Source: an uncultured Clostridia bacterium (GTDB taxonomy: Bacteria; Bacillota; Clostridia; Oscillospirales; Oscillospiraceae). Taken from it: 59,056 bases of DNA. The notes beneath the pieces are model-generated. The model was not told the origin of the DNA. It did no database searches and was given only the letters and a program-made list of their open reading frames with translations. The stretch is from contig CAMHEN010000001.1 in NCBI GenBank assembly GCA_946184165.1, positions 1-59,056 of the forward strand, given 5' to 3'. The translations under genes were made by a program, and so were the position numbers. This document shows, one piece after another, positions 1-59,056 of the stretch (the stretch's first letter is position 1; every line of letters starts with the position of its first letter).

Positions 1-545
1 GTTGAGCTGTATTCATTCATGAGGTGCCCGTCGGGCAAAAGGTACCAGCAGTTGTATTCCCATCCAGCCGCGGGATGGGAGACCGTCTGGCCGACGAGGC
101 AGTAAATGTCAAATACGGCGCTCGGTTCACTGTTCTCCGTGATTTTGCCGAAAAGCAGCTCATCCACGCCGTCGCCGTTGATATCCCGCTGCAGCCAGCC
201 GAGGCGCATGTCCTGGGCGCGCTTAAAAATATCACTGACACCGAGCTCCTCCGGCGTATAGTCTGACCAGCCGGTCTGTATCCCCTCGACTGTTTTTCGG
301 ATGAGCTCCGCATAAGGTGCATAGAGCGCGGGCTCGGGTGATAACGCAGGCAGTTCCGGAGCGGGCTCCTCTACGGGTACAATGCCGCTGTCGTCGGCGG
401 GTTCTGCGGGCGGGGCAGACGACGGCTTCGGCGTCACAACAGGCTCCGGCGAGGGGATTGCCGCCTGCGCCGGGGTCTGCTTTCCACAGCCTGCCGTCAT
501 GAAAAGCAGCAGAAGAAGACAAAGAAGCCAAACCTGTTTTTTCAT
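1..545 (-). CDS. Secreted lipoprotein, C-terminus cut by the window edge
   Basis: Absent from the ORF track because it runs off the left edge. My reverse-complement translation from ATG 545..543 gives MKKQVWLLCLLLLLFMTAGCGKQTPAQAA...LQRDINGDGVDELLFGK...WEYNCWYLLPDGHLMNEYSS, with no stop down to position 1. Lipobox FMTAGC; GGAGG a few nt upstream of the ATG. Confidence 0.7.
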   Translation of the reverse strand, partial: MKKQVWLLCLLLLLFMTAGCGKQTPAQAAIPSPEPVVTPKPSSAPPAEPADDSGIVPVEEPAPELPALSPEPALYAPYAELIRKTVEGIQTGWSDYTPEELGVSDIFKRAQDMRLGWLQRDINGDGVDELLFGKITENSEPSAVFDIYCLVGQTVSHPAAGWEYNCWYLLPDGHLMNEYSS

Positions 546-556
546 ACCGTCCTCCG

Positions 557-1525
557 TCAATATCCGGGATCAGCCAGACTCCAGAGATAGAGCCTCTGGG
601 ACATGGGACTGTCCGGTGAATAGCCGCCGTTCGTATGCAGGGCGGCGTTGGAGACGACCGAGAAGGGGAGCGCCCCGGTCTCATACTCCGCGAGAAAAGC
701 CTCCTCCTGAAACAGCAGAACGCCGAGCGGGAGGTGGTAGTCGCTCGACACGATGGCGAGGGATTTGACCTGCGGGTATTTCTCCCGCAGAATGGCGGCG
801 GTAAATGCCGCGTTGTCGCCCGTGGTCATGGACCTGTCCTCGGTGATGATCCGCGTCCGGTCTACCCCGTGCTCTGCAAGCCAATCCGCCATAACGCCCG
901 CCTCGGTCACTGTGGGGTTCTGCCAGGCAGTCCCGCCGCCGGTCACCGCGATGCGCGCGTTGGGATATTTCTCCGCGCAGCGCAGCGCCGTCTCACAGCG
1001 CCCGCGCAGCTCCTCGCTCATAGAGCCGTCGGCGTGGAGCTGGAAGCCGAGGACCACGAGGCAGAGGCTCTCGTCCTCCGGCAGCCCGTCAGGCAGCACA
1101 CCCTCGTTTATTTCGAGCGCCGTGTTGACAAACGCCCAGAAGTCCATGATCTTTCCCCACAGCGCGCCGAGAGCGGGATCGGCGGCGTGAAGCGCATCCA
1201 GATCGCTTCGGATGGTCTCCCCTGCAGCCTCCTGCCGGTCGGCATAGGCATAGACCATATCGCTGACCAGGTTATAGGTCTTCTCGGTGTACCCCCGCGG
1301 CGGCAGGAAGGGTGTCGGCGCAGCTGTGGGTTCAGGTGTTATGACCGCAGTCTGCAGGGGCGCCGGTGCGGCGGTCTCGACTGGGGCGGTCACTGTCGGC
1401 GTCTGCACTGCGGGGGCGGGCGTAAAAGACCCGGCAGGGCTGATCCGGCGGAGAAACAAAAGGCCGGAGAGAATCAGGATGAGAAGCAGCAAAAGCAGCA
1501 GGGGAAACAAGGTTTTCCTTTTCAT
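557..1525 (-). CDS. DUF218/YdcF (SanA/ElyC-like) family protein with N-terminal membrane anchor
   Basis: ORF 557..1546. The likely start is ATG 1525 (MKRKTLFPLLLLLLL), behind GAGGAGG. The C-terminal domain (LVVLGFQLHADGSM, IAVTGGG, TEAGVMADWL, IVSSDYHLPL) matches the DUF218 pattern. Confidence 0.8.
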   Translation of the reverse strand: MKRKTLFPLLLLLLLILILSGLLFLRRISPAGSFTPAPAVQTPTVTAPVETAAPAPLQTAVITPEPTAAPTPFLPPRGYTEKTYNLVSDMVYAYADRQEAAGETIRSDLDALHAADPALGALWGKIMDFWAFVNTALEINEGVLPDGLPEDESLCLVVLGFQLHADGSMSEELRGRCETALRCAEKYPNARIAVTGGGTAWQNPTVTEAGVMADWLAEHGVDRTRIITEDRSMTTGDNAAFTAAILREKYPQVKSLAIVSSDYHLPLGVLLFQEEAFLAEYETGALPFSVVSNAALHTNGGYSPDSPMSQRLYLWSLADPGY

Positions 1526-1535
1526 AGCCGCCTCC

Positions 1536-2849
1536 TCAGTATGCAAGGATACCGTCTATCCCATAATACCGGGCCATGTATTCATTTGCCCAGTCGTCGG
1601 GGTCTTCCGTGTTGAGGTAGTCGAGACCCGAAACCGCGCTGTACCGTGTATCGGGATAGGGGCGCGGCACCTGAACAATCCGCTCCCCGCTGTCGGCGCA
1701 GGCGATGATAAGCTCCTCATTATACCGGAGCTTCGCGTGGATGCGCAGGATGTCCGACACGCCGATCCCGACGGCGTACAGGCTGAAGAGGAAACAGACT
1801 GCGCAGAGTGCGGCGGTGATCCTGACGCCGCCCGATTCCATCAGCGGCGCCGCCAGCACGACGTTCGCCGCAATCAGCAGCACAAGGCCGATATACGTGC
1901 TGCGCCCCGCGGTGTACATCGCAAAGGTCAGCACAAAGTGTCCCGCTGCGGAGCCGAAGAGGTATACAAGGGACAGACGCCGCAGCTTTTTTGATACCCC
2001 CGCCCGGAGGCTCAGCATCCGGAACAGAACAAAGCTCAGCAAAAGCGGCCAGAAGCGGAGATAGAACCCGGCATTGTCTATAAAATTCTGAACCAGCACG
2101 TCAAAGCGAAACTCCGCAGACTTGTTCACGGTCTCCGCCGGGGCGAGCATCATATAGAAAAACCCCGCGAGTATCAGGGCAAGGGAGCAGATGAGCCAGC
2201 CCTGCGGCAGCTTCTTCTCCTCGAAAGCGAGCAGCAGAAGAAAGAGCAGCGCCATGGCCACCAGAGCTACGGTGGAGTTTTCGCTGTAAGCGCCGACAAA
2301 GAAGGAGAAAACGAGGTAGGCGATCTGAGCGGTCTTCGCGGGAGCTGCCCCCGTGAGATAGTGCCGCGCCCACGGAAGCAGCCAGAGCAGGCAGAAAACC
2401 CCGCACCAGAGATAATTGATCGAACCCGTGAGCCAGAGGAAGACCTGCCCGAAATCCGGCTGGAGGATCCAGAGACATCCGAAAACGGCGAGCTGGAGCA
2501 GGACATTGACCCTTCCGTCCCAAACGGCGATGCGGCAGATCAGCAAGACGAGGGCCGCAAAGAAGAGGGCGTTCATCAAGTCGAACATCCCCTTCGGCAG
2601 CAGCAGAAAGAGCTGTACGAGAAAATGTGCGATCACGCGCCCGTTCATGCTGGAGCGGTGTGCCTGCATGGACGGAAAGATCTGCCCGACGGCCGTGATC
2701 CGGCTTCCGTCGGCGTAGCTGAAGCAGTAGCGGTAATCATCCGCCACGAGGTCGGACATGTGGCTGCAGAAGAACATCAGCAGAAATATCGCCGAGAGAA
2801 TCAAGGCCGCCGCGGCCTTTGAACGGTTCAGAGAAGAGAACGTTTTCAC
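1536..2849 (-). CDS. Polytopic integral membrane protein, candidate GT-C-type glycosyltransferase (DUF6056-like)
   Basis: 437-aa ORF with a GTG start behind GAGGGGG. About 10 or more hydrophobic segments and an acidic DDYRY motif after TM1, as in GT-C enzymes. The family assignment is tentative. Confidence 0.55.
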   Translation of the reverse strand: MKTFSSLNRSKAAAALILSAIFLLMFFCSHMSDLVADDYRYCFSYADGSRITAVGQIFPSMQAHRSSMNGRVIAHFLVQLFLLLPKGMFDLMNALFFAALVLLICRIAVWDGRVNVLLQLAVFGCLWILQPDFGQVFLWLTGSINYLWCGVFCLLWLLPWARHYLTGAAPAKTAQIAYLVFSFFVGAYSENSTVALVAMALLFLLLLAFEEKKLPQGWLICSLALILAGFFYMMLAPAETVNKSAEFRFDVLVQNFIDNAGFYLRFWPLLLSFVLFRMLSLRAGVSKKLRRLSLVYLFGSAAGHFVLTFAMYTAGRSTYIGLVLLIAANVVLAAPLMESGGVRITAALCAVCFLFSLYAVGIGVSDILRIHAKLRYNEELIIACADSGERIVQVPRPYPDTRYSAVSGLDYLNTEDPDDWANEYMARYYGIDGILAY

Positions 2850-2862
2850 TCCGCGCCCCCTC

Positions 2863-3720
2863 TCAATTGCCGAAGACCCAGAGATGAGTCACGCCGAAGG
2901 CTTCCCGGATGAAGTAGTTGAGCATGACGAAGAAGTAGCCCCAGGGAGCGGCCACGCCTGCGGCGTCTGAAACACCCAGACTCTTCGCCATGAGCTTTGC
3001 GCGGTAGAGGTGGTAGGCGCTCGATACGATGGCGACCCTGCCCTCCGGCTCGTCTCCGAGAGAGCGGATGATCTCAAAGGAGAACTGCAGATTCTCCATG
3101 GTGGAGGTGGCCTTCGGCTCCATGATCACGCGCGCCGGGTCCACCTTGCGGGCAATCAGCCAGTCATACATGGCCTGCGCCTCGGTGATGCTTTCGCCCG
3201 GGCCCATGCCGCCGGAGACAATGGCGATGGCGTCGGGGTGCTCGTTCAGATACTGCAGCGTCCCCTCCAGACGCCGGATCAGGGTGAGGGAGGGCTGATC
3301 CTTGTAAACCGCGGCGCCGAGGACGATGAGATAATCCCGCCCGGCGTCCGCGTCTGTGCGGGCGTTTCTGATGATAAAGCTCTCCACAAAACAGAAGTAG
3401 CAGAGCCCAATGCACACCAGCGCCACGACGATCCGCCATAAGACGACTGGGAGAAAGCGATGCAGAAGCAGCAGCGCCGCGATAAAGAAGCAGATATAGC
3501 CCCACCAGGCATAGCCCCGCAGGGCAAAGCGCAGGAAGAGACCGGCACCCGAGAGAAGTCCCACCAGTACCGGGAGGTTTTTCCGGACGTGCCAGAACAC
3601 GATTCCCGCGCTCACAGCGCCGATGGCATAGGCATGGTAATGCAGTCCTGCCCCAAAGCGCAGCAGCAGGGCGACCGTCATCAAAATCGCCGCCCAGACG
3701 GCCCAGAGGTTTTTTTTCAT
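2863..3720 (-). CDS. Membrane-anchored DUF218/YdcF family protein
   Basis: ORF 2863..3726. ATG 3720 overlaps the ABC-F stop (ATGA). There are 4 N-terminal TM segments, then YLIVLGAAVY...IAIVSGGMGPGESITEAQAMYDWL...IVSSAYHLYRA (DUF218 signature). Confidence 0.8.
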   Translation of the reverse strand: MKKNLWAVWAAILMTVALLLRFGAGLHYHAYAIGAVSAGIVFWHVRKNLPVLVGLLSGAGLFLRFALRGYAWWGYICFFIAALLLLHRFLPVVLWRIVVALVCIGLCYFCFVESFIIRNARTDADAGRDYLIVLGAAVYKDQPSLTLIRRLEGTLQYLNEHPDAIAIVSGGMGPGESITEAQAMYDWLIARKVDPARVIMEPKATSTMENLQFSFEIIRSLGDEPEGRVAIVSSAYHLYRAKLMAKSLGVSDAAGVAAPWGYFFVMLNYFIREAFGVTHLWVFGN

Positions 3721-5594
3721 TCGCACAGCGCCTCCCAGCGCTCATACAGCTCCATAAGAGCTGCCTCCTGTTCTTCTTTCCCGGCGGCGATTTCCATGAG
3801 CTTCTGGTAGTCGCTGCCGTTTGCCTCGGCCTCCCGGTCCAGCACCGCGATCTTCTCCTCGAGCTTTGCAATCTCGCGCTCCAGCTTCTGGATGGCTTTG
3901 TCATTGTTCTTCGTACGCTCGGGCCTGCTCCTCTTCTCCGGGGGCTTTTCCCGTTCGCGCTGCTTTTCGATCTGTGTCACGAGGGCCTGTCGATCCCGCC
4001 AGGCGCGGAATTCACTGTAGCTGCCGCGGTAGTCCGTGATCTGCCCGTCCCGGAGCTCCCAGACGCGGGTGGCAAACTTTTCAATGAAATATCGGTCGTG
4101 GGACACAAAGAGAAGCGTCTGCTCATAATCCGAAAGGGCGTCCTCCATCCACTCGCGGCTTGCGATATCCAAATGGTTCGTCGGCTCGTCGAGGATCAGA
4201 AAGTTGATGTCCCCGCCCATCAGCATGCAAAGGCGCAGGCGGCTCTTCTCGCCGCCGGACAGAGCGCCCACTGGGGTCAGCACATCCTCTCCCCGGAAGC
4301 CGAAGGCGGCAAGGCGGTCGCGGGCCTGCTGGGGCTCGCACCTGCAGTCATAGAGCATGGTGTCGAGGGCGGAGCGCTGTTCATTGGAAAAGCCTACAAG
4401 CTGCGGCAGATAAGCCGTGCGCACCGTGGGCCCGAGATAGAGCCAGCCCTTGTCCGGCTTCTCGAGATTCAGAATGAGCTTGACCAGCGTGGATTTCCCC
4501 GTCCCGTTGTCGCCGACAAGGGCGATGCGCTCCCCGCCGGTCACCAGCATGTCGAGACCGGAGAAGAGGGTGCGGCCGCCGAAGGACTTCTCGAGCCCGT
4601 CCATGACCAGCACCTCGTCGCCTACAAATTCACGTTCCTTGAATTTCACGGTGAGCTTTCGCTGCTGGGTGGGCTTTTCGCTGTGGCTGAGCTTTTCGAT
4701 ACGCTTTTCCATGGAGAAGGCCCGCTTGTGGAGCTTGTCGTTGCCCATGAAGGCCCAGAGATGCATCTGTTCGGCCGCGCGGGTGAGCTGTTCGATCTTG
4801 GCCTGGTCGCGCTCGTATTTCTTGAGCTTCTCCTCAAAGCGGTGCTGTCGCTCTTCCACGTAGAAGCTGTAGTTGCCGCTGTAGAATTCGGCTTTGCCCT
4901 CATTGATTTCAATGCAGCGCTGCACAACCTTGTCGAGAAAATAGCGGTCATGGCTGATGGCGAGGACGGTGCCCTTGAAGCGCAGGAGATAATCCTCCAG
5001 CCACTCGGTGGCCCGAAGGTCGAGATGGTTCGTCGGCTCGTCCAGCAGCAGAATATCCGTATTCTCCAGAATGAGGCGCGCAAGGTTCACTCTTGTCTTC
5101 TCCCCGCCGGAGAGGGAGGAAAAGTCCTGCGCCAGCATGGCGGGGGAGATGTCAAGGCCATTTGCGACTCTCGCCCTGTCCACGTCCATCTCATACCCAC
5201 CGAGCCTTTGATAGTCCTCCTGCAGACGGTCATACTCCCGCAGCAGAGCGGGGGACTGGTCGTGCTCCATGCGTTCGGTGAGCTCCTCCATGCGCCCGCT
5301 GATGTCGTAGAGGCGGCGGTGGGCGTCCTTCAGGACCATCTCCGTGGTCCAGTCCTCAGGATAGACGGGGATCTGGGAGATGAGGCCGAGGCGCTTTCCC
5401 GGCGCCATGGCGATCTCTCCTTCGTCCGCGCGGAGCTCTCCGGTCAGGATGCGGAAAAGTGTGGTTTTCCCACAGCCGTTGTGGCCCAGAATGCCGATGC
5501 GCTCCCCGGCGGTGACGGAAAAGCTGAGGCCGTCCAGGACGTTTTTCCCGACCTCAAAGGATTTAACAAGATTGTTGACGGATAAATCTGTCAT
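3717..5594 (-). CDS. ABC-F family ATPase (two ABC cassettes, inter-domain linker, C-terminal coiled coil; no TM domain)
   Basis: Two Walker A motifs (GHNGCGKTT, GDNGTGKST), two LSGGE signatures, two Walker B motifs (LLLDEPTNHLD, LILDEPTNHLD), and a K/E-rich C-terminal tail. Whether it is a housekeeping translation factor or an antibiotic-resistance ARE cannot be decided from the sequence alone. Confidence 0.85.
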   Translation of the reverse strand: MTDLSVNNLVKSFEVGKNVLDGLSFSVTAGERIGILGHNGCGKTTLFRILTGELRADEGEIAMAPGKRLGLISQIPVYPEDWTTEMVLKDAHRRLYDISGRMEELTERMEHDQSPALLREYDRLQEDYQRLGGYEMDVDRARVANGLDISPAMLAQDFSSLSGGEKTRVNLARLILENTDILLLDEPTNHLDLRATEWLEDYLLRFKGTVLAISHDRYFLDKVVQRCIEINEGKAEFYSGNYSFYVEERQHRFEEKLKKYERDQAKIEQLTRAAEQMHLWAFMGNDKLHKRAFSMEKRIEKLSHSEKPTQQRKLTVKFKEREFVGDEVLVMDGLEKSFGGRTLFSGLDMLVTGGERIALVGDNGTGKSTLVKLILNLEKPDKGWLYLGPTVRTAYLPQLVGFSNEQRSALDTMLYDCRCEPQQARDRLAAFGFRGEDVLTPVGALSGGEKSRLRLCMLMGGDINFLILDEPTNHLDIASREWMEDALSDYEQTLLFVSHDRYFIEKFATRVWELRDGQITDYRGSYSEFRAWRDRQALVTQIEKQREREKPPEKRSRPERTKNNDKAIQKLEREIAKLEEKIAVLDREAEANGSDYQKLMEIAAGKEEQEAALMELYERWEALCE

Positions 5595-5607
5595 GACGGT
5601 TTGTTCC

Positions 5608-6918
5608 TTACATGTTTTTCACGGCCCACTGCAAAACCTCGTTCGTGATGCCGCCGGCCTTGCTGAGACCGAAGCCCCCGCGCTCAATGAGCGTCACAAA
5701 GGCGTAGGGATGTGCCTCATCATCCAGAAAGCCCACGAACCAGGAGTGAGACGCCCCATCCCCGAGCTCCGCCGTGCCGGTCTTGGCGCAGAGGGGGAGT
5801 CCCGGGAAGTTCACGTCCGCCTCGTAGTGGGTGACGGCGTTGTTTCGCATCATGCGTTTGAGCCTGTCGGCGGTGCCGGGCTTTACAAGCTCGGTAATCA
5901 CGGGCGTCTCATCGGGGAGAAAATGCGGTTCAATCAGTATGCCGCCGTTTGCCACCGCGCAGAGGAAGCGCAGCATGGAGTAGGGGACCACCATATCGGT
6001 GCTCTGTCCGATGCCGGACCAGCCCGTCTCCGGGTCGCCGACGAATTCAAGCGGGTAGCTGCCCTTCGCCGTGGGGAGGCCGTCCAGACTGTGCCCGTCG
6101 AGAAAACCGTAATCCCGCACGTATTGAATCAACGTGTCCTGTCCGAGAGAGACTGCGATCTGGGCGAAGGCCACGTTGCAGGAGTTTGCCAGCGCCTGGT
6201 CGAAATTCTGGGTGTAGTGGCTCGCAACGCAGATGAAGGGGACGCCCGCGATCTCATACTCGTCCTCGCAATACCAGCGGCGGCTGTCGATATCGGGGAT
6301 GCGCTCGATGGCGGCGGCCGCGGTGATGAGCTTGAAGATGGACCCCGGCGTGAAGGAAGCCGAGATACAGCGGTTGATAAACGCGCCATCCCGCTGTTCA
6401 CCGCTGCTGTCGAGCGGGTCCACTGAAGGCGTGGATACCATGCCCAGCATTTCCCCGGTGCGGTAGTTGCACACCAGCATGCAGCCGCTGGCCCACTCAC
6501 CGATGGATTCATAGATGCGGTTATTGAGTCTCGCGTCATAAGTGAGGGAGAGCTGCTTGCTCGTCCCGGCGTGGGTGGTTCCGGTCAGCAGGCTGAAGCC
6601 CTGCATGTTGTCCCAAAGGCGGGAGAGGATCCCGGTGCCGGTGCGGCCCCAGTAGTCGCCGGTTACGTGGTAGTTTGCGGCGCGGGTAATGCGGTCCGGG
6701 GAGTAGGTGCTCCGCGTCTCGTCGAAGTAGGCGAGAGTGATGCCGTTGCGGTCCACGATATGACCGACGGCGCCGGAGTTTGCGCGGGAGAAGTAGAGCG
6801 CCCAGTTTTCGCCATGCTCCACATAGCGCACCACATAGACCCCCATGCCGCAAACCACAAGAGCCGCAATCAAAAGCACGGAGAAAGCGCGATTCGTTAT
6901 TTTTCTCGTGGCTGCCAC
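5608..6918 (-). CDS. Class B penicillin-binding protein / peptidoglycan D,D-transpeptidase (PbpA/PBP2-like)
   Basis: N-terminal TM anchor, SxxK motif (SIFK), a KTG motif (KTGTAE), and position directly downstream of the SEDS gene. The start (GTG 6918) is uncertain. Confidence 0.8.
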   Translation of the reverse strand: MAATRKITNRAFSVLLIAALVVCGMGVYVVRYVEHGENWALYFSRANSGAVGHIVDRNGITLAYFDETRSTYSPDRITRAANYHVTGDYWGRTGTGILSRLWDNMQGFSLLTGTTHAGTSKQLSLTYDARLNNRIYESIGEWASGCMLVCNYRTGEMLGMVSTPSVDPLDSSGEQRDGAFINRCISASFTPGSIFKLITAAAAIERIPDIDSRRWYCEDEYEIAGVPFICVASHYTQNFDQALANSCNVAFAQIAVSLGQDTLIQYVRDYGFLDGHSLDGLPTAKGSYPLEFVGDPETGWSGIGQSTDMVVPYSMLRFLCAVANGGILIEPHFLPDETPVITELVKPGTADRLKRMMRNNAVTHYEADVNFPGLPLCAKTGTAELGDGASHSWFVGFLDDEAHPYAFVTLIERGGFGLSKAGGITNEVLQWAVKNM

Positions 6919-8606
6919 ACCTCCCAGTCGGAAAGATCGTCCTCACCGTCTGTGTCCTGAGACGCCGCCCGGACGGCAAAGCTCGCCTCACGGCGGTTGT
7001 CCGCGCTCTTGATGAAGGCCATCAGCATCCAGCAGCACAGAAGCGAGGTGCCGCCGCGGGACACAAAGGGGAACGTGACGCCCGTGAAGGGCAGGATATC
7101 CAGCGAACCAAACACATTCATCGCGAGCTGTACGAGCAGCATGCTCATGGAGGCGCAGGCTGCGATGGAGTAGTAGGCGGACCGCCCGTGTCTTGCCGTT
7201 CGCACCGCGAAGAGGGCAAGCACCAGCATGGCCGTCACCATGATGACGCCGATGATGAGCCCCTGCTCCTCGCACACTACGGCAAAAACCATGTCGGTGT
7301 TCGCGGCGAAAATATCCTTGAGCCAGCCGGCCCCGGCCCCCTTGCCGTAAAGACCTCCGGAGGCGGCGGCGGACATGGCGCGCGACTGCTGAAAGCCTGC
7401 GCCGTAAATATCCTCCCACACATGGCCCCAGGTGGCAAAGCGATTGGCGATATAGGGCTTGATGCTCACGGCGAGAAAACCCGCCATGCCTGCACCCGTC
7501 ACGGCGAGGAATACCGTAGCCACGGAGCCGGAGCGCAGATAGGAGATCACAAGGAAGGTGACGAAGAAGATAAGTGCGGTGCCGAAGTCCCCGATCAGCG
7601 CGAGGGATACCACGCAGAAGGCGGAGAAAATGATGAACATGCGCAGATTTCGCCGGCTGAAGAGCTTGTCGAGCGTGGAGGCGCCCACATAGATATACCC
7701 AACCTTCACAAGCTCCGAGGGCTGAACGGAAAGTCCCCCGACCATGAGCCAGTTTCTCGCGCCGAGAACAGCGTCGCTGAAAGCGATGTTCACAAATAAC
7801 AGCATGATCGACCCGATCACAACAACGGAGCGGGCTGCCATGGTGCGCTCCAGATCCCGCAGCCACCAGCCGAGAAGGGCAAAGAGCACCACTGCCGCGA
7901 TCGTGAGCAAAAGCTGCTTCAAAAGATCGTCGGACGCGGAGGAGGCGGCGACAGACATGCCGAGGGATGTGAGATAGAACGCCAGGGTCTCGATCTCAAA
8001 CCCGGAGCGGTTGAGAAAGCGCATGAAATGATAACAACACCACTCCAGGGCGATCAGCGCGACAAAGGCCAGCGCGATGGCGAGAAGATTTTTGCTGCGC
8101 GGCGACAGGGCGTGCTGAAGCAGTAAGGATAACTGAAAGAGCGTGAGCTCAAGGAGCGTGCCGGCGGGGGAGACCCCATGCCCGGCCCGCGTGCGCCTGG
8201 AATCGAGCTTCTCGCGCTTTTCCGGAGTGACCGCGCGAAAGCGCAGCTTTTCACCGCCGATGTTGAGCACGTCCCCCGTTTCGACGGGCAGACCGGAGGC
8301 CCCGGCCTGGGCGTTCTGTATCCATACCCCGTGCCTTGAAAAGATATCGTATACACGCCAGCGGCCGCTGCTGCCGCGGCGGAGGACCGCGTGGGCACGG
8401 CTGACGCCCGGAGAGATCACACGCACGTCCGCGCTCAGAGAGCGGCCGATCAGGTTTTCCCAATGGGTGAGGGGATAGTTCTCACCATTGTATCGCAGAT
8501 AGCCCCATACCTCAGGCTCCGCATGTTCGGAGAGGAGGGAGCGGATGCAGCGCAGCAGAATGGCGATGGAAACGATGATCAGCACATATTTGCTCAAAGC
8601 CAGCAC
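6897..8606 (-). CDS. FHA-domain::SEDS (FtsW/RodA/SpoVE) fusion protein
   Basis: The N-terminus has one TM segment, then an FHA signature (IGRSLSADVRVISPGVSRAHAVLRR...WRVYDIFSRHGVWIQ...GDVLNIGGEKLRF). This is followed by about 10 TM segments with SEDS motifs (QPSELVK, TDMVFAVVCEEQG, PFTGVTFPFVSRGGTS). Confidence 0.85.
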   Translation of the reverse strand: MLALSKYVLIIVSIAILLRCIRSLLSEHAEPEVWGYLRYNGENYPLTHWENLIGRSLSADVRVISPGVSRAHAVLRRGSSGRWRVYDIFSRHGVWIQNAQAGASGLPVETGDVLNIGGEKLRFRAVTPEKREKLDSRRTRAGHGVSPAGTLLELTLFQLSLLLQHALSPRSKNLLAIALAFVALIALEWCCYHFMRFLNRSGFEIETLAFYLTSLGMSVAASSASDDLLKQLLLTIAAVVLFALLGWWLRDLERTMAARSVVVIGSIMLLFVNIAFSDAVLGARNWLMVGGLSVQPSELVKVGYIYVGASTLDKLFSRRNLRMFIIFSAFCVVSLALIGDFGTALIFFVTFLVISYLRSGSVATVFLAVTGAGMAGFLAVSIKPYIANRFATWGHVWEDIYGAGFQQSRAMSAAASGGLYGKGAGAGWLKDIFAANTDMVFAVVCEEQGLIIGVIMVTAMLVLALFAVRTARHGRSAYYSIAACASMSMLLVQLAMNVFGSLDILPFTGVTFPFVSRGGTSLLCCWMLMAFIKSADNRREASFAVRAASQDTDGEDDLSDWEVWQPREK

Positions 8607-8770
8607 ATAATCAGCAAGACCGCCCGTACGACCACCTCCTCACGCGATGCTCATTGCAATGAATATATGGAGCCGCAGCCAAGCCACGGCGCTGAGCCGC
8701 AAAGCGGCTCGGCGGAACGCCTTACGGCGTTTCGCTATTATAAAGTCATTATAACACACAGAAGGGCATA

Positions 8771-8799
8771 TTGACAACAGTGCCCGCGTCAACTAAAAT
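8771..8799 (+). promoter_or_regulatory. Sigma-A-type promoter (TTGACA-17-TAAAAT) immediately upstream of the NusG_II gene
   Basis: TTGACA at 8771-8776, a 17-nt spacer and TAAAAT at 8794-8799. The ATG at 8809 lies only 9 nt after the -10 element and no SD is visible. Confidence 0.45.
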
Positions 8800-8808
8800 A
8801 AGAACGCC

Positions 8809-9165
8809 ATGAAAAAACAGAATTTGGTTTGGATCCTGATCTTTACAGTGCTCGCCGCGGGCGGGCTGTTGTGGTATTTCTCACTCGGCCACGGGGTGGG
8901 AACGGTCGCCGTCGTCTCTGTCAACGGAGAGCAATTGGAAAGGATTGATCTCTCAAAAGTCAGAAAGGCTTATGACCTGGATATCACCACAGAGTATGGG
9001 CACAATATCGTGCATGTGGAGCCCGGCGCCATCTCGGTGTCGGAAGCCGACTGCCCCGATCAGATCTGTGTCTTTCAGGGAAAGCTCACGGGCAGCGGGA
9101 TACCCATCATCTGCATGCCGCACCGGCTCGTGATCGAGATTGAAGGCGGTGACCTGGATGCGTAA
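8809..9165 (+). CDS. NusG domain II-containing (DUF1312) membrane-anchored protein
   Basis: N-terminal TM segment, then ...HVEPGAISVSEADCPDQICVFQGKLTGSGIPIICMPHRLVIEIEG, the typical NusG_II motif. It is paired with a Gx transporter gene, as is usual. Confidence 0.75.
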   Translation: MKKQNLVWILIFTVLAAGGLLWYFSLGHGVGTVAVVSVNGEQLERIDLSKVRKAYDLDITTEYGHNIVHVEPGAISVSEADCPDQICVFQGKLTGSGIPIICMPHRLVIEIEGGDLDA

Positions 9166-9658
9166 GACCCGAAAGCTCACGCTGATGGCCCTCCTCACAG
9201 CCATCGCGCTCACGATCTTCGTGGTAGAGAACCAGATTCCGGCCCCCGTGCCCATCCCCGGCGTCAAGCTGGGCCTTGCCAATATTATCACGCTCATCAC
9301 CATGGTGCTCCTCGGAAAGAGAGAGGCGGGCGTCGTACTGCTTGTCCGCATCCTGATGGGCGCCATGTTTGCGGGCAGTCCCTCCACGCTTCTGTTCAGT
9401 GCGGCGGGAGGTCTGCTCGCGTATCTTGTGATGTGTCTTCTCGTCGGCCGCTTCGGAAGCGATCGGCTCTGGATCGTCTCCGCCCTCGCGGGGATCGCCC
9501 ATAACGCCGGGCAGCTTCTGGCCTGCGTGCTGGTTGTGAAGACGCCTGGCGTATTTGCTTATGCGCCTGTACTTGCGGCATCCGGCGTCATCACGGGCGT
9601 TTTCACCGGACTTGCTGCGCAGTCCCTGCTGAAAGCCCTGAAAAAACTGAAATTCTAA
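9158..9658 (+). CDS. Gx transporter family protein (heptaprenyl diphosphate synthase component I-like, PF07456-type)
   Basis: ORF 9140..9658. ATG 9158 overlaps the upstream stop. The sequence LTLMALLTAIALTIFVVENQIPAPVPIPGVKLGLANIITL is characteristic, and there are 5 TM segments. Confidence 0.75.
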   Translation: MRKTRKLTLMALLTAIALTIFVVENQIPAPVPIPGVKLGLANIITLITMVLLGKREAGVVLLVRILMGAMFAGSPSTLLFSAAGGLLAYLVMCLLVGRFGSDRLWIVSALAGIAHNAGQLLACVLVVKTPGVFAYAPVLAASGVITGVFTGLAAQSLLKALKKLKF

Positions 9659-9691
9659 GTATTTTGAGCATATTTAAGGAGAACAAAAAAC

Positions 9692-10516
9692 ATGAGTGAA
9701 TGCACACATGACTGCTCCACCTGCGGTAAAGACTGTGCCGACCGCACGGCTGAGAGCTTCCGCAAGAGTCTTCGCGAGGGGGCCAGCGTCAAAAAGGTCA
9801 TTGCCGTGGTGAGCGGCAAGGGCGGTGTCGGCAAATCTCTCGTCACCTCCCTGATGGCCTCCGAGATGCAGCGCCGCGGCTTCAACTGCGCGGTGCTGGA
9901 CGCGGACATCACCGGCCCCTCCATCCCGAAATCCTTCGGCATCCATGAACACTGCATGGGTACGGACGAGTATCTTCTCCCCGTGACCACCCACACCGGT
10001 ATGCAGATCATGTCCATGAATCTTATCCTCGCTGACGAGACGGAGCCTGTCGTCTGGCGCGGTCCCGTGATCGCGGGCGCAGTGACCCAGTTCTGGACGG
10101 ATGTCCTGTGGCAGGATGTGGACTATATGTTTGTCGATATGCCTCCCGGAACGGGCGACGTGCCGCTGACCGTCTTTCAGTCCCTCCCGGTGGACGGGAT
10201 CGTCATCGTCACAACGCCGCAGGATCTCGTCGGCATGATCGTGGAGAAGGCCGTGCATATGGCGGCCTTGATGAACATTCCGGTGCTCGCCCTTGTGGAG
10301 AACATGAGCTACTACAAGTGTCCCGACTGCGGCAAAGAGCATGCCATCTTCGGCGACAGCAAGGTGGAGAGCCTCGCGAGACAGTATGGCATCGCCCACT
10401 TTGCAAAGCTGCCCATCGACCCTGTCATCACCACCATGGTGGACGCGGGCGAGGTGGAGTCTGTGAGCGGCGAGCATATCAGCCCCATCGTGGACGCCAT
10501 CCAGAAGGAGGTCTGA
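9692..10516 (+). CDS. Mrp/NBP35 (ApbC-like) iron-sulfur cluster carrier ATPase
   Basis: Deviant Walker A VSGKGGVGKS, a CxxC motif (YKCPDCGKEH), and an N-terminal Cys-rich extension (CTHDCSTCGKDC). AAGGAG SD. Confidence 0.85.
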   Translation: MSECTHDCSTCGKDCADRTAESFRKSLREGASVKKVIAVVSGKGGVGKSLVTSLMASEMQRRGFNCAVLDADITGPSIPKSFGIHEHCMGTDEYLLPVTTHTGMQIMSMNLILADETEPVVWRGPVIAGAVTQFWTDVLWQDVDYMFVDMPPGTGDVPLTVFQSLPVDGIVIVTTPQDLVGMIVEKAVHMAALMNIPVLALVENMSYYKCPDCGKEHAIFGDSKVESLARQYGIAHFAKLPIDPVITTMVDAGEVESVSGEHISPIVDAIQKEV

Positions 10517-10517
10517 G

Positions 10518-10925
10518 ATGCGCATCGCGGTTGCCTATCAGGATGGACAGATCGGAGAACACTTCGGCCATGCGGAAATGTTCGCCGTCTATGAATATGA
10601 AAACGCGGATGTGAACCGCTGTACCAAACGTCTTATAGAGACAAGGGATCTCCACGGCCACCAGGCCATGGCGGATCTGATGCACCGGGAAAACGTGGAC
10701 GCGGTCATCGCCGGCAATATGGGCGGGGAGGCCAAAGCGGCGCTTTTGAGCCTCGGCATCGTTCCCATCGCGGGCTATATGGGCAATGCCGACGATGCGG
10801 CGGATCTCCTCATCCTCGGCAATCTGCCGATCCTCCAGGGGGAGAGCCCCTGCGCGGGCAGTGGCTGCAGCGGCTGCTCCGGCTGTGCCGGCGGGGACTG
10901 CGACTGCACATCCTGCAGCTGCTGA
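10518..10925 (+). CDS. NifB/NifX-family (dinitrogenase Fe-Mo cofactor biosynthesis domain) protein with Cys-rich C-terminal tail
   Basis: MRIAVAYQDGQIGEHFGHAEMFAVYE...VDAVIAGNMGGEAKAALLSLGI matches the NifX/NifB fold family. The tail is GESPCAGSGCSGCSGCAGGDCDCTSCSC. Confidence 0.7.
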   Translation: MRIAVAYQDGQIGEHFGHAEMFAVYEYENADVNRCTKRLIETRDLHGHQAMADLMHRENVDAVIAGNMGGEAKAALLSLGIVPIAGYMGNADDAADLLILGNLPILQGESPCAGSGCSGCSGCAGGDCDCTSCSC

Positions 10926-10952
10926 AAAGAGAATAACCCCATGTCATAAAGG

Positions 10953-10990
10953 CAGCACGGATTCATTATTTCCGCGCTGCCTTTTTTCAC
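10953..10990 (+). terminator. Rho-independent terminator after the NifX-like gene
   Basis: GGCAGCACGG...CGCGCTGCC stem followed by TTTTTT. Confidence 0.6.
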
Positions 10991-11056
10991 GTCCTGTTCG
11001 CACGGCTGTTTGTCGGAATGGGGACATTCTGTAGGGGAATAGGATGGAGAGAGGTG

Positions 11057-11767
11057 ATGGCTGTGCTGGAAAGCGCGTGGATATTGCTGATGAAAAGCCT
11101 GCTGCTCATGCTCCGCATCGCGCCCACGGATTCCTATCCGAAGCCTTTGACACGGGAGGAGGAAAAAGAATGTCTGGAGCGCTGGTTCTCTGGGGATCTC
11201 GCGGCCCGGAATCTCCTGGTAGAGCATAACATGCGGCTTGTTGCGCACATTGTCAAAAAATACTACCAGAATGACGATGTGGACGATCTCATTTCCATTG
11301 GGAGCATCGGTCTCATCAAAGGGATCAATACCTACAGACCCGACAAGGGAGTCCGTCTTGCGACCTACGTGAGCCGCTGTATCGAAAATGAGATCCTGAT
11401 GTACTTTCGGAGCCGGAAAAAAACGGCTGGAGACGTAAGCCTTTCGGACGCTCTGGACGCGGATGGGGAAGGGAGCGGGCTCCAGCTCATGGACGTGGTG
11501 GCAAGCGATGAGGATCTTGCCGATCAGATCAGCAGCAAGGAACTCTGCCGTACCCTGCGGGAAATCATCGACCGCGCCCTCAATGAGCGGGAGGCGCGCA
11601 TCATTCGTCTGCGCTACGGGCTCGAGGGCGGGAAACCCATGACCCAGTCGGAGACCGCAGGAGCGTGTAAGATCAGCAGATCCTATGTCTCCCGTATCGA
11701 GAAGCGCGCCCTGGAAAAACTGCGTGAGGTCCTTGAAGGAAAGGCTGCTTCAGGCTTGACCGTATAG
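11057..11767 (+). CDS. sigK: Sporulation sigma factor SigK (pro-sigma-K), uninterrupted
   Basis: YPKPLTREEE...LLVEHNMRLVAHIVKKY...DLISIGSIGLIKGINTY...LATYVSRCIENEILMYFRSRKKTAGDVSL...ISRSYVSRIEKRAL closely parallels B. subtilis SigK (LVAHIVKKF, DVSL). There is a hydrophobic pro-sequence. ATG 11057 lies behind GGAGAGAGG; the track ORF starts at 11018. Confidence 0.8.
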   Translation: MAVLESAWILLMKSLLLMLRIAPTDSYPKPLTREEEKECLERWFSGDLAARNLLVEHNMRLVAHIVKKYYQNDDVDDLISIGSIGLIKGINTYRPDKGVRLATYVSRCIENEILMYFRSRKKTAGDVSLSDALDADGEGSGLQLMDVVASDEDLADQISSKELCRTLREIIDRALNEREARIIRLRYGLEGGKPMTQSETAGACKISRSYVSRIEKRALEKLREVLEGKAASGLTV

Positions 11768-11889
11768 TCTCTCTGGGGTCAAAGTGGGGGATGAGTGTCG
11801 GAGAAAGACTTGAATTCGTAACAAATTGGTGGTATAATGCAGCACAATGCGTAAATCCAAGCGCTTTCTCTGGAAAGGAGCGTGTGCGT

Positions 11890-12723
11890 TTGAGAAAAAA
11901 AACACTCTGGATTCTCTCCATGGTCGCGCTCTGCCTCGTGCTCTATGCTGTAGTACAGTCCCGGATGGAGAGCGGCGCCACCATCATCTTCGGCGGAAAT
12001 GAGGGCACCTTTATCCACTCCGACAGCGCGAGCTTTGCCGACCGCAATGTCACCCCCACGCCGGAGCCTACGGAGGATATCTGGCCAAAGCTCACGACCA
12101 AGGACTTTGAAGACAATACCTATCTCCAGATCGTCAACAACAATAACCTCCTCTCCTCGGCCTACGAGCCGGAGGTCTCAAAGATCGCGCGGACCCGTTA
12201 CATGATGTACAGCACGGAGTATATGCCGTACCTGGACGCCTTCCTTGATGCTATTGAGGAGGCGGGCTTTGAGTACTTCATTGCAGGCGCCTACCGTTCC
12301 TATTCCTATCAGGCCCACGTGTTCAACTCCAAGGCCAGCCAGATAGCCTATGAGATGTCCGGCGGCAAGCAGGTAGACTACACGGATCCAATCTATCAGG
12401 AGGCGGCGGAGAAAGCCAAATCCATCACTGCACCCGCGGGGGCGAGCGAGCATCAGCTCGGGCTCTGCGTGGATATCCTGGACAAAAACCGCCAGCGCCT
12501 CGTCTATGAAAACATGAACCAGGAGCTTTTCGCCTGGCTCGACGAGCACTGCGCCGAGTACGGCTTCATCAAGCGCTACCCCACGAGAAAGCTCCTGCTC
12601 ACGGGCTGGGATGAGCCCTGGCATTACCGCTATGTGGGCCGCGAGGTCGCTACCTTCGTCATGGAGAACAATCTCTGCTATGAGGAATTCTACGCCCATT
12701 ATTTCCCGGATTTTGAATACTGA
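11890..12723 (+). CDS. VanY-like D-alanyl-D-alanine carboxypeptidase (peptidase M15B), membrane anchored
   Basis: Track ORF 11791..12723. Signal anchor RKKTLWILSMVALCLVLYAVV. Motifs YRSYSYQ, SEHQLGLCVDI, EYGFIKRYP, WHYRYVG. The start is uncertain; TTG 11890 lies 9 nt after AAAGGAG. Confidence 0.75.
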   Translation: MRKKTLWILSMVALCLVLYAVVQSRMESGATIIFGGNEGTFIHSDSASFADRNVTPTPEPTEDIWPKLTTKDFEDNTYLQIVNNNNLLSSAYEPEVSKIARTRYMMYSTEYMPYLDAFLDAIEEAGFEYFIAGAYRSYSYQAHVFNSKASQIAYEMSGGKQVDYTDPIYQEAAEKAKSITAPAGASEHQLGLCVDILDKNRQRLVYENMNQELFAWLDEHCAEYGFIKRYPTRKLLLTGWDEPWHYRYVGREVATFVMENNLCYEEFYAHYFPDFEY

Positions 12724-12847
12724 GCCAAAAGCCTCCTCCGGGGGGCTTTTTCTTTTTCCCGGCATAGATTAAATGTCTCAATCGCTTGTGAATTGGAAAA
12801 AACTATGATATAATAAAGTATAATGGAAAAGTATGTGGTGAAGAGCA

Positions 12848-14812
12848 ATGGATCATTTCGAACTTGTCTCGGACTATCAGCCGACCGGGGACCAGCCCGA
12901 GGCGATCGACACGTTGGTCGCGGGCATCGAGAATGGCATTGATGAGCAGATCCTCCTGGGCGTCACGGGCTCCGGCAAGACCTTCACGATGGCAAACGTC
13001 ATCGCGCGCCTAAACCGCCCTACGCTGGTGCTGGCCCACAATAAGACCCTCGCCGCCCAGCTCTGCAGTGAGTTTAAGGAGTTCTTCCCGGAAAACGCCG
13101 TGGAGTACTTTGTATCTTACTATGACTATTATCAGCCGGAGGCGTATATCCCACACACGGACACCTATATCGAAAAGGACGCCTCTATCAACGACGAGAT
13201 CGAGCGCCTGCGCCACAGCGCGACCTCCAGCCTTTTCGAGCGGCGGGACGTGATCGTCGTCTCCTCGGTGTCCTGTATCTACGGCCTCGGCGACCCCATC
13301 GACTATGCAAATATGGTCATTTCCCTGCGCCCCGGTCAGACCAGAAACTTTGACGAGCTATTGAAAAAGCTCGTGGAGATCCGCTATGAGAGAAACGATA
13401 TCGCCTTTGAACGAAACAAGTTCCGCGTGCGCGGCGATACGGTGGAGATCTTTCCCGCCTACTCCAACGACAAGGCCATCCGCGTGGAATTTTTCGGGGA
13501 CGAGATCGACCGCATCAGCGAGATCAACGTCGTCACCGGCACAGCCACGCGCTACTTAAACCACGCTGCCATCTATCCCGCAAGCCACTATGTCACCACC
13601 AAGGAGAAAATGGCCGCCGCCATTGAGCGCATCCGGGCGGAATGCGACGAGCGCGTCAAGTATTTCACCGACAACAATAAGCTCCTCGAGGCCCAGCGCA
13701 TCCGACAGCGCACGGACTACGACATCGAAATGATGCAGGAGCTCGGCTACTGCACCGGGATTGAAAACTACTCCCGCGTCATCTCAAACCGCGCCCCCGG
13801 AAGCCCGCCCATGACGCTCCTTGACTATTTCCCCAAGGACTTTCTACTCTTTGTGGACGAGAGCCATGTGACCCTTCCCCAGGTGCGCGCCATGTACCGG
13901 GGTGACAGGGCCCGGAAGGAATCGTTGGTGGAATTCGGCTTTCGCCTGCCTTCCGCCTTTGACAACCGACCCCTCAAGTTCGATGAATTTTCCAGACGCA
14001 TCCATCAGCGGGTCTATGTCTCTGCAACTCCCGGGGACTTTGAACGCGAGCGCGCGGGCCAGATCGCGGAGCAGATCATCCGCCCCACGGGCCTTCTCGA
14101 TCCCGAGATATTCGTCCGGCCTGTCGAAGGGCAGATCGACGATCTCATCGGGGAGATCAACGGCAAGATCCAGAAGGGTCAGCGCACTCTTGTCACGACG
14201 CTCACCAAAAAGATGGCGGAGGATCTGTCGGCCTATCTCACTGGCTCCGGTATCCGCTGCCGCTATATGCACCATGATATCTCCACCATCGAGCGCATGG
14301 AGATCATCCGGGATCTGCGCCTCGGCGAGTTCGATGTTCTGGTTGGCATAAACCTTCTGCGCGAGGGTTTGGATATCCCGGAGGTGGGCCTTGTCGCCAT
14401 CCTCGATGCGGACAAGGAGGGCTTCCTCCGGAGCGAGACGAGTCTGATCCAGACTGTGGGCCGCGCAGCCCGAAATGCCGAGAGCTTCGTCATTATGTAT
14501 GCCGATACGATCACACCCTCCATGCGCGCCTGCATCACGGAGACGGAGCGCCGCCGTGCTAAGCAGAAGGCCTATAACGAGGCAAACGGCATCATTCCCA
14601 AGACCATCACCAAGAGCGTGCGGGAGCTTCTGGAGATCTCCACGGACGCGGCGCCCAGGCTCAAGGCAAACGGCGTCAAGATGACCGAGCGCGAGAGAAA
14701 GGAGCTCATCGCGTCTCTCGAGGCGCAAATGAAGAAGGCAGCTCAGATGCTTGAATACGAGATCGCAGCCCAGCTCCGCGACGAGATCATCCGCCTCAGG
14801 GGCGAAAAATAG
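12848..14812 (+). CDS. uvrB: Excinuclease ABC subunit B
   Basis: Full-length match to conserved UvrB motifs ([26 protein letters not shown], the beta-hairpin region, and a C-terminal UVR domain [13 protein letters not shown]). Confidence 0.95.
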
Positions 14813-14839
14813 ACTCCTGCTTCAACAGGGAGGAACAAT

Positions 14840-17398
14840 ATGAAACTCATGATCCTCGATGGGAACAGCATCGTCAATCGCGCTTTTTACGGCGTCCGCT
14901 CCCTCAACGCGCCGGACGGGACGCCCACCAACGCGGTTTTCGGATTCCTGAACATCCTCCAGCGCATGCTGGACGAGCAGAAGCCGGACGCCGTCTGCGT
15001 GAGCTTTGACAGGAAGGAGCCGACCTTCCGCCATAAAGCCTACGACGGATACAAGGCCCAGCGCAAGGGCATGCCGGAGGAGCTCGCACAGCAGATGCCG
15101 GTTTTGAAGGAGACACTCGACGCCATGGGGATCCGCCGTTATGAGCTCGCGGGATACGAGGCGGACGATATTCTCGGCACCGTCTCGGTAAAGTGTACCG
15201 AGCAGGGCTGGGACTGCGTCGTCGTCACCGGCGACAAGGACAGCCTCCAGCTCATCACCGACACCACCACGGTCTGCAACGTCAAAACCCGCATGGGGAG
15301 CACCGAGACCATCAACTATACACCGGAAGTCTTCCGGGAGGAATACGGCTTCGACCCCCCGCAGATGGTGGACCTCAAGGCCCTCATGGGGGACAGCTCC
15401 GATAATATCCCGGGCGTTCCCGGCATCGGGGAGAAGACCGCCCTCGAGCTCGTGCGCCGTTACGGCACAGTGGAACGCATCTATGAAGACCTCGCGTCCC
15501 TCGATGTAAAGGACGGCGTGCGCAAAAAGCTCGCCGCGGGAGAGGAGAGCGCCCGCATGTCCTACTGGCTTGCCACCATCCTGAAGGAGGTCCCCATGGA
15601 GTTTGACCCAGCGGCAAACCTCTGGGACAAAAACTACACCGAGGCGCTCTACGGCCTTTTCAAACGCCTCGGCTTTCAGAAGTTTATCGACAGATGGGGC
15701 CTCACGGAATCTTCGGAGACTGCTGCGGCAGAGCGCGCGGAGGAACTGCCCCGGGTCACGGTATATTCTGAGGACACGCTGGACGCGCTTTTGGACGCGG
15801 CAGAGAAGGCGCCGCTTCTCGCGGTGGACTTCTCCCCGGCGCTGGATCAAATCGAAATCTGCGACGGGAAGCGCGTCTATGAGGCAGGGCGCATCGCTTG
15901 CGCCGACCGGTATTACGATCTTTTGAACATCGTGTTCAGCCCCGACAAGAGAAAAATCGGCCACCAGGTCAAGGAGCTCATGAACACTCTTGCCAGCGAA
16001 GGCTTGAGCCGGGAGGGCTTTACATTCGATACGGCCCTTGCAGCCTATCTCCTGGACGCAAATGAGAGCGACTATCCGCTCTCACGCATTTCCGCACGGT
16101 ATCTCGGTACAGAATCTGCCGGGACCCAGGCAGTCTTTGCGCTCTATCCCGTGCTCAGCGAAAAACTCAAGGAGCTCGGCATGGCGGAGCTCTATCAGAC
16201 TATAGAACTGCCCCTCTGCGAGGTCCTCTCCGATATGGAGCAGGCGGGCTTCTTTGTGGACCGCAAAGCCCTCTATGAATTCGGCGAGAACTTAAACGGC
16301 GATATCGAGCGCCTGCAGGAGAGCATCTGGCAGCATGCGGGCCACAGCTTCAACATCAATTCCCCCAAGCAGCTCGGCGAGGTTTTGTTTGAAGAGCTGA
16401 TGCTGCCCTCCGGAAAAAAGACCAAAACCGGCTGGAGCACCAACATTGACGTAATGGAAAAGCTGCGGGGCAAGCACCCCATTATTGACGAGGTGCTGGA
16501 ATACCGCACGCTCACCAAACTCAAATCCACCTATGCCGACGGGCTTCTGAAGGTGATCGGGGAGGACGGGCGTATCCGCTCCAGCTTTCAGATGACCGTC
16601 ACCGCCACCGGCAGGCTCTCCTCCACGGAGCCGAACCTGCAGAATATCCCGGTGCGCAAGAAGCTCGGGGCAGAAATCCGAAAGATGTTTGTCGCCGGCC
16701 CGGACATGGTGTTGGTGGACGCGGACTACAGCCAGATCGAGCTTCGGCTTCTGGCCCACATCTCCGGGGACGAAGCTATGCGCGAAGCCTTTCTGAGCGG
16801 GGAGGATTTCCACCGCGTTACGGCAGCAAAGGTCTTCGGCGTCCCTCTGGAGGAGGTCACGACACTCCAGAGAAGCCGCGCCAAGGCGGTCAACTTCGGC
16901 ATCGTCTACGGCATCTCTGCCTTTTCGCTCGCCCAGGATATCGGCGTCTACCCGAACGAGGCCAAGGCCTATATGGACGCCTATCTTGACCGCTATCACG
17001 GTGTGCGGGAATATATGGAAAAAATCAAAGAACAGGCAAAACGCGACGGTTATGTGGAGACGATCTTCCACCGCCGCCGTTGGCTGCCGGAACTCAAGAG
17101 CGCAAACTTCAACGTCCGCTCCTTCGGGGAGCGCGTGGCCCTGAACATGCCCGTTCAGGGGACCGCCGCAGATGTTATCAAACTTGCCATGGTGAACGTC
17201 CATCGCAGGCTTAAGGAGGAAAAGCTGCGGGCGCGTCTCATCCTCCAGGTACATGACGAGCTTATTGTGGAGTGCCCTGAGGCGGAGGCGGAGCATGTAC
17301 GGCGGCTTCTGGAGGAGGAGATGGAGAATGCGGTACACTTCTCCGTCCCCCTCATCGCCGAGGCTCACATCGGCCACAGCTGGGCGGAGGCGCACTGA
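14840..17398 (+). CDS. polA: DNA polymerase I
   Basis: A 5'-nuclease domain (LILDGNSIVNRAFY, GDKDSLQL), then polymerase motifs A (DYSQIELR), B (RSRAKAVNFGIVYG) and C (QVHDEL). Confidence 0.95.
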   Translation: MKLMILDGNSIVNRAFYGVRSLNAPDGTPTNAVFGFLNILQRMLDEQKPDAVCVSFDRKEPTFRHKAYDGYKAQRKGMPEELAQQMPVLKETLDAMGIRRYELAGYEADDILGTVSVKCTEQGWDCVVVTGDKDSLQLITDTTTVCNVKTRMGSTETINYTPEVFREEYGFDPPQMVDLKALMGDSSDNIPGVPGIGEKTALELVRRYGTVERIYEDLASLDVKDGVRKKLAAGEESARMSYWLATILKEVPMEFDPAANLWDKNYTEALYGLFKRLGFQKFIDRWGLTESSETAAAERAEELPRVTVYSEDTLDALLDAAEKAPLLAVDFSPALDQIEICDGKRVYEAGRIACADRYYDLLNIVFSPDKRKIGHQVKELMNTLASEGLSREGFTFDTALAAYLLDANESDYPLSRISARYLGTESAGTQAVFALYPVLSEKLKELGMAELYQTIELPLCEVLSDMEQAGFFVDRKALYEFGENLNGDIERLQESIWQHAGHSFNINSPKQLGEVLFEELMLPSGKKTKTGWSTNIDVMEKLRGKHPIIDEVLEYRTLTKLKSTYADGLLKVIGEDGRIRSSFQMTVTATGRLSSTEPNLQNIPVRKKLGAEIRKMFVAGPDMVLVDADYSQIELRLLAHISGDEAMREAFLSGEDFHRVTAAKVFGVPLEEVTTLQRSRAKAVNFGIVYGISAFSLAQDIGVYPNEAKAYMDAYLDRYHGVREYMEKIKEQAKRDGYVETIFHRRRWLPELKSANFNVRSFGERVALNMPVQGTAADVIKLAMVNVHRRLKEEKLRARLILQVHDELIVECPEAEAEHVRRLLEEEMENAVHFSVPLIAEAHIGHSWAEAH

Positions 17399-17859
17399 TG
17401 ATTTTTGCGATCCGTGACGTCCTGCCGCGGGAGATCCCGCAGATTGAGGCGCTGGAAAAAGCCTGCTTCTCCCTGCCCTGGACGCAGGACCAGCTCAAAA
17501 GCCAGCTCAGGGACAGGCAGCACGAGTTTATCGCCGCCGTCAGCGAGAGCGGTACGGTCCTCGGCTATATCGGCATGATGCATGTGCTGGATGAGGGGTA
17601 TATCTCCAACGTGGCGGTCTCGCCCGACCGCCGCAGGCAGGGCATCGGCGATGCACTGATCGCGGCATTGATAAAAATCTGCGAGGCTCTGGGGCTGAGC
17701 TTTGTGACGCTGGAGGTCCGCGCCGGGAACAAACCCGCCATCGCCCTCTACGAAAAGCACGGCTTTGAAAGGGTGGGCCTTCGCAAAAACTACTATGACC
17801 ATCCGCGTGAGGACGCGCTCCTCATGACGAAAACTTTTGAATCGAGGCAACAGCTTTGA
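17398..17859 (+). CDS. rimI: Ribosomal-protein-alanine N-acetyltransferase (GNAT)
   Basis: GNAT motif VSPDRRRQGIGDALI, size and position directly upstream of tsaD. The ATG overlaps the polA stop (TGATG). Confidence 0.8.
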   Translation: MIFAIRDVLPREIPQIEALEKACFSLPWTQDQLKSQLRDRQHEFIAAVSESGTVLGYIGMMHVLDEGYISNVAVSPDRRRQGIGDALIAALIKICEALGLSFVTLEVRAGNKPAIALYEKHGFERVGLRKNYYDHPREDALLMTKTFESRQQL

Positions 17860-18857
17860 AAATACTTGCGTTTGAATCCACCTGTGATGAGACTGCCGTC
17901 GCCGTCGTGGAGGACGGGCGGAAGATCCTCACCGACCAGATCCTGTCTCAGGCGTCCCTGCATGCAGTCTACGGCGGTGTCGTGCCGGAGATCGCATCCC
18001 GCTGCCATGTGGAGGCCATCTCCATTCTGGCTGAGCGCGCCGTCGAGGCGGCGGGCATTCAAAAAAAAGACATCGACGCGGTGGCTGTATCCTATGCCCC
18101 CGGGCTTATCGGCGCTGTCCTCGTGGGCGTAAACTTCGCGAAGGCCTGCGCGTCCGCCCTGCATGTGCCGCTTATCCCCGTACACCATATCCGGGGCCAC
18201 ATCGCGGCAAACTATCTCGCCTACCCGGAGCTCGAGCCGCCCTTTCTCTGCCTTGCCATTTCCGGCGGCAACTCGCTCCTCGTGGATGTGCGCGACTATA
18301 CGGATATGAAAATCATCGGCTGTACGCGGGACGACGCGGCGGGGGAGTGCTTTGACAAGACCGCGCGCGTCCTCGGCCTGCCCTATCCCGGCGGCAGACC
18401 CATTGAGGAGCTCTCCAGGGGCGGAGACGATACAAAATATGTCTTCCCCACAGCCCATGTGGACGGAAGCCCCTATGATATGAGCTTCTCCGGACTTAAA
18501 ACCGCAGTGATCAATCTCGTCCACAACGCCGAACAGAAGGGAGAGGAGCTCGACAGGGCCTCTCTCGCCGCCTCCTTCACCAAAGCGGTGAGTGACAGTC
18601 TGGTTCCGCGCACAATGCAGGCTGCCCGGGAGCTGGGCTATGACAAGATCGTCGTGGCGGGCGGTGTCGCTGCAAACGCGAGGATTCGTGCGGACTTTGC
18701 AAGAGAGGCTTCGATCGCCGGCTGCAGGCTCTATATCCCGCCCCTCAGACTCTGCGGCGACAACGGCGCCATGGTGGGCGCCCAGGGCTACTACGAATAT
18801 CTCGCGGGCGTCCGGGCCGGAAGCGATCTCAACGCCTACGCGACGATGGAGATCTGA
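17856..18857 (+). CDS. tsaD: tRNA N6-adenosine threonylcarbamoyltransferase
   Basis: KILAFESTCDETAVAVV..., HHIRGH, GGVAAN motifs. TTG start overlapping the rimI stop. Confidence 0.9.
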   Translation: MKILAFESTCDETAVAVVEDGRKILTDQILSQASLHAVYGGVVPEIASRCHVEAISILAERAVEAAGIQKKDIDAVAVSYAPGLIGAVLVGVNFAKACASALHVPLIPVHHIRGHIAANYLAYPELEPPFLCLAISGGNSLLVDVRDYTDMKIIGCTRDDAAGECFDKTARVLGLPYPGGRPIEELSRGGDDTKYVFPTAHVDGSPYDMSFSGLKTAVINLVHNAEQKGEELDRASLAASFTKAVSDSLVPRTMQAARELGYDKIVVAGGVAANARIRADFAREASIAGCRLYIPPLRLCGDNGAMVGAQGYYEYLAGVRAGSDLNAYATMEI

Positions 18858-18871
18858 CAGGATCATAAAAC

Positions 18872-19582
18872 ATGCGGCAGACAGGAGAGATAGAAATGGG
18901 CGTACATGAAGGACACAGAGATCGCCTGCGCCGGACCTTTCTCGAAAACGGACTGCAGGGGATGAATGATATCAATGCACTCGAGCTCCTGCTCTTCTAT
19001 GCCCTGCCGCGCCGTGATACCAATGAAATTGCCCATTTTCTGCTTCGGCGCTTCGGAAGTCTTGACGGCGTGTTCTCCGCATCGGTTGAGGACCTCTGCG
19101 AGGTGGAGGGGATCGGGGAGTATGCGGCTTCGCTCCTCCTGCTGGTCCCGGAGATCATGAAAAAGAGCCGTATATCAAAATCCCGGGAGATCAAACAGAT
19201 CAAGCGCTCGGACGATGCGGGAAACTACCTGCTCCCGTATTTCGCAAATGAGCGGGACGAGGTTGTATATCTCCTGTGCCTGGACAACAAACGGGCCGTG
19301 ATCTGCTGCGTCGAAATGGGGAGAGGCGTTGTGAACGCTGTGGACGCGAGCGTCCGGCGTATCGTGGAAAAGGCGCTCAAGGTAAAAGCCGCCTCTGTGA
19401 TCATTGCCCACAACCATCCCGGCGGTCTCGCCATCCCATCCAGGGAGGATGATATCTTCACAAGGTGTCTTTACAATGCACTGGATACTGTCGGGATACG
19501 CCTGGAGGATCACATCATTATAGCAGACGAAGACTATATCTCCGTTGCCGACACGGGTATGATGGGCTTATATAAATATTAA
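18872..19582 (+). CDS. radC: RadC-family JAB-domain protein (UPF0758)
   Basis: GHRDRLRRTF..., a helix-hairpin-helix region (LCEVEGIGEYAA), and the JAMM motif HNHPGG. The start is ATG 18872 or ATG 18896. Confidence 0.85.
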   Translation: MRQTGEIEMGVHEGHRDRLRRTFLENGLQGMNDINALELLLFYALPRRDTNEIAHFLLRRFGSLDGVFSASVEDLCEVEGIGEYAASLLLLVPEIMKKSRISKSREIKQIKRSDDAGNYLLPYFANERDEVVYLLCLDNKRAVICCVEMGRGVVNAVDASVRRIVEKALKVKAASVIIAHNHPGGLAIPSREDDIFTRCLYNALDTVGIRLEDHIIIADEDYISVADTGMMGLYKY

Positions 19583-20017
19583 TTATGTCCCCTTCTATTT
19601 GTTTCCGGATTGTAACAGGCGGCGTTTTGCAGGTTCGACATATAATTCCAACATTCGCGCAAAGCCTTGATTTATCGCCTGTTTACGACTGTTGAAAAAC
19701 CTGTTGAAAGTGTTGATAACTATTTGCTATATTCAGTACGGTTAATTTTATGTTAACTTTTGTTTCTGGGCGAAAGTACTGCAATATCTCCCGACCTTTC
19801 CCAATTACTATGGAAACTTGGAACGTTTTTCGGGACATATATACTCGCTGGCTCTTTGAACGATCCATGACAAAATGACAAAAAAATACGATTTGTAATA
19901 TTTGGGAAAGCATATGCAGTCAAAGCCCGCCCTCCCTCGGCGCAGACCGGCGGACGACGGACAGGGTCCGGGACCTGAATCTCCCCGCAAACCTTTGGAT
20001 TTACGCTATTTTTCCAC

Positions 20018-20047
20018 TTGCAAACGCCATAGGCGCTGTAGTATAAT
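20018..20047 (+). promoter_or_regulatory. Sigma-A-type promoter for rpe-recR (TTGCAA-18-TATAAT)
   Basis: TTGCAA at 20018-20023 and TATAAT at 20042-20047, about 35 nt upstream of the rpe ATG. Confidence 0.55.
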
Positions 20048-20082
20048 ATCATGAAATTTTTCGGAGAGGCAGGCAGATCATC

Positions 20083-20748
20083 ATGATTAAGATCGCACCC
20101 TCTATCCTGTCGGCAGACTTTTGCCGACTTGGGGAGGAGGTCGCAGAGGTGAAAGCCTCCGGCGCGGATTATCTCCATGTCGATGTGATGGACGGCCTTT
20201 TTGTGCCGAACATTTCCATCGGTCTTCCGGTGGTGCAGTCGCTGCGCCGTTCGACCGATATGTTCCTCGACGTGCATCTTATGATTACCGAGCCCGTGCG
20301 CTATGCCGAGCGCTTCTGCAAAGCAGGGGCGGATCTCGTAAACTTCCATGTGGAGTCGGACACGGAGGAGAATACACTGAAGGCTGTTGAGATCGTAAGG
20401 GCCTGCGGAAAAAAGGTCGGCGTTACGCTCAAGCCCCATACCTCTGCGGAGGCTGTCTTGCCTTACCTCAGGCAGTGTGATCTTATACTTGTCATGACGG
20501 TGGAGCCGGGCTTCGGCGGTCAGCATTTTATGGCGGACCAGCTTCCGAAGATCCGGGAGATACGAAGGCTGATCGAAAAAACCAACCCCGCGTGCGAGCT
20601 TGAGGTGGACGGCGGAGTCGATGAGAATACGGCGCCGCTTTGTGCCGAAGCAGGTGCAAACGTCATGGTCGCCGGGAGCGCCGTTTTCGGCAGACCGGAC
20701 CGGTCGGCCGCCATACGGGCCATTCGTGAAAACTGTTTGAAAAAATGA
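20083..20748 (+). CDS. rpe: Ribulose-phosphate 3-epimerase
   Basis: KIAPSILSADF...HVDVMDG.FVPN...LDVHLM...MTVEPGFGGQ.F...VDGG motifs. Confidence 0.92.
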   Translation: MIKIAPSILSADFCRLGEEVAEVKASGADYLHVDVMDGLFVPNISIGLPVVQSLRRSTDMFLDVHLMITEPVRYAERFCKAGADLVNFHVESDTEENTLKAVEIVRACGKKVGVTLKPHTSAEAVLPYLRQCDLILVMTVEPGFGGQHFMADQLPKIREIRRLIEKTNPACELEVDGGVDENTAPLCAEAGANVMVAGSAVFGRPDRSAAIRAIRENCLKK

Positions 20749-20758
20749 GGATAGAGTT

Positions 20759-21358
20759 ATGACTTTCTTCCCCGCCTCCCTGGAGAATCTTGTAGACCGT
20801 TTTGCCTCTTTGCCCGGTATCGGCAGAAAGAGCGCGCAGAGACTCGCATTCCATGTTCTGTCTCTGCCCGATGCGGAGGCCAGGGCCTTTGCAGACGCGA
20901 TCCTGGACGCGAAGAGCAGTGTGCACTGCTGCCGCATCTGCCAGAACCTGACGGAGGGAGAGATCTGCTCCGTCTGCGCAAGCGACGCCCGGGACAAGAG
21001 CACCATCTGCGTGGTATCTGAGCCCCGGGATGTGGCAAGCATCGAACGCGGCCATGAGTATAACGGCACGTACCACGTGCTGCACGGCGTTCTCAGCCCC
21101 ATGGGACACGTCGGACCGGACGATATCCGCATCAAGGAGCTGCTGGTGCGAGTCGCGGACAGCGAGGTGGAGGAGGTCATAATGGCCACGAACCCCGACA
21201 CGGAAGGGGAAGCCACTGCCATGTACATCTCGCGCCTTTTAAAACCTTTCGGTGTGAAGACCACACGCCTTGCCTACGGCATTCCCGTGGGCTCAAATCT
21301 GGAGTTTACCGATGACGCGACACTGAACCGGGCTATTGAAGGGCGCACCGAGATCTGA
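20759..21358 (+). CDS. recR: Recombination protein RecR
   Basis: LPGIGRKSAQRLAFH helix-hairpin-helix, a C4 zinc finger (CRICQNL...CSVC) and a Toprim region (ICVVSEPRDV, EVIMATNPDTEGEATA). Confidence 0.93.
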   Translation: MTFFPASLENLVDRFASLPGIGRKSAQRLAFHVLSLPDAEARAFADAILDAKSSVHCCRICQNLTEGEICSVCASDARDKSTICVVSEPRDVASIERGHEYNGTYHVLHGVLSPMGHVGPDDIRIKELLVRVADSEVEEVIMATNPDTEGEATAMYISRLLKPFGVKTTRLAYGIPVGSNLEFTDDATLNRAIEGRTEI

Positions 21359-21433
21359 ATATTCTATTTTTCTCATGGCTATACTATTTCCAAATAGTAC
21401 ATACTTTACTTTTTATATTTGAATGGAGTAAAA

Positions 21434-23092
21434 ATGATTTCTAAACTGAAAATAATCCCTTTGGGCGGATTAGGCGAGATCGGCAAAAACATGTATGCCT
21501 ATGAGTTCGGAAATGACATCATCGTGGTCGACTGCGGGATGGGCTTTCCGGACGAGGACATGTACGGCATCGACAGCGTCTTTCCCGATATTTCCTATCT
21601 GCGTGCCAACAGGGAGAAGCTGCGCGGCATCATCCTTACCCACGGGCATGAGGACCATATTGGCGCGATCCCCTACATCCTGCGCGATCTGGATATTCCG
21701 ATCTACACCCTGCCGCTGACTGCCGCCCTGATCGAGCTGAAGCTCGAGGAGCATGATCTGCTCACCAATACGCAGATCTTTACAAAAAAGACCGGCACGA
21801 GCTTCCGGCTGGGCTGCTTTACGGTGGAGTTTATCCACGTGAACCACTCCATCCCGGATTCGGCCGCTCTCGCCATCACGACACCCATCGGCACGGTGAT
21901 CCATACCGGCGACTATAAGATCGACGTGACGCCCATCGCGGGGAACATGATCGACCTTGTCCGTTTCGGCCAGCTCGGCAATGAAGGCGTTCTCGCCCTG
22001 ATGGGGGAGTCCACCAATGTGGAGGTGCGGGGACACTCCGACTCCGAGAGCAAGGTGGGGGAGAGCTTTGATAAGCTCTTTATGGGCTGTGACAAGCGCA
22101 TCATCATCACCACTTTTGCCTCCAATGTCCACCGCCTGCAGCAGATCATCAACGTCGCGGCGAAGTATCACCGCAAGGTCGGCATCACGGGCCGCAGCAT
22201 GGAGAATGTCCTGAACGTGGCAAACGTACTGGGATACATGGATATCCCCGAGAACGTCATGGTGGACATTGAGAAGATCAACAAGCTGCCCCGGAGCCAG
22301 ACTGTCATTATCTCCACCGGCAGCCAGGGCGAGGCGATGTCCGCCCTCTATCGCATGGCCTTTTCCGAGCATAAGCAGATCCAGGTGGATGCGGGCGACC
22401 GGGTTATCATCTCGGCCTCTGCCATCCCCGGCAATGAGACCACTATCAGCCGCGTTATCGACGAGCTTTTCCACAAGGGCGCGGAAGTCATCTATGACCG
22501 TCACACGGACCTCCATGTCACAGGGCATGCCTGCCAGGAGGAGCTCAAGATGATGCTGGCGCTTACAAAACCGAAGTTCTTTGTCCCCATCCATGGGGAG
22601 CACAGAATGCTTGTCAAGCATGCTGAGCTTGCAAAGAAAATGGGTGTTGCACCGAAGAATGTGGTCATCGCGGAAAACGGCAGCGTGATCGAGATCACGA
22701 AAAAGAGCATCAAATGCGAGGCGAGCGTTCCCGCCGGTGCTGTCCTGGTGGACGGCAGCGGCGTGGGGGAGGTCGGCAGTGTTGTTCTGCGCGACCGGCA
22801 CAAGCTCGCGGATGACGGGATGGTCGTCGTGGTCCTGCCGTACTCCAGCTACGACCACCGGCTTCTCTCCGAGCCGCAGATCATCACCCGCGGCTTCATC
22901 TATGTGAAAGAGGCCGAGGAGCTGATGGAGGAGCTTAAGCGCGTCGCGATCGAGTCCGCGGAGGCCTGCGCCGCCCAGCACATCAACGACTGGACCGCCA
23001 TCAAGAGCAAGGTGAAAAACAACATCTCCGGCTACCTCTACAAGTCCACCCGCCGAAGCCCCATGATCCTGCCTGTCATCACGGAGATCTGA
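21434..23092 (+). CDS. rnj: Ribonuclease J
   Basis: KIIPLGGLGEIGKNMY, the metallo-beta-lactamase motif THGHEDHIG and a beta-CASP region. The track ORF begins at TTG 21419; ATG 21434 has a GGAG SD. Confidence 0.92.
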   Translation: MISKLKIIPLGGLGEIGKNMYAYEFGNDIIVVDCGMGFPDEDMYGIDSVFPDISYLRANREKLRGIILTHGHEDHIGAIPYILRDLDIPIYTLPLTAALIELKLEEHDLLTNTQIFTKKTGTSFRLGCFTVEFIHVNHSIPDSAALAITTPIGTVIHTGDYKIDVTPIAGNMIDLVRFGQLGNEGVLALMGESTNVEVRGHSDSESKVGESFDKLFMGCDKRIIITTFASNVHRLQQIINVAAKYHRKVGITGRSMENVLNVANVLGYMDIPENVMVDIEKINKLPRSQTVIISTGSQGEAMSALYRMAFSEHKQIQVDAGDRVIISASAIPGNETTISRVIDELFHKGAEVIYDRHTDLHVTGHACQEELKMMLALTKPKFFVPIHGEHRMLVKHAELAKKMGVAPKNVVIAENGSVIEITKKSIKCEASVPAGAVLVDGSGVGEVGSVVLRDRHKLADDGMVVVVLPYSSYDHRLLSEPQIITRGFIYVKEAEELMEELKRVAIESAEACAAQHINDWTAIKSKVKNNISGYLYKSTRRSPMILPVITEI

Positions 23093-23155
23093 GCAAAAAA
23101 CACGTGCATCGAATTCCTCTGAATCTGAGTGAATTTGATACACGTGTTTTTATGC

Positions 23156-24055
23156 TTACGCGTTTCGTATCGCCTCCATGATCCGTACCATGAGGGCTGT
23201 GCGGGAGAAGGGGGTCACAAGAAAATAGCCGTCCACAAAAGGCTCCATACGTTTGGCCATATTGCAGGAGAGCTCCAACGCGACAGCTTCTCCGCGTTCC
23301 CGGTCGGCCCCCTCGTAGAGGGCGACGGTCTTTTCGTCCACGCGGATGCCCGCAACCTGCCGGTCCAGGTAGAGTGCGTTTCTGTGACTCACGATGGGCA
23401 TGATCCCGCCGAGGAGCCTGCCGCCCAGCGTCTCTCTCGCAAAGCGGAGATTCTCCAGCGCCTTCTCAGTGAAGACGGGCTGGGTCAGAAAGCCGACGGC
23501 GCCGTTTTCTTCTTTTTCTTTTGCGAGCCGAAGCTGTATGGGAAAGTTATGCGCGTTCACGTTCAAAGCTGCGAAGATCCGAAAAGGCGCGGGCAGGACA
23601 GACTTGTTCAGTCTGTCTGCAAAGGCGATGAGAGTGCGGGAATTGAAGTTGTAAACACTCTTGACACTCTCCCGGTTCGACGCAGGGATCGGGTCTCCGG
23701 TAACAAGAAGAATGTTTTCGATGTTCTCGGCGCAAAGACCCATCATCAGCGCCTGCGCTGCGATCTGATTCCGGTCCCGACAGGCGAGATGCGGCATGAC
23801 GTCGATCCCGAGCTCACGTTTTAACTTGCAGGCGGTCATGCATGAATCCATGCGGGCCTGACCGAGAGGGGAATCAGGCACCGTGATCAGGTCTGCGCCG
23901 CCGTCGCGCAGTTCCCGGGCGCCTGCCATGAAGCGGGAGATATTCCCGTTCACGGGGGAGTCCAGCTCCACCGCGAAGGGGCGCTGCCCGGGATCACAGA
24001 GCGCGTCCCAGAAGGCGTTTTTTCTTGTATCCATCGTGTGTTCCCTCTCCGTCAT
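23156..24055 (-). CDS. metF: Methylenetetrahydrofolate reductase (MetF-like)
   Basis: FAVELDSP...MPHLACRDRN...NILLVTGDP pattern of the MTHFR family. The ATG overlaps the metH stop (ATGA). Confidence 0.8.
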   Translation of the reverse strand: MTEREHTMDTRKNAFWDALCDPGQRPFAVELDSPVNGNISRFMAGARELRDGGADLITVPDSPLGQARMDSCMTACKLKRELGIDVMPHLACRDRNQIAAQALMMGLCAENIENILLVTGDPIPASNRESVKSVYNFNSRTLIAFADRLNKSVLPAPFRIFAALNVNAHNFPIQLRLAKEKEENGAVGFLTQPVFTEKALENLRFARETLGGRLLGGIMPIVSHRNALYLDRQVAGIRVDEKTVALYEGADRERGEAVALELSCNMAKRMEPFVDGYFLVTPFSRTALMVRIMEAIRNA

Positions 24056-26403
24056 CCAAGCACCTGTTTTGCAATGTCTGCACTCTGTTTGGCGTCTTTG
24101 GCGTAGAAATCTGCACCGATCTCATCTGCATATTCCGGCGTCAGCACTGCGCCGCCCACCATGATTTTGCAGCTGTGGCCGCTCTGCCTCAGCTGTGCGA
24201 TGGTTTCCGCCATGCTGGGGACCGTGGTCGTCATCAGTGCCGAAAGACCGACGAGGTGCACATTCTCCCGCACGGCGGTCTCCACAATGCGCTTCGGCGG
24301 AACATCCCTGCCCAGATCCAGTACCGTATAACCGTAGTTTTCCAACACGACCTTCACGATGTTTTTTCCGATGTCGTGGATATCCCCCTGTACGGTGGCG
24401 AGGAGGATCTTGCCGCGAGAGAGGGTCTGGCCGCCACGGCACGCGATGCGTTTTTTTATAAGCTCGAAGCCCACACAGGCGGCGTTCGCGGCCTTGATGA
24501 GCTGCGGGAGGAAGAGCTCCTGCCTCTCATACCGATCGCCGACCTCATCCAAGGCGGGGATGAGGAGCCTCTCGATCACGGCGAGCTCGTCCATCTCCCG
24601 CAGGGCCTCCTCCGTCAGGAGCGCGGTTTCTCTTCCGAGACCGCGCAGGATGGCCTCTTGAATGGACAGGCGGCGGTCTGTTTTCGAGAGAGACTGTCCC
24701 GGCGTCTTTGCCCGGGAGAAGCGGCGGATATAGTCTTCACAATCGCCGTCCTGCCCTGAGAGAGCCCGGAAAGCCGCCACTGCGTCCATCATGGTGCTCT
24801 GGTTGGGATTGATGATCGGAATGTCCAGTCCGGCATAGAGGGCCTGGCTCAGAAAGCTCGCGGAGATGATCTCCCGGGCGGGCAGCCCGAAGGAGATATT
24901 GCTGACGCCGAGGGTGGTGTGAAGTCCAAGCGTCTCTTTCACCATCTGTACGGCCTTCAGGGTCTCCATAGCCTGTTCCTGCTGGGCTGAGACCGTAAGT
25001 GTCAGACAGTCGATATAGACGTCCTGCTGCGGAATCCCGTAAGATTCCGCAGCCCTGAGAATTCTCTCTGCAATCTCGACGCGGCCCGCGGCAGTCCGGG
25101 GGATGCCGTTTTCATCCATGCAGAGGCCGACTACGGCGGCTCCGTATTTCTTGCATAGGGGCAGCACCGCTTCCAGAACCTCCTGCCGCCCGTTCACAGA
25201 GTTAACGATGGCCTTGCCGTTATAGACACGAAGCCCCACCTCGATCGCCGCGGGATCGGATGAATCAATCTGCAGGGGGAGGTCTACCGCTGCCTGCAGC
25301 GCCTTCACGGTCTCCCGCATGAGGACAACCTCATCCACGCCGGGAAGCCCCACGTTTACATCGAGGATCTCCGCGCCCGCGTCCTGCTGCTCAATGCCCT
25401 GGCGGACGATGTAATGGAAATCGCGCTCCCGCAAAGCCTGTTGAAAGCGCTTCTTGCCCGTGGGGTTTATGCGCTCGCCCACCACGCGCACACCGCTCAT
25501 CTCAGCCGTACCCACTGCGCAGCAGACGCCATGGCGGCGTACTGCTTTTTGTGCCGCGGGCTCTGCGCACTCCAGCGTCTCACATAGAGTGCGGATGAAA
25601 TCCGGCGTCGTCCCGCAGCAGCCGCCCAGGGCAAAGACGCCCAAGGGGAGGGCTTTTCTCAGCTCGGCGGCGAATTCTGCGGGCGTGATGCGGTATTCCC
25701 CGGTGGCGGGGTCGGGAAGTCCGGCGTTTGGCTTCAGGATCAACGGAAGGTCCGTCCATTCCCGAAGCTCCTCCGCCATGGGCAGCAGCTCCTTCGGGCC
25801 GAGACTGCAGTTGAAGCCCAGGGCGTCGACTCCAAGTCCCGTGAGCGTGAGAGCCATGGCGGGCACCGTCACGCCGAGAAAGCTGCGGCCGTTCGCTTCA
25901 AAGGTCATGGTCGTCCAAACGGGGAGCTTCGTGTTTTCCTTTGCGGCCAGCACGGCGGCCTTGACCTCATAGAGATCGCTCATCGTCTCGAAGACAACGA
26001 GATCCGCGCCAGCCTCCTCTCCGGCTGTGACCATCTCGCGGAAGATATCGTAAGCCTCCTCAAAGCCGAGATCTCCGAGGGGCTCCAAAAGCTGCCCGAT
26101 GGGCCCGATATCGAGGGCAATCTTTACACTCTGCGTGCCTGCTGCCTCTCGCGCACACCGTACAGCGCCTCGGATAAGCTCTGCCGGGGTGTAGCCGCAA
26201 CCCGCGGCTTTGCGACGGTTGGCGCCGAAGGTGTTGGTATAGAGGACACGGCTGCCTGCCTCCAGGTAGCGCCTGTGGATTTCCGCCACGCGCTCCGGGT
26301 GCGTGATGTTCCAGGTCTCGGGCAGCTCCTCGGTTTTCAGACCCGCCGCCTGAAGCATGGTGCCCATGGCACCGTCGAGAATGAGAATGTCAGAGTTTTC
26401 CAC
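24052..26403 (-). CDS. metH: Methionine synthase core (homocysteine S-methyltransferase + pterin-binding + B12-binding domains; no activation domain)
   Basis: Hcy domain (ILDGAMGT, GGCCGTTP), a pterin-binding domain, and the cobalamin motif GDIHDIGKN (DxHxxG) with a downstream SALMTTT. 783 aa, shorter than the roughly 1200-aa full-length MetH. Confidence 0.88.
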   Translation of the reverse strand: MENSDILILDGAMGTMLQAAGLKTEELPETWNITHPERVAEIHRRYLEAGSRVLYTNTFGANRRKAAGCGYTPAELIRGAVRCAREAAGTQSVKIALDIGPIGQLLEPLGDLGFEEAYDIFREMVTAGEEAGADLVVFETMSDLYEVKAAVLAAKENTKLPVWTTMTFEANGRSFLGVTVPAMALTLTGLGVDALGFNCSLGPKELLPMAEELREWTDLPLILKPNAGLPDPATGEYRITPAEFAAELRKALPLGVFALGGCCGTTPDFIRTLCETLECAEPAAQKAVRRHGVCCAVGTAEMSGVRVVGERINPTGKKRFQQALRERDFHYIVRQGIEQQDAGAEILDVNVGLPGVDEVVLMRETVKALQAAVDLPLQIDSSDPAAIEVGLRVYNGKAIVNSVNGRQEVLEAVLPLCKKYGAAVVGLCMDENGIPRTAAGRVEIAERILRAAESYGIPQQDVYIDCLTLTVSAQQEQAMETLKAVQMVKETLGLHTTLGVSNISFGLPAREIISASFLSQALYAGLDIPIINPNQSTMMDAVAAFRALSGQDGDCEDYIRRFSRAKTPGQSLSKTDRRLSIQEAILRGLGRETALLTEEALREMDELAVIERLLIPALDEVGDRYERQELFLPQLIKAANAACVGFELIKKRIACRGGQTLSRGKILLATVQGDIHDIGKNIVKVVLENYGYTVLDLGRDVPPKRIVETAVRENVHLVGLSALMTTTVPSMAETIAQLRQSGHSCKIMVGGAVLTPEYADEIGADFYAKDAKQSADIAKQVLG

Positions 26404-27085
26404 AGGTTTTTCCTTCTTTCCTATACGCGCAGGTAAAGCGCCCGGAACAGCTTTCGCAGCCGCTCTGCCGATATTTGTGCGGTGTGTCCGATACGCCGAT
26501 CAGAGCTGTGACGCTCTTCTGCGGGATCATGAGATCGCTCTCGGTGAGGTTCACCCCGATACGGCGCGACACATCCAGAAGCCGAAAGATGACCCGCTGG
26601 TCTGTGAGCGGATAATCTCCATAGCCGGGGCTGAAGCGCTCTGTCAAATAGCGGGGGGCGAGTTTTTCTGCAAGCTCTCTGCAGAAGGTATCGCACACGG
26701 TTTCGATGGCGGCGCTCCCGGCGGCATCCAAAATGATCGCGTCTGCCATATTGCGCACCTGCGCTCGGCGGATGAGATTTTCCGCCTCCACGCCGAGGGT
26801 CGCGGCGAGCAGGACGACCTGTTCACAGCCTGAGAGAAAGATCCCAACGTCAGTCCCGCCGGGGACATAGTCCGTGCCGGAGAATCGCCCGTCCGCCTCG
26901 AGGGTAAAGAGCCGCCAGACAAGCCGGGGCTGGGCTGTTTCCAGGATCATCGCCTCACAGCGGTCAAGATCTTTTTCCAGCTCCTCAGTCAGGGGCGTAC
27001 CGTGCCAGGCGAGATAGTGCAGAGTCTCCGCCCGCGGGATGTTATCCAGCTTCGCGTCCACAGCGCCGCCCCCTTTTTTCCTCAT
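26390..27085 (-). CDS. Stand-alone methionine synthase activation (reactivation/SAM-binding) domain protein
   Basis: ...ETLHYLAWHG...RFSPGYGDYPLTDQ...IPQKSVTALIG resembles the Met_synt_B12 domain. The probable true start is GTG 27061 behind AAAGGGGG. Confidence 0.7.
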   Translation of the reverse strand: MRKKGGGAVDAKLDNIPRAETLHYLAWHGTPLTEELEKDLDRCEAMILETAQPRLVWRLFTLEADGRFSGTDYVPGGTDVGIFLSGCEQVVLLAATLGVEAENLIRRAQVRNMADAIILDAAGSAAIETVCDTFCRELAEKLAPRYLTERFSPGYGDYPLTDQRVIFRLLDVSRRIGVNLTESDLMIPQKSVTALIGVSDTPHKYRQSGCESCSGRFTCAYRKEGKTCGKL

Positions 27086-27093
27086 GATAGCCT

Positions 27094-27122
27094 ATTATAA
27101 AAAATGCCGTGGGACTTGTCAA
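27094..27122 (-). promoter_or_regulatory. Sigma-A-type promoter of the split metH operon (TTGACA-17-TATAAT on minus strand)
   Basis: Plus-strand tgtcaa at 27117-27122 and attata at 27094-27099. Confidence 0.55.
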
Positions 27123-27127
27123 TCAAG

Positions 27128-27158
27128 GAAAACCGCCCTCAGAAGAGGGCGGCTTTCC
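27128..27158 (-). terminator. Rho-independent terminator of the TRAP-cupin operon
   Basis: CCGCCCTC-AGAA-GAGGGCGG stem with a T-run on the minus strand. Confidence 0.75.
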
Positions 27159-27162
27159 TTGT

Positions 27163-27492
27163 TCAGGCTTTGATAAAATCCTCGCGCATGGGAGTAAAGA
27201 TGTCGAGGAGCTTTGTATCCTCTAAGATCTGCACGCCGTGGACCACGTTCGGGGCCACATAATAGGTGTCGCCGGTCTCAAGGATCCTGTCCTCACAGCC
27301 CTCCTCCTGGTACACGAGCTTCCCGGATATAATGTAGCCGATCTGTTCGTGGGGGTGGGAGTGCTTTGCCCCAAAGGAGCCCTTTTCAAAGTGGAGCTCC
27401 ACGGTCATAAGGTTCCTGCTGTAGGAGAGAATCTTGCGTGTCACGCCGCCGCCGAGATCGGTGGGGGCGATGTTCTTGTTTTCTGTAACCAT
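27163..27492 (-). CDS. Cupin domain protein
   Basis: 109 aa with the cupin motif G.KHSHPHEQIGYIISG...GDTYYVAPNVVHG. Confidence 0.8.
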   Translation of the reverse strand: MVTENKNIAPTDLGGGVTRKILSYSRNLMTVELHFEKGSFGAKHSHPHEQIGYIISGKLVYQEEGCEDRILETGDTYYVAPNVVHGVQILEDTKLLDIFTPMREDFIKA

Positions 27493-27496
27493 GGCA

Positions 27497-28798
27497 TTAC
27501 GAGAGGGAGCCGGTGATCTTCGGGAGCCACAGGCTGATATCCGGAATGAAGGAGATGAGAAGCAGGGCGATGATCATGCAGATATAGAAGGGGAGCGTCG
27601 CCTTGACGACCTTCTCCATGGGACGTTTTGCGACCGCGGAGCCGATGAAGAGCACCGCGCCCACAGGGGGCGTCAGAAGGCCGATGCCGCAGTTGAGGAC
27701 CATCATGATGCCGAACTGTACCGGGTGCAGACCAACGCTCATCGCCACGGGCAGGAGGATGGGCGTCGCGATAAGGATAATCGGAGCCATGTCCATGATC
27801 ATGCCGAGAACAAGCAGAATCACGTTCAGCAGGATAATGATGACGATGCGGTTGGAGGAGAGCGTAGTGATAAAGGTCGCGGCCTTTGCGGGCACGTGCA
27901 GGGTGGTCAGGCAGTAGCCGAATGCGCCGGAGAGGGAGATGAGGATCAGTACGATGGCGAGTGTGTCGATGCACTGCTCGAGGCTTTTCCAGACGCCCTT
28001 CCAGTCAAGGCCCTTATAGATGTACACGGAGACGATGAGGGAGTAGATAACTGCGATGGCGGCGGATTCGGTGGCGGTAAAGACGCCGCCCACAACGCCG
28101 ACCACGACGATCAGCACAGCCAGAAGCGCCCAGATGGATTTGCCGATCTGCTTGCCGAAGTCGATGATAGAGAAGGGTTTGCCCTTGGGATAATTACGCT
28201 TGACGGAAATGATATAAGAACCGATCATCAGCGCCGCAGCCAACAGAGCGCCGGGCAAGTAGCCCGCCATGAAGAGCGCACCCACAGATACGCCGCCCGC
28301 GGTGGTGGCATAAATGACCATATTGTGGCTCGGCGGGACCAGAAGCCCCTCGCAGGAAGAGGTGATGGTGACGGCTGTGGAGAAATCGGCGTCATAGCCC
28401 TCATCCACCATCATGGGGATCAGGATGGAGCCCAACGATGCCGTATCGGCCGAGGCCGAGCCCGAGATGCCGCCGAAAAAGTAGGAGGCTACAATGTTCA
28501 CCATCGCAAGTCCGCCTCGCATCCAGCCGACTAACGAGTTTGCCAATGCGATCAGCTTATCGGAGATGCCGCCGGTGCCCATCAGAACGCCCATGGTGAT
28601 GAAGAACGGGACCGCCATCAGTGAGAAGGACCAGACGCCCTTCACCATCTGCATCGGCAGAACGGTCAAATTCTTGCCCATGCTCACAAGGCACAATGCC
28701 GTGGAGATGCCAACGGAGTAGGCGATGGGAAAGCGCATGAAGATCATCACCAGAAAGCTGCCCAGCAGGATCAGAGTAGATAAATTTTCGCCGCTCAT
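27497..28798 (-). CDS. TRAP transporter large permease (DctM family)
   Basis: 433 aa, about 12 TM segments, a typical DctM N-terminus (LILLGSFLVMIFMRFPIAYSVGIS), and genomic pairing with DctQ and DctP. Confidence 0.88.
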   Translation of the reverse strand: MSGENLSTLILLGSFLVMIFMRFPIAYSVGISTALCLVSMGKNLTVLPMQMVKGVWSFSLMAVPFFITMGVLMGTGGISDKLIALANSLVGWMRGGLAMVNIVASYFFGGISGSASADTASLGSILIPMMVDEGYDADFSTAVTITSSCEGLLVPPSHNMVIYATTAGGVSVGALFMAGYLPGALLAAALMIGSYIISVKRNYPKGKPFSIIDFGKQIGKSIWALLAVLIVVVGVVGGVFTATESAAIAVIYSLIVSVYIYKGLDWKGVWKSLEQCIDTLAIVLILISLSGAFGYCLTTLHVPAKAATFITTLSSNRIVIIILLNVILLVLGMIMDMAPIILIATPILLPVAMSVGLHPVQFGIMMVLNCGIGLLTPPVGAVLFIGSAVAKRPMEKVVKATLPFYICMIIALLLISFIPDISLWLPKITGSLS

Positions 28799-29340
28799 TA
28801 CGCCCGAGCCTCCTTTCCGTCTTTTTTATAGAACTCCTCGATATGCAGGAACACCTGCTCCAGCTCGAAGATGATCATGCCGATCCCAGCCACCGGCACG
28901 GGCAGATACATCCACACCTGGCTCAGCTTGGGGAGAGAGGAGTACTTGGCAAACTTGGCGATATTGCCGGTGGGTTTAATGACCTCATAGCCGTATTTTA
29001 CCAGCACGATGCCGAGAATCAGCACGGCAAGGTCTGCCAGAAGGTCCAGACAGATGATCGCCTTTTTGGGCAGATACTGGTCGAAGGCTGTCATACGGAT
29101 GTGGGAGCGCTTGCGGATGGCGAGCGTCGCTGAGAGCACTGCCATGTACACCATCAGTGTCAGCACCATCTCCTCACCCCAGTGAGGCGCAGTGAAGAAC
29201 GGAAAATAGCGGCCTGCCACTGTGACCGACGTGATGATGATATCCGAAATGAGCAGCAGCTTGCAGATAAAGAGCATGATTTTATAGGCCCAGTCGTAGA
29301 CCGGCTTGATTTTTTCCAGGGTCCGGAAAAAAGCGGGCAT
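28798..29340 (-). CDS. TRAP transporter small permease (DctQ family)
   Basis: 4 TM segments. ATG 29340 lies behind AAAGGGG; the track ORF starts at TTG 29346. Confidence 0.8.
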   Translation of the reverse strand: MPAFFRTLEKIKPVYDWAYKIMLFICKLLLISDIIITSVTVAGRYFPFFTAPHWGEEMVLTLMVYMAVLSATLAIRKRSHIRMTAFDQYLPKKAIICLDLLADLAVLILGIVLVKYGYEVIKPTGNIAKFAKYSSLPKLSQVWMYLPVPVAGIGMIIFELEQVFLHIEEFYKKDGKEARA

Positions 29341-29445
29341 ACACAAACCCCTTTCTTAACGTGATCTTAGCAGAAGAAAAAGCGGGACGCAGGGGGTTGA
29401 CCCCTGCGCCCCCGATGGGTTACCAATTTGGGCTCTTGTCAGACT

Positions 29446-30441
29446 TTACTGCAGGGCCATGATCGCCTCATAGATATCCTCCATGCCGGCGATATTGGCA
29501 GCCAGAACGTCCTTGGTGGCCTCGATCCACGCGCTCTTGTCCGCGACTTCAGTGACGGTGCAGCCCATGTCAATGAGCTTCTGCTCCGCCTCTGCCTGCT
29601 TGGCGGTCACAGACGCCTTGCAGACCTGCATGGCATAGTCGGCGGCCTCCTGAACCATGGCCTTCTGCTCGTCGGAGAGACGGTCGAGAGCGGCGTCAGT
29701 GGCGATCAGCTCGATGGTGCCCAGAGTGTGGCCGTCCTTGATCAAGTAGGGGGCGACTTCCTGGAAAGAGTTGGAGAGGTAGTTGGTGATGGGCTGCTCA
29801 GCGGCATCCACAACACCGGTCTGCAGGCTGGTGTACAGCTCACCGAAGGAGACAGGAGTGAAGGCGGCGCCCAGACCCTTGACCAGGCCGGTCATAATGG
29901 GGTCGTCGGACACGCGGATCTTGAGGCCCTTGAGATCCTCGATAGACTGAACGTCAACCTTGGAGAAGAAGTGACGGAAGCCTTCTTCGCCGTAAGCCAG
30001 GCCGTTGAAGGGCAGGCCGACTTCCTTGGACTCAGCCAGCATTTCCTTGGCCAGGTCGCTCTCAACGAACTTCCAGTAGTGATCCTCGCTGGTGAATACG
30101 TAGGGGAGGGTCAGGAACACGCTCTTCACAGCGCCGTACTGGTTCAGGGCGAAAGCAGAAATGCGAACGATGTCGACAGAGGTGTCGCCGCCGAGAATGT
30201 TGGCGAGAACGGTCTTCTCATCGCCCATGACGCCACTGGCCTGGATGTCGACCTGGACGGCGCCGCCGGACAGCTCTTCCAGCTTTTCCTTGAAGGCAAG
30301 GGCCACGTCGCCGACGACAGTGCCCTCAACGGGATTGACTTCCGCGTAGGTGAGGACGATGGGCTCATCCGCGGACGCGGAGACTGCGCACAGTGCGAAG
30401 ATCATGCACAGTGCCATGGTGAGTGCCAGGAATTTCTTCAT
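29446..30441 (-). CDS. TRAP transporter substrate-binding protein (DctP family), secreted
   Basis: Track ORF to 30486. ATG 30441 (MKKFLALTMALCMIFALCAVSASA) lies behind GGAGGAG. The DctP-type body includes RVSDDPIM. Confidence 0.85.
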   Translation of the reverse strand: MKKFLALTMALCMIFALCAVSASADEPIVLTYAEVNPVEGTVVGDVALAFKEKLEELSGGAVQVDIQASGVMGDEKTVLANILGGDTSVDIVRISAFALNQYGAVKSVFLTLPYVFTSEDHYWKFVESDLAKEMLAESKEVGLPFNGLAYGEEGFRHFFSKVDVQSIEDLKGLKIRVSDDPIMTGLVKGLGAAFTPVSFGELYTSLQTGVVDAAEQPITNYLSNSFQEVAPYLIKDGHTLGTIELIATDAALDRLSDEQKAMVQEAADYAMQVCKASVTAKQAEAEQKLIDMGCTVTEVADKSAWIEATKDVLAANIAGMEDIYEAIMALQ

Positions 30442-30634
30442 GTGTTTCTCCTCCATATTATTATTTTGATGCAAACGCCTGTGCAAGAAAGGCCATTGTT
30501 ATGCATTTTTCGCTACACAAGCGTGCTCTTGTGTGATATTATATCATCAGGTTCAAAGTTTGTCCACAATCAAAATGGGCTTTCAAGATATAAAACATGG
30601 AGAAAACGGATGTGCCGAAAGCGGCTGATCCGGT

Positions 30635-31186
30635 ATGAGAAGAGGGGACGTCTGTATGGAAGGCGGAAAGAAGCAGCCCGTCCTGACGCTGGAGGGCAAT
30701 ATCGATGAAAAGGATTTCATTCGCTTTGCGATGTATGATTCTTTTAATAGAAAGAAGGCGTGGCGAAATCCGCTGCTCTTTGCACTGATCATGGCGGCCT
30801 TCGCCCTGATCTGTTTAGGCGGGAGAAAGACCCATGCAGAGGCGGTGCTCTTAGGCTCGGTTCTGCTCGGGATCGGGGTGGTACTCCCCGTCGTATGGGT
30901 GGGCATGTACCTCTCCTCCGTCCGCCGCCAGGCTAAAGCAAACGGTCTTTCCCGGGAAAAGCCGCAGTATTCTGTAACTCTCCTGCCGGACAAGATACAG
31001 GTGACAAAGGGGAAGGAACGCGCTGAATTCCCATGGGAGAACGTGTACCTTGTCCGGAAAGGGAAAGAATGCCTGTATATCTACGTCAGCGCTTCCAGAG
31101 CTTTTCTTCTGCCGGACTGTGAGAAAACAGACGCCGCCTGGGAGATCATACGCGCCCATGTTTCGGCGGAAAAGATATCAGCATAA
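30635..31186 (+). CDS. YcxB-like membrane protein
   Basis: Two central TM segments and a C-terminal ...LYIYVSASRAFLLPD motif typical of the YcxB family. The start may be ATG 30656. Confidence 0.55.
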   Translation: MRRGDVCMEGGKKQPVLTLEGNIDEKDFIRFAMYDSFNRKKAWRNPLLFALIMAAFALICLGGRKTHAEAVLLGSVLLGIGVVLPVVWVGMYLSSVRRQAKANGLSREKPQYSVTLLPDKIQVTKGKERAEFPWENVYLVRKGKECLYIYVSASRAFLLPDCEKTDAAWEIIRAHVSAEKISA

Positions 31187-31260
31187 TCCACAAAGAAATG
31201 AAAAAATATTTGTGAATTTCGCATTAACTGCCAAAAAGATACGATTTAGCGCTTTGCCCC

Positions 31261-31289
31261 TTGACAGTGCTGAAGCACAATGGTAAGAT
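31261..31289 (+). promoter_or_regulatory. Sigma-A-type promoter (TTGACA-17-TAAGAT) of the riboswitch-controlled ABC operon
   Basis: TTGACA at 31261-31266 and TAAGAT at 31284-31289. Confidence 0.6.
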
Positions 31290-31304
31290 GCAGCCAAAGT
31301 GAAT

Positions 31305-31460
31305 CGCTGATTGATAGAGGCGCGGTGTTCATCAGTACCGTCCGGCAAGGGCAGGCAGCCGCCGGAGAGAAAGGGATCATCGCCGAAGAATCGTCGCCCT
31401 GCCTGGAGCGCCGGTTCTGGGCCGCACGAGAAAATTGTGCGGACTGTCACAAGTCTTTGT
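31305..31460 (+). promoter_or_regulatory. Lysine riboswitch (L-box) aptamer
   Basis: Compared from memory with the B. subtilis lysC leader, the blocks are collinear: GATAGAGGCGCG vs GAUAGAGGUGCGAA; AGTA; GAGAGAAAGGGATCATCGCCGAAG vs GAAAGGGGAGCGUCGCCGAAG; CTGGAGCGCC; GGACTGTCACAAG vs GGCUGUCAAGAA. Confidence 0.75.
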
Positions 31461-31510
31461 GGAGCGCTATCGAAACACCGGAGAGGATTATTCCTCATAC
31501 CCGATTTTTC

Positions 31511-31539
31511 ATGGACCGCTGACAAAGCGGTTCATTTTT
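31511..31539 (+). terminator. Riboswitch expression-platform terminator
   Basis: ATGGACCGC-TGACAAA-GCGGTTCAT stem followed by TTTT, about 65 nt upstream of the SBP start. Confidence 0.65.
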
Positions 31540-31603
31540 GTATCATCCCTCACCGGCGGGGAAGATTGACCGGGGAACCGAAACGGTTCAGAAAGGATCT
31601 GTC

Positions 31604-32470
31604 ATGAGGAGAATTCTTGCTGTTGCCCTGTGTGCGCTGATGATGCTGGGTCTGTCCGCCGCCGCCTTTGCCGACGTACCGAGCGGCGTGGAGGACGGGG
31701 TCCTCACTATCGCGATGGAATGTGCCTACGCCCCCTACAACTGGACCCAGTCCGATGACTCCAACGGCGCCGTCCCCATTGCAAATGTTGAAGGCTCCTA
31801 TGCAAACGGCTACGACGTCATGATTGCAAAGAAGATCTGCGAGGCCAACGGCTGGCAGCTTGAGGTCCTCCAGTCCGACTGGGACTCCCTGGTACCCGGC
31901 GTACAGACCGGCACCTTTGACGCGGTCATTGCCGGCCAGTCCATGACGGCCGAGCGTGCCGAGCAGGTCGACTTCGCCGGCCCCTACTTCTACGCTACCA
32001 TCGTCTGTCTCACCACCGCAGACAGCCGCTTTGCCAATGCCCAGAGTCTTGCCGATCTCTCCGGCGGCTCCTGCACCGCGCAGCTTGCAACCATCTGGTA
32101 CGATAACTGCCTGCCTCAGATCCAGGGCGCGAACATCCTGCCTGCGGCCGAGACCGCCCCTGCCATGCTGATGGCTCTCATCACCGGCAATGTGGACTTT
32201 GTCTGCACCGACATGCCCACCGCCCAGGGCGCCGTTAATTCCTACAAGGACCAGCAGGAGCTCGTAATCCTCGACTTCTCCGGCACCGACGGCGACTTTG
32301 AATTCACCGAGGAAGAGCGCGCTGAGAACGTGAACATCGGCGTCTCCATGATGAAGGGCAACACCGTCCTGCGCGAGGCTGTCGACAGCGTTCTCTCCCA
32401 GATGACGGTTGAGGATTTCAACGATCTGATGGCCCAGGCGATTGCTATCGCCCCCACCAGCGAGGAATGA
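31604..32470 (+). CDS. Amino-acid ABC transporter substrate-binding protein (family 3), probable lysine uptake
   Basis: Signal peptide MRRILAVALCALMMLGLSAAAFA. PBP type-2 body (FDAVIAGQSMTAERAEQVDFAGPY). Sits downstream of the L-box. Confidence 0.85.
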   Translation: MRRILAVALCALMMLGLSAAAFADVPSGVEDGVLTIAMECAYAPYNWTQSDDSNGAVPIANVEGSYANGYDVMIAKKICEANGWQLEVLQSDWDSLVPGVQTGTFDAVIAGQSMTAERAEQVDFAGPYFYATIVCLTTADSRFANAQSLADLSGGSCTAQLATIWYDNCLPQIQGANILPAAETAPAMLMALITGNVDFVCTDMPTAQGAVNSYKDQQELVILDFSGTDGDFEFTEEERAENVNIGVSMMKGNTVLREAVDSVLSQMTVEDFNDLMAQAIAIAPTSEE

Positions 32471-32574
32471 TCGTAAATCAGTAATCCCGCAAGAAATCAG
32501 GATTAAGCCTCGGGCTGCCACCCGATGCTTAATCCTGTAAAAGAATATAAATAAATATATAAGGAGCAGACCGA

Positions 32575-33525
32575 ATGAACAAGTTTTCGCAGCTCGGTTT
32601 GGACATTGTAAAGCTCTGGGGCAAATACGGAAACTCCTATCTCCTGGGCGTGAAGAATACGTTGATCCTGGCCCTGGTGGGCACGGTGCTCGGCTGTGTG
32701 ATCGGCTTTCTCTGCGGCGTCCTGAACACGATCCCCTATACCAGGAACGACCCGCCCCTCAAGCGCTTCTTCCTACGCCTGATCCGAATTTTGATCCGGA
32801 TCTATGTGGAGGTCTTCCGCGGCACCCCGATGGTGCTGCAGGCGGTGTTCTTCTATTACGGCCTGCCCTATTTCTCCAATAACAGCCTCCGGTTTTCGAG
32901 CGTCTGGGCGGCGGCTATCGTGGTCGTCTCCATCAACACCGGCGCATACATGGCGGAATCCGTGCGCGGCGGCATCATTTCTGTGGACCCTGGCCAGACC
33001 GAGGGCGCCAAGGCAATCGGCATGACCCACGTGCAGACCATGAGCTATGTGATCCTGCCCCAGGCGCTGCGCAACATCATGCCTCAGATCGGGAACAACT
33101 TCATCATTAACGTGAAGGACACCTCTGTCATGTTCATCATAGGCTTTCCGGATTTCTTCTCGGCGCACCGGGCAGCGGTGGGCGCAAGCTATCTCTATTT
33201 TCCATCGGCTACGGTGGAAATGGCGGGCTATCTCACCATGACGCTGGTGGCCTCTTTCCTCCTGCGTTGGATGGAGAAGAAGATGGATGGCAGCTCCAGC
33301 TATGAGCTCGTGCAGGTCGATCCCCTTACCATGACGGCCGGCACTTACAGCTTCCCGGATCACGCCACACCCTTTGACGAGCGCAACCCCGAAGCAGTCA
33401 AGAGCATGCAGCGCGAGGCTCTGCGTCGTCAGGTCGAGAGGGAAGAGGCAGAGCGTCTCGGCAAGCGTGCGGAGACAAGACGCGACAGCGAAACGATGGC
33501 AGGCAGAAAGGAGGCGGACAGATGA
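32575..33525 (+). CDS. Amino-acid ABC transporter permease (His/Glu/Gln/Arg/opine family) with a roughly 90-aa hydrophilic C-terminal tail
   Basis: EAA-like loop ([28 protein letters not shown]). AAGGAG SD. Confidence 0.88.
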
Positions 33526-34259
33526 GCGAAACAATTCTTCAAATTAACCACCTGTCCAAATCCTTCGGCAGCAATCTTGTTCTGCGGGATATCGACTTCA
33601 CAGTGGATAAGGGCGACGTCATCAGCGTCATCGGCGCCTCCGGCTCCGGAAAATCCACGCTTCTCCGATGCATCAATCTGCTGGAGACCCCGACCTCCGG
33701 CGAGATTCTATACCACGGCAAAAACATTCTCGCCCATGGGTCAAACCCCGCACAGTACCGCGCCCATGTGGGTATGGTGTTCCAGTCTTTCAACCTCTTC
33801 AACAACATGACGGTGCTGGAAAACTGTATTACGGGCCAGGTGCACGTCCTTAAAAGAAGCCGCAATGATGCCGAGAAGCATGCTATGGAGTTTCTCGAAA
33901 AGGTCGGTATGGCCCCCTATATCAACGCCAGGCCCCGGCAGATCTCCGGCGGTCAGAAGCAGCGTGTGGCCATTGCCCGCGCCCTCGCCATGGACCCGGA
34001 GGTTCTGCTCTTTGACGAACCTACCTCCGCCCTCGATCCCGAGATGGTGGGGGAAGTCCTCCAGGTCATGCGAAGACTCGCTGAGACAGGCATTACGATG
34101 CTCGTCGTGACACATGAGATGGCCTTTGCCCGGGACGTGAGCCGCCGGGTAGTCTACATGAACCAGGGCGTTATCTGTGAAGAGGGCAGCCCCGATGAGA
34201 TCTTTGGCAGCCCGAAGAAGCCGGAGACGGCCGAATTCCTCACTCGCTTTCGCGGATAA
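33522..34259 (+). CDS. Amino-acid ABC transporter ATP-binding protein (GlnQ-like)
   Basis: [35 protein letters not shown]. Confidence 0.93.
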
Positions 34260-34268
34260 AGCCGCTTT

Positions 34269-34294
34269 CCATAAAAAGTAGACACTTTTTATGG
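34269..34294 (+). terminator. Hairpin after the ABC operon (CCATAAAAAG-TAGACA-CTTTTTATGG)
   Basis: Perfect 10-bp stem 10 nt after the stop codon. The AT-rich stem has no clean T-run, so terminator function is tentative. It contains the AAAAAGTAGACA motif shared with 35539-35550. Confidence 0.4.
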
Positions 34295-34380
34295 AAAAGA
34301 TGCCGCGAAGGCGGCATACAGTTGCTGACGCAACTGACATCTCATACGATTTTCAACGCGCCATGCGGCGCTATAAAAAG

Positions 34381-34417
34381 AAGACGTTGTCTGCTTTTTA
34401 ATGAGAATCAGTATCAC
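34381..34417. repeat. Left arm of a 37-nt imperfect inverted repeat bracketing yebC
   Basis: aagacgttgtctgctttttaatgagaatcagtatcac matches the reverse complement of 35521-35557 at 32 of 37 positions by my hand alignment. Confidence 0.8.
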
Positions 34418-34422
34418 CACTT

Positions 34423-34461
34423 GGGACAGCTCCGCTTCGCCGGCAAGCTGTCCCCATTTTT
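34423..34461 (+). terminator. Orphan terminator-like hairpin (GGGACAGCT-N14-AGCTGTCCC + TTTTT) in the intergenic region
   Basis: 9-bp GC-rich stem plus a T-run, with no annotated gene ending here. Confidence 0.45.
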
Positions 34462-34707
34462 ACGGCCCGCAGCTTTTAATCCGGTGTGATCCTGCGGGTA
34501 TGCGCAAATGCTGCCGCCTGTCCGTAGGGGCGCCCCTGCATTGCAGATGATCCTGTTCTTTCTTACACGGGGTGCAGCGTTATGCATGAACGAAAAACAT
34601 GGATTCTGTCATACGCACCGAAAGAAAACCCTTGTCATGACTCTGGCATTGTGATAAAATATTTGCCGTTGATTGAAAACACTACTTTCGGATAAGGAGA
34701 GAATACA

Positions 34708-35451
34708 ATGTCTGGACATTCCAAGTGGCATAATATACAGAAGACCAAGGGCGCGGCGGACGCCAAGCGCGCTCAGGCCTTTACCAAGATCGCCCGTGAA
34801 ATGATCGTTGCGGTCAAGGAGGGCGGCGGCGGAGATCCCCGCAGCAACTCCAAGCTCGCGACCGTCATTGCGAAAGCCAAGGCCGCGAACATGCCGAACG
34901 ACAATATCAAGCGCACCATCGACAAGGCTCTCGGCGCAGGCAACACCGAGAACTATGAAAAGATAACCTATGAAGGTTACGGCCCTCAGGGCGTTGCCGT
35001 CATCGTCGAAACCATGACAGACAATCGCAACCGCACCGCGGGCGAGATGCGCCACTACTTTGATAAGTACGGCGGGAACATGGGCGCTGCCAACTGCGTG
35101 TCCTGGTCCTTCGACCGCAAGGGTGTCATCGTCATTGACAATGAGGATGAGGAGTTGGACGAGGACACCGTCATGATGGACGCGCTCGACTCCGGCGCCG
35201 CCGACTTCGAAAATGAGGGCGACGAGACCATGACCGTCTACACCACCGAGGATGACGTCGCCGCAGTTGCCGACGCGCTGACCGCAAAGGGCTACAAGCT
35301 GCTCTCCGCCCAGGTCGAGATGCTGCCCCAGAACGGCTACATCAAGCTCACGAATGAGGACGATATCAAGAACATGCAGAAGATGCTCGACATGTTCGAG
35401 GATAACGACGACGTGCAGAACGTCTGGCACAACTGGGAAGACGCGGAATAA
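34708..35451 (+). CDS. yebC: YebC/PmpR family DNA-binding transcriptional regulator
   Basis: MSGHSKWHNIQKTKGAADAKRAQAFTKIAREM... is the canonical YebC N-terminus. AAGGAG SD. TTGTCA-17-TAAAAT promoter at about 34632-34660. Confidence 0.93.
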   Translation: MSGHSKWHNIQKTKGAADAKRAQAFTKIAREMIVAVKEGGGGDPRSNSKLATVIAKAKAANMPNDNIKRTIDKALGAGNTENYEKITYEGYGPQGVAVIVETMTDNRNRTAGEMRHYFDKYGGNMGAANCVSWSFDRKGVIVIDNEDEELDEDTVMMDALDSGAADFENEGDETMTVYTTEDDVAAVADALTAKGYKLLSAQVEMLPQNGYIKLTNEDDIKNMQKMLDMFEDNDDVQNVWHNWEDAE

Positions 35452-35482
35452 GATTAGAAACCCGCTGTAAACTGATGTGTAT

Positions 35483-35519
35483 AAAACCCCCTGCTGCAAA
35501 GTGCAGCAGGGGGTTTTTA
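35483..35519 (+). terminator. Rho-independent terminator of yebC
   Basis: CCCCCTGCTGCA-loop-TGCAGCAGGGGG followed by TTTTT. Confidence 0.85.
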
Positions 35520-35520
35520 T

Positions 35521-35557
35521 GTCATACTGATTGTCATTAAAAAGTAGACAACATCTA
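35521..35557. repeat. Right arm of the 37-nt inverted repeat bracketing yebC
   Basis: gtcatactgattgtcattaaaaagtagacaacatcta is the reverse-complement partner of 34381-34417. Confidence 0.8.
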
Positions 35558-35664
35558 TTTTCTATTGAATAATAGTATGAGATATTCACCAATATGAAAA
35601 AACCGGGCACGCTGTAACGGTATATCTATATATTTGAAAATGGAAACAATCCCCGGATCCAGGC

Positions 35665-36474
35665 TCACGCTTTCGAATCCGATGCCAAAAACTGCCGCAG
35701 GCGCTCCTTATAATCCGGCGCTGTGTCGTAAGCGGCGTGGCCATATCCATCGTAGAGGTACAGGGCGCAGTCAGGCCGGGCTTTAAAATGCTCCGCGATC
35801 TGTATGGAGGCGTCCGCCCCCAGAACCCTGTCGTCTTTCGAGCCGATCACCAACACCGGGCACAAGATCCTGTCCAGCTCATTCGTCACATCAAAGCCGA
35901 AGGTGGCCTCCGCAAGACAGATAAAGCGTCGGAGCTCCTCGGCGGTCACGGTCCGCGCGGTCTCGGTCAGTAGTTCCCTGAACTGTTCAAACACGGTCGG
36001 CGGATAGAGCGACTCGCCGAAGGCGAGATAGAGTCCCGCGGCATCCCCGGCCCGTGCGAGGCCGATCCAGCTCTCGAACAGCGCACGGTGGGCCGCAGTC
36101 AGGCGGGCCGCAGAGGAGCCGAGCACCATGCGCCGCACGAACGACGGCTCCTCGATCGCAATCTCCAGCGCCATCATCCCGCCCTGGGACGCGCCGAAAA
36201 GGCACACGGGGACGAGCTTCAAAGTCTTGATCGCCGCAATCGTATCGCGTGCCATCTCCCGCACGGAATATGCGGAGGGGAGCACCTTCCGGCGATCAAA
36301 TACATAAACGGTAAAATCCTCTGTCAGCGATTCATAGGCGGCGGCAACGGCTTTGGCCGAGAGCATCACGCTCTGCACGCTGAGTCCCGGCAGGATCACA
36401 AGTGTTTCCTTTCCGCGCCCGAACCGAATATAGTCCATTGTGAATATGCCGGTATCAACGGTTTCGATATTCAT
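35665..36474 (-). CDS. Alpha/beta-fold hydrolase
   Basis: HG-type oxyanion region (LVILPGLS), nucleophile elbow GASQGG, and a C-terminal ...GYGHAAY catalytic His region. Confidence 0.8.
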   Translation of the reverse strand: MNIETVDTGIFTMDYIRFGRGKETLVILPGLSVQSVMLSAKAVAAAYESLTEDFTVYVFDRRKVLPSAYSVREMARDTIAAIKTLKLVPVCLFGASQGGMMALEIAIEEPSFVRRMVLGSSAARLTAAHRALFESWIGLARAGDAAGLYLAFGESLYPPTVFEQFRELLTETARTVTAEELRRFICLAEATFGFDVTNELDRILCPVLVIGSKDDRVLGADASIQIAEHFKARPDCALYLYDGYGHAAYDTAPDYKERLRQFLASDSKA

Positions 36475-36797
36475 TGCTTCCGTAACCGGATCGCGATGCG
36501 ATCCTCCGCTCCTTTCCGATAGACGTCCGCTCGACTGCGGCGTCTTTTTCCTGCAGAGATCATGTTCATTTTATCACAGCAGCGGATGGAAGACAAGCGA
36601 CGAAAGACGGCGGCCCTTCGGCGGAGAGACGAAGAACAATCCGGCATGTGCAGCTTGTTATGACTTGCGGCAGGCGAAAAATTTTTGTATAATAAAGGAA
36701 ATCCCAACGTCATAAGTATCCACCGGCATCATGTTCTTCGGAAATAAATATTTGCAGAAAGAAGCATACGGGAACCGTATACAAAAGGAGAATGGAA

Positions 36798-37337
36798 ATG
36801 AGCAAAAAAATCCTGATCATATCCGCAAGTCCGCGGAAAAACAGCAACTCAGAAGCCCTGGCGCGGGCCTTTGCAGAGGGCGCGGAAGCCGCGGGGCATG
36901 AGGTGGACTTTGTCTCCCTGCGCGGCAGGACGGTGAACTTCTGCCGCGGCTGCTTTGCCTGCCAGGAAAAGCTGCGCTGCGTGATTCATGACGACGCGGA
37001 CACGATCTGTCAAAAGGCACTGACTGCAGACGTTCTGGTTTTTGCCACGCCCATCTATTACTATGAAATGTCGGGGCAGCTCAAGACGCTGCTGGATCGG
37101 CTCAACCCGCTCTTTCCCAGCGACTATGCCTTCCGGGATGTCTATCTGATGACCTCTGCTGCGGAGGACGAGGCGAGTGTTCCCGAGCGCGCCGTCAGCG
37201 GCGTGGAGGGCTGGATCGAATGCTTTGAGCGGGCGAGACTTGCCGGTACGGTCTTTATGGGCGGTGTGACCGAAGCGGGGGAGAACCCGGAGCATCCCGC
37301 GTTGGATCTGGCGCGGCAAATGGGGCAGCGCGCATGA
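36798..37337 (+). CDS. Flavodoxin-like NAD(P)H-dependent FMN reductase family protein
   Basis: KILIISASPRKNSNSEAL..., CRGCFAC, VFATPIYYYEMSGQLKTLLDR. The track ORF starts at 36792; ATG 36798 has better SD spacing. Confidence 0.8.
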   Translation: MSKKILIISASPRKNSNSEALARAFAEGAEAAGHEVDFVSLRGRTVNFCRGCFACQEKLRCVIHDDADTICQKALTADVLVFATPIYYYEMSGQLKTLLDRLNPLFPSDYAFRDVYLMTSAAEDEASVPERAVSGVEGWIECFERARLAGTVFMGGVTEAGENPEHPALDLARQMGQRA

Positions 37338-37516
37338 AAGCCGTAAAGCTGGTCCCCGCGCTGATGCTCGCCCTGCTTTCGCTCACAGGGTGCGGATCCG
37401 CAGGGCGGATCCGGTCTGTCTCCGGCACCGGGGCTGAAACAAAAACGAAGCAGAAAACGAGGAGAAAGCAGATGAGCCGAGCAGAACGGATAAGTCCCTC
37501 TCCGCGCCAAATATGA
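37334..37516 (+). CDS. Small putative lipoprotein (60 aa), basic tail
   Basis: MKAVKLVPALMLALLSLTGC has a signal peptide and lipobox. The ATG overlaps the upstream stop (ATGA). The K/R-rich tail is low complexity, so this could be spurious. Confidence 0.4.
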   Translation: MKAVKLVPALMLALLSLTGCGSAGRIRSVSGTGAETKTKQKTRRKQMSRAERISPSPRQI

Positions 37517-37524
37517 AAGCGGCT

Positions 37525-37570
37525 GAAAAAAAGCCCGGCGGCTGTTTACACAGCCGCCGGGTCATTTTAT
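37525..37570. terminator. Bidirectional rho-independent terminator
   Basis: AAAAAAAGCCCGGCGGCTG-loop-CAGCCGCCGGGTCATTTT lies between convergent genes. Confidence 0.85.
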
Positions 37571-38976
37571 GCAACGACACGGATCACGTCAAACGCCTCG
37601 TTTCCCTCTAATACCCGGCGGGCTTGGCCGAGATTGTGACAGATGACGCATTTCCGCCCGTCAAGATCAAAGGTCTCGGGCTCGGCGTCAAAGCTCCACA
37701 TCGCCTTGTCCAGGAGCCTGCCGAACTTTCCGGATGCCCCGGGCAGACCGAGAGACGCAAAAACCGCTGTGCGTTTCGGATTTGGTTCGGAGCCTGTGCG
37801 GATCATGATGCGGGAAAGCTCCCTGGGGTTGACCGCAATGTCTACGCAGCCAGTCTTTTCGCACTCAGAGGCGTCGTTGCCGACAGCGCCGAAAGCAAAG
37901 CGTTTGTCGGCCCCGGCCGCCTTGCCAAAGACGGCGATAGGGGAGTCATAGAACAGAAAGCTGTCCTTCTTTTCCGGGAAGTTATTTTCCAGAAAGGCCT
38001 TTGCCGCAAAGCTGTTTGTCAGGATAACAGATTTGCCTGATTTCAGCTTCTCACCCAGCAGCGCCTCCGCCTGGGCTTTCGCCGCATCTTCGGCCTCGTG
38101 CATATCATACACCGTGTCCACGCCGATCTTTTTGAGTGCACCTGCGATCTCAAAGAGGGTCACGCTGCCCGCTTTCAGCTTGAGCACACGCTCAAGCTCC
38201 GGGATGAGATCCATAGAGACCGCCGCAGCGGTGGTCATGCCGTCCTTGTGGGCACAGTACACCAGCTCGTCCTTGTGCTCCCTGGCATAGATCGCGCCGG
38301 TGGGGCAGAACTCCACACAGCGCCCGCAGCCGATGCAGTCGCTCTCGCACATGGCTTTTCCAAAGGCAGGACCGATGGTGACTTCGCAGCCTCTGCCGGA
38401 GGCGGCCAGATTGTGCACCGTCTGAACCTTGCCGCAGATGTCCACACAGCGCCTGCACTTGATGCATTTGTTGGGATTGCGGACAATAGCGGTGGTGGCG
38501 TCCACGGGATAGGTATTGTGCTTCTGGGCAAAGGGCAGCACGTCCACCTTGTACTCCCGGGCCAGGGCCTGGAGATCGCAGAAGCCGTCCTTCACACAGT
38601 CGCAGAAGAAGCACATTTCGCAGAACTTCGGGTCGAGATCCTCACACTTCGAGCTCCCGATGCGAAGGCAGTGGTGGCAGTCCACCGCGTGATTACTCAG
38701 CAGCAGCTCTAAAGTCAGCTTGCGGGAGGCGCGCACGGCCTCGGTATCGGTACGGACCACCATGCCCTCGCGCACCTTGGAGGCGCAGGCGTGCTGGAAG
38801 GTCCGCGCCCCCTCCACCTCCACCACGCACATGCGGCAGGAGGCCCGCGGATCCAGCTCTTTCAGAAAGCAGAGTGTGGGGATATGGATGCCGTTTGCCT
38901 GAGCTGCATCCAGGATCGTGGAACCGGCAGGCACGGAGAGGGCCTTGCCGTCCATGGTGATATTCACGTTTGCCAT
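37567..38976 (-). CDS. [FeFe]-hydrogenase-like (HylA/NuoG-like) iron-sulfur protein lacking H-cluster ligands
   Basis: N-terminal 2Fe-2S domain (CFLKELDPRASCRMCVVEVEG), a His-ligated 4Fe-4S site (HAVDCHHCLRIGSSKC) and two ferredoxin 4Fe-4S motifs (CIKCRRCVDIC, CIGCGRCVEFCP). The following domain is collinear with the hydrogenase large-subunit C-domain, but TSCCPGW is replaced by LTNSFAAK and MPC by VGN, and the protein ends before the CxxGC motif. Confidence 0.8.
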   Translation of the reverse strand: MANVNITMDGKALSVPAGSTILDAAQANGIHIPTLCFLKELDPRASCRMCVVEVEGARTFQHACASKVREGMVVRTDTEAVRASRKLTLELLLSNHAVDCHHCLRIGSSKCEDLDPKFCEMCFFCDCVKDGFCDLQALAREYKVDVLPFAQKHNTYPVDATTAIVRNPNKCIKCRRCVDICGKVQTVHNLAASGRGCEVTIGPAFGKAMCESDCIGCGRCVEFCPTGAIYAREHKDELVYCAHKDGMTTAAAVSMDLIPELERVLKLKAGSVTLFEIAGALKKIGVDTVYDMHEAEDAAKAQAEALLGEKLKSGKSVILTNSFAAKAFLENNFPEKKDSFLFYDSPIAVFGKAAGADKRFAFGAVGNDASECEKTGCVDIAVNPRELSRIMIRTGSEPNPKRTAVFASLGLPGASGKFGRLLDKAMWSFDAEPETFDLDGRKCVICHNLGQARRVLEGNEAFDVIRVVA

Positions 38977-38978
38977 AT

Positions 38979-40211
38979 TCACGTCTCCTTTCCGAGCTTT
39001 GCGTCAAAGTCAGCGGGGAAGAGCTTCAGCGCGCTCATGAACGCGGTGGTCGCGCTCTGTCCCAGTGGACAGAAGCAGGTCTTCTGCATGTAGCCGGAGA
39101 GCGTTTTGATGAGCTCTATATCGGTCCTCGTGCCGTTCCCGCAGGCGATCTTCTCCATGATCTCTGCAATGCGCATGGTACCCTCGCGGCAGGGGGTGCA
39201 CTTGCCGCAGGATTCGTGCTTGAAGAACTTCGCGATCTCCAGCAGGATGTCCACGATATTTCTTGTCTCATCGATCACAAACACCGCCCCGGAGCCAAGC
39301 GATGCGCCGATTGAGCGAATGGAGTCAAAGTCGATGGGCGTGTCCAGCGCATCCGGCGTAACAAAGCCGCAGGAGGAGCCGCCGAGCTGAATAGCCTTGA
39401 GCTTCCTGCCGTCTGCGATACCGCCGCCGAAGCCCTCCACCACATCACGAAGGGTGGCGTTGGTCGGGACCTCGACGCAGACCCTGTTCTTCACGTCGCC
39501 GGAGAGACACATGAGCTTGGTGCCGGGAAACTTTTCAGCACCGATGGAGCCGAACCATTCCGCGCCCCTGTTCACAATCTCAGGGATGACAGCGAAGGTC
39601 TCCACATTGTTGACGACGGTGGGATACCCGTGCAGGCCCTTGACCGCCATGGAGGGCGGCTTCAGTCTGGGCTCACCGCGCAGACCCTCGAGGGAATTCA
39701 CGATCGCCGTGCCCTCGCCGCAGATATAGGCGCCCGCGCCGGAGACCACCTTGATCGTCACATCACCGGTCAGGCCCTTTTCCTCTGCGGTCTTCACCGC
39801 CTTGCGCAGGAGCCTGATGGACTTCTCATACTCGCCGCGCACATAGATGAAGCAGTCCTTCGCGCCCACGGCCCAGGCACCGATGAGGATGCCCTCGATC
39901 ACCGTGTGGGGGTCGCCCTCCATGATGACGCGGTCCTTGAAGGTGCCGGGCTCTCCCTCATCGGCGTTGCAGACGATGTACTTGGTTTCTTCTTTACTTG
40001 CAAAGGCGCTGCTCCACTTTTTGCCTGTGGAGAAGGCGGCGCCGCCTCTGCCGCGCAGACGAGAGGTCTCCTCAATGGTCCGGATCAGTTCGCCCCTGTC
40101 CATGGTGCGGGCCTTTTTCAGCGCCTCATACCCCCCTGCTTTGAGATAAGCGTCGATGGAATCGGGTTTGATGTGTCCGACATTCCGCAGGGCAATCCGT
40201 ACTTCCTCCAT
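38979..40211 (-). CDS. NuoF-like NAD(P)H-binding FMN/4Fe-4S flavoprotein subunit
   Basis: GRGGAAFSTGKKW (FMN), CNADEGEPGTFKDR, and a 4Fe-4S site ESCGKCTPCREG...CPLGQSA. 410 aa with no extra ferredoxin domains. Confidence 0.88.
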   Translation of the reverse strand: MEEVRIALRNVGHIKPDSIDAYLKAGGYEALKKARTMDRGELIRTIEETSRLRGRGGAAFSTGKKWSSAFASKEETKYIVCNADEGEPGTFKDRVIMEGDPHTVIEGILIGAWAVGAKDCFIYVRGEYEKSIRLLRKAVKTAEEKGLTGDVTIKVVSGAGAYICGEGTAIVNSLEGLRGEPRLKPPSMAVKGLHGYPTVVNNVETFAVIPEIVNRGAEWFGSIGAEKFPGTKLMCLSGDVKNRVCVEVPTNATLRDVVEGFGGGIADGRKLKAIQLGGSSCGFVTPDALDTPIDFDSIRSIGASLGSGAVFVIDETRNIVDILLEIAKFFKHESCGKCTPCREGTMRIAEIMEKIACGNGTRTDIELIKTLSGYMQKTCFCPLGQSATTAFMSALKLFPADFDAKLGKET

Positions 40212-40651
40212 CACTTGAGCCCTCCCAGCAGTTCCGCCGCATTTGCGGGGTCATCATTCGTATACAGCTTCCCGTTTACGAGCATATTCGGCGCTGCCTG
40301 ACACTGGCCGAGACACTCCACCCAGTCCAGACTGCATTCCTCGCTGCTCTCACCGATCTTCAAACCGGTTGCCGCTTCCAGCGCCTCGACCAGCGCCGCG
40401 TTGCCCGCACTGTGACAGGCCGTGCCGCGGCAGACACGGATCTCCTTTTTCGCAGGCGGAGAGAAGCGCAGCATGGAATAAAAGCTCGCCGTGTCGTAAA
40501 GCTCGGCCGCGCTCTTTCCCTCGTGGGCGGCAAGCGCACGCAGGCCAGCCTCGCTCACATATCCGTCCCGCTTCTGAATAGCCAGCAGCGCGTCCAGAAG
40601 GCCGCCGTCTTTCAGCGCCTTTTTTATAAGCGTTTCGTAGAAATAGGCCAT
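40211..40651 (-). CDS. NuoE-like thioredoxin-fold 2Fe-2S subunit
   Basis: VCRGTACH...ECLGQCQAAP cluster motif. ATG 40651 lies 2 nt after the upstream stop, behind GAGGAGG. Confidence 0.85.
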   Translation of the reverse strand: MAYFYETLIKKALKDGGLLDALLAIQKRDGYVSEAGLRALAAHEGKSAAELYDTASFYSMLRFSPPAKKEIRVCRGTACHSAGNAALVEALEAATGLKIGESSEECSLDWVECLGQCQAAPNMLVNGKLYTNDDPANAAELLGGLK

Positions 40652-40653
40652 GC

Positions 40654-42957
40654 TCACACCTCCTCAATCTTCTCGACCCGGCAGGGCGTATAGCGCCACT
40701 TGGCATTTCCGGTCAGCTCGTCCAGATCCCGGTGATCCGTGAGATAATTGATGTGCATCCCGTGGGCCCTGCCCTCATAGCTGAGGCCGAAGTGGTGCGG
40801 GATCATACAGTAGCCGGGAGCAGTCTGCCAGGTGATCTCCACCGGAACGGTGATCGATCCCTTCTTTGTGGTCACGCGCACGGTCTCACCGTCGGTCATT
40901 CCGAACGCCGCCGCATCCTCCGGGTTCATCGCCAGACGGTAGGGGTCACGGAAGCGATAGGTGCCGGGATTGCGCATGGAGGTATTCATGCCGCTGTCAG
41001 AGTGACGACCTGCCGAGAGGATCATGTTGCAGCCGTCCTTGAGACGAAGCGCCTCGGCCTCGTGTGCCGGTGTGATGACCCGGAGTGCTTTGTCGATCTC
41101 CTCGCACCAGAGATGGAACTTCTTGTCCTTATGCCTGATGTGCCGCTCCATCAGGTGCTCGACGTCACTGTAGGCGATCACCGCGCCCTCCGGGTGCCGA
41201 TCCACTTTCTCAAAGGCGGCATCCATGGTGCAGAACTCGTTGAGCATCGGCATCCGCGCGAGAAACGGGTGCCGCTTTGCATCCGGTTTTACCGCCATAA
41301 CGGCGCGCTCCGGCAGCTTGGAAATCAGCAGTGCCGCCCAGCACATGGCGTGTCCCGCAGAACCCATGGCCTTGCCCAGCGTGAGGGCGATGATGATCGC
41401 CGCCTGGTCGAAATACTTCATGCCGCCCAAGGCGATCCAGCCCACGACCTTCATGAAATACTTGATGCGGTCACCGGTGCGCACAGCCTCTTCAGCCGCG
41501 TCATACAGATATTGCGGGAGTTTTGGGATAAGGCCCATCGCCTCGGCAAGCTCCGCGTAAACCATGGCGTCCTCGCGAGCCTCGCCGGGGGCCTTGACAA
41601 CCGCCCGGCGGCTGAAATACATGATCTCGGGATAGTGGAAGGCGAACACGTCAAAGTCGCCGCCCACCTCATAGGCGCTGGGAGTCGGCAGCACATAGTC
41701 CGCGATACGGGTGGTTTCGGTCTCCACACAGTCCATCGCGACAAAGAGCTCCAGATGGCGCAGAGCCTCCTCCATCTTTTGGGAGTCTGGATAGCTGCGC
41801 AGGGGATTGGACATATTGCAGAAGGCCATGCGGATACGGTCTTCATTATCGCCCAGCACCTCGTCCGGCAGCGCCCCCTCGGGGTACATGCCCGCAACGG
41901 GAAAGCGATTGGTCACCGGCATGCGCCAGACATTCGGATCATACTCGTCGGAATAGTCGAGCGTGATGATGCGGACGGGCGGAATATTACCGCCGGGAAC
42001 CAGAAGCGTGCCGCACACGGCCATCAGGATAAGACACAGGTAGCTCGAAAGCGTGGACTGCCGCCCGAAGTACAGGCCCAGATCCTGGTGCATGCCCCAC
42101 TTCTTCGTGGTGAGGATGCGGGCGAAATCCTCAGCCTGCTGCCGCGGGATACCGCAGACCTTGAGAGCGCCGTCGATATCAAAATCCAGAAACCAGGCGC
42201 GCGCATGGGCCCAGTCCTTGCAGCAGCGATACAGGAAGTCACGGTTCTGCCAGCCCTTTTCAAGGATCAGGGAGATGAGCGCCCGGAGGAACAGCGCGTC
42301 CGAGCCGGGCCGGGGCTTTATGTGCATGTCCGCCATGCGGGCGGTTTCCGAGAGGCGCGGATCGACCGCAATGACCATTTTGTCCGGATCGCGGGAGAAT
42401 TCCCGGATCATGGGTCTCGCATTCGGAAGCTGATGGGAGACATAGGAGTTGGAGCCCCAGAAAATGAGCACCTCGCAGTTTTTGTCGTCCGGCTCCAGCG
42501 GGTGGAACTGATCGCCGAATATGCGCCCGCAGCTCCAGAAGATACCCATGAACTCCACGCCGATGGGGTTAAAAAAATACTGGGAGCCGATGGCTTTCAA
42601 AAAGGGCTGTGCCGTAGCGGCGGCAGCGCCGGTCGCGCCGCCGCCGCCCCCGATGATTGCGGCCGAACGCGGTCCGTGTGCCTTCAGGATAGCGTTGGCC
42701 TTCTCCGCAATCTCTGCGTAGGCCTGATCCCAGGAGATGCGCTCGTAATGATCGCCCACTCGCTTTTTGGGGTACAGGATGCGCTCGTGGTTTTCCACAA
42801 AATATTTGGCGCTTCTGCCTTTGCGGCAGCAGTAGCACGCACTGCTGGGGCTGTCGGGATCGGGCCGGACATTGATGATCCGGTTGTCCTCAATCTCCAT
42901 CTCCAGCCCGCAGGTCATGGCACAGAGGTTACACAGGGTCTTTTTCCATTCACTCAT
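40654..42957 (-). CDS. Cytoplasmic molybdopterin (bis-MGD, MopB superfamily) oxidoreductase, substrate unknown
   Basis: N-terminal 4Fe-4S motif CNLCAMTCG...CYCCRKG. MopB body (VLIFWGSNSY, IAVDPRLSETA). C-terminal Molydop-binding beta-barrel (AAAFGMTDGETVRVTTKKGSITVPVEIT). No signal or Tat motif and no in-frame TGA. ATG 42957 lies behind GGAGGA. Confidence 0.85.
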   Translation of the reverse strand: MSEWKKTLCNLCAMTCGLEMEIEDNRIINVRPDPDSPSSACYCCRKGRSAKYFVENHERILYPKKRVGDHYERISWDQAYAEIAEKANAILKAHGPRSAAIIGGGGGATGAAAATAQPFLKAIGSQYFFNPIGVEFMGIFWSCGRIFGDQFHPLEPDDKNCEVLIFWGSNSYVSHQLPNARPMIREFSRDPDKMVIAVDPRLSETARMADMHIKPRPGSDALFLRALISLILEKGWQNRDFLYRCCKDWAHARAWFLDFDIDGALKVCGIPRQQAEDFARILTTKKWGMHQDLGLYFGRQSTLSSYLCLILMAVCGTLLVPGGNIPPVRIITLDYSDEYDPNVWRMPVTNRFPVAGMYPEGALPDEVLGDNEDRIRMAFCNMSNPLRSYPDSQKMEEALRHLELFVAMDCVETETTRIADYVLPTPSAYEVGGDFDVFAFHYPEIMYFSRRAVVKAPGEAREDAMVYAELAEAMGLIPKLPQYLYDAAEEAVRTGDRIKYFMKVVGWIALGGMKYFDQAAIIIALTLGKAMGSAGHAMCWAALLISKLPERAVMAVKPDAKRHPFLARMPMLNEFCTMDAAFEKVDRHPEGAVIAYSDVEHLMERHIRHKDKKFHLWCEEIDKALRVITPAHEAEALRLKDGCNMILSAGRHSDSGMNTSMRNPGTYRFRDPYRLAMNPEDAAAFGMTDGETVRVTTKKGSITVPVEITWQTAPGYCMIPHHFGLSYEGRAHGMHINYLTDHRDLDELTGNAKWRYTPCRVEKIEEV

Positions 42958-43040
42958 GCTCAATCCTCCACATCTTTCAGGGGCGTCTGTCTTAGCTGAC
43001 GATCCGGGGGCATCCCCTTTGTGAACACTTCACAACTTGT

Positions 43041-43069
43041 ATGATACGTATTCACCGCGGACCTGTCAA
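43041..43069 (-). promoter_or_regulatory. Sigma-A-type promoter of the molybdoenzyme operon (TTGACA-17-TATCAT on minus strand)
   Basis: Plus-strand tgtcaa at 43064-43069 and atgata at 43041-43046. A small palindrome GTGAA-N3-TTCAC at 43021-43033 lies just downstream. Confidence 0.55.
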
Positions 43070-43130
43070 TTTCCTGACGTATTTTCTGCATTTTGCACAA
43101 AGGAGGCGGGATTCGTTTTGGCAGGATGCG

Positions 43131-43167
43131 GCAAAAGCGCCCCTCGAAAAAGGAAGGCGCTTTTCTC
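43131..43167 (-). terminator. Rho-independent terminator after moeA
   Basis: AAAAGCGCC-N15-GGCGCTTTT immediately after the moeA stop codon. Confidence 0.7.
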
Positions 43168-43170
43168 TCG

Positions 43171-44379
43171 CTAAAGAAGACAGGGCGGCAGACGCAGTAC
43201 CCGGATCTGATCGCCTCTCTCAAGCGGCGCAGTGTTCCCCGGAACGATGCCGATCAGCTCACAGCCGGCAAAAGAGGCGATGTTCCCGTTTCCGCGGCCT
43301 TGATGCTCCTGAAACCAGGCCTGTCCGTCCTCGATCAGCAAGTGCCCGCGCAGCATGCGGACGGCGCTGCTCGTCTTCGGCATGCCTTCCCATATGGGAA
43401 GCTGCCAAAAAACATTCTCCTCCTGTGCCCCTGCCATTGCGAACAGCGCAGGGCGCAGCACGGTTAATAGACTCATCAGCGCGGCTGCCGGATTCCCGGA
43501 GAGACTGATCAGGAGCTTGCCTTTCCAGCGAGAGGCCAGAAGCGCGCCGCCCGGCTTCATATTGACCTTCCAGAAGAGCCGCTCGCTGCCGAGAGCCGAC
43601 GCGGTACTTGACGCAAAATCATAGTCTCCCACGGAGGCGCCCCCTGTCGTGAGCACAAGATCGGCAGGTCCTTCCAGTGATCTGCGCACAGCGCACAGCA
43701 TCGCCTCTCTCTCATCCGGAACGATCGGCTGACGCTCTGAGATTAAGCCCATTTTTTCCAAATAGGCCGAGAGCACGTAGCTGCTGCTGTTATAGATCCC
43801 GTGAGGGCTGCAGGACTCTCCGGGCTCGTGCAGCTCGTTTCCCGTCGCGATCAGAGAGACGACGGGCTTTCGAAACACTTCGACCTTTGCGATCCCCTGG
43901 GAGGCAAGCAGCCCCAGATGTCCCGGCGTCAACCGGGTTCCGGCCCTTAAAAGAAGCTGGTCGACGCGGAGATCTTCACCCTGCCGTATGATGTTGGTCC
44001 CATGTCTGACCTTCTGCTCAATACGGATTATCATTCCTTCAGCTTGAACATCCTCCTGCTTGATGACCGCATCTGCGCCCGGTGGAATGGGGGCACCGGT
44101 AAAGATACGCAGCGCTTCGCCTTCGGCGAGCGCTGGCAGCGTACGGCAGCCTGCCGCCGCTGTTCCGATGACCTGCAGCGTCCCGGGCACGTCTTCGGAG
44201 CGACAGGCATAGCCGTCGAAGGGACTTTTGTCGAAGGGGGGGATCGCCGTATGTGCAAAGCAGTCTGCAGCAAGGATCCGCCCGAGAGAATGTGCGACGG
44301 AAACGCTCTCCGCCGTCGGCCTCATGACCTGACGCAGCAAAAGCTCGGCGGCGGCTTCCCATTCCATATACGCCTGCAT
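43171..44379 (-). CDS. moeA: Molybdopterin molybdenumtransferase
   Basis: Typical MoeA domains (SPFDGYA, IFTGAPIPPGADAV, TTGGASVGDYD, KPGGAL). The ATG overlaps the upstream stop (TGATG). Confidence 0.9.
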   Translation of the reverse strand: MQAYMEWEAAAELLLRQVMRPTAESVSVAHSLGRILAADCFAHTAIPPFDKSPFDGYACRSEDVPGTLQVIGTAAAGCRTLPALAEGEALRIFTGAPIPPGADAVIKQEDVQAEGMIIRIEQKVRHGTNIIRQGEDLRVDQLLLRAGTRLTPGHLGLLASQGIAKVEVFRKPVVSLIATGNELHEPGESCSPHGIYNSSSYVLSAYLEKMGLISERQPIVPDEREAMLCAVRRSLEGPADLVLTTGGASVGDYDFASSTASALGSERLFWKVNMKPGGALLASRWKGKLLISLSGNPAAALMSLLTVLRPALFAMAGAQEENVFWQLPIWEGMPKTSSAVRMLRGHLLIEDGQAWFQEHQGRGNGNIASFAGCELIGIVPGNTAPLERGDQIRVLRLPPCLL

Positions 44380-44921
44380 CAACGCTCACGCTCCCTGCAG
44401 AGCTTATCCCACTGCGAAACAATGGGAAGGAGCTCTGTATAGATTTCTTCAAAATATTCCGGCTGCATTCGGATCACGCGCGCCGACGGGTGCGCTTTCA
44501 CACGGCGCAGGAAGTCTGTCTCCATCCCTTCCCGCACAGCGGCAAGGACCGGAAGATTCCCGTCAAGCTTCTCCAAAACAGTGCGGCAGAAGACTTCCGC
44601 GTCGCTTTCCATGAATCCGATCTCATCCATTACAATGATCCCGTCCGTGCGTGCGTTGAGAAAAGCGACGCCGAGCGTGTCAAAAACCTCCGTGTATATA
44701 ATCCGATCCCGGGTGTTGCAGTCCGCCGCATGATTCTGCGCCGACGGCTCTAACGGCTCTGTCCCGTAGGGAAATAAATAAATCTCGTGATAGCCGTCAG
44801 GGCGTGTGGTCGTGGTTCTTGTTTCATATCCGAAGGCAGGCGTCCTGGTATTCGCAAGCAGGCGGCGAATCATGGCGCTTCTGCCGCTCCTTCGCCGACC
44901 GCAGAGTAAAATATGCTCCAT
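44379..44921 (-). CDS. NTPase_1/THEP1-like P-loop protein with variant Walker A
   Basis: Walker B and downstream region IIVMDEIGFMESDAEVFCRTVLEKLDGNLPVLAAV, as in the THEP1 family. Walker A reads GRRRSGRS (Arg in place of the canonical Lys). ATG 44921 lies behind GGGGGA; the track ORF extends to 44942. Confidence 0.6.
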   Translation of the reverse strand: MEHILLCGRRRSGRSAMIRRLLANTRTPAFGYETRTTTTRPDGYHEIYLFPYGTEPLEPSAQNHAADCNTRDRIIYTEVFDTLGVAFLNARTDGIIVMDEIGFMESDAEVFCRTVLEKLDGNLPVLAAVREGMETDFLRRVKAHPSARVIRMQPEYFEEIYTELLPIVSQWDKLCRERER

Positions 44922-44974
44922 CCCGTTTCCCCCTATCATCAATACTCTGATGCATGTCCTCTGGATAATAAAGT

Positions 44975-45004
44975 ATTATATAATTCTATCCTCCTGTCTG
45001 ACAA
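44975..45004 (-). promoter_or_regulatory. Sigma-A-type promoter of NTPase-moeA (TTGTCA-18-TATAAT on minus strand)
   Basis: Plus-strand tgacaa at 44999-45004 and attata at 44975-44980. Confidence 0.5.
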
Positions 45005-45503
45005 GCTGCGTCCTCCTGTTTTTCATTCTGATTTTCATGAAACCGAACCGGTCTGCACACGATCTGATGAACAAGAGAGAACAGCAGCTGTACAGGAAAA
45101 TGGCAGGCAGTTGTATTGATAAAGAGAAAGCTGCGTATTCCCTTGACAAAAAAGCGCATGATGTCAATGCCGAATCAGCAAAAGCAAACTTCTGCATGAA
45201 AGAGCTTCTGTCCGGGAGAATTGAATCTCATATCGTATATCACACCGCCTGTCTCAATTGATTGACAGACGATAGATTTACCCTTAGATTAGTACGCTCT
45301 GACGAATACTCAATGAAAAAAAGCTTGAACCAATAAGGGAGACGCTTAATGGTTTTCCCCATCTGCGCAAAAAACACAAATCCAGTCCCATAATAATCCC
45401 TGCGTGCCGCTGAAAGGAGAGCTGAATCCGTGAAGATAAAACATGGGATCGGTATGCGCCCTTGCCGAGCATGCGGCAGGTGCGTCGAAACGAATCCCCG
45501 CAA

Positions 45504-45556
45504 ACTTGAAAAAGAGCCGGAAACCGCTGAATTTGTTGCGGTTAGCGGCTCTTTTA
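45504..45556 (-). terminator. Rho-independent terminator of the SBP/c-di-GMP phosphodiesterase operon
   Basis: 15-bp interrupted stem (AAAGAGCCG..AACCGC / GCGGTT..CGGCTCTTT) with TTTTT on the minus strand, about 90 nt after the stop at 45643. Confidence 0.75.
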
Positions 45557-45642
45557 CTGTCCTTAAATGCTGCATGAGGAATTATAGTCGCAGACATGGT
45601 GGCTTGTAGGCGTTTCCGGCAGGTGCCTTCCGCATCATAAGC

Positions 45643-48600
45643 TCAGTGCTCAAGCTCTCTGTCCTGCTGCTCCTTTTTCATCTGTGCGTCGATGATGCTG
45701 ATACCCATGATAATTCTGTTGCCGCCGGGCATGCGCGTGATCTTCATATTGACATACATCGGGCTGCCCGTATCGATCAGACGGTAGGTGGTTGTGAAGA
45801 CGCCCTGCGCGTCCAGCTCACGGATGACACTTTCCTTTGAAAACAGGTTCAGAAAGGGCGTCCGGTCCTCTTCATAAATGCGGGTCATCGTATCGCGATT
45901 CACAGCGCCGAAGAAATCTGTACCGCGCCGTATCACAGACAGTTCCTCTCCGCCGATCCGGGAAGAGTATTCAATAAACTGGTCCGTATCCAGATCTATA
46001 ACATAAATGTTATAGTAGTCCGAAGCCAGAGCCCTCGCGATATCCGCATACGAGGTGTCCGCATCAGGCTCTGAGACGGAAAAAACCACAATGGCAAGCG
46101 CCGCCGCACCGGTTACCGTATCCTTGCTTACGGGGTTAATGGCTGCATGTAGGGCAGAGCCGTTCGGCAGATATGTGTCGAGAAAGGCACGGTTCCAGTC
46201 GGCGCAGCACTGGCGCGCCTTGTCCATGAAGATCGCGCCCGCTCCATCAGGTCTGCCCGAGCAGCCGCAGGGGCTTGCGGAAAGATCACAATCGAAGTAT
46301 TTCTTCATGAACTCACGATATGCCCGGTTCGTGCGCACGTAGCAGACCTGATCCTCGCGCAGCTCCATGATTCCGGCAGGCAGTGTGTCAAAATAGTCCC
46401 GGCTCTCGTTTTCTGTGTCGGAAATCAAGGTGAGGTCATAGAGGTTCACCCGGCCGATCGCGGTGAAATAATCTGTTTCGGCGGGGTCTTCGAAACCGAT
46501 CTGGACGCCTTTCCGGTAGCGCTCCAGGATATCCTCAAAGGGGATAGGCCTGGAATAATAATAACCCTGCTGCTTGCTGCAGCCGATCTCCTGCAGAAAC
46601 TCCACCTCTTCTGCGGTCTCCACGCCTTCGCAGACCGTGTCGATCCCCAGGTCGACAGCCATACGCACCAGGTCCGTCAGGATAATCTTGCTCTCCTTTC
46701 CCTCGTAGAAACGCTTCATAAAGCGCATATCGAATTTGAGAAGATCAAAGTGGATATCCTGCAGCACATCCAGGGAGGAATAGCCACTGCCGAAGTCATC
46801 CATCCACACCTGGAAGCCCAGAGCATGGAAGCGGCGAACCTGTTCCTTCATAAAATCAAAATTGCTGCCGATGATGCTCTCGGTGATTTCGATGGTCAGC
46901 CTGTCGTGGGCGATGCCCGCGGCGTCGATGCGCTTTCGGATTTCCTCAACGATATCACATGCGTCAAAGTCGGCTCTGGACAAATTCAGGGAATGGGGCA
47001 CGACACGCAAGCCGGCCTTTTGCTGCGCCTGCATTTTTTCGAGGATCCGATCAAGCACATAGAGGTCCAGCTTGTATATGAGTCTCGCCTTTTCAAGAAT
47101 CGGGATAAAATCATCCGGCGGCAGCATCCCGCGCACCGGGTCGATCCAGCGGGAAAGCGCCTCCTCGTCAGACACGCGCCCATTGACAGAACGGACTATG
47201 GGCTGGTAATAGACCTTGATCCAGTTTTCCGACAGCGCCTGATCCAGATGGTTTATAATATACCGGACGCCGTCCAGCTGGTGAAGCATGTTGTCGTCAA
47301 AATAGTACCAGTCGGACTCAAAGGAGCTTCTGTGCTTATCACAGGCGTATTTGGCACGGTCACAGGCAATGCTCACGCTGACCTGTTCCATGCTGTCCCG
47401 GTAGATGCCTGCCCGCATCGGCAGGGAATTGCCGCCGTTTGCTGCTTTGCAGTCCCGGAATACAGCGCTCAGCTTTTCCTCAAGGTTTTCCTCACCGCAC
47501 ACAACGGCAAAATGGTCTTCGCTGAAGCGGCACATGCACTGCTCGCCGAAGTGGTCGGCCAGGATCCGCCCAACTTCGCACAGGAGCTTGTCCCCTTCCG
47601 CAAAGCCGTACTGGCGGTTATAATACTTCATGCCTACGAGGTCAAAAAACAGCATGGCGGAGGAGCCCCCGCTTTCGGCAAGTCTCTTCCGTTCCGCCTT
47701 TGCCAGCTTGAAGAAATACCGCATGTTCGGCAGACCCGTCAGCATGTCCGTGTTGACCCGTCGGCTAAGATCCGTGATATAGTCCTTGATCTGGTCGCGC
47801 ATGCGGATAAATGCCTGGGTGAGCTGTCCAATCTCGTCCTTGCTCCGGTAATTCAGCGCCACGTCGTAATCCGCGTTGGCCAGCCGCTGTGAGGCGGCCG
47901 TAAGGCTTAAAAGCGGGAATGTGATGAAACGCATGACCGATCTGATGATCACGGCAAGGATGACCATGACCGCCAGTGTAATGAAAACGATGTTGCGCGC
48001 AAGGTGCATCCAGGAGGCATTGATCTCACGCAGAGGGGCGGTGATGATCAGCTTCAAGCCGTTTCGCAAGGTGGTAAAGGCCATCTGCCGCCGTGCCCCG
48101 TCTATGTCGTAGCGGATCAGGGTATCGCCGCTGTCCTTGCTGTTGAACAGTTCCTCGGGAATCGACAGCTTTGCCGACTCCAGTACTTTCTCCTGTGTCA
48201 GATACGGATGATACAGGAGCGTCCCTTCCTCGTCGCAGAGGATTGCAAAGCCCGTGTCATAGACCCGGACGGAGCTGACGTAGGCGGTGATGGTATCCAA
48301 CGGGATATCCATGCCGAGCACGCCGATCAGCGTACCGGTAGAGTAGATCGGCACGAGATAAGAGCACAGCTTCATATCGCCGAGGGGTGGGTATTCATAC
48401 AGCCCCACCCAGGAAGGGCGGCCGCGTTTGACCGTTGTAAAGTACCAGCTGTTGTATGCAGCATTCTCCGGATCAAACATACCGGCGTCCAGAGGCTCCT
48501 GCTCCACGAAGCCCGCCTTCCCGACTCTGGAATAGTAAAAGCCATGCTGTGTCTTGCTGATCTCAGGATTGATGCAGTAGTAATAGGTAATGATGCCGTT

Positions 48601-48987
48601 GGTATGGCTCGCGGCGCTCTCGAAGGTGCGCAGGACCCGTTCACAGTGTTCTGCGATATAGGCGTCCAGCCTGACTGTCTGCTCTCTTGTCCGCTCGTTC
48701 TGTTTGGCATAGGTGCCCGCGGCGCCGCACTCCACCAGCATGACGCTGTCCAGCGAGTCGACCGCCATGTTGGCAGCAAGATTCACGGACTGCTCGATGC
48801 TTTCGAAATACTCGTCCAGCGTGTTTTTCGTATTCTCCCCGATCAGGCGCATCATTTCCACCGAGCTCCGGTCCGTCTCGGTCTGGATCGGCGGGTAACT
48901 CGCGGCAAAGACGGCGAGCATGGCGACAAGAACCGCGGCGACCGCGATCGCCGTGATCTTAAAGCGAATCGAATTCATCTTCATCAT
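45643..48987 (-). CDS. Membrane sensor: dCache-HAMP-GGDEF(degenerate)-EAL-PAS-like c-di-GMP phosphodiesterase
   Basis: TM1, a roughly 280-aa extracytoplasmic Cache-like region, TM2, and a HAMP domain (KDEIGQLTQAFIRMRDQI). The GGDEF domain A-site reads RFSEDHF. The EAL domain is intact (EEALSRW, NLS, EITES, DDFGSGYSSL, EGVET, QGYYYSRP). About 300 aa of extra C-terminal domains follow. The start is ATG 48987 (2 nt after the SBP stop) or TTG 48993. Confidence 0.88.
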   Translation of the reverse strand: MMKMNSIRFKITAIAVAAVLVAMLAVFAASYPPIQTETDRSSVEMMRLIGENTKNTLDEYFESIEQSVNLAANMAVDSLDSVMLVECGAAGTYAKQNERTREQTVRLDAYIAEHCERVLRTFESAASHTNGIITYYYCINPEISKTQHGFYYSRVGKAGFVEQEPLDAGMFDPENAAYNSWYFTTVKRGRPSWVGLYEYPPLGDMKLCSYLVPIYSTGTLIGVLGMDIPLDTITAYVSSVRVYDTGFAILCDEEGTLLYHPYLTQEKVLESAKLSIPEELFNSKDSGDTLIRYDIDGARRQMAFTTLRNGLKLIITAPLREINASWMHLARNIVFITLAVMVILAVIIRSVMRFITFPLLSLTAASQRLANADYDVALNYRSKDEIGQLTQAFIRMRDQIKDYITDLSRRVNTDMLTGLPNMRYFFKLAKAERKRLAESGGSSAMLFFDLVGMKYYNRQYGFAEGDKLLCEVGRILADHFGEQCMCRFSEDHFAVVCGEENLEEKLSAVFRDCKAANGGNSLPMRAGIYRDSMEQVSVSIACDRAKYACDKHRSSFESDWYYFDDNMLHQLDGVRYIINHLDQALSENWIKVYYQPIVRSVNGRVSDEEALSRWIDPVRGMLPPDDFIPILEKARLIYKLDLYVLDRILEKMQAQQKAGLRVVPHSLNLSRADFDACDIVEEIRKRIDAAGIAHDRLTIEITESIIGSNFDFMKEQVRRFHALGFQVWMDDFGSGYSSLDVLQDIHFDLLKFDMRFMKRFYEGKESKIILTDLVRMAVDLGIDTVCEGVETAEEVEFLQEIGCSKQQGYYYSRPIPFEDILERYRKGVQIGFEDPAETDYFTAIGRVNLYDLTLISDTENESRDYFDTLPAGIMELREDQVCYVRTNRAYREFMKKYFDCDLSASPCGCSGRPDGAGAIFMDKARQCCADWNRAFLDTYLPNGSALHAAINPVSKDTVTGAAALAIVVFSVSEPDADTSYADIARALASDYYNIYVIDLDTDQFIEYSSRIGGEELSVIRRGTDFFGAVNRDTMTRIYEEDRTPFLNLFSKESVIRELDAQGVFTTTYRLIDTGSPMYVNMKITRMPGGNRIIMGISIIDAQMKKEQQDRELEH

Positions 48988-48989
48988 GC

Positions 48990-50636
48990 TCAATCCTCAC
49001 GAATGGACATTTCCCGGTACATGTTCTTGACAGAACCGTTCCAGGAGTACTGCATACCTTCCAGCCGTTCCGAGATCACATAGGTGTACATCCGGGAGAA
49101 CAGGGGGATCCACGCGGCGTCCCCCTGCACGATGATCTCTTCCAATGCCCGATACTCCGCAATGCGGGCGTCGGGGTCGGCGATGGTGCGTGCCTCACGT
49201 ACGCGCTCCATGATCTCCTCCCGCGGATAGCAGAGGCTGCGAAAACGCGTGTTTTCCGCATCTCCGAAGAAGGTGTACAGGAAATTGTCCGGGTCGTTGT
49301 AATCTGCGGTCCAGGTCGCGGAGTAGCATTGAAGCTGCCCGCTCTTCCGCAGACTCATAAACTCGCTGTCGGTCAGCGTTTCGATGACCGTATGCACCCC
49401 GACATGTTCCCACTGAGACGCTGCCATCCTGAGCAGGGCCATCTCACCCAGGGAAGAGGCGGCGCTCACGCTCAGCGTCAGGGTGAAGCCGTCCGGATAC
49501 CCCGCCTCGCTGAGCAGTTCACGCGCTGCTTTCGGATCATTGGGAATCTCCGGGAGATCCGGATTAAAGCCGGAAAGCCCGTGGGGCATGATCCCGTTTT
49601 CCAGCGAGCCCCGTCCGCTGTATGCAGCGTCAAGCAGAAGCGTTCTGTTCAGCGCAAGCTGCAGCGCGTGCCTGACACGCACGTCGTCCAGCGGGGGGAT
49701 GGATTCGTTGAGGGCAATATAGGTGGTGCTGATGCGCTGAACCTGATAGAGCCGGTCCTGATAGATATCGCCGTGCAGGAAAAACTCCGCCGTTTTCCCA
49801 ACATCGTCCAGGTTCAGGATATCCAGAGCTCCGTCTTCAAACAGCAGCCTGACTTCCTCCGCGTCTGTCATAAAGCGCAGATCCAGTCCGGCGCAGCGGG
49901 GCGGCCCCTGCCAGCAGTTTTGATTTGCCGTCAGCAGCATGCCCTTGCCGGGTTCCCAGCTTTCCAGAATGAAGGACCCTGTTCCGATTGTCCATTCGGG
50001 CTCGAGGCCGAAGCGGTCCCCGGCCTGGGTCGTTGTCTCCTGATCCAGGATCGAGGCGCCCGGCATGGACAGGCAGGCAAGGAAGGCCTCAAAGGGATTA
50101 TCGAGCGTGACAATAAAATCGAGGTCGCTGAGTATCTCAAAGCCGGTGAGTCTGTTTGTCAGTCCTTCTTCCAGCGAGTCGGCGCCCACAATGCAGTCGA
50201 CGATGTCCCCGTTGCAGGAGTCGGGATGGGTCAGCAGTCTGGTGAAGGTATACTGTACGTCGGACGCGGTGAGCGGCGAACCGTTGGAAAAGGTCACACC
50301 TTCACGCAGGTGGAAGGTATAGGAGCGCCGGTCGTCGGAGATCTTCCAGCTTTCGGCCAGCTCCGGGAAGATCCTGGCGTTCCCGTCGGCGCCGCTCTCC
50401 ATCCCCACCAGGCGGTTGAACACATTCTGAGCGATGGTGTAGTGGATCGTGGTGCATTGAAAATCCACCGTGTCCGGCTCATCCTCGATGGCGACAAGAT
50501 AAGCGGAGGTGTTCGGTTCCGCCGCCTGTTCCGGTGCCGGGGACGGCCGAGTGACGGCAGAGCATGCGGTCAGGGACAGCAGTGCAGTTGCCAGCAGGAT
50601 GCAGATTGATTTTTTCAGTCTGTTGATCGTATTCAT
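48990..50636 (-). CDS. Lipoprotein, ABC-type solute-binding protein family 5 (peptide/nickel/opine type), orphan (no permease or ATPase genes adjacent)
   Basis: ATG 50636 behind AAGGAG gives MNTINRLKKSICILLATALLSLTAC (lipobox). The SBP_bac_5-like body includes YTFHLREGVTFSNGSPLTASDV. Confidence 0.85.
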   Translation of the reverse strand: MNTINRLKKSICILLATALLSLTACSAVTRPSPAPEQAAEPNTSAYLVAIEDEPDTVDFQCTTIHYTIAQNVFNRLVGMESGADGNARIFPELAESWKISDDRRSYTFHLREGVTFSNGSPLTASDVQYTFTRLLTHPDSCNGDIVDCIVGADSLEEGLTNRLTGFEILSDLDFIVTLDNPFEAFLACLSMPGASILDQETTTQAGDRFGLEPEWTIGTGSFILESWEPGKGMLLTANQNCWQGPPRCAGLDLRFMTDAEEVRLLFEDGALDILNLDDVGKTAEFFLHGDIYQDRLYQVQRISTTYIALNESIPPLDDVRVRHALQLALNRTLLLDAAYSGRGSLENGIMPHGLSGFNPDLPEIPNDPKAARELLSEAGYPDGFTLTLSVSAASSLGEMALLRMAASQWEHVGVHTVIETLTDSEFMSLRKSGQLQCYSATWTADYNDPDNFLYTFFGDAENTRFRSLCYPREEIMERVREARTIADPDARIAEYRALEEIIVQGDAAWIPLFSRMYTYVISERLEGMQYSWNGSVKNMYREMSIRED

Positions 50637-51409
50637 GGCTGCATGCTCCTTATAAGCCTTGGTGACTGCGGCATACGGTAGCGTACCGCCCTGTATCGTC
50701 CGGCAGAGCGGAAAAGTGCGGCAAGACAGGCGGAACTTGACGAATCTGCACAACATGTTTGAAAAATATAATCGAACTATTAGCTTATATTATATAGTAA
50801 TACACAAACAACTTCAAGATATAAAAAACTTTTAGCTATGTGTCGGCTTCGATGCGTAATATTCTTTTTAATTAAAGAAGACTTTTCATTGAAAAGGTGC
50901 CGCTTAACGCGTCACCCCTCTGCGCCAAAAAGAAAAGAGGACGTCTCATAAAGTCTCCGACACGCTGTTGAAATCAGACGTTGTCTGCTTTTATACCGGA
51001 CAGGCATAAAACGCATTAAAACGTTTGTAGTTGCGTAGAGTGTCTGCATGAGACGTCTTTTGTACATTTTGGCACAAAACTGGCAGCGCGGGAGCACGAT
51101 GACTCACCGAAAAGGAGGCATTCTATCGGTGAACGGTATTCACGGGAGAACAGTGTGACCGCGCTATTTTGACCGTCCCGGCCCCAGACCGCCGAGAATA
51201 TAGTCATGCAGAGGGTTTGAATGTCGATGTATATTCAGAGGAAGCGAATGCCGACCAGATTTCTCCCAGCAGAGAAGCAGGACCCCCTTCAGGGAAAAAC
51301 GGAAGCGCAGGTTTCCTGCGGTATGCCTTCACGTTCCAATTCTAATGCGGCCCTTTCGATCGACGCTGCGATATTTTTAAGGCACAGGCATCCTGCAAAT
51401 TTCATGCGT

Positions 51410-51976
51410 TTATCTCCACAGCCTCTTTGCTTTTTCAAAGTCCTCCGGTGTATTGCAATTGAGCAGAAGATCCACGTCGCCAGTGTATTCGACTCTTTTT
51501 ACGCCGGGATTGCTTGACAATCTTCGCATGGACCGGGAGTCTGACAGAATAAGCACTTCTGCGCGTTCATGCAGGCTCGAGTCGTACACGGCCAGCAGAG
51601 GTTCGATCAAACCGTCGTGAGCGAGTACGGTAGCAACACCTTCATGCGCCTCCGTGAGCTGCTCAAGCACCTCAGCCGGAACCAGCGGGGTATCCACGCT
51701 CACCACAAGGCAGGCGGTTTTTTGCGCCGCCATCAGACAGGCGTGTACACCGCTGAGCGGCCCTTTGCCCGGGTAGACATCCGCAACGGCGCGCGTTCCG
51801 TCTATTGTTTTGTCATAACCCGAAACCATGATGTCCTCAATCCCGAGCTCCCGGAGCTTCTGCACCTGGATCTCCAGAAGCGTCCGGTCACCGAGCTTCA
51901 GCTCGGCCTTTTTGATACCCATTCTTTTGCTTCCGCCGCCCGCCAGCACGACACCTGAAATGTCATTTGCATTCAT
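51410..51976 (-). CDS. mobA: Molybdenum cofactor guanylyltransferase
   Basis: GVVLAGGGSKRMG..K, and DGTRAVADVYPGKGPLSGVHA matching the D.....GPL.G motif. 188 aa. Confidence 0.85.
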   Translation of the reverse strand: MNANDISGVVLAGGGSKRMGIKKAELKLGDRTLLEIQVQKLRELGIEDIMVSGYDKTIDGTRAVADVYPGKGPLSGVHACLMAAQKTACLVVSVDTPLVPAEVLEQLTEAHEGVATVLAHDGLIEPLLAVYDSSLHERAEVLILSDSRSMRRLSSNPGVKRVEYTGDVDLLLNCNTPEDFEKAKRLWR

Positions 51977-52091
51977 GGACTATTTCTCCGTTCATTTCAT
52001 TGATTATCTGCAGTTCTTTCGTGAAATACGATGACTCTGTCATTGATGAGCTCATAGCAGGAAGCGCCGATAAGATACGGGATGACGCCGT

Positions 52092-53963
52092 TCAGATCGC
52101 CGCGCCGGGACGCTGCCGCCTCCCTGAGCAGGGTCTGCGTTCCCTCCATTCAGATATCAGCTTCTCCAAGGCCTCCAGTGTAGTGAGCCTGTCAGCAGAA
52201 TAGTTCTCAATCAACATGAAAAGGTAGTCAGAAACCGATTTGGTCAATATCGGATTCATGAACACGAAAGCGGCATACGGCTCATTGCAGCGAAGAACAG
52301 ACACTGTATCTCCCGGCATGGCAATCTGGATATCACGGAAAGGCGACTCGGGCAGCAGCGTCAGATGGAAGTTCTTTTCATGCTTGACAAGGTCCATGAT
52401 GGCGGAAATATGCTGAGCATATTCATCGTTCGTATAGACAATGGACAGTTCCGTCAGCTCCAGCGAGAAGTTTAATTTTCTGCTTTGCTCCATGGTCCCT
52501 CCGGTCGGCCAGAATATCAGATTGACCGCATCCCGCTGAAGCAGGTCCTGAAACTGGCCGCGCAGCCGCCTGTAAAGGCTGAGTACGAAGCTCTTGATCG
52601 GTTCTGCCATCCGGACACGGGTTACGATTCGCTCGAACAGTTCTTCCGGCATTGTAAACACAGGAAACTCAGACAGCAGAAAGGTTCTCATTCCCTGTTT
52701 CCTTATACAGTAAGAACGGTAATCCTCGCTTGCCGGGCTGTCGTAAACCTTCAAAAACGGCGAGGCGACGGCGAGCATCGAGCCATACTCACGCTCCAGC
52801 AGGGCAAGTCGTTTTTTGTCCATAATATACTCATACCAGCGATTATCGCCGCCTTCTGCGGGGAAAAAACCATGGATGCATGCGCCGCCGGGGTGAAGAA
52901 ACACTGTATGATAAAATCTGGCGGTCCTGACCTTTTGGAAAACAAAGGGTTCGATCATGCCGGAAATATACAGCGGAAACCAAGCTCGAATGGCATCGAT
53001 CATCTCCGCATCCACGCGGTCTACATTGTGGATGATCTTGATCCTGACGCCGCTGTTTACACACTTTGCCATTAAAGATGCCCACAGCGCAAAATAGGCC
53101 TGATCTCCGGTCATCCATTCCATCGGCTCGTCGGAATAGAGCAAAAGCTCGCCGCCATCTCGGGCGGTATCGCGCAGGAAACGAATCACAGCGCTTCGCA
53201 ATCCTTCTGTGCCATAGTAGAATGCGTCATCCGATACTTCCGGCAGTTCCCGCGCAGCTCCGGTTGAGAGCTTACCGGGTGTGAATTCATCAAGAGATTG
53301 CAGCAGCACCTGGGCCATGGCTGTACTGTCTTCCTCGGAGGGTGCGTCATAGAGCCATGCCGACACAGCATCTGTGTCGATATGCACTTCGTCTGTATTG
53401 CACAGTGCAGCAAGCTCCGCCGTCTTCCCGATCCTTTTTGCACGGGAAAGAAGCACATCGACCAGCTTTGCGGCGAGCCGCTCATTCCGGTGGGGAGAAT
53501 AGATCCCGCTGCGATATCGGCTGACGAGGGAAACATCGACGTTTAAGAGCGTCGCAAGCTGACTGTTAGAAAGACCCAGAAATGTTACGGCGCGATCCAG
53601 CCGATCGCCGAATGATTTCCGCTGCTGTGCTTGGAGCCGTTTGCTCTTCGGTGCAGCCGCGCAAGCGGGGAGTATGATCTCACCCGTTCCATAGAGCCAG
53701 GCGATCAGAGCGGGAATGATACTGTCCTGTGTCATGTCCGCGCAGCCGCAAAGCTCTTGCAAAGCAGGAAGCATATTTTCATAGTCCGCATATCCGTAAA
53801 CGCCGTTGGCAAAGGCTGCAATCGAGCGGCTTGCAGGCTTCGGCTCCCGATTGCCGGTCTTGAGCTTGGAAATGTTTCCCGACGAACAGCCTGCAAAGCG
53901 GGCAATGTCGGTATTGTTGCATCCAAGCAGCATGAATAATGTGGATATTCTCTCAGAAAGCAT
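52092..53963 (-). CDS. Large transcriptional regulator with two N-terminal XRE-type HTH domains and a roughly 400-aa uncharacterised C-terminal region
   Basis: HTH1 is ERISTLFMLLGCNNTDIARFAGCSSGNISKLKTGNREP. HTH2 is FGDRLDRAVTFLGLSNSQLATLLNVDVSLVSRYRSGIYSP. ATG 53963 lies behind GAGGAG; the track ORF starts at GTG 53972. Confidence 0.75.
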   Translation of the reverse strand: MLSERISTLFMLLGCNNTDIARFAGCSSGNISKLKTGNREPKPASRSIAAFANGVYGYADYENMLPALQELCGCADMTQDSIIPALIAWLYGTGEIILPACAAAPKSKRLQAQQRKSFGDRLDRAVTFLGLSNSQLATLLNVDVSLVSRYRSGIYSPHRNERLAAKLVDVLLSRAKRIGKTAELAALCNTDEVHIDTDAVSAWLYDAPSEEDSTAMAQVLLQSLDEFTPGKLSTGAARELPEVSDDAFYYGTEGLRSAVIRFLRDTARDGGELLLYSDEPMEWMTGDQAYFALWASLMAKCVNSGVRIKIIHNVDRVDAEMIDAIRAWFPLYISGMIEPFVFQKVRTARFYHTVFLHPGGACIHGFFPAEGGDNRWYEYIMDKKRLALLEREYGSMLAVASPFLKVYDSPASEDYRSYCIRKQGMRTFLLSEFPVFTMPEELFERIVTRVRMAEPIKSFVLSLYRRLRGQFQDLLQRDAVNLIFWPTGGTMEQSRKLNFSLELTELSIVYTNDEYAQHISAIMDLVKHEKNFHLTLLPESPFRDIQIAMPGDTVSVLRCNEPYAAFVFMNPILTKSVSDYLFMLIENYSADRLTTLEALEKLISEWRERRPCSGRRQRPGAAI

Positions 53964-54010
53964 GGCGGGCACTCCTCACGTATGCAATTACGTCAGATTC
54001 AATATATCAT

Positions 54011-54047
54011 ATGGACAACTTTTCTGCAATGAGCAAAAGTTGTCCAT
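54011..54047. promoter_or_regulatory. Perfect 13-bp inverted repeat (ATGGACAACTTTT-N11-AAAAGTTGTCCAT), candidate operator in the divergent promoter region
   Basis: Read directly at 54011-54023 and 54035-54047, between the regulator start (53963) and the lipoprotein start (54115). Confidence 0.6.
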
Positions 54048-54114
54048 TGTTGTTTTGCGTACCCATTCAGTAGTAGTATAAATATAGGATTATTTACGTT
54101 AAGGAGGCTTTAAC

Positions 54115-55167
54115 ATGAAACAATTGAAACATTCTGTGTGCATCTTGCTTGTATTGTCACTGTTTTTGACTCTGAGCGTCTGCGGAAGCGCAAGCGCCGA
54201 GACAAAGCCTGCTGCGAGAGAAGCAGCTGCAGCCGCGTCTGCCAAAGCGGAATTGCCTGTCGAGGGGGAGTATGCGGTCTTTGCCGTGCAGATTGATCGT
54301 TCGCTCGTATATTCAGCCGATCTGGAATTCGCATCCACACTTTTACTGGCGGCGAACGGCACGGGCAGTATGTCACAGAATGATGAAACGATGGATATTA
54401 CCGCATGGACGGCTGACAGGGAGAGCTTTGCGATCACGATGGCAGACGGAAGCTCCGCTGCCGGCAAGGTTCACAGCGGCGTTATCGAGCTTGACATCTA
54501 CGGCAACGGCTATATGATCCTCTTTTACGCGAAAGAAGGCGCCGACATCTCCGGTTATACGCCCATGACGCTGGAGGAATACCGGGCCAAACCGGATTCC
54601 ATGCTCTACGCACTTTGGGCGAGCCTCGATGCAGACGCGGGCGTTCATATGAACTACATCATGCACACGGACTATCTGGACGCGGATCAGAGCTTCGATG
54701 TACATGGAAAAAACGGCGTGTATTATTCCCGCCGAACGACACAGGTATCCGGTTTTGAGAATACGCTTGTGACCTTCTTCCGGGACGGAACGGCGTATAA
54801 TCTTTACCCGGAAGAAATGACCGGAATTGTCGCCACGACAACGACCGCCTCTGCTGTTGCGGAAAACACCATGCTCATGGATCACCTGTTTTCGGAAATC
54901 CGCAGCTATGCGCAGCGGAAGGACTATACTGTGGAGACGCGGGAGATTGACGGTGTTTCCTATACGGTGGAGCTGTTCCCTGCGACGGATTATACCGCTG
55001 AGGCGGCGTTCTGCTTCAACGATGACGGGCAGTTGGTTTTTTGCTTTAAGGCTGCGCCTGCAGTCGAGACCGCAGTGGATATCGGCGAGACGGTTTATAC
55101 AGTCTATACGATCGACGAAGCCGTGAACGAAGCTCTCTTTGATATTTCCGGATATGCGATCGGCTGA
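54115..55167 (+). CDS. Lipoprotein of unknown function
   Basis: MKQLKHSVCILLVLSLFLTLSVCGSASA has a signal peptide and lipobox. AAGGAGG SD. I recognised no motif in the mature part. Confidence 0.75.
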   Translation: MKQLKHSVCILLVLSLFLTLSVCGSASAETKPAAREAAAAASAKAELPVEGEYAVFAVQIDRSLVYSADLEFASTLLLAANGTGSMSQNDETMDITAWTADRESFAITMADGSSAAGKVHSGVIELDIYGNGYMILFYAKEGADISGYTPMTLEEYRAKPDSMLYALWASLDADAGVHMNYIMHTDYLDADQSFDVHGKNGVYYSRRTTQVSGFENTLVTFFRDGTAYNLYPEEMTGIVATTTTASAVAENTMLMDHLFSEIRSYAQRKDYTVETREIDGVSYTVELFPATDYTAEAAFCFNDDGQLVFCFKAAPAVETAVDIGETVYTVYTIDEAVNEALFDISGYAIG

Positions 55168-55241
55168 CAACAAAATAAGACGTGCGCAGGATTGAACTAC
55201 TAACGCTGTACTTGTTCGTATTCAACGAGAGGAGAAAGCAA

Positions 55242-55694
55242 ATGAGAAAACGAGATAAGAAAACAGTCTCGAGGAAAACAACGCTGATTGTCACGGCTGC
55301 GCTTTTTTTCAGTCTGCTTCTGGCCGCATGCGGCGGAAAAAGTCCTTCAGCCACAGATCTGAAGTCCTACCGTGATCTGTCCTGGGAGGGCACGGAATTG
55401 ACCGTTAAGCTCGGCACAAACAAGAGCACAGGCTGCGAGTGGAAAAACGAGTTCGGTGACGACTCCGTCATCGGCTACTCCATCAACCGAAAGTTTACTC
55501 TCTCCGGTAAAGGTGCTGCAAATGGCCAAGCCATCGGAACTCTTTCCGCCGGGTTTGAGGGTAAGAGCAAAGGCACCACGACGATCACCTTTACCACGCC
55601 CTGTGACTGGGAGGGCAACACGCCGGGATACACCTATATCGTTACAGTGGAAGTAGCTGCGGATGGAACGATCATTTCCGCCGCCGGAGAATAA
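55242..55694 (+). CDS. Chagasin/ICP-type (MEROPS I42) peptidase-inhibitor lipoprotein
   Basis: ATG 55242 behind GAGAGGAG. Lipobox LLLAACGG. LGTNKSTGCEW resembles the I42 L.xNPTTGY.W motif, and ...GTTTITFTTPCDWEG resembles its C-terminal RPWE motif. Confidence 0.6.
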   Translation: MRKRDKKTVSRKTTLIVTAALFFSLLLAACGGKSPSATDLKSYRDLSWEGTELTVKLGTNKSTGCEWKNEFGDDSVIGYSINRKFTLSGKGAANGQAIGTLSAGFEGKSKGTTTITFTTPCDWEGNTPGYTYIVTVEVAADGTIISAAGE

Positions 55695-55763
55695 GCGATG
55701 TATCATCATCTGCGGCATAAGCACATGGACTGCTCTGTCCGGATGTTCTGAACAGATATTGCA

Positions 55764-55785
55764 AAAAAGGGATTGTCTCAAAACG
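55764..55785. repeat. Direct repeat copy 1 (AAAAAAGGGATTGTCTCAAAACG)
   Basis: Near-identical to 55931-55953 (AAAAAAGGCGTTGTCTCAAAATA). Confidence 0.7.
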
Positions 55786-55930
55786 TATGTGTGCGCAAAG
55801 TAGTAGGGGCCGATGGCCCAGGCCAGCCTCTCTTGCCCCTTTGGGGCAATTCACCTTCTCCCCGGATCGACCCGCTGAAGCACACGTTTTGTCGCAAAAA
55901 CGGCGTGCCGAAGAGGGCAGAGGGTGAACT

Positions 55931-55953
55931 AAAAAAGGCGTTGTCTCAAAATA
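55931..55953. repeat. Direct repeat copy 2 (AAAAAAGGCGTTGTCTCAAAATA)
   Basis: See copy 1. On the minus strand both copies encode FETxPF peptide stubs within a stop-free frame. Confidence 0.7.
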
Positions 55954-56529
55954 GCTTAGACTGCTATTGAGAAGCAACGCCTCTTTCACTTGAACGGGTT
56001 GTGTAAAAAGCGGCTGGATCAGCTTGCCCTCGGCGGTATTGATTCTTTCCTCCATGGCTTCCCGCTTGCGAGCGAAGCGCTTGAACATATAGACGACTGT
56101 CTTCCAGGTCGTGTCTGTCCGCACTTTTGACGCAGAAAACATATCCACCTTTTACCGGTTCGTCTGGAACATATCCGGCTTTTTTGCCATATGGGTGTTC
56201 ATGGGAACATGTCGTAATACCGGGTTACATATTTCCTCCAAGCTATTCTGCACAGCCCCTGCCGCTCGGCCGGTTGTCGATCATTTTATGCAGCCTGGTC
56301 CATCTGCGCCTGCGTCCTGAACCAGTCTTTCATGATCTCATCCAGGCGCGCATCATCAAAGCAGTCCTGATAGACGGGTATATTCATATCCGCGCCAATT
56401 GCAGCGTCAATAGATCGGCAAGAGGATCGCCGGCAAATTCCGTGATCGTCATTGTCCCCCGTTTCTGGTAAAATAGGAACGGGGGTGTTTTCATGGAGGA
56501 ATGGAGAAAAGGATGCGCGGAGAGATGTG

Positions 56530-56601
56530 GTGTTTACAGATATAGACGCCTTGGTGCCGCAGGAGCATCTACTGAGAAAGATAGATAAAACTATACAGTA
56601 A
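56530..56601 (+). pseudogene. Transposase N-terminal fragment (IS5/IS1182-like DUF772-type motif), truncated
   Basis: The frame reads VFTDIDALVPQEHLLRKIDKTIQ then a stop. The LVPxxHLLRKID motif is typical of the N-termini of IS5/IS1182-group transposases. No transposase body follows. Confidence 0.45.
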
Positions 56602-56916
56602 CAGCGGCAGAAGAGTCTCAATGCGTCTTCAGCCGCTGTTTCTTTCCTGTACAGCTTGAGACAGACGCTCAAAAACGTCTTATCCGAACCTTTACTGGAC
56701 ATTTTTCCTGTAAACTGGTACAATAACCTTGTCTTCGCATCCTCCAAGGAGGATGGAAGCGTATGAATACCCGAGCTTGATATTCAATAAGCGCCGCGTG
56801 AAGACAGCGTTACAGCGGCATCTTCGAAACCCCATGAAATATATGATTGTCATGCTTGTGAAAATTTGGTTGTAAAAAGTATTCTCAATGTCGATTTGAT
56901 CATGTGGGGTATGCGT

Positions 56917-57795
56917 ATGGTTATCAAAGAGATCGAGGTCAAAGATATCCTGACAAAGACAAATCTTCCGGTGTCGGATTATGCGGTCAATCCCTATGTG
57001 GGCTGCACCCACGCCTGCAAATACTGCTATGCCAGCTTCATGAAGCGCTTTACCAACCACCCGGAGCCCTGGGGCGAGTTCGTGGACATCAAGACCTGGC
57101 CGGAGATCCGCAAGCCCGGGAAGTACGCCGGGAAGGAAGCCTTCTTCTGCTCGGTCACTGACCCGTATCAGCCGCTGGAAAAGAAATACGGGCGTACCCG
57201 CGCCCTGCTCGAGCAGCTTCTGGACACCGGGATCAGCATCAGCATCTCCACGAAGTCCGATCTGATCCTGCGGGATCTCGATCTGATCCGACAGTTTCCC
57301 GGCGCCCATGTCTCCTGGTCCATAAACACGCTGGACGAGGACTTCCGGAAGGAGATGGATCGCGCCGTCAGCATTGAGCGGAGGCTGGAGGCCATGCGTC
57401 AGTTTTACGAGGCCGGTATCCAGTCCACCTGTTTCATCTCGCCGATCTTTCCCGGCATCACGGACCCGATCGAGATCATCGAGCGGGTCAAGAGCCAGTG
57501 CAATCTCGTATGGCTGGAGAACCTGAACCTGCGCGGGGATTACAGAAAGCGTATCCTCGATTGGATCCATGAGCATCATCCGGAGCTGGACGAGCTGTAC
57601 CGTGCGATCTATACGAAGAAAAGCCGCGTCTATTGGACAGAGCTGGATCAGAAGATCCGGGCGTACACGGCAAAGGAAGGCATGCTGTATATCCGCGACG
57701 ACGACCAGCATTGCGCGCCCTTCGGCGAATCACCTGTGGTGTGCAACTACTTCTATCATGAGGAGATCACGAAATCGGCGAAGAGGGGGAAATAA
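56917..57795 (+). CDS. Radical SAM protein, SplB/DNA-photolyase-like (COG1533-type)
   Basis: VNPYVGCTHACKYCYA contains the CxxxCxxC motif. The track ORF starts at 56866, and ATG 56911 or 56917 are more likely starts. Confidence 0.8.
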   Translation: MVIKEIEVKDILTKTNLPVSDYAVNPYVGCTHACKYCYASFMKRFTNHPEPWGEFVDIKTWPEIRKPGKYAGKEAFFCSVTDPYQPLEKKYGRTRALLEQLLDTGISISISTKSDLILRDLDLIRQFPGAHVSWSINTLDEDFRKEMDRAVSIERRLEAMRQFYEAGIQSTCFISPIFPGITDPIEIIERVKSQCNLVWLENLNLRGDYRKRILDWIHEHHPELDELYRAIYTKKSRVYWTELDQKIRAYTAKEGMLYIRDDDQHCAPFGESPVVCNYFYHEEITKSAKRGK

Positions 57796-57852
57796 GAGGC
57801 TGGGCGCACGAAGGCGGAAGCAAAGAGCAAAAGCGGAATTTGAGAGGGAACT

Positions 57853-58668
57853 GTGAAAAAAGTATATGTGAACGCCCAGTGGCAGGGCGGATCGGATCTT
57901 GCCACTTTCGACGGGGCCAATGAGCTCATCAAAATGTACCTGGACGGCCTGCATTTTGCGGAGCTGCCTGTCTCGACAGATCCAACGGAGATGGCTGTGA
58001 AGGCAAAGGGGATCAGAGGCTTTGACGTTCTTGGAAGACAAATGCGGTCAGCTTATGCGCGCCTTCGGGAAGATGCCCCGGATCAGATCTTTACGCTGGG
58101 AGGCGGCTGCGACGCGGACGTGCCGGGCATCGTATACATCATGGAAAAATATCGGGGCGATCTCACGCTTATATGGCTCGACGCACACGGAGACCTGAAT
58201 ACGCCGGGGGAGTCTGCCACATCTCTGTTTTACGGGATGCCGCTGCGCTCCCTCATGGATGATACCTGCTTTGGGCTTTCGGAGAACAGATTCCCATTGC
58301 GAGCTTCCCAGATCATACATATAGGCGGCAGAGATCTTGACCGTTTGGAAACGGAGTTTATAGAAAGCTCCGGGCTGTCCGCCTATACCGTCCGGGACAT
58401 TCGTGCAGATGAGGCATGGGCGCGCAAAACAGCCGGAGAGCTTCAATCGGAGCATATTTACCTGCACCTGGATCTGGACGTCATAGATCCAGCGGAGTTT
58501 CCGAACACTCCGCTTCCGGTTGGCGGCGGCTTGCATTGTGGGGAAGTGTGCGGCATCCTTGAGGCGTTTGCCGACAAGCTGGTCGGTCTGGGCATTTATG
58601 AATATGCCCCCTCCGGAACAAGAGACACTTTCATTGAAAAGCTGATCCGATTTGGCTTGACCTTTTAG
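57853..58668 (+). CDS. Arginase/ureohydrolase-family protein (substrate unknown)
   Basis: Motifs LDAHGDLN, HLDLDVIDP, PVGGGL. GTG start behind GAGAGGGA. The first metal-ligand motif reads GGGCDAD instead of GGDHS. Confidence 0.75.
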   Translation: MKKVYVNAQWQGGSDLATFDGANELIKMYLDGLHFAELPVSTDPTEMAVKAKGIRGFDVLGRQMRSAYARLREDAPDQIFTLGGGCDADVPGIVYIMEKYRGDLTLIWLDAHGDLNTPGESATSLFYGMPLRSLMDDTCFGLSENRFPLRASQIIHIGGRDLDRLETEFIESSGLSAYTVRDIRADEAWARKTAGELQSEHIYLHLDLDVIDPAEFPNTPLPVGGGLHCGEVCGILEAFADKLVGLGIYEYAPSGTRDTFIEKLIRFGLTF

Positions 58669-58789
58669 AATACGGCACGCCGGGTAGCGGCGCTTGATCG
58701 TGCAAGTCCCGGCGATCCAACAGGGCCGGAAAGAAAAGAAGGAGTCACAACATGAAACACGAATGCAAGATCACGGCGCTGTACATATT

Positions 58790-59056
58790 TTATAACTCGT
58801 AAATCTGCCGCAGCCGCTCCGGCATAGAAGCGAACATCATCTGCACGATCACATCGGCGGGGGTGATGTTGTCCTGCAGCACCCACTCCCGGGTCATGCC
58901 AACCGTCCCGTAGCAGTACAAGCGGATGCTGTATTTCGTCTGGGTGTCAAGTTGTTCGACGCCCAGCTTTTCTTTGGCAAGTCTGGTGTACCGATCCGCA
59001 AAGTATTCCAGCATGTACTGCCAGAGCGCGTTCTGGGAGGAATCCTCATAGGCCCG
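58790..59056 (-). CDS. TetR/AcrR-family regulator, C-terminal domain only (N-terminus beyond the window edge)
   Basis: The frame is open to the right edge (RAYEDSSQNALWQYMLEYFADRY...YGTVGMTREWVLQD...). It resembles the DhaS-like TetR C-terminal domain. Confidence 0.55.
   Translation of the reverse strand, partial: RAYEDSSQNALWQYMLEYFADRYTRLAKEKLGVEQLDTQTKYSIRLYCYGTVGMTREWVLQDNITPADVIVQMMFASMPERLRQIYEL

Follow-up and report, generated by a model that had tools for sequence, protein, structure and literature searches.

The closest described systems to the locus examined here combine similar subunits around different catalytic sites. HylABC-FdhF2 of Clostridium (Gottschalkia) acidurici, an electron-bifurcating NAD+/ferredoxin formate dehydrogenase, consists of a MopB catalytic subunit, a NuoE-like subunit, a NuoF-like FMN protein, and a HydA homolog without H-cluster motifs (PMC5861303, PMC6085437). 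In the [FeFe]-hydrogenases that depend on NADH without bifurcating (Syntrophus aciditrophicus HydAB and Syntrophomonas wolfei Hyd1ABC; NCBIfam group A6), the HydA-type multi-cluster subunit receives its electrons from a NuoF-type beta subunit with fewer Fe-S sites, and ferredoxin is uninvolved; extra Fe-S domains set bifurcating apart from non-bifurcating beta subunits (PMC7311640). The soluble NAD+-dependent formate dehydrogenases FdsABG and FdhA-B (Rhodobacter capsulatus, Cupriavidus necator, and Methylorubrum extorquens) run from NuoE/NuoF through NuoG-type clusters and the FS0 cluster to a Mo/W-bisPGD center. Finally, the Sporomusa-type Nfn complex (StnABC) and its relatives (8oh5, 9bov, and 9n5u) contain NuoE-like and NuoF-like parts and an H-cluster-less HydA-like region (PMC7483475).

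Within the window, meaning the whole 59,056-nt stretch of DNA analyzed, from a Clostridia genome of gut or rumen, four tightly coupled minus-strand genes form a genuine operon (Table 1). The first-pass annotation had proposed these genes, their junctions of −1 to +2 nt, and a GGAGG-type Shine-Dalgarno sequence at each start, and all of this was recovered. The junctions read TGAGCATG between MopB and NuoE (gap of +2 nt), TGATG between NuoE and NuoF (1-nt overlap), and TGAATATG between NuoF and HylA (gap of +2 nt), and the four ATGs are preceded by GGAGGA, GAGGAGG, GGGAGGG, and AAGGAGA. The open reading frame listing begins MopB at TTG 42963, but ATG 42957 is the likely start because it is the one preceded by a Shine-Dalgarno sequence. 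The operon also has the promoter of its own and the strong bidirectional terminator that had been described: CTTTTTTT follows the terminator hairpin, which is mirrored on the plus strand, where it serves a convergent unit. Just downstream of the −10 box lies a perfect palindrome, a match found once against 0.10 expected at ≤2 mismatches. A similar element, TGTGAG-AAT-CTCACA, is located upstream of the Clostridium beijerinckii operon, and the palindrome is a candidate operator for some regulator.

Table 1. Positions of the operon, its transcription signals, and neighboring cofactor genes in the window
Feature	Position	Strand	Details
Intrinsic terminator at operon end	37534..37561	-	12 pairs, 10 G-C
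HydA-like (HylA-like) electron-transfer subunit	37567..38976	-	469 aa
NuoF/HydB-core FMN, NAD(H), 4Fe-4S subunit	38979..40211	-	410 aa
NuoE/HydC-like thioredoxin-fold 2Fe-2S subunit	40211..40651	-	146 aa
MopB catalytic subunit	40654..42957	-	767 aa, cytoplasmic
Palindrome TTGTGAA-N3-TTCACAA	43019..43035		17 bp, perfect, just downstream of −10 box
Sigma-70-type promoter TTGACA-17-TATCAT	43041..43069	-	Upstream of operon; 11/12 positions matching
moeA (molybdopterin molybdotransferase)	43171..44382	-	Upstream of operon, same strand
NTPase_1 (THEP1-like) P-loop gene	44379..44942	-	4-nt overlap with moeA start
mobA (molybdenum cofactor guanylyltransferase)	51410..51976	-	Required for bis-MGD cofactor

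The catalytic subunit carries the Pfam domains Molybdop_Fe4S4, Molybdopterin, and Molydop_binding. It has neither a Tat nor a Sec leader, in line with the earlier claim, because the protein begins directly at the FS0 motif (C9-x2-C12-x3-C16). The FS0 residues C9, C12, C16, C43/C44, and K46 are kept, and the MGD-binding motifs WGSN, DPRxSETA..AD.HI....GSD, xNP, and D..ETET...ADYVLP are present and line up with their equivalents in Escherichia coli FdhF. These FS0 residues and MGD motifs are invariant across 24 family members (48–95% identity), as are many non-ligand residues surrounding the predicted active site, and a helical insertion at about residues 480–590 is peculiar to the family. The AF2 model, which is of high confidence (pLDDT 86, pTM 0.89), has the MopB fold, with TM scores of 0.65–0.75 to FDH, Nap, Ahy, Arr, and Psr; 7vw6 ranks first, 6tg9 is also among the matches, and FdsABG/FdhA-B enzymes are among the top structural matches. 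Identity to any solved structure is only 14–19%. MopB also falls below the cut-off of every curated NCBIfam family, scoring 214 bits against 666 for its top match, formate dehydrogenase (Fdh-alpha), 157 against 1100 for NasC, and 105 against 1000 for NasA.

The position of the metal ligand sets the family apart. When MopB is aligned by HMMER with its best-matching solved structures (9vap, 9t1s, 7qv7, and 2e7z), E135 coincides with the Sec/Cys ligand, and F136 with the following His in the three FDH-type structures or with a gap in Ahy (2e7z). In MAFFT alignments, E135 again shares a column with U140 of E. coli FdhF and with C179 of the NapA precursor, with one run moving the ligand loop by a gap. 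The Glu135-Phe136 pair is invariant, and Glu still occupies this column when relatives are only about 29% identical; among 122 family members and relatives (123 sequences counting E. coli FdhF), the column holds Glu in 50, Asp in 68, Cys in 3, and a gap in 1. The formate dehydrogenase arginine, Arg333 of FdhH, is conserved at neither of its two candidate columns: alignment with FdhF places it on P321 of the window protein, and the HMMER structure alignment on R329, where other members have C, D, S, or I. Cys141 and Asp13 of Ahy are likewise missing from the family, in which Ala, Val, Gly, or Leu follows C12. Glu135 would thus be the putative metal ligand, and its invariance in the Sec/Cys position therefore points to chemistry other than formate, nitrate, or acetylene conversion. 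Assignment as a formate dehydrogenase, nitrate reductase, or acetylene hydratase was rejected on the Glu-Phe pair and the unconserved arginine. The first-pass annotation had noted the absence of the Sec/Cys-His signature and described a protein that is not a canonical formate dehydrogenase, with its substrate unassigned; the several alignments, the NCBIfam scores, and the lack of a close solved structure bear this out.

We then considered the three partner subunits. The NuoE-like protein (Pfam 2Fe-2S_thioredx) best matches HydC of Thermotoga maritima and Thermoanaerobacter kivui. The NuoF-like protein (Complex1_51K, SLBB, and NADH_4Fe-4S) finds its closest matches among bifurcating HydB proteins, yet it is a bare core aligning with residues 149–559 of the 630-aa HydB 8a6t_B. 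The 2Fe-2S domain that bifurcating HydB carries at its N terminus is absent, as are the 2 × 4Fe-4S domains at the C terminus. Because these extra Fe-S domains of HydB/HylB are missing, simple NADH coupling in a non-bifurcating complex is more likely, and the added ferredoxin dependence that had been suggested as possible is unsupported. HylA contains Fer2_4, a NuoG-type 4Fe-4S domain, 2 × Fer4, and a partial Fe_hyd_lg_C domain. Its cluster sites comprise one 2Fe-2S, one 4Fe-4S with a His ligand, and two further 4Fe-4S, together with an extra invariant five-Cys motif; all Fe-S ligands are invariant across 21 homologs. It matches HydA of HydABC complexes at E 1e-51, yet the L1 cysteines are missing, and its best NCBIfam match, the group A6 model, scores 258 where the cut-off is 765. 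The H-domain is degenerate and has lost the H-cluster cysteines, with TSCCP replaced by TNSFA in the window protein and, for the majority of the 21 homologs, by T[ND]x[FY]A, and none of the 21 has a cysteine at either of the two H-cluster positions, which confirms the hydrogenase-like subunit as H-cluster-less.

Cofactor genes lie near the operon, as had been pointed out for moeA, a P-loop NTPase, and mobA. The moeA gene has its own terminator-like hairpin ahead of the MopB promoter, and the adjacent NTPase_1 gene possibly stands in for MobB; this pair also adjoins the operon in two related loci (L003 and L017). A MobA ortholog adjoins MopB/HylA in 14 related loci, and the MopB gene of C. beijerinckii is followed by the complete Moco pathway. 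Physical linkage to mobA, moeA, or the full pathway is thus seen in many loci, and in one of them mobA and MopB overlap by 8 nt. No second molybdoenzyme is encoded within the window.

Across related loci, MopB and HylA are neighbors in 22 of 25, and NuoE/NuoF are found in 6 of 25. Co-conservation of the four genes is borne out: the full order recurs in close relatives and also at MopB identities as low as 43% and 34%. The NADH module is absent from most loci. Locus L005 illustrates module swapping, with 81% identity to the window protein for MopB and only 41% for HylA. Other partners include an EFR1-family ferredoxin, a TetR regulator, and tandem MopB paralogs, and no conserved transporter or pathway gene in the related loci hints at a substrate.

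Several other readings must be weighed. Identity with the bifurcating HylABC-FdhF2 type is suggested by the same four kinds of subunit (PMC5861303, PMC6085437), by formate dehydrogenases being the best HMM and solved-structure matches of MopB, and by the closeness of the NuoF core and HylA to bifurcating HydABC subunits; we consider it very improbable given the Glu-Phe exchange, the unconserved arginine, the Fdh-alpha score, and the missing beta-subunit domains by which bifurcation is recognized (PMC7311640). MopB might instead carry no cofactor and serve as a scaffold or for electron transfer, like NuoG, QrcB, or the MopB-like region of StnC, in an NADH:ferredoxin or pyridine-nucleotide oxidoreductase without molybdenum chemistry. 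It has no Cys, Sec, or Ser ligand, QrcB is among its weak NCBIfam matches, and HylA and NuoF resemble subunits of Stn/Nfn-type complexes (9bov, 8oh5, and 9n5u), but the MGD-binding motifs and domain IV are all intact and invariant, StnC-like chains align with residues 5–112 only, and the linked Moco genes and the invariant non-ligand residues near the active site make this quite unlikely.

Clostridial nitrate reductase loci have a cytoplasmic enzyme, an NADH module, and a neighboring Moco biosynthesis cluster, all features seen here, and Nar-type oxyanion reductases use an acidic metal ligand. A soluble NADH-dependent nitrate reductase (Nas/NarB-like, assimilatory or fermentative) or other oxyanion reductase would also fit NasC and NasA as top NCBIfam matches. 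Both score far under their cut-offs, however, MopB lacks the Cys ligand, none of the roughly 35 loci examined has a nitrite reductase or a nitrate/nitrite transporter, and tandem paralogs with TetR regulators better suit organic ligands, leaving this explanation improbable. An acidic residue also occupies the ligand position in type II hydroxylating enzymes, and an oxidative hydroxylase or dehydrogenase passing electrons from an organic or inorganic substrate to NAD+ (compare the Asp-ligated ethylbenzene dehydrogenase type), or a hydratase, is conceivable though unlikely. The NuoEF/HydA-like chain runs reversibly in known complexes (PMC5861303), and acetylene hydratase is among the closest structural and sequence relatives of MopB; on the other hand, most hydroxylations are poorly served by NAD+ (or, in relatives, by ferredoxin) as the acceptor, the Ahy residues are missing, and a five-cluster wire with a flavoprotein would be needless for a pure hydratase.

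Overall, the operon probably encodes a cytoplasmic, four-subunit, non-bifurcating NADH-dependent Mo/W-bisPGD reductase, and motifs, domains, and synteny support the earlier proposal of a soluble NAD(P)H-linked Mo/W-pterin enzyme with a Hyl-like layout. It is best read as a variation on the Hyl-type architecture with a non-FDH catalytic subunit. Like HylABC-FdhF2, it is a soluble Firmicutes complex, and in both systems the HylABC-like module seems to evolve apart from the catalytic subunit (PMC6085437; L005 here), but NuoE/NuoF are dispensable in most of its relatives. It shares the reduced beta subunit of group A6 hydrogenases, whereas its catalytic site is on a separate MopB protein. The wiring is that of FdsABG/FdhA-B, in which the NuoG-like clusters are fused to a MopB polypeptide with a Cys-His pair, whereas here they are on a separate HydA-derived protein. 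Its HylA shares a CxxCxC...C motif with the StnABC HydA-like region, but its MopB is full length with every cofactor motif intact, whereas StnC has a mere MopB remnant and a GltD-type NADPH module. NAD(H) would react at the FMN of the NuoF-like subunit, partnered by the NuoE-like 2Fe-2S protein; electrons would then pass along four or five Fe-S clusters in the HydA-like subunit to the FS0 4Fe-4S cluster of MopB and end at a bis(pyranopterin guanine dinucleotide) center, with Mo or W as the presumed metal. On physiological grounds, the reductase direction is most likely.

For the family as a whole, the fixed core is MopB with the HydA-like protein, and NuoE/NuoF represents one of two or more exchangeable inputs, the others being an EFR1-family ferredoxin or no dedicated partner. 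NADH coupling is lineage-specific, since NuoE/NuoF are missing from most related loci. Our literature search found no paper on this MopB family, which by sequence comparison appears to be a widespread clade without prior study. Its enzymes may act on a small oxidized substrate, as an electron sink or in detoxification.

The first-pass annotation described a tightly coupled four-gene operon, and the ORF listing and translations returned its four minus-strand genes exactly as noted: the catalytic subunit MopB, NuoE-like and NuoF-like proteins, and a hydrogenase-like Fe-S subunit lacking the H-cluster (HylA-like). The junctions, given there as -1 to +2 nt, read TGAGCATG (+2), TGATG (1-nt overlap), and TGAATATG (+2), and a GGAGG-type Shine-Dalgarno sequence lies 5' of each ATG. 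The unit has its own TTGACA-17-TATCAT promoter and ends, as proposed, at a strong bidirectional terminator, a hairpin of 12 pairs (10 G-C) followed by T7. The mirror hairpin on the + strand is able to serve a convergent unit composed of an FMN reductase gene and a 60-aa ORF of unannotated size. Its product has a lipoprotein signal with the lipobox LSLTGC; the ORF starts with a 4-nt overlap on the FMN reductase stop and reaches as far as the shared terminator.

The palindrome at the MopB promoter is, from its sequence, a candidate operator with no regulator assigned. Its half-sites are similar to those of Rex and CRP/FNR, but both assignments were rejected, as a 7-3-7 spacing falls one base below either consensus type. 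No second copy was found within the window. A palindrome-like TGTGAG-AAT-CTCACA was observed upstream of the Clostridium beijerinckii operon. An Rfam search found no Moco riboswitch in the operon 5' UTR; the only Rfam match in the window was a lysine riboswitch (RF00168, 95.8 bits) elsewhere, upstream of an amino-acid ABC transporter with an SBP_bac_3 binding protein, a permease, and an ATPase.

Features of the operon, the rest of the window, and related genome loci (L numbers)
Feature	Position	Strand	Detail
MopB	40654-42957	-	767 aa
NuoE-like	40211-40651	-	146 aa
NuoF-like	38979-40211	-	410 aa
HylA-like	37567-38976	-	469 aa
Five-cysteine motif of HylA-like	38574-38616	-	residues 119-133; cysteines C121 to C135
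MopB promoter	43069..43041	-	
Palindrome	43019-43035		perfect, 17 bp, TTGTGAA-CAC-TTCACAA; directly after -10 box of MopB promoter
Terminator hairpin	37561..37534	-	
FMN reductase gene	36792-37337	+	
60-aa ORF	37334-37516	+	
THEP1-like NTPase_1 gene	44379-44942	-	overlaps moeA by 4 nt; upstream of operon on same strand
dCache-HAMP-GGDEF-EAL signalling protein	45643-48993	-	
Family 5 solute-binding protein	48990-50756	-	
mobA	51410-51976		
Lysine riboswitch	31307-31477	+	
Amino-acid ABC transporter	31538-34259		
NTPase_1 gene beside moeA	L003:5594-6145		
NTPase_1 gene beside moeA	L017:8267-8800		
Truncated NuoF-like	L026:7881-8492		203 aa, C. beijerinckii
Truncated NuoF-like	L034:567-1559		330 aa
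EFR1-family ferredoxin (example)	L007:807-1589		
ECF-S-like membrane protein (example)	L009:7269-7895		
Divergent TetR regulator (example)	L001:154-780		
Tandem MopB paralogs (example)	L007:1615-3915 and 3966-6260		~65% and 62% identical to window MopB

MopB matched Molybdop_Fe4S4, Molybdopterin, and Molydop_binding, all three above the Pfam cut-offs. Its N-terminus opens directly on the motif for FS0, its 4Fe-4S cluster, and the protein is therefore without an export signal. The AF2 model is confident (pLDDT 86, pTM 0.89), adopts the four-domain fold of MopB enzymes, and contains a family-specific helical insertion at residues ~480-590. MopB was placed relative to the characterised clades by means of HMM cut-offs and searches against solved structures. 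Foldseek returned TM scores of 0.65-0.75 at 14-19% identity, alike for FDH, Nap, Ahy (acetylene hydratase), Arr, Psr, and DMSOR, a similarity that is generic to the MopB superfamily, and no NCBIfam model cut-off was reached.

One possibility was that MopB is a cofactor-less subunit of the NuoG, QrcB, or StnC kind; this is unlikely because its MGD-binding motifs are intact, not degenerate or truncated. Across a 24-member family alignment (48-95% identity), the FS0 set C9, C12, C16, C43/C44, and K46 is invariant, as are the MGD-binding motifs WGSN, DPRxSETA..AD.HI....GSD, xNP, and ETET...ADYVLP. Both sets line up with those of E. coli FdhF, which argues against a cofactor-less scaffold, and the corresponding NCBIfam scores were 93.5 for QrcB (cut-off 440) and 43 for NuoG (cut-off 802). 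A formate dehydrogenase alpha subunit (FdhF/FdhA, TIGR01591) was rejected at 214 bits against an equivalog cut-off of 666.25. The claim that the catalytic subunit lacks the FDH Sec/Cys-His signature held in both HMMER and MAFFT alignments, which put Glu135-Phe136 in that column. The catalytic FdhH Arg333 is likewise without a conserved counterpart, aligning to P321 or R329 depending on the alignment; at R329, other family members have C, D, S, or I. Assimilatory nitrate reductase (NasC/NasA/NarB) failed on score, with NasC at 156.9 against 1100 and NasA at 104.7 against 1000, and on the ligand column, which holds Glu instead of Cys. For acetylene hydratase, the Cys141 position holds E135 and the catalytic Asp13 is absent, the residue after C12 being Ala, Val, Gly, or Leu. 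PhsA (143 versus 694) and DmsA (108 versus 778) also fell below their cut-offs.

The metal-ligand column was read from alignments. HMMER alignments to FdhA (9vap), an F420-dependent FDH (9t1s), the FdhF of HDCR (7qv7), and acetylene hydratase (2e7z) all placed the invariant Glu135 on the Sec/Cys ligand, with Phe136 on the following His for the first three and on a gap for 2e7z. By MAFFT, U140 of E. coli FdhF and the known Cys of NapA fall in the Glu135 column. A shifted ligand loop with compensating gaps, seen in one MAFFT alignment with FdhF alone, was discarded; the register used is the ungapped one, on which the four HMMER alignments agree with two MAFFT runs on larger sets and which keeps the conserved FG(D/S/N)(Q/G) motif aligned. 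Alignment in this register assigns Glu135 to the putative metal-ligand position. In the Mo/W-bisPGD enzymes described, the metal is bound by Sec, Cys, Ser, or Asp, or has no such ligand, and to our knowledge a glutamate ligand class has not been described so far.

An exhaustive HMMER search of 1.84 billion cluster representatives yielded full-length MopB relatives graded from 53% down to 29% identity, with the Glu retained in motifs such as GVEFMG, AQEFT, and AQEKTG. Among 122 family members and relatives (123 with E. coli FdhF), the ligand column holds Glu in 50, Asp in 68, Cys in 3, and a gap in 1. Ten distant relatives missed every NCBIfam cut-off, and the source names of the relatives are generic ("molybdopterin-dependent oxidoreductase" or similar). 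Full-text literature searches found no publications on this family; a urolithin dehydroxylase preprint deals with other families. Members occur in Oscillospiraceae, Lachnospiraceae, Eubacterium, and C. beijerinckii and are common in gut and rumen metagenomes, with single 90%-identity clusters of up to 1847 member sequences.

Among the electron-transfer subunits, the NuoE-like protein is a thioredoxin-fold 2Fe-2S protein nearest to HydC. In the NuoF-like protein, Pfam detected Complex1_51K (FMN/NADH), SLBB, and NADH_4Fe-4S only, and the best solved relative, HydB of the Thermoanaerobacter kivui bifurcating hydrogenase, aligned over residues 149-559 of 630; the N-terminal 2Fe-2S and the C-terminal two-cluster (2 x 4Fe-4S) ferredoxin domains are therefore missing. 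The nuoF_fam score of 463 bits, just below the equivalog cut-off of 559, fits a protein that is not part of complex I. Losey et al. showed that the number of beta-subunit Fe-S centres separates non-bifurcating NADH-dependent from bifurcating enzymes (PMC7311640). The pair found here has the make-up of the non-bifurcating NADH-dependent input modules: a minimal NuoF, with the FMN site and one 4Fe-4S cluster, next to a 2Fe-2S NuoE.

The match of the HylA-like protein to HydA1 of HydABC complexes (E 1e-51) spans its Fe-S part together with the first third of the H-domain. The H-cluster motif L1, TSCCP, has become TNSFA in the window and, in the majority of 21 homologs, T[ND]x[FY]A; none of the homologs has cysteine at the two L1 positions. 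Invariant in all 21 are the 2Fe-2S ligands, H98/C102/C105, and both ferredoxin-type CxxCxxCxxxC motifs, and the C-terminal half contains no cysteine conserved among them. With the L1 cysteines lost and the Fe-S ligands kept, the protein is best seen as an electron wire, not a hydrogenase, as HylA has likewise been described (PMC6085437). A further invariant set, C121/C124/C127/C129/C135 (C-x2-C-x2-C-x-C-x5-C), is situated after the His-ligated 4Fe-4S site and ahead of the ferredoxin domain, aligns with the CxxCxC...C of the StnC-like 9bov_A, and may bind an additional cluster.

Synteny across 25 related genome loci showed a conserved core of two genes, MopB and HylA-like. The HylA-like gene directly follows MopB in 22, the other three being truncated contigs, but NuoE/NuoF are present in just six (L001, L002, L004, L017, L020, and L025). 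The full MopB-NuoE-NuoF(406-410 aa)-HylA order persists at 43% MopB identity in a Lachnospiraceae MAG with a divergent TetR gene, and at 34% in a Eubacterium MAG with TetR downstream. L025, L034, and C. beijerinckii (L026) have the order NuoF-HylA-MopB. In the latter two, the NuoF-like gene upstream of HylA-MopB is truncated, keeping the 4Fe-4S domain with the FMN/NADH domain partly or wholly gone, suggesting that the NADH module has decayed or been repurposed. Loci without NuoEF frequently encode a divergent TetR regulator (14 loci), MobA (14), an ECF-S-like membrane protein (10; weak PF09819 match), and an EFR1-family flavodoxin-like 2 x 4Fe-4S ferredoxin (8; NF038196, 163 bits). Homologs of the TetR regulator, the ECF-S-like protein, and the EFR1 ferredoxin are all absent from the window, and the neighbours in related loci included no conserved transporter or pathway gene as a substrate clue. 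Five loci (L007, L008, L014, L019, and L022) carry two tandem MopB paralogs with one shared downstream HylA, suggesting substrate diversification. HylA identity tracks the presence of NuoEF, not MopB identity: L005/L029 have a MopB 81% identical to that of the window, whereas the adjacent HylA-like protein is only 41% identical. The electron-input module has thus been exchanged independently of the catalytic subunit, echoing the weak FdhF2-HylABC co-evolution reported by Poudel et al. (PMC6085437).

The moeA, P-loop NTPase, and mobA genes said to be nearby are all in the window, with mobA ~8 kb from the operon. The NTPase_1 gene is translationally coupled to moeA, the pair also sits beside the MopB operon in two relatives, and NTPase_1 may stand in for MobB during Moco maturation. 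The C. beijerinckii operon continues directly into mobA, moeA, moaC, mobB, and moaA. This linkage to mobA, moeA, and other Moco genes indirectly supports putative binding of a Mo or W bis-MGD by MopB. Between the moeA/NTPase genes and mobA lies a translationally coupled pair encoding a dCache-HAMP-GGDEF-EAL signalling protein and a family 5 solute-binding protein. The remaining genes are housekeeping (uvrB, polA, RNase J, metH, and TRAP and ABC transporters), and no second molybdoenzyme was found within the window. The G+C content is ~58%, and gut and rumen MAGs of uncultured Oscillospiraceae/Clostridia are the nearest relatives.

Taken as a whole, the operon probably encodes a non-bifurcating, Hyl-like NADH:acceptor complex around an uncharacterised Glu-type MopB clade, with a working logic like that of Hyl/Fds-type NAD-linked molybdoenzymes. 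The suggested resemblance to Hyl was upheld at the level of Hyl/Fds-type NAD-linked architecture, but the tests for an FDH, for Nas/Nap, for Ahy, and for a bifurcating Hyl beta subunit failed. HylABC-FdhF2 has a HydA homolog without H-cluster motifs L1-L3, as here; its beta subunit carries N-terminal 2Fe-2S and C-terminal 2 x 4Fe-4S domains, whereas the window NuoF has neither, and bifurcation is unlikely on these domain grounds. Of the earlier proposal of a soluble NAD(P)H-dependent molybdo- or tungsto-reductase, perhaps also ferredoxin-dependent, the NADH-linked reading is supported; no evidence for coupling to ferredoxin emerged, and NuoF lacks bifurcating-type Fe-S domains. In such a complex, NADH would reduce FMN on NuoF, with the NuoF 4Fe-4S involved and the NuoE 2Fe-2S off-path; electrons would pass to the clusters of HylA, on to FS0 of MopB, and from FS0 through Mo/W-bisPGD to the substrate. 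We infer this NADH-NuoF-HylA-MopB path. The reductase direction is preferred on three grounds: these fermenters have NADH and reduced ferredoxin to draw on as donors; the alternative partner in relatives is a ferredoxin; and formate would be the one low-potential donor chemistry in this neighbourhood, yet the residues for it are missing. Weak hints of small organic or xenobiotic substrates come from relatives, in their TetR control and expansion of paralogs.

Genome mining for Hyl-type bifurcating FDHs relies on an H-cluster-less HydA, HylBC, and a nearby FDH homolog (PMC6085437). That rule would mislabel operons such as this one and so distort the inferred formate, CO2, and electron-bifurcation capacity of anaerobes. 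Being soluble and NADH-using, the complex would offer a tractable route to a new Mo or W reaction. The known ligand set of Sec, Cys, Ser, Asp, or none would gain a member if the invariant Glu occupies the metal-ligand position, and the exchangeable electron-input modules are a clear case of modular redox-enzyme evolution. A more far-reaching and rather doubtful reading is that MopB represents a sixth Mo/W-bisPGD ligand class, with Glu coordinating or catalytic, and that in the cytoplasm of gut and rumen Clostridia it reduces small molecules of dietary, host, or xenobiotic origin in a reaction still undescribed. If so, plug-in modules (NuoEF-HylA for NADH; HylA with EFR1 ferredoxin) and tandem paralogs would diversify the substrate range, and the family would be the equivalent in Firmicutes of the Coriobacteriia respiratory catechol dehydroxylases.

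Follow-up and report, generated by a model that had tools for sequence, protein, structure and literature searches.

The MopB gene in the 59,056-nucleotide stretch of rumen-bacterium DNA analyzed here (the window) probably encodes a soluble, cytoplasmic, NAD(H)-linked Mo- or W-bis-MGD oxidoreductase with a carboxylate, Glu135, as metal ligand; we assign this reading a probability of roughly 0.55. The aligned ligand residue of this protein is Glu135 rather than Sec, Cys, Ser, or Asp, and alignment and conservation suggest that the glutamate stands in for these usual ligands and may itself coordinate the metal. The gene lies on the minus strand, together with genes for putative redox partners and cofactor synthesis, as follows.

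51410..51976, minus: MobA-like NTP transferase (MGD synthesis)
44379..44942, minus: NTPase_1 (THEP1-like) P-loop protein, its translation coupled to that of moeA
43171..44382, minus: MoeA molybdopterin molybdotransferase, part of a separate transcription unit upstream that also includes the NTPase_1 gene
43041..43069, minus: promoter-like site TTGACA-17-TATCAT upstream of the MopB gene, a consensus match only
42964-42969, minus: GGAGGA Shine-Dalgarno site, beyond the range of the promoter, from sequence
40654..42957, minus: MopB (bis-MGD) catalytic subunit, 767 amino acids, stop codon 40654-40656, from the open reading frame, Pfam, and an AF2 model
42826..42933, minus: FS0 [4Fe-4S] site, C9, C12, C16, and C44, from conservation among homologues
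42820-42822, minus: codon of Lys46, just beyond the FS0 range, aligning to FdhF K44
42607..42654, minus: Gly/Ala-rich segment, residues 102 to 117, lineage-specific
42508..42570, minus: ligand loop N130-Q150 (NPIGVEFMGIFWSCGRIFGDQ), from profile alignments and conservation
42553-42555, minus: Glu135, canonical ligand position, from profile alignments and conservation
42529-42531, minus: Cys143 (WSCG), numbered Cys145 in the initial annotation, from conservation among homologues
40211..40657, minus: NuoE-like [2Fe-2S] thioredoxin-like ferredoxin, its start overlapping the MopB stop, from domain and family profiles
38979..40214, minus: minimal NuoF-like FMN/NADH subunit, 411 amino acids with no extra Fe-S domains, from domain and family profiles
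37567..38982, minus: HydA/HylA-like Fe-S subunit, from domain and family profiles and homologue alignment
37534..37561, minus: intrinsic-terminator-like hairpin (12 pairs and a T run) ending the four-gene operon, from sequence

The gene product is the catalytic subunit of a member of the MopB/DMSO-reductase superfamily. It contains the Pfam domains Molybdop_Fe4S4, Molybdopterin, and Molydop_binding (E-values of 4e-13, 4e-29, and 6e-19, respectively) and the four-domain fold of the superfamily, and its AF2 model (pLDDT 82, pTM 0.84) matched all MopB types in Foldseek with TM scores of 0.61 to 0.74 at 14 to 19% identity. It is the only PF00384 match in the 67%-complete genome, and no solved structure of a close relative was found. 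The reading frame, whose minus-strand location the initial annotation left unstated, extends over 40654..42963 when read from a TTG codon; because of the GGAGGA Shine-Dalgarno site, the ATG at 42957 was taken as the start. Residues are numbered here from this ATG, whereas the initial annotation counted from the TTG, such that its numbers equal ours plus 2. The protein begins MSEWKKTLC and, as noted in that annotation, has no twin-arginine leader; it is therefore predicted to be cytoplasmic.

The FS0 cysteine motif reported previously is present as C9-x2-C12-x3-C16 plus C41/C43/C44; in the wider clade, only C9, C12, C16, and C44 of these never vary. The first three are kept in all 112 close homologues that cover them, and C44 and K46, a conserved Lys situated between FS0 and the pterin, in all 113. 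At the ligand position, Glu-Phe (E135 and F136) occurs without exception in 114 close homologues. Profile-to-PDB alignments place the Sec/Cys-His pair of three solved formate dehydrogenases (FDHs) on E135-F136 and acetylene hydratase Cys141 one residue away; hmmalign likewise sets U140-H141 of Escherichia coli FdhF and the NapA cysteine (RHCMAS) on E135-F136. The spacing of ligand, 12 residues, and Gly148 also fits FdhF, NapA, and the DmsA serine; the NarG aspartate is off by one. For acetylene hydratase, DmsA, and NarG, the alignment leaves an ambiguity of at least one residue. In two reviews, the protein ligands given for Mo or W are confined to Ser, Cys, Sec, and Asp, with none in Aio (PMC6650914; PMC7759655), and our literature searches for a Glu-ligated MopB protein or such an operon type returned nothing relevant.

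The glutamate belongs to a larger pattern. In a tree of 117 sequences, the window protein falls inside a Glu clade (43 of 44 rows Glu; support of 98), the sister of which is an Asp-dominated clade (54 of 58 rows Asp); the joint Glu/Asp clade also has a support of 98, with FdhF, NapA, and the Cys types outside. Among representatives clustered at 50% identity, the top scorers carry Glu and the next tier Asp, with Cys types appearing only further down. All Glu/Asp-clade members examined are leaderless. No NCBIfam cutoff was reached by the window protein, by 10 wider Glu-clade members, or by 10 further Asp- or Glu-clade members, and matches in the ESM Atlas bore only generic "molybdopterin oxidoreductase" names; the names of cluster members were also merely generic. 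The Glu/Asp clade is a large, widespread MopB branch without a characterized member or a curated NCBIfam family; it occurs in rumen and gut Oscillospiraceae, Collinsella, Mogibacterium, Acetobacterium, Sporomusa, and solventogenic clostridia. An apparent in-frame TGA in G020 was ruled out as a Sec codon, as it is a stop codon ahead of a 5'-truncated copy.

An unlikely alternative, although the one that survives best, is that the metal is without a protein ligand, like that of arsenite oxidase, or is ligated elsewhere, and that Glu135 is a second-sphere acid/base or a residue of the substrate-binding pocket. The Glu side chain is longer than that of any known ligand, and confidence in the AF2 model is lowest in the ligand loop, with pLDDT below 50 at residues 132-138, 148-151, 171-175, and 653-664. 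In acetylene hydratase (PDB 2e7z), the carboxylate of Asp13 serves as a catalytic residue and not as a ligand. Arsenite oxidase is active despite having lost its ligand (PMC7759655). Against this alternative, position 135 alternates only between Glu and Asp in the clade, as ligand positions behave, the spacing from Glu135 to Gly148 equals that of true ligands, and in NarG-type enzymes the equivalent residue, an Asp, is proven to ligate the metal (PMC6650914). These points favor Glu135 as the candidate metal ligand.

By sequence and fold, the best matches of the window protein are metal-dependent FDHs (E. coli FdhH, FdhF of the Thermoanaerobacter kivui HDCR [7qv7], and an F420-FDH [9t1s]), with which it shares the FS0 motif, the Lys that follows the fourth Cys, and the four-domain fold, and which it resembles in size. 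These matches, together with Fdh-alpha (TIGR01591) as the best NCBIfam model and a split NuoE/NuoF/H-cluster-less HydA-like layout resembling the Fdh-Bfu enzyme of Gottschalkia acidurici (PMC9304861), would be expected of an atypical NAD+-dependent formate dehydrogenase or CO2 reductase, similar to FdsABG or HylABC-FdhF2, in which only first-sphere residues have diverged. We consider this improbable. The Fdh-alpha score is 214 bits against a cutoff of 666.25, the invariant Glu-Phe replaces the Sec/Cys-His dyad (U140-H141 in FdhH), and the catalytic Arg motif RGQNNVQG (FdhH R333) is missing; Arg329 (PPVR) lies nearby, but just 59 of about 112 homologues have Arg there. The Glu/Asp clade also stands apart from FdhF in the tree, and some wider-clade relatives are solitary, adjoining HxlR, TetR, or GST genes. 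The initial annotation described a MopB catalytic subunit lacking the FDH signature, a view upheld by these scores and alignments: the peptide it quoted for the RV(U/C)HGPS region is exact, the frame contains neither a Cys-His dipeptide nor an in-frame stop, and where it had allowed for an FDH triad at shifted positions, the alignments show Glu-Phe and no RGQNNVQG motif. Judged from these residues, the MopB protein is not a formate dehydrogenase.

A single promoter-like site and a single terminator-like hairpin are common to the MopB, NuoE-like, NuoF-like, and HydA-like genes. The HydA-like subunit keeps the 2Fe-2S, His-ligated 4Fe-4S, and 2x[4Fe-4S] sites, and its H-domain remnant lacks conserved cysteines: among 20 aligned homologues, no Cys is invariant beyond residue 226, so the H-cluster Cys motifs of group A [FeFe] hydrogenases are absent. 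Its best model, NF040763 (group A6), scored 258 bits against a cutoff of 765. Across 59 related loci, the HydA-like gene was found in 51 and NuoE/NuoF in 31. Of the 51 loci with a HydA-like gene, 21 lack NuoF, and 9 of these 21 have an EFR1-like flavodoxin/ferredoxin gene; hence, not every member of the family is linked to NADH. Cofolding of MopB with residues 160-392 of the HydA-like subunit gave an ipSAE of 0.34 (0.27, 0.34, and 0.40 in individual runs) versus 0.00 for the best control. In the calibration of the tool, the mark was reached by 58 of the 80 solved complexes and by 2 of the 110 mismatched pairs; only 7 of the 80 solved complexes, along with both mismatched pairs, reached it with a value at or below 0.60. 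The runs agreed in at least 81% of contacts, with a partner pLDDT of at least 77. The model thus weakly suggests a contact between the two subunits.

Slightly less probable still than an atypical FDH is a cofactor-less MopB shell whose sole role would be that of a structural or Fe-S module, comparable to QrcB, the C-terminal domain of NuoG, or the dead FDH-like tail of NfnABC. In favor of a shell, the protein has lost the canonical ligand, and its HydA-like partner is itself a degenerate enzyme. A shell would not readily account for the conservation of the FS0 cysteines, Lys46, and the MGD-binding DPR...D-H and GSN motifs, nor for the finding that the best-conserved parts of the protein are the active-site loops (E135, F136, W141, Q150, H290, D292, R299, and R662); the QrcB model scored 93.5 bits against a cutoff of 440. 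Cofactor genes are also linked to the family: MoeA, MobA, or MobB is present in 27 of the 59 related loci, including a MobA homologue in 22, and a full Moco operon adjoins the Clostridium beijerinckii copy. Together, the conserved motifs and linked genes predict that the window protein uses a Mo- or W-bis-MGD cofactor.

Least credible, to the point of dismissal, is ligation of Mo/W by Cys143 of WSCG, as the initial annotation suggested from Cys-ligated members, or in a variant by Ser142 as in DMSO reductase: Cys143 does exist, about 130 residues past FS0, and hmmalign set the DmsA "YSS" beside W141-S142, but position 143 is poorly conserved (His 82, Cys 22, Asn 7, Leu 2, and Ser 1 among 116 close homologues) and lies 8 residues past the position aligning with the ligand of FdhF, NapA, and the three solved FDHs, while Ser142 is Ala in 10 of 116 homologues, is not conserved in the wider Glu clade, and has the wrong spacing, since ungapped spacing to Gly148 sets the DmsA Ser on position 135. 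The same annotation pointed to an unusual Gly/Ala run. This is present (75% Gly+Ala at residues 102-117 versus a family median of 37.5%), but it occurs only in relatives with about 80% identity or more, has pLDDT below 50 at residues 106-108 in the AF2 model, and was ruled out as a functional motif; it is a lineage-specific loop and not a family feature. The invariant Glu135 was overlooked in that annotation.

The closest chemical precedent for a carboxylate at the ligand position is found in the Type II Asp-ligated enzymes (NarG, EbdA, and PcrA). These are respiratory enzymes of larger size, and several depend on Tat; the window protein, in contrast, is leaderless, has 767 amino acids, carries Glu instead of Asp, groups with FDH/Nap-like sequences, and scored 91 bits against a cutoff of 985 in the Type II model (TIGR03479), the Asp ligand being absent. 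Acetylene hydratase gives a comparable profile score (183 bits) and is likewise cytoplasmic and of single-subunit size, but it has Cys141 as ligand and Asp13 by FS0, where the window protein has Glu135, Ala13, and dedicated redox partners. A MopB subunit wired to NuoE/NuoF-type subunits, as here, is known from HylABC-FdhF2 of G. acidurici and FdsABG of Rhodobacter capsulatus. BfuA of the G. acidurici enzyme is not known to carry an H-cluster. It is a separate HydA-like protein with only Fe-S clusters, and the pterin site is in an additional subunit (PMC9304861). Bfu-type bifurcating complexes are defined by a BfuB with additional B2-B5 Fe-S cluster domains (PMC9304861); the window NuoF-like subunit contains only Complex1_51K, SLBB, and NADH_4Fe-4S and is thus of the minimal, nonbifurcating kind, and the catalytic subunit is not an FDH. 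The HydA-like subunit matches best the nonbifurcating NADH-dependent [FeFe] hydrogenase of the Syntrophomonas wolfei type (group A6), and a minimal NuoF-like partner is likewise a trait of nonbifurcating enzymes (PMC9304861). Unlike that hydrogenase, the window system retains an H-domain remnant without conserved Cys, and catalysis would have moved to the MopB subunit.

Under the preferred reading of a Glu135-ligated oxidoreductase, NADH would reduce the FMN of the minimal NuoF-like subunit, and the NuoE-like subunit and the HydA-like subunit without an H-cluster would then relay the electrons through their Fe-S clusters to FS0 (C9, C12, C16, and C44). From FS0 the electrons would reach Mo/W and finally the substrate, passing Lys46 and the pterin on the way; the flow could also run in reverse. 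We favor NADH-driven reduction of a small oxidized compound, for example, an N- or S-oxide or an oxyanion, with direction and substrate class suggested only by gene context and analogy. This preference follows from the redox, cofactor, and regulator genes nearby, the flavin reductases and nitroreductases in the loci of relatives, and the Asp-ligated precedent. Genes for TetR and GntR regulators are frequent in related loci; no conserved catabolic partner was found there, and only redox, cofactor, and regulator genes recur. A promoter-proximal palindrome was rejected as a conserved operator, as it is absent from the loci of relatives and 11 of 100 shuffles give one match. Among sequencing runs, none of RNA was listed for the sequence, and the DNA runs listed had shares of at most 0.19, which bears on neither expression nor habitat.

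The accepted type I/II/III scheme sorts these enzymes by their protein ligand (Sec, Cys, Ser, or Asp), and the identity of this residue also adjusts how reactive the metal is and what redox potential it has. More tentatively, and with odds that we place a little below even, Glu may join the four known kinds of protein ligand to Mo/W of the bis-MGD superfamily as a genuine fifth, held by a large cytoplasmic clade with an Asp-type sister and no characterized member, whose chemistry would be new to the superfamily and for which gut and rumen Firmicutes and acetogens would have recruited a gutted [FeFe]-hydrogenase subunit and NuoEF as an NADH wire. If true, the invariant-Glu clade and its non-NarG Asp sister clade would constitute an added class without a solved close relative or a curated family. 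The question is directly testable in cultured, genetically tractable hosts (C. beijerinckii and Sporomusa acidovorans), and the activity of the clade could be an unrecognized NADH sink or detoxification reaction in gut fermentations.

The longest MopB reading frame recovered by ORF search spans 40654..42963 on the minus strand and begins at a TTG; because a GGAGGA ribosome-binding site (42964-42969) lies just ahead of an ATG at 42957, the protein was taken to comprise 767 residues, which lowers residue numbers by two relative to the initial annotation. The sequence features described there were all found, including the quoted peptide, the FS0 [4Fe-4S] motif (C9-x2-C12-x3-C16 with C41/C43/C44), a frame free of in-frame stops and a protein free of Cys-His dipeptides (thus neither Sec nor a Cys-His pair), and the missing twin-arginine leader, in keeping with a cytoplasmic enzyme. 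Pfam detected Molybdop_Fe4S4, Molybdopterin and Molydop_binding domains. The gene is the first of a four-gene operon (MopB, NuoE-like, NuoF-like and HydA-like), set among the following features.

43069-43041, minus: promoter-like site TTGACA-17-TATCAT, by sequence match
40211-40657: NuoE-like subunit, operon gene 2
38979-40214: NuoF-like subunit, 411 aa, operon gene 3, with FMN, SLBB and N3-cluster domains only
37567-38982: HydA-like protein, 471 aa, operon gene 4
37561-37534: strong terminator-like hairpin after the HydA-like gene
36792-37337, plus: FMN_red flavin reductase gene, convergent with the operon end
51410-51976: MobA-like gene
Upstream of the MopB operon: NTPase_1 gene and moeA

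A perfect palindrome, TGTGAACACTTCACA (43020-43034), lies directly 3' of the -10 hexamer; no copy turned up at the loci of relatives, and at least one match arose in 11 of 100 shuffles, so it may be due to chance.

The window protein is not a formate dehydrogenase (FDH). No NCBIfam model reached its cut-off, the best being Fdh-alpha (214 bits versus 666), and the FDH arginine motif RGQNNVQG is absent, with the neighboring Arg329 unconserved in homologues. The nearest solved relatives, FDHs and acetylene hydratase, scored at most 126 bits with the single sequence and 191 bits with a profile, and the AF2 model (pLDDT 82, pTM 0.84) matched all MopB types about equally (TM 0.61-0.74, 14-19% identity). 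The initial annotation was right about the missing FDH signature and the cellular location; its proposed metal ligand, the cysteine of WSCG (Cys143 here), was wrong. This cysteine was conserved neither in a 16-member family alignment (48-87% identity) nor among 116 close homologues, of which 82 have His at position 143, against 22 with Cys, 7 with Asn, 2 with Leu and 1 with Ser.

The invariant block instead consists of N130, G133, E135, F136, W141, G144, G148 and Q150. In profile alignments, E135-F136 is the counterpart of Cys/Sec-His in the solved FDHs 7qv7, 9t1s and 9vap, and Cys141 of acetylene hydratase falls one residue off. When E. coli fdhF, napA, narG and dmsA were aligned to the family HMM, U140-H141 of FdhF (TGA at codon 140) and the Cys of RHCMAS in NapA fell on E135-F136, and K46 corresponded to FdhF K44. 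The ungapped spacing ligand-12 residues-Gly148 also holds for FdhF, NapA and the Ser of GDYS in DmsA, the NarG Asp being one residue further; established crystallography identifies these E. coli residues as the metal ligands. On sequence, Glu135 is the best candidate ligand, for which Asp-ligated NarG-type enzymes offer a precedent. Alternatively, Glu135 could lie in the second sphere of a metal that has no protein ligand; the active-site loops are the least confident stretches of the AF2 model. As ligands in this family, two reviews name only Ser, Cys, Sec and Asp, and for Aio none (PMC6650914; PMC7759655).

When 1.84 billion representatives were queried with a profile, 1,839 proteins were found at E ≤1e-30; among the best 150, the top scorers all carry Glu at the ligand position (e.g., IGVEF, ALAQEKTG/Q), a second tier carries Asp (SQDCNNKF, TIDQSAKW), and Cys types appear only lower down. 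In a tree of 117 full-length sequences, built with FastTree alone, with long reference branches and an arbitrary DmsA root, a Glu/Asp clade (support 98) divided in two: the window protein falls in a Glu clade (43/44 rows, support 98), and the other branch is dominated by Asp (54/58 rows), with E. coli FdhF, NapA and Cys types outside. No NCBIfam model names either clade, and no twin-arginine leader was seen among inspected N-termini. The Asp sister clade (representatives P0169-P0273) comprises leaderless proteins of about 690-790 aa, falls outside the NarG type, lacks a curated family and, judged by one member, has no close relative among solved structures.

The host genome, a rumen/gut Clostridia MAG (67% complete), contains no other PF00384 match and also encodes MoaC, one xanthine-dehydrogenase-type gene and two AOR genes. 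MopB was present in 4 of 25 searched genomes of the genus, the host included, with one copy truncated: in G020, a 5'-truncated remnant (L004:1507-2988; residues 272-764, 60% identity) precedes an intact HydA-like gene. Scanning one genome per species yielded 65 loci, whose hosts include rumen/gut Oscillospiraceae/Ruminococcaceae, Acetobacterium, Sporomusa acidovorans, Clostridium estertheticum, Collinsella, Mogibacterium, a Lachnospiraceae isolate and Smithella; a C. beijerinckii locus was found separately. A tblastn survey of gene neighborhoods over 59 loci recovered a HydA-like partner in 51, a TetR or GntR-FCD regulator in 39, NuoE and NuoF in 31 each, MoeA, MobA or MobB in 27, a 208-aa membrane protein in 18 and an EFR1-like flavodoxin/ferredoxin in 15. 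The 208-aa protein (e.g., L070:8864-9490, L043:15181-15645) is multi-pass, has no Pfam match and is encoded between the HydA-like gene and mobA; in 4 of the 18 loci its neighbor is a 150-aa protein whose N-terminus carries a membrane anchor. Both are missing from the window and may import metal or substrate. Tandem MopB paralogues in eight loci (L017, L021, L022, L039, L056, L062, L063, L068) precede a single HydA-like gene, often with a TetR gene between the two, which suggests substrate diversification around one shared electron-transfer module. In Clostridium and Acetobacterium loci (L047, L048), the neighbors include genes for TM1586 nitroreductase, Old Yellow Enzyme, PNPOx and MarR; together with FMN_red in the window, this looks like a detoxification-type neighborhood. 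Wider Glu-clade members are standalone genes next to HxlR, TetR or GST genes, and no conserved catabolic partner was found in the relatives' loci.

We argue that MopB would bind its cofactor, because the FS0 cysteines, Lys46 and MGD-binding motifs are conserved and cofactor genes are linked. Electrons would most likely pass from NADH to the FMN of the NuoF-like subunit, reach FS0 by way of the NuoE-like and HydA-like clusters, and go on via the pterin to the metal. The HydA-like protein retains its 2Fe-2S, His-ligated 4Fe-4S and 2x[4Fe-4S] sites, with no cysteine conserved in its remnant H-domain. A further Cys-rich stretch, invariant and at residues 121-135 (38576-38622, minus; C121-x2-C124-x2-C127-x-C129-x5-C135), is flanked by the His-ligated cluster motif on one side and the 2x[4Fe-4S] domain on the other, and may hold an additional cluster. 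Co-folding MopB with HydA-like residues 160-392 gave an ipSAE of 0.34 (runs 0.27, 0.34, 0.40; best control 0.00), with contacts agreeing at least 81% between runs and partner pLDDT at least 77; in calibration, 58/80 solved complexes and 2/110 mismatched pairs reached the mark, of which 7 solved complexes and both mismatched pairs did so at ≤0.60, so that the model weakly suggests an interaction. Bifurcating Bfu enzymes need extra cluster domains (PMC9304861), whereas the NuoF-like subunit here is minimal and lacks them; the enzyme is therefore expected to be simply NAD(H)-linked. In C. beijerinckii, C. estertheticum and a related Clostridiaceae MAG (L005:7881-8492, L048 and L054), the NuoF-like gene is cut down to about 185-205 aa, the C. 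beijerinckii copy showing the NADH_4Fe-4S domain alone and no FMN domain; judged by these sequences, NADH could not be the electron donor at the reduced loci.

As to direction and substrate, we infer that MopB may act as a reductase of a small oxidized compound, which would fit the regulators adjoining the gene, the flavin-reductase and nitroreductase genes nearby, and the invariance of Arg299, Arg387 and Arg662 in homologues; sequence position and low-confidence model loops would put these arginines in the active site. Overall, the chief interest of the protein lies in its invariant Glu within a large uncharacterized MopB clade.

Follow-up and report, generated by a model that had tools for sequence, protein, structure and literature searches.

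Positions 45,643 to 50,636 of the window, by which I mean the whole 59,056-nt stretch of Clostridia DNA that was analysed, hold two genes on the minus strand, one for a solute-binding lipoprotein and, directly behind it, one for a membrane c-di-GMP phosphodiesterase. The features are listed below in the order in which they would be read.

50789..50817, minus strand: sigma-70-like promoter candidate TTGAAG-17-TATAAT, ~150 nt upstream of the binding-protein start (consensus scan 10/12, a pattern match only)
48990..50636, minus strand: family-5 solute-binding lipoprotein gene, 548 aa, DppA/HbpA-like, without adjacent transporter genes
50562..50636, minus strand: signal peptide and lipobox L-T-A-C with Cys25, read off the translation
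48985..48993, minus strand: gene junction, TGA stop, GC (2 nt), ATG at 48987, read from the sequence
45643..48987, minus strand: membrane c-di-GMP phosphodiesterase gene, 1114 aa (Pfam, NCBIfam phosphodiesterase families, hydropathy)
48013..48885, minus strand: extracytoplasmic dCache ectodomain, residues ~35-325 (Pfam dCache_1, AlphaFold2, Foldseek)
47785..47934, minus strand: HAMP domain, residues 352-401 (Pfam HAMP 5e-10)
47278..47754, minus strand: degenerate GGDEF domain, residues ~412-570 (Pfam GGDEF 3.2e-15)
46546..47253, minus strand: EAL phosphodiesterase domain, residues 579-814 (Pfam EAL 1.3e-64, full length)
45646..46512, minus strand: two tandem PAS-like domains, residues 826-1114 (AlphaFold2 model, Foldseek)
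45504..45557 (approximate), minus strand: intrinsic terminator, hairpin and U-run (RNA fold: ~16-bp stem with internal loop, then UUUUUC)

The two genes and their products

The binding-protein gene runs from an ATG at 50636 behind AAGGAG to a stop at 48992-48990, and its translation starts MNTINRLKKSICILLATALLSLTAC; this start is supported because homologues align from residue 1, and the lipobox column holds Cys in 45 of 57 sensor-linked homologues, the remainder being mostly alignment gaps left by trimmed N-termini. The junction reads GAGGATTGAGCATG, with a GAGGA ribosome-binding site sitting inside the end of the binding-protein gene and an alternative TTG start at 48993 that overlaps its stop by 2 nt. 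The two-gene unit is closed by the terminator ~90 nt past the phosphodiesterase stop, mobA lies upstream, and a THEP1-like NTPase gene, moeA and a molybdopterin enzyme operon lie downstream, with no Opp-type permease anywhere in the 59,056-nt window. The terminator hairpin looks bidirectional.

The lipoprotein belongs to SBP_bac_5 (PF00496), which it matches in Pfam over profile positions 3-366 of 368 with 272 bits (cut-off 32.4, E=1e-80), and among solved structures the nearest in sequence are DppA (5f1q/1dpp) and HbpA, with the AibA/HbpA-type 6ofq among the closer PDB sequence matches (E=1e-31). It scores 163 bits on the NCBIfam DppA model, where the cut-off is 1005, and is therefore not a DppA equivalog. 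In E. coli DppA the peptide alpha-amino group is anchored by Asp408 and the C-terminal carboxylate is bound by Arg355; Asp445 of the window protein aligns with the former and is invariant in both the sensor-linked and the transporter-linked clades described below, and the Arg355 position is Ala, in a gapped region of the alignment.

The phosphodiesterase has the domain order transmembrane segment, dCache, transmembrane segment, HAMP, degenerate GGDEF, EAL and two PAS-like domains, with hydrophobic segments at residues 6-34 and 326-360 flanking an ectodomain of ~290 aa that Pfam recognizes as dCache_1 (2.4e-16). Its GGDEF match spans only profile positions 2-95 of 161, and where an active cyclase would carry GG[DE]EF the A-site is RFSEDHF (residues 487-493, with SEDHF at 47509-47523), the E-to-H change ([SG]xDHF) being found in nearly all EAL-linked members of the family. 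The EAL catalytic motifs are all there (EALSR, the N in SLNLS, EITES, DDFGSG, KFD, EGVET and QGYYY) and are conserved across the family. Past the EAL domain lies a ~290-aa extension with no Pfam match, modelled by AlphaFold2 as two alpha/beta PAS-type units (pLDDT 74.5), for which the best Foldseek matches are tandem PAS proteins (LOV-PAS, FixL PAS-PAS and PpsR) at E-values down to 6e-10 and with low TM scores. This extension was absent from the domain list of the original prediction, which had otherwise read the locus correctly: a lipobox signal peptide on a binding protein with no ABC permease or ATPase genes beside it, a stop 2 nt before the next ATG or overlapped from the TTG, one terminator for the pair, a large extracytoplasmic Cache-like domain followed by HAMP, a degenerate GGDEF A-site and every EAL catalytic motif intact.

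A sensor domain related to dCache_1UR

The AlphaFold2 model of the ectodomain (pLDDT 86.5) has as its best Foldseek match 9hvj (E=2e-20, TM 0.70/0.82), which the ectodomain family profile also matches at E=4e-57, and 9hvj is the dCache_1UR uracil/short-chain-fatty-acid sensor of Roseburia intestinalis A4 (PMC11844446). The window ectodomain is thus a clear homologue of the dCache_1UR sensors of gut Clostridia, aligning over its whole length and conserving the shared pocket residues and most residues of the proximal carboxylate site. The generic distal pocket (Y151, W181, Y197 and D227) is conserved across the family, and the membrane-proximal acetate site, Y225/H238/Y273/K280 in A4, reads F247/H260/Y293/R300 in the window protein, with the His invariant, the Tyr kept in 41 and an Arg or Lys in 37 of 43 members. 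The residues that make dCache_1UR specific for uracil, R116, T145, N178 and N180 in A4 numbering (PMC11844446), are replaced here by C138, L166, Y199 and P201, and most EAL-linked members have C/L/A/F at these positions; the complete R/T/N/N motif survives in three members that are linked to cyclases (L069, L070 and L075).

Since the generic pocket and the carboxylate site are kept, the ectodomain may itself bind a small ligand, and since it is homologous to a sensor that binds directly, the binding protein may be a second input rather than the sole one. The A4 protein is a chemoreceptor to which the ligands bind directly, whereas the ectodomain family of the window always comes with a binding-protein gene; among more distant ectodomain homologues in 400 sampled Clostridia genomes, no such gene lies within 1.5 kb, which marks the pairing as a trait that this subfamily has specifically acquired.

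The pair across genomes

Homologues of the binding protein were sought in 185,579 species genomes, and at 52 of the 55 informative loci with a non-transporter homologue a homologous dCache gene lies directly downstream on the same strand, at a gap of -4 to 232 nt (median 16 nt, with seven loci overlapping by 1-4 nt). One further locus, from Butyrivibrio (L051), has a dCache-HAMP hybrid histidine kinase gene directly upstream of the binding-protein gene, and two (L037 and L056) have a binding protein without any adjacent sensor. The two-gene unit is found in ~50 rumen and gut bacteria, spread, going by record titles, over Oscillospiraceae, Lachnospiraceae, Erysipelotrichaceae, Anaerovoracaceae, Atopobiaceae and Selenomonadales, with binding-protein identities across paired loci from 48% to 87%, and a genome of the same genus as the window's carries the pair in a different neighbourhood. 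The co-occurrence survey that the original prediction had called for is therefore strongly positive, and the functional coupling that it drew by analogy with NspS-MbaA is well supported by comparative genomics, through synteny, a separate transporter clade and orphan status.

The transporter clade is made up of 22 homologues at no more than 50% identity, each with OppB-, OppC-, OppD- and OppF-type genes behind it and together forming one group (SH-aLRT 99); the transporter/sensor label changes once on the tree, a fit equalled by none of 500 shuffles, and no sensor-linked homologous locus adjoins an Opp-type permease gene. Fold is fully conserved between the two clades, with 80 positions invariant in both, and 29 positions, several cysteines among them, discriminate one from the other. 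In the window's own genome (67% complete), the other two SBP_bac_5 genes adjoin OppC-type permeases and only the window's gene is an orphan.

On a constant core of binding protein, dCache and HAMP, the output varies, being a degenerate GGDEF with EAL in ~45 loci, a canonical RxGGDEF cyclase in four (L066 and the three that keep the uracil motif) and a hybrid histidine kinase in the one from Butyrivibrio. Paralogous pairs of one genome co-segregate in the binding-protein and ectodomain trees, and hence the two genes are duplicated and moved together. Distances of the binding protein correlate with those of the ectodomain at r=0.72 and with those of the EAL domain at r=0.71, and since the former is no higher than the latter, this shows linkage and not interface co-evolution.

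Discussion

Binding proteins that act on dCache-like GGDEF-EAL enzymes are known from NspS-MbaA and ScrB-ScrC (PMC8050422, PMC8079147). Like NspS-MbaA of Vibrio cholerae, also present in Sinorhizobium meliloti, the window has a binding-protein gene immediately upstream of a gene for a membrane protein with a dCache-like sensor and non-canonical GGDEF and EAL domains, and in both the binding protein is dedicated to signalling with c-di-GMP level as the output (PMC8079147, PMC8050422). This arrangement, here with a two-TM dCache protein, is conserved in relatives. The window pair is nevertheless an analogue of NspS-MbaA and not a member, with no sequence orthology claimed: NspS is a PotD-type polyamine binder of SBP_bac_8 and the window partner is a DppA-like SBP_bac_5 protein; the SGDEF of MbaA keeps the catalytic Asp-Glu and MbaA is reported to be bifunctional, whereas SEDHF is without the second Gly and the Glu, and therefore only c-di-GMP hydrolysis is expected of the window protein; the C-terminal PAS-like domains are extra; and the host, unlike those of NspS-MbaA, is a monoderm Clostridia bacterium, so that the binding protein is a lipoprotein. 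ScrB-ScrC of Vibrio parahaemolyticus likewise encodes a binding protein together with the dCache-like GGDEF-EAL enzyme on whose activity it acts (PMC8050422), but ScrB is of SBP_bac_3, the signal synthase ScrA is included, ScrC is bifunctional and the system is proteobacterial. Family-5 proteins do signal by docking onto membrane sensors, as in CBP-ChiS of Vibrio, where the ChiS ectodomain is dCache-like, AibA-TlpB of Helicobacter pylori and DppA-Tap of E. coli (PMC8050422); the outputs there are a kinase/DNA-binding sensor or chemoreceptors rather than a c-di-GMP enzyme, and CBP, AibA and DppA are still encoded alongside ABC importers and work for them, whereas the window binding protein has no transporter genes.

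Taken as a whole, the evidence tilts toward the pair being a two-gene cassette that feeds an extracellular signal into c-di-GMP, with the binding protein gating the sensor. The lipoprotein would be a DppA-like family-5 descendant of a dipeptide/oligopeptide importer component, no longer encoded with its transporter, which, tethered on the outer face of the membrane, would bind a ligand, probably one that resembles a peptide and carries a free amino group. I infer a physical contact and a direction of regulation: the lipoprotein would dock onto, or release, the dCache ectodomain of its genetic neighbour according to its ligand state, and the signal would travel through the second transmembrane segment and HAMP into the cytoplasm. 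In the cytoplasmic part, the GGDEF domain, degenerate and presumably unable to make c-di-GMP, would probably be a regulatory or dimerisation module, the intact EAL domain would hydrolyse c-di-GMP, and the PAS-like domains may contribute either a further input from the cytoplasm or a surface for dimerisation. A small molecule is probably still bound by the dCache domain as well, judging by its conserved aromatic/Asp distal pocket and conserved His/Tyr/Arg carboxylate site, in which case the phosphodiesterase would combine two signals, one from the binding protein and one from a metabolite that it binds directly.

The same pocket invites another explanation, namely that sensing is done by the dCache domain alone, with a small metabolite as its ligand, for example a short-chain fatty acid or a compound like an amine or a pyrimidine, and that the binding protein is only co-expressed, serving an Opp/Dpp permease elsewhere or capturing a nutrient without ever touching the enzyme. 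With W181, Y197 and D227 and the proximal H260, Y293 and R300 kept, the ectodomain may not need a binding protein, and the strength of the 9hvj profile match, the family-wide conservation of both sites (Y151 and F247 included) and the whole uracil motif in three cyclase-linked members all speak for this. Orphan OppA-type proteins sharing one permease are frequent in Gram-positive bacteria, the genome at hand is only 67% complete, and its two Opp-type permease sets could in principle take a third binding protein. The two loci in which no sensor adjoins the binding protein also weigh against gating. However, co-expression explains neither a pairing kept through changes of output, gene order, neighbourhood and phylum nor a sensor-linked clade that never adjoins permeases, the distant ectodomain homologues do without the binding-protein gene, and the EAL-linked clade has lost the residues that confer uracil specificity, so I consider this explanation unlikely, if the most serious competitor to gating.

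A little less probable again is that the binding protein does both, feeding an importer encoded elsewhere while reporting its occupancy to the phosphodiesterase and so coordinating uptake with c-di-GMP control. The conserved fold, the peptide-anchoring Asp and the 80 shared invariant positions would suit such a protein, Opp-type permeases are present in the genome, and CBP-ChiS, DppA-Tap and AibA-TlpB offer family-5 precedents (PMC8050422). Yet both Opp-type loci found in the genome already own a binding protein, and the separateness of the sensor-linked clade, with its 29 discriminating positions, suggests specialisation. Transporter linkage is lost in every sensor-linked member, which is not known of any dual-role system of the DppA-Tap or CBP-ChiS kind. 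That an orphan gene simply landed by chance beside a c-di-GMP gene, for which one can adduce only that orphan OppA-like genes are generally frequent in Firmicutes, is highly improbable and already contradicted by the survey, given pairing in 53 of 55 informative loci from several families at translational-coupling distances, paralogous pairs that co-segregate in both trees, different neighbourhoods in different genomes and a range of binding-protein identity too wide for one recently spread mobile element.

Returning to the gated cassette, I would extend it only tentatively to a portable input for two signals, made up of the binding protein, the ectodomain derived from dCache_1UR and HAMP. The former transporter component would read a peptide-like cue, and the Cache domain would add a cue of its own, a fermentation acid or some other small molecule. 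Such an input would have been set on phosphodiesterase, cyclase and kinase outputs and exchanged horizontally among ruminant-gut Firmicutes, Negativicutes and Actinobacteria, and in the window's lineage the original uracil pocket would have been remodelled after capture of the binding protein.

Binding-protein control of c-di-GMP enzymes has been characterised only in two proteobacterial systems, NspS-MbaA and ScrB-ScrC (PMC8050422), neither of which involves a family-5 binding protein or Firmicutes, and the window cassette has both; I rate it as a variant of the NspS-MbaA and CBP-ChiS way of sensing the outside world. It is a well-defined family of ~50 members, with a natural control in the transporter-linked sister clade, natural output swaps among phosphodiesterase, cyclase and kinase, and two cultured carriers, Clostridiales bacterium NK3B98 and Butyrivibrio sp. 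AC2005. The ligands of dCache_1UR have recently been determined by experiment, and the tie to that sensor domain makes it testable whether a directly bound metabolite and a binding protein can be sensed simultaneously by one Cache domain. Attachment to plant fibre is probably under c-di-GMP control in rumen bacteria, and the ligand of this cassette could thus be a colonisation cue.

A lipoprotein gene joined to a membrane phosphodiesterase gene

The two minus-strand genes are flanked by mobA on one side and by a THEP1-like NTPase gene, moeA and a molybdopterin enzyme operon on the other, and their features, in order of transcription, are these.

50817-50789, minus strand: promoter-like site ahead of the binding-protein gene
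ATG 50636 to stop 48992-48990, minus strand: binding-protein gene, 548 aa, with AAGGAG ahead of the start
N-terminus of the binding protein (gene 48990-50636), minus strand: signal peptide and lipobox LSLTAC with Cys25, from translation
Between the stop at 48990 and the start at 48987, minus strand: gene junction TGA-GC-ATG, a 2-base gap, with GAGGA just upstream of the second ATG
48987 to 45643, minus strand: membrane phosphodiesterase gene, 1114 aa
SEDHF at 47509-47523, minus strand: degenerate GGDEF A-site, RFSEDHF
45646-46512, minus strand: C-terminal PAS-like region, the last 290 residues, two PAS-type units in an AlphaFold2 model built from the family alignment
About 45504-45557, minus-strand unit: hairpin (stem of about 16 base pairs) followed by a U-run, from folding, closing the two-gene unit

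The original prediction had read here a lipobox lipoprotein without adjacent ABC genes, ending 2 nt before the ATG of a phosphodiesterase with a Cache-like ectodomain, a HAMP domain, a degenerate RFSEDHF and intact EAL motifs, the pair being ended by a single terminator, and Pfam, hydropathy and motif reading bear out every one of these points. No Opp-type permease lies anywhere in the window, and its ABC ATPase-like matches are weak (22-32% identity) and more than 11 kb off. The binding protein matches SBP_bac_5 over the full profile (E=1e-80), and DppA, HbpA, NikA and OppA head its NCBIfam and PDB hits, all so far under the equivalog cut-offs that it is DppA-like and an orthologue of no characterised protein. 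In the enzyme, an ectodomain of about 290 aa with Pfam matches to dCache_1 and MCP-like_PDC_1 is bracketed by hydrophobic segments (residues 6-34 and 326-360); behind it come HAMP, a GGDEF domain matched in part and an EAL domain matched in full, the latter with the complete set of catalytic motifs. The last 290 residues have no match in Pfam, and Foldseek returns tandem PAS proteins with low TM scores only, since the PAS units differ in their orientation, so that the modelled domain type is clear and the fold search names no specific relative.

An Rfam scan of the window found no c-di-GMP riboswitch and, as its only match, a lysine riboswitch (RF00168, 95.8 bits, 31307-31477, plus strand) upstream of plus-strand ORFs at 31538-34259, one of them, at about 33400-34240, being ABC ATPase-like. 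The window's genome is 67% complete; its other two SBP_bac_5 genes adjoin OppC-type permeases and only the one in the pair is an orphan. A paralogue of the enzyme in this genome is 52% identical from HAMP to the C-terminus, but its N-terminus differs and matches no Cache domain, and since only about 180 nt of its contig precede the gene, its neighbourhood is unreadable and says nothing on the cassette.

How constant the pairing is

One genome from each of 185,579 species was scanned for the binding protein. Of the 566 relatives detected, the best 80 were retrieved together with flanking DNA, and BLAST comparison with the window's domains and with reference permeases, ATPases and one kinase, all verified by Pfam, served to annotate them. 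These best 80 loci fall into two groups. The transporter-linked group (22 loci, binding-protein identity at most 50%) is ordered in each case as binding protein, OppB, OppC, OppD, OppF, and comes from Enterocloster, Clostridium and Lachnospiraceae genomes from human, mouse or chicken gut; the other 58 loci (identity 48-87%) come nearly all from ruminant gut genomes, and none of them has a permease beside the binding protein. Three of the 58 are uninformative, no more than about 200 nt of contig being left after the binding-protein stop, and the remaining 55 are arranged as follows.

Neighbours of the binding-protein gene at the 55 informative loci
52 loci: the next gene downstream, in the same orientation, encodes a homologous dCache protein; gaps run from -4 to 232 nt (median 16 nt), with overlaps at seven loci
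1 locus (L051, Butyrivibrio sp. AC2005): a hybrid kinase (dCache-HAMP-HisKA-HATPase-REC-Hpt) immediately precedes the binding-protein gene, and its open frame continues into that gene
2 loci (L037, L056): no sensor adjoining

This co-occurrence supports the original prediction of a binding-protein-gated switch for c-di-GMP degradation. A maximum-likelihood tree of the binding proteins places the transporter-linked ones in one clade (SH-aLRT 99) and 54 sensor-linked ones in another (SH-aLRT 96); one change on the tree suffices to explain the linkage label, and 0 of 500 shuffles did as well. A same-genus genome (G024) has the pair among neighbours unrelated to the window's. Several assembled genomes carry two paralogous pairs (L025, L028 and L031 against L044, L045 and L067) that group identically in the binding-protein and ectodomain trees, which implies that both genes are duplicated or transferred together. 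The distance matrices of binding protein and ectodomain correlate at r=0.72 (0 of 999 permutations as high); the binding protein and the EAL domain correlate equally well (r=0.71), so this mirror-tree comparison reflects shared history only, and I reject it as a sign of co-evolution specific to the ectodomain interface.

Two arrangements merit separate description. In the MAG UBA3386, one contig breaks off at a tandem of two paralogous binding-protein genes (L038:6953-10546) and another begins inside a binding-protein gene and continues into a phosphodiesterase gene (L073:1-5195), and these may be one cassette, with several binding proteins and one sensor, split by assembly. At the Butyrivibrio locus (L051:4219-8641), where the binding protein is 61% identical, a conventional SBP-OppBCD operon adjoins divergently.

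Metatranscriptome matches to the pair are short contigs only, from relatives (90-95% identity). A 229-nt bovine contig covers the gene junction (window 48827-49055) and, being only 93% identical, comes from a relative, and a 214-nt contig of a sheep-gut RNA library matches part of the enzyme gene exactly (48697-48910). Both are weak evidence of expression and co-transcription, too thin as proof given that DNA carry-over is possible.

A constant input and interchangeable outputs

Among the EAL-bearing partners the EAL motifs are intact throughout, and nearly all have [SG]xDHF at the A-site with His in place of the catalytic Glu, a constancy of Asp-His-Phe that is not random decay and points to a conserved non-catalytic role for the domain, possibly nucleotide binding. 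Four shorter partners of about 575 aa (L066, L069, L070, L075) end after a GGDEF domain with canonical RxGGDEF and are thus predicted cyclases; together with the Butyrivibrio kinase they identify the conserved unit as binding protein, dCache and HAMP, with an interchangeable output. The C-terminal PAS-like units also vary among orthologues (loci L017-L077), from 0 to 4 copies in proteins of about 825, 975, 1110, 1257 and 1410 aa, and two partners (L026, L043) have an extra terminal GGDEF that is canonical and intact, so that those members would be bifunctional. In the same-genus genome, one protein combines SBP_bac_3, a degenerate GGDEF and EAL in a single chain (L014:1673-4693), a fused counterpart of the separate binding-protein and enzyme arrangement, and its gene lies directly upstream of one for a dCache-HAMP-GGDEF cyclase.

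A sensor domain with a probable pocket of its own

An AlphaFold2 model of enzyme residues 1-335 (pLDDT 86.5) has a double-Cache fold whose best PDB match is 9hvj (E=2e-20, TM 0.70/0.82), and the family ectodomain profile matches 9hvj over the whole domain (E=4e-57). That structure is the ligand-binding domain of a Roseburia intestinalis chemoreceptor, A4, with uracil in its distal module and acetate in its proximal module (PMC11844446). The pockets were mapped by aligning the A4 sequence to the family, with residue roles from the same paper.

Pocket residues of A4 and their counterparts
Uracil-specific: A4 R116, T145, N178, N180; window C138, L166, Y199, P201; family C/L/A/F in most EAL-linked members
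Common to amine sensors: A4 F129, W160, Y176, D205; window Y151, W181, Y197, D227; family W invariant, Y 41/43, D 41/43
Proximal acetate site: A4 Y225, H238, Y273, K280; window F247, H260, Y293, R300; family H invariant, Y 41/43, R or K 37/43

By this homology and the kept pocket residues, the ectodomain descends from a direct-binding sensor, and it still looks able to bind something. Uracil can be rejected as the ligand of the ectodomain in the window's lineage, all four uracil-specific residues being replaced; the cyclase-linked L069, L070 and L075 fully retain R/T/N/N. The RxWY motif is the mark of amino-acid or AI-2 type dCache domains, known from PctA, and with NSWY and no Arg the window's domain is unlikely to be of that type.

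A reverse survey with the ectodomain profile (E<=1e-30) in 400 evenly drawn genomes of the class Clostridia plus the window's own found homologues in 19 of the 401, one being the window's own; the other 18 genomes have homologues at 25-33% identity, most with a GGDEF domain and many of about 525 aa, and in none of them does a similar binding-protein gene lie within 1.5 kb. The association with a binding protein is therefore a specific trait that one subfamily acquired, rather than a property of this Cache type at large.

Ligand hints in the binding protein

Asp445 is invariant in both the sensor-linked and transporter-linked clades and aligns with DppA Asp408, the anchor of the peptide amino group in DppA structures; the position of DppA Arg355 aligns with Ala in a gapped region. 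At the sensor-less locus L037 (5782-14482), the binding protein is flanked by peptidase S51 (dipeptidase E-like) and S9 genes and by a second, distant SBP_bac_5 gene, a neighbourhood that hints at a peptide ligand. Together, these points weakly suggest a peptide-like ligand with a free amino terminus, and AI-2, the possibility raised by AibA, can be neither supported nor excluded. The two clades are told apart by 29 discriminating positions. Six cysteines (C61, C141, C241, C248, C437, C469) are each kept by over 80% of the sensor-linked proteins, an unusual trait in a strict anaerobe's extracytoplasmic protein; the same positions in the transporter-linked clade are mostly K, V, Y, L, S and N, with Cys rare. 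Disulfides, a metal site or redox sensing are possible roles.

Mechanism and its rivals

The mechanism that I favour, with somewhat better than even confidence in it as a whole, is that the lipoprotein would take up its ligand at the cell surface and engage, in a ligand-dependent manner, the dCache ectodomain of its co-translated partner, that HAMP would pass the change to the cytoplasmic part, and that the catalytically dead GGDEF and the PAS units would there modulate the EAL phosphodiesterase, with the Cache domain probably adding a second, directly bound signal. The structure of the genes, the state of domains and motifs, the conservation of the cassette, the split between clades and the exchange of outputs are observed directly; I infer the physical contact between the two proteins, which ligand is bound and in which direction the enzyme is regulated. 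To the original interpretation this adds one caveat, a Cache domain that looks ligand-competent, and one feature, the tandem PAS.

That competence is also what a rival account would draw on, in which the Cache domain would be the only sensor and the binding protein would work with a permease encoded far away; set beside the 52 dCache neighbours and the separate sensor-linked clade, I consider it improbable, at perhaps a third of the standing of the mechanism just described. A dual role of the binding protein in transport and signalling seems a little less probable still. That the two genes adjoin by chance is effectively excluded by the synteny survey.

Comparison with known systems

NspS-MbaA and ScrB-ScrC are the only binding-protein/GGDEF-EAL systems in a 2021 review of binding proteins in signaling (PMC8050422), and the window's cassette follows the same logic, as the original analogy to NspS-MbaA held, while belonging to neither family: its binding protein comes from another Pfam family, SBP_bac_5, its host is a monoderm Firmicute, and its GGDEF site lacks the catalytic Glu that the SGDEF of MbaA retains (PMC8079147). 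CBP-ChiS, AibA-TlpB and DppA-Tap are family-5 binding proteins signaling to membrane sensors, as proposed here, but they feed kinases or chemoreceptors and stay transporter components, unlike this cassette. Full-text searches for literature linking SBP_bac_5 to GGDEF/EAL enzymes found none, the general review aside. The cassette lends itself well to experiment: the transporter-linked sister clade can serve as a control, its outputs have been swapped in nature, two of its carriers are in culture (Clostridiales bacterium NK3B98 and Butyrivibrio sp. AC2005), and 9hvj is a structurally characterized homologue of its sensor domain.
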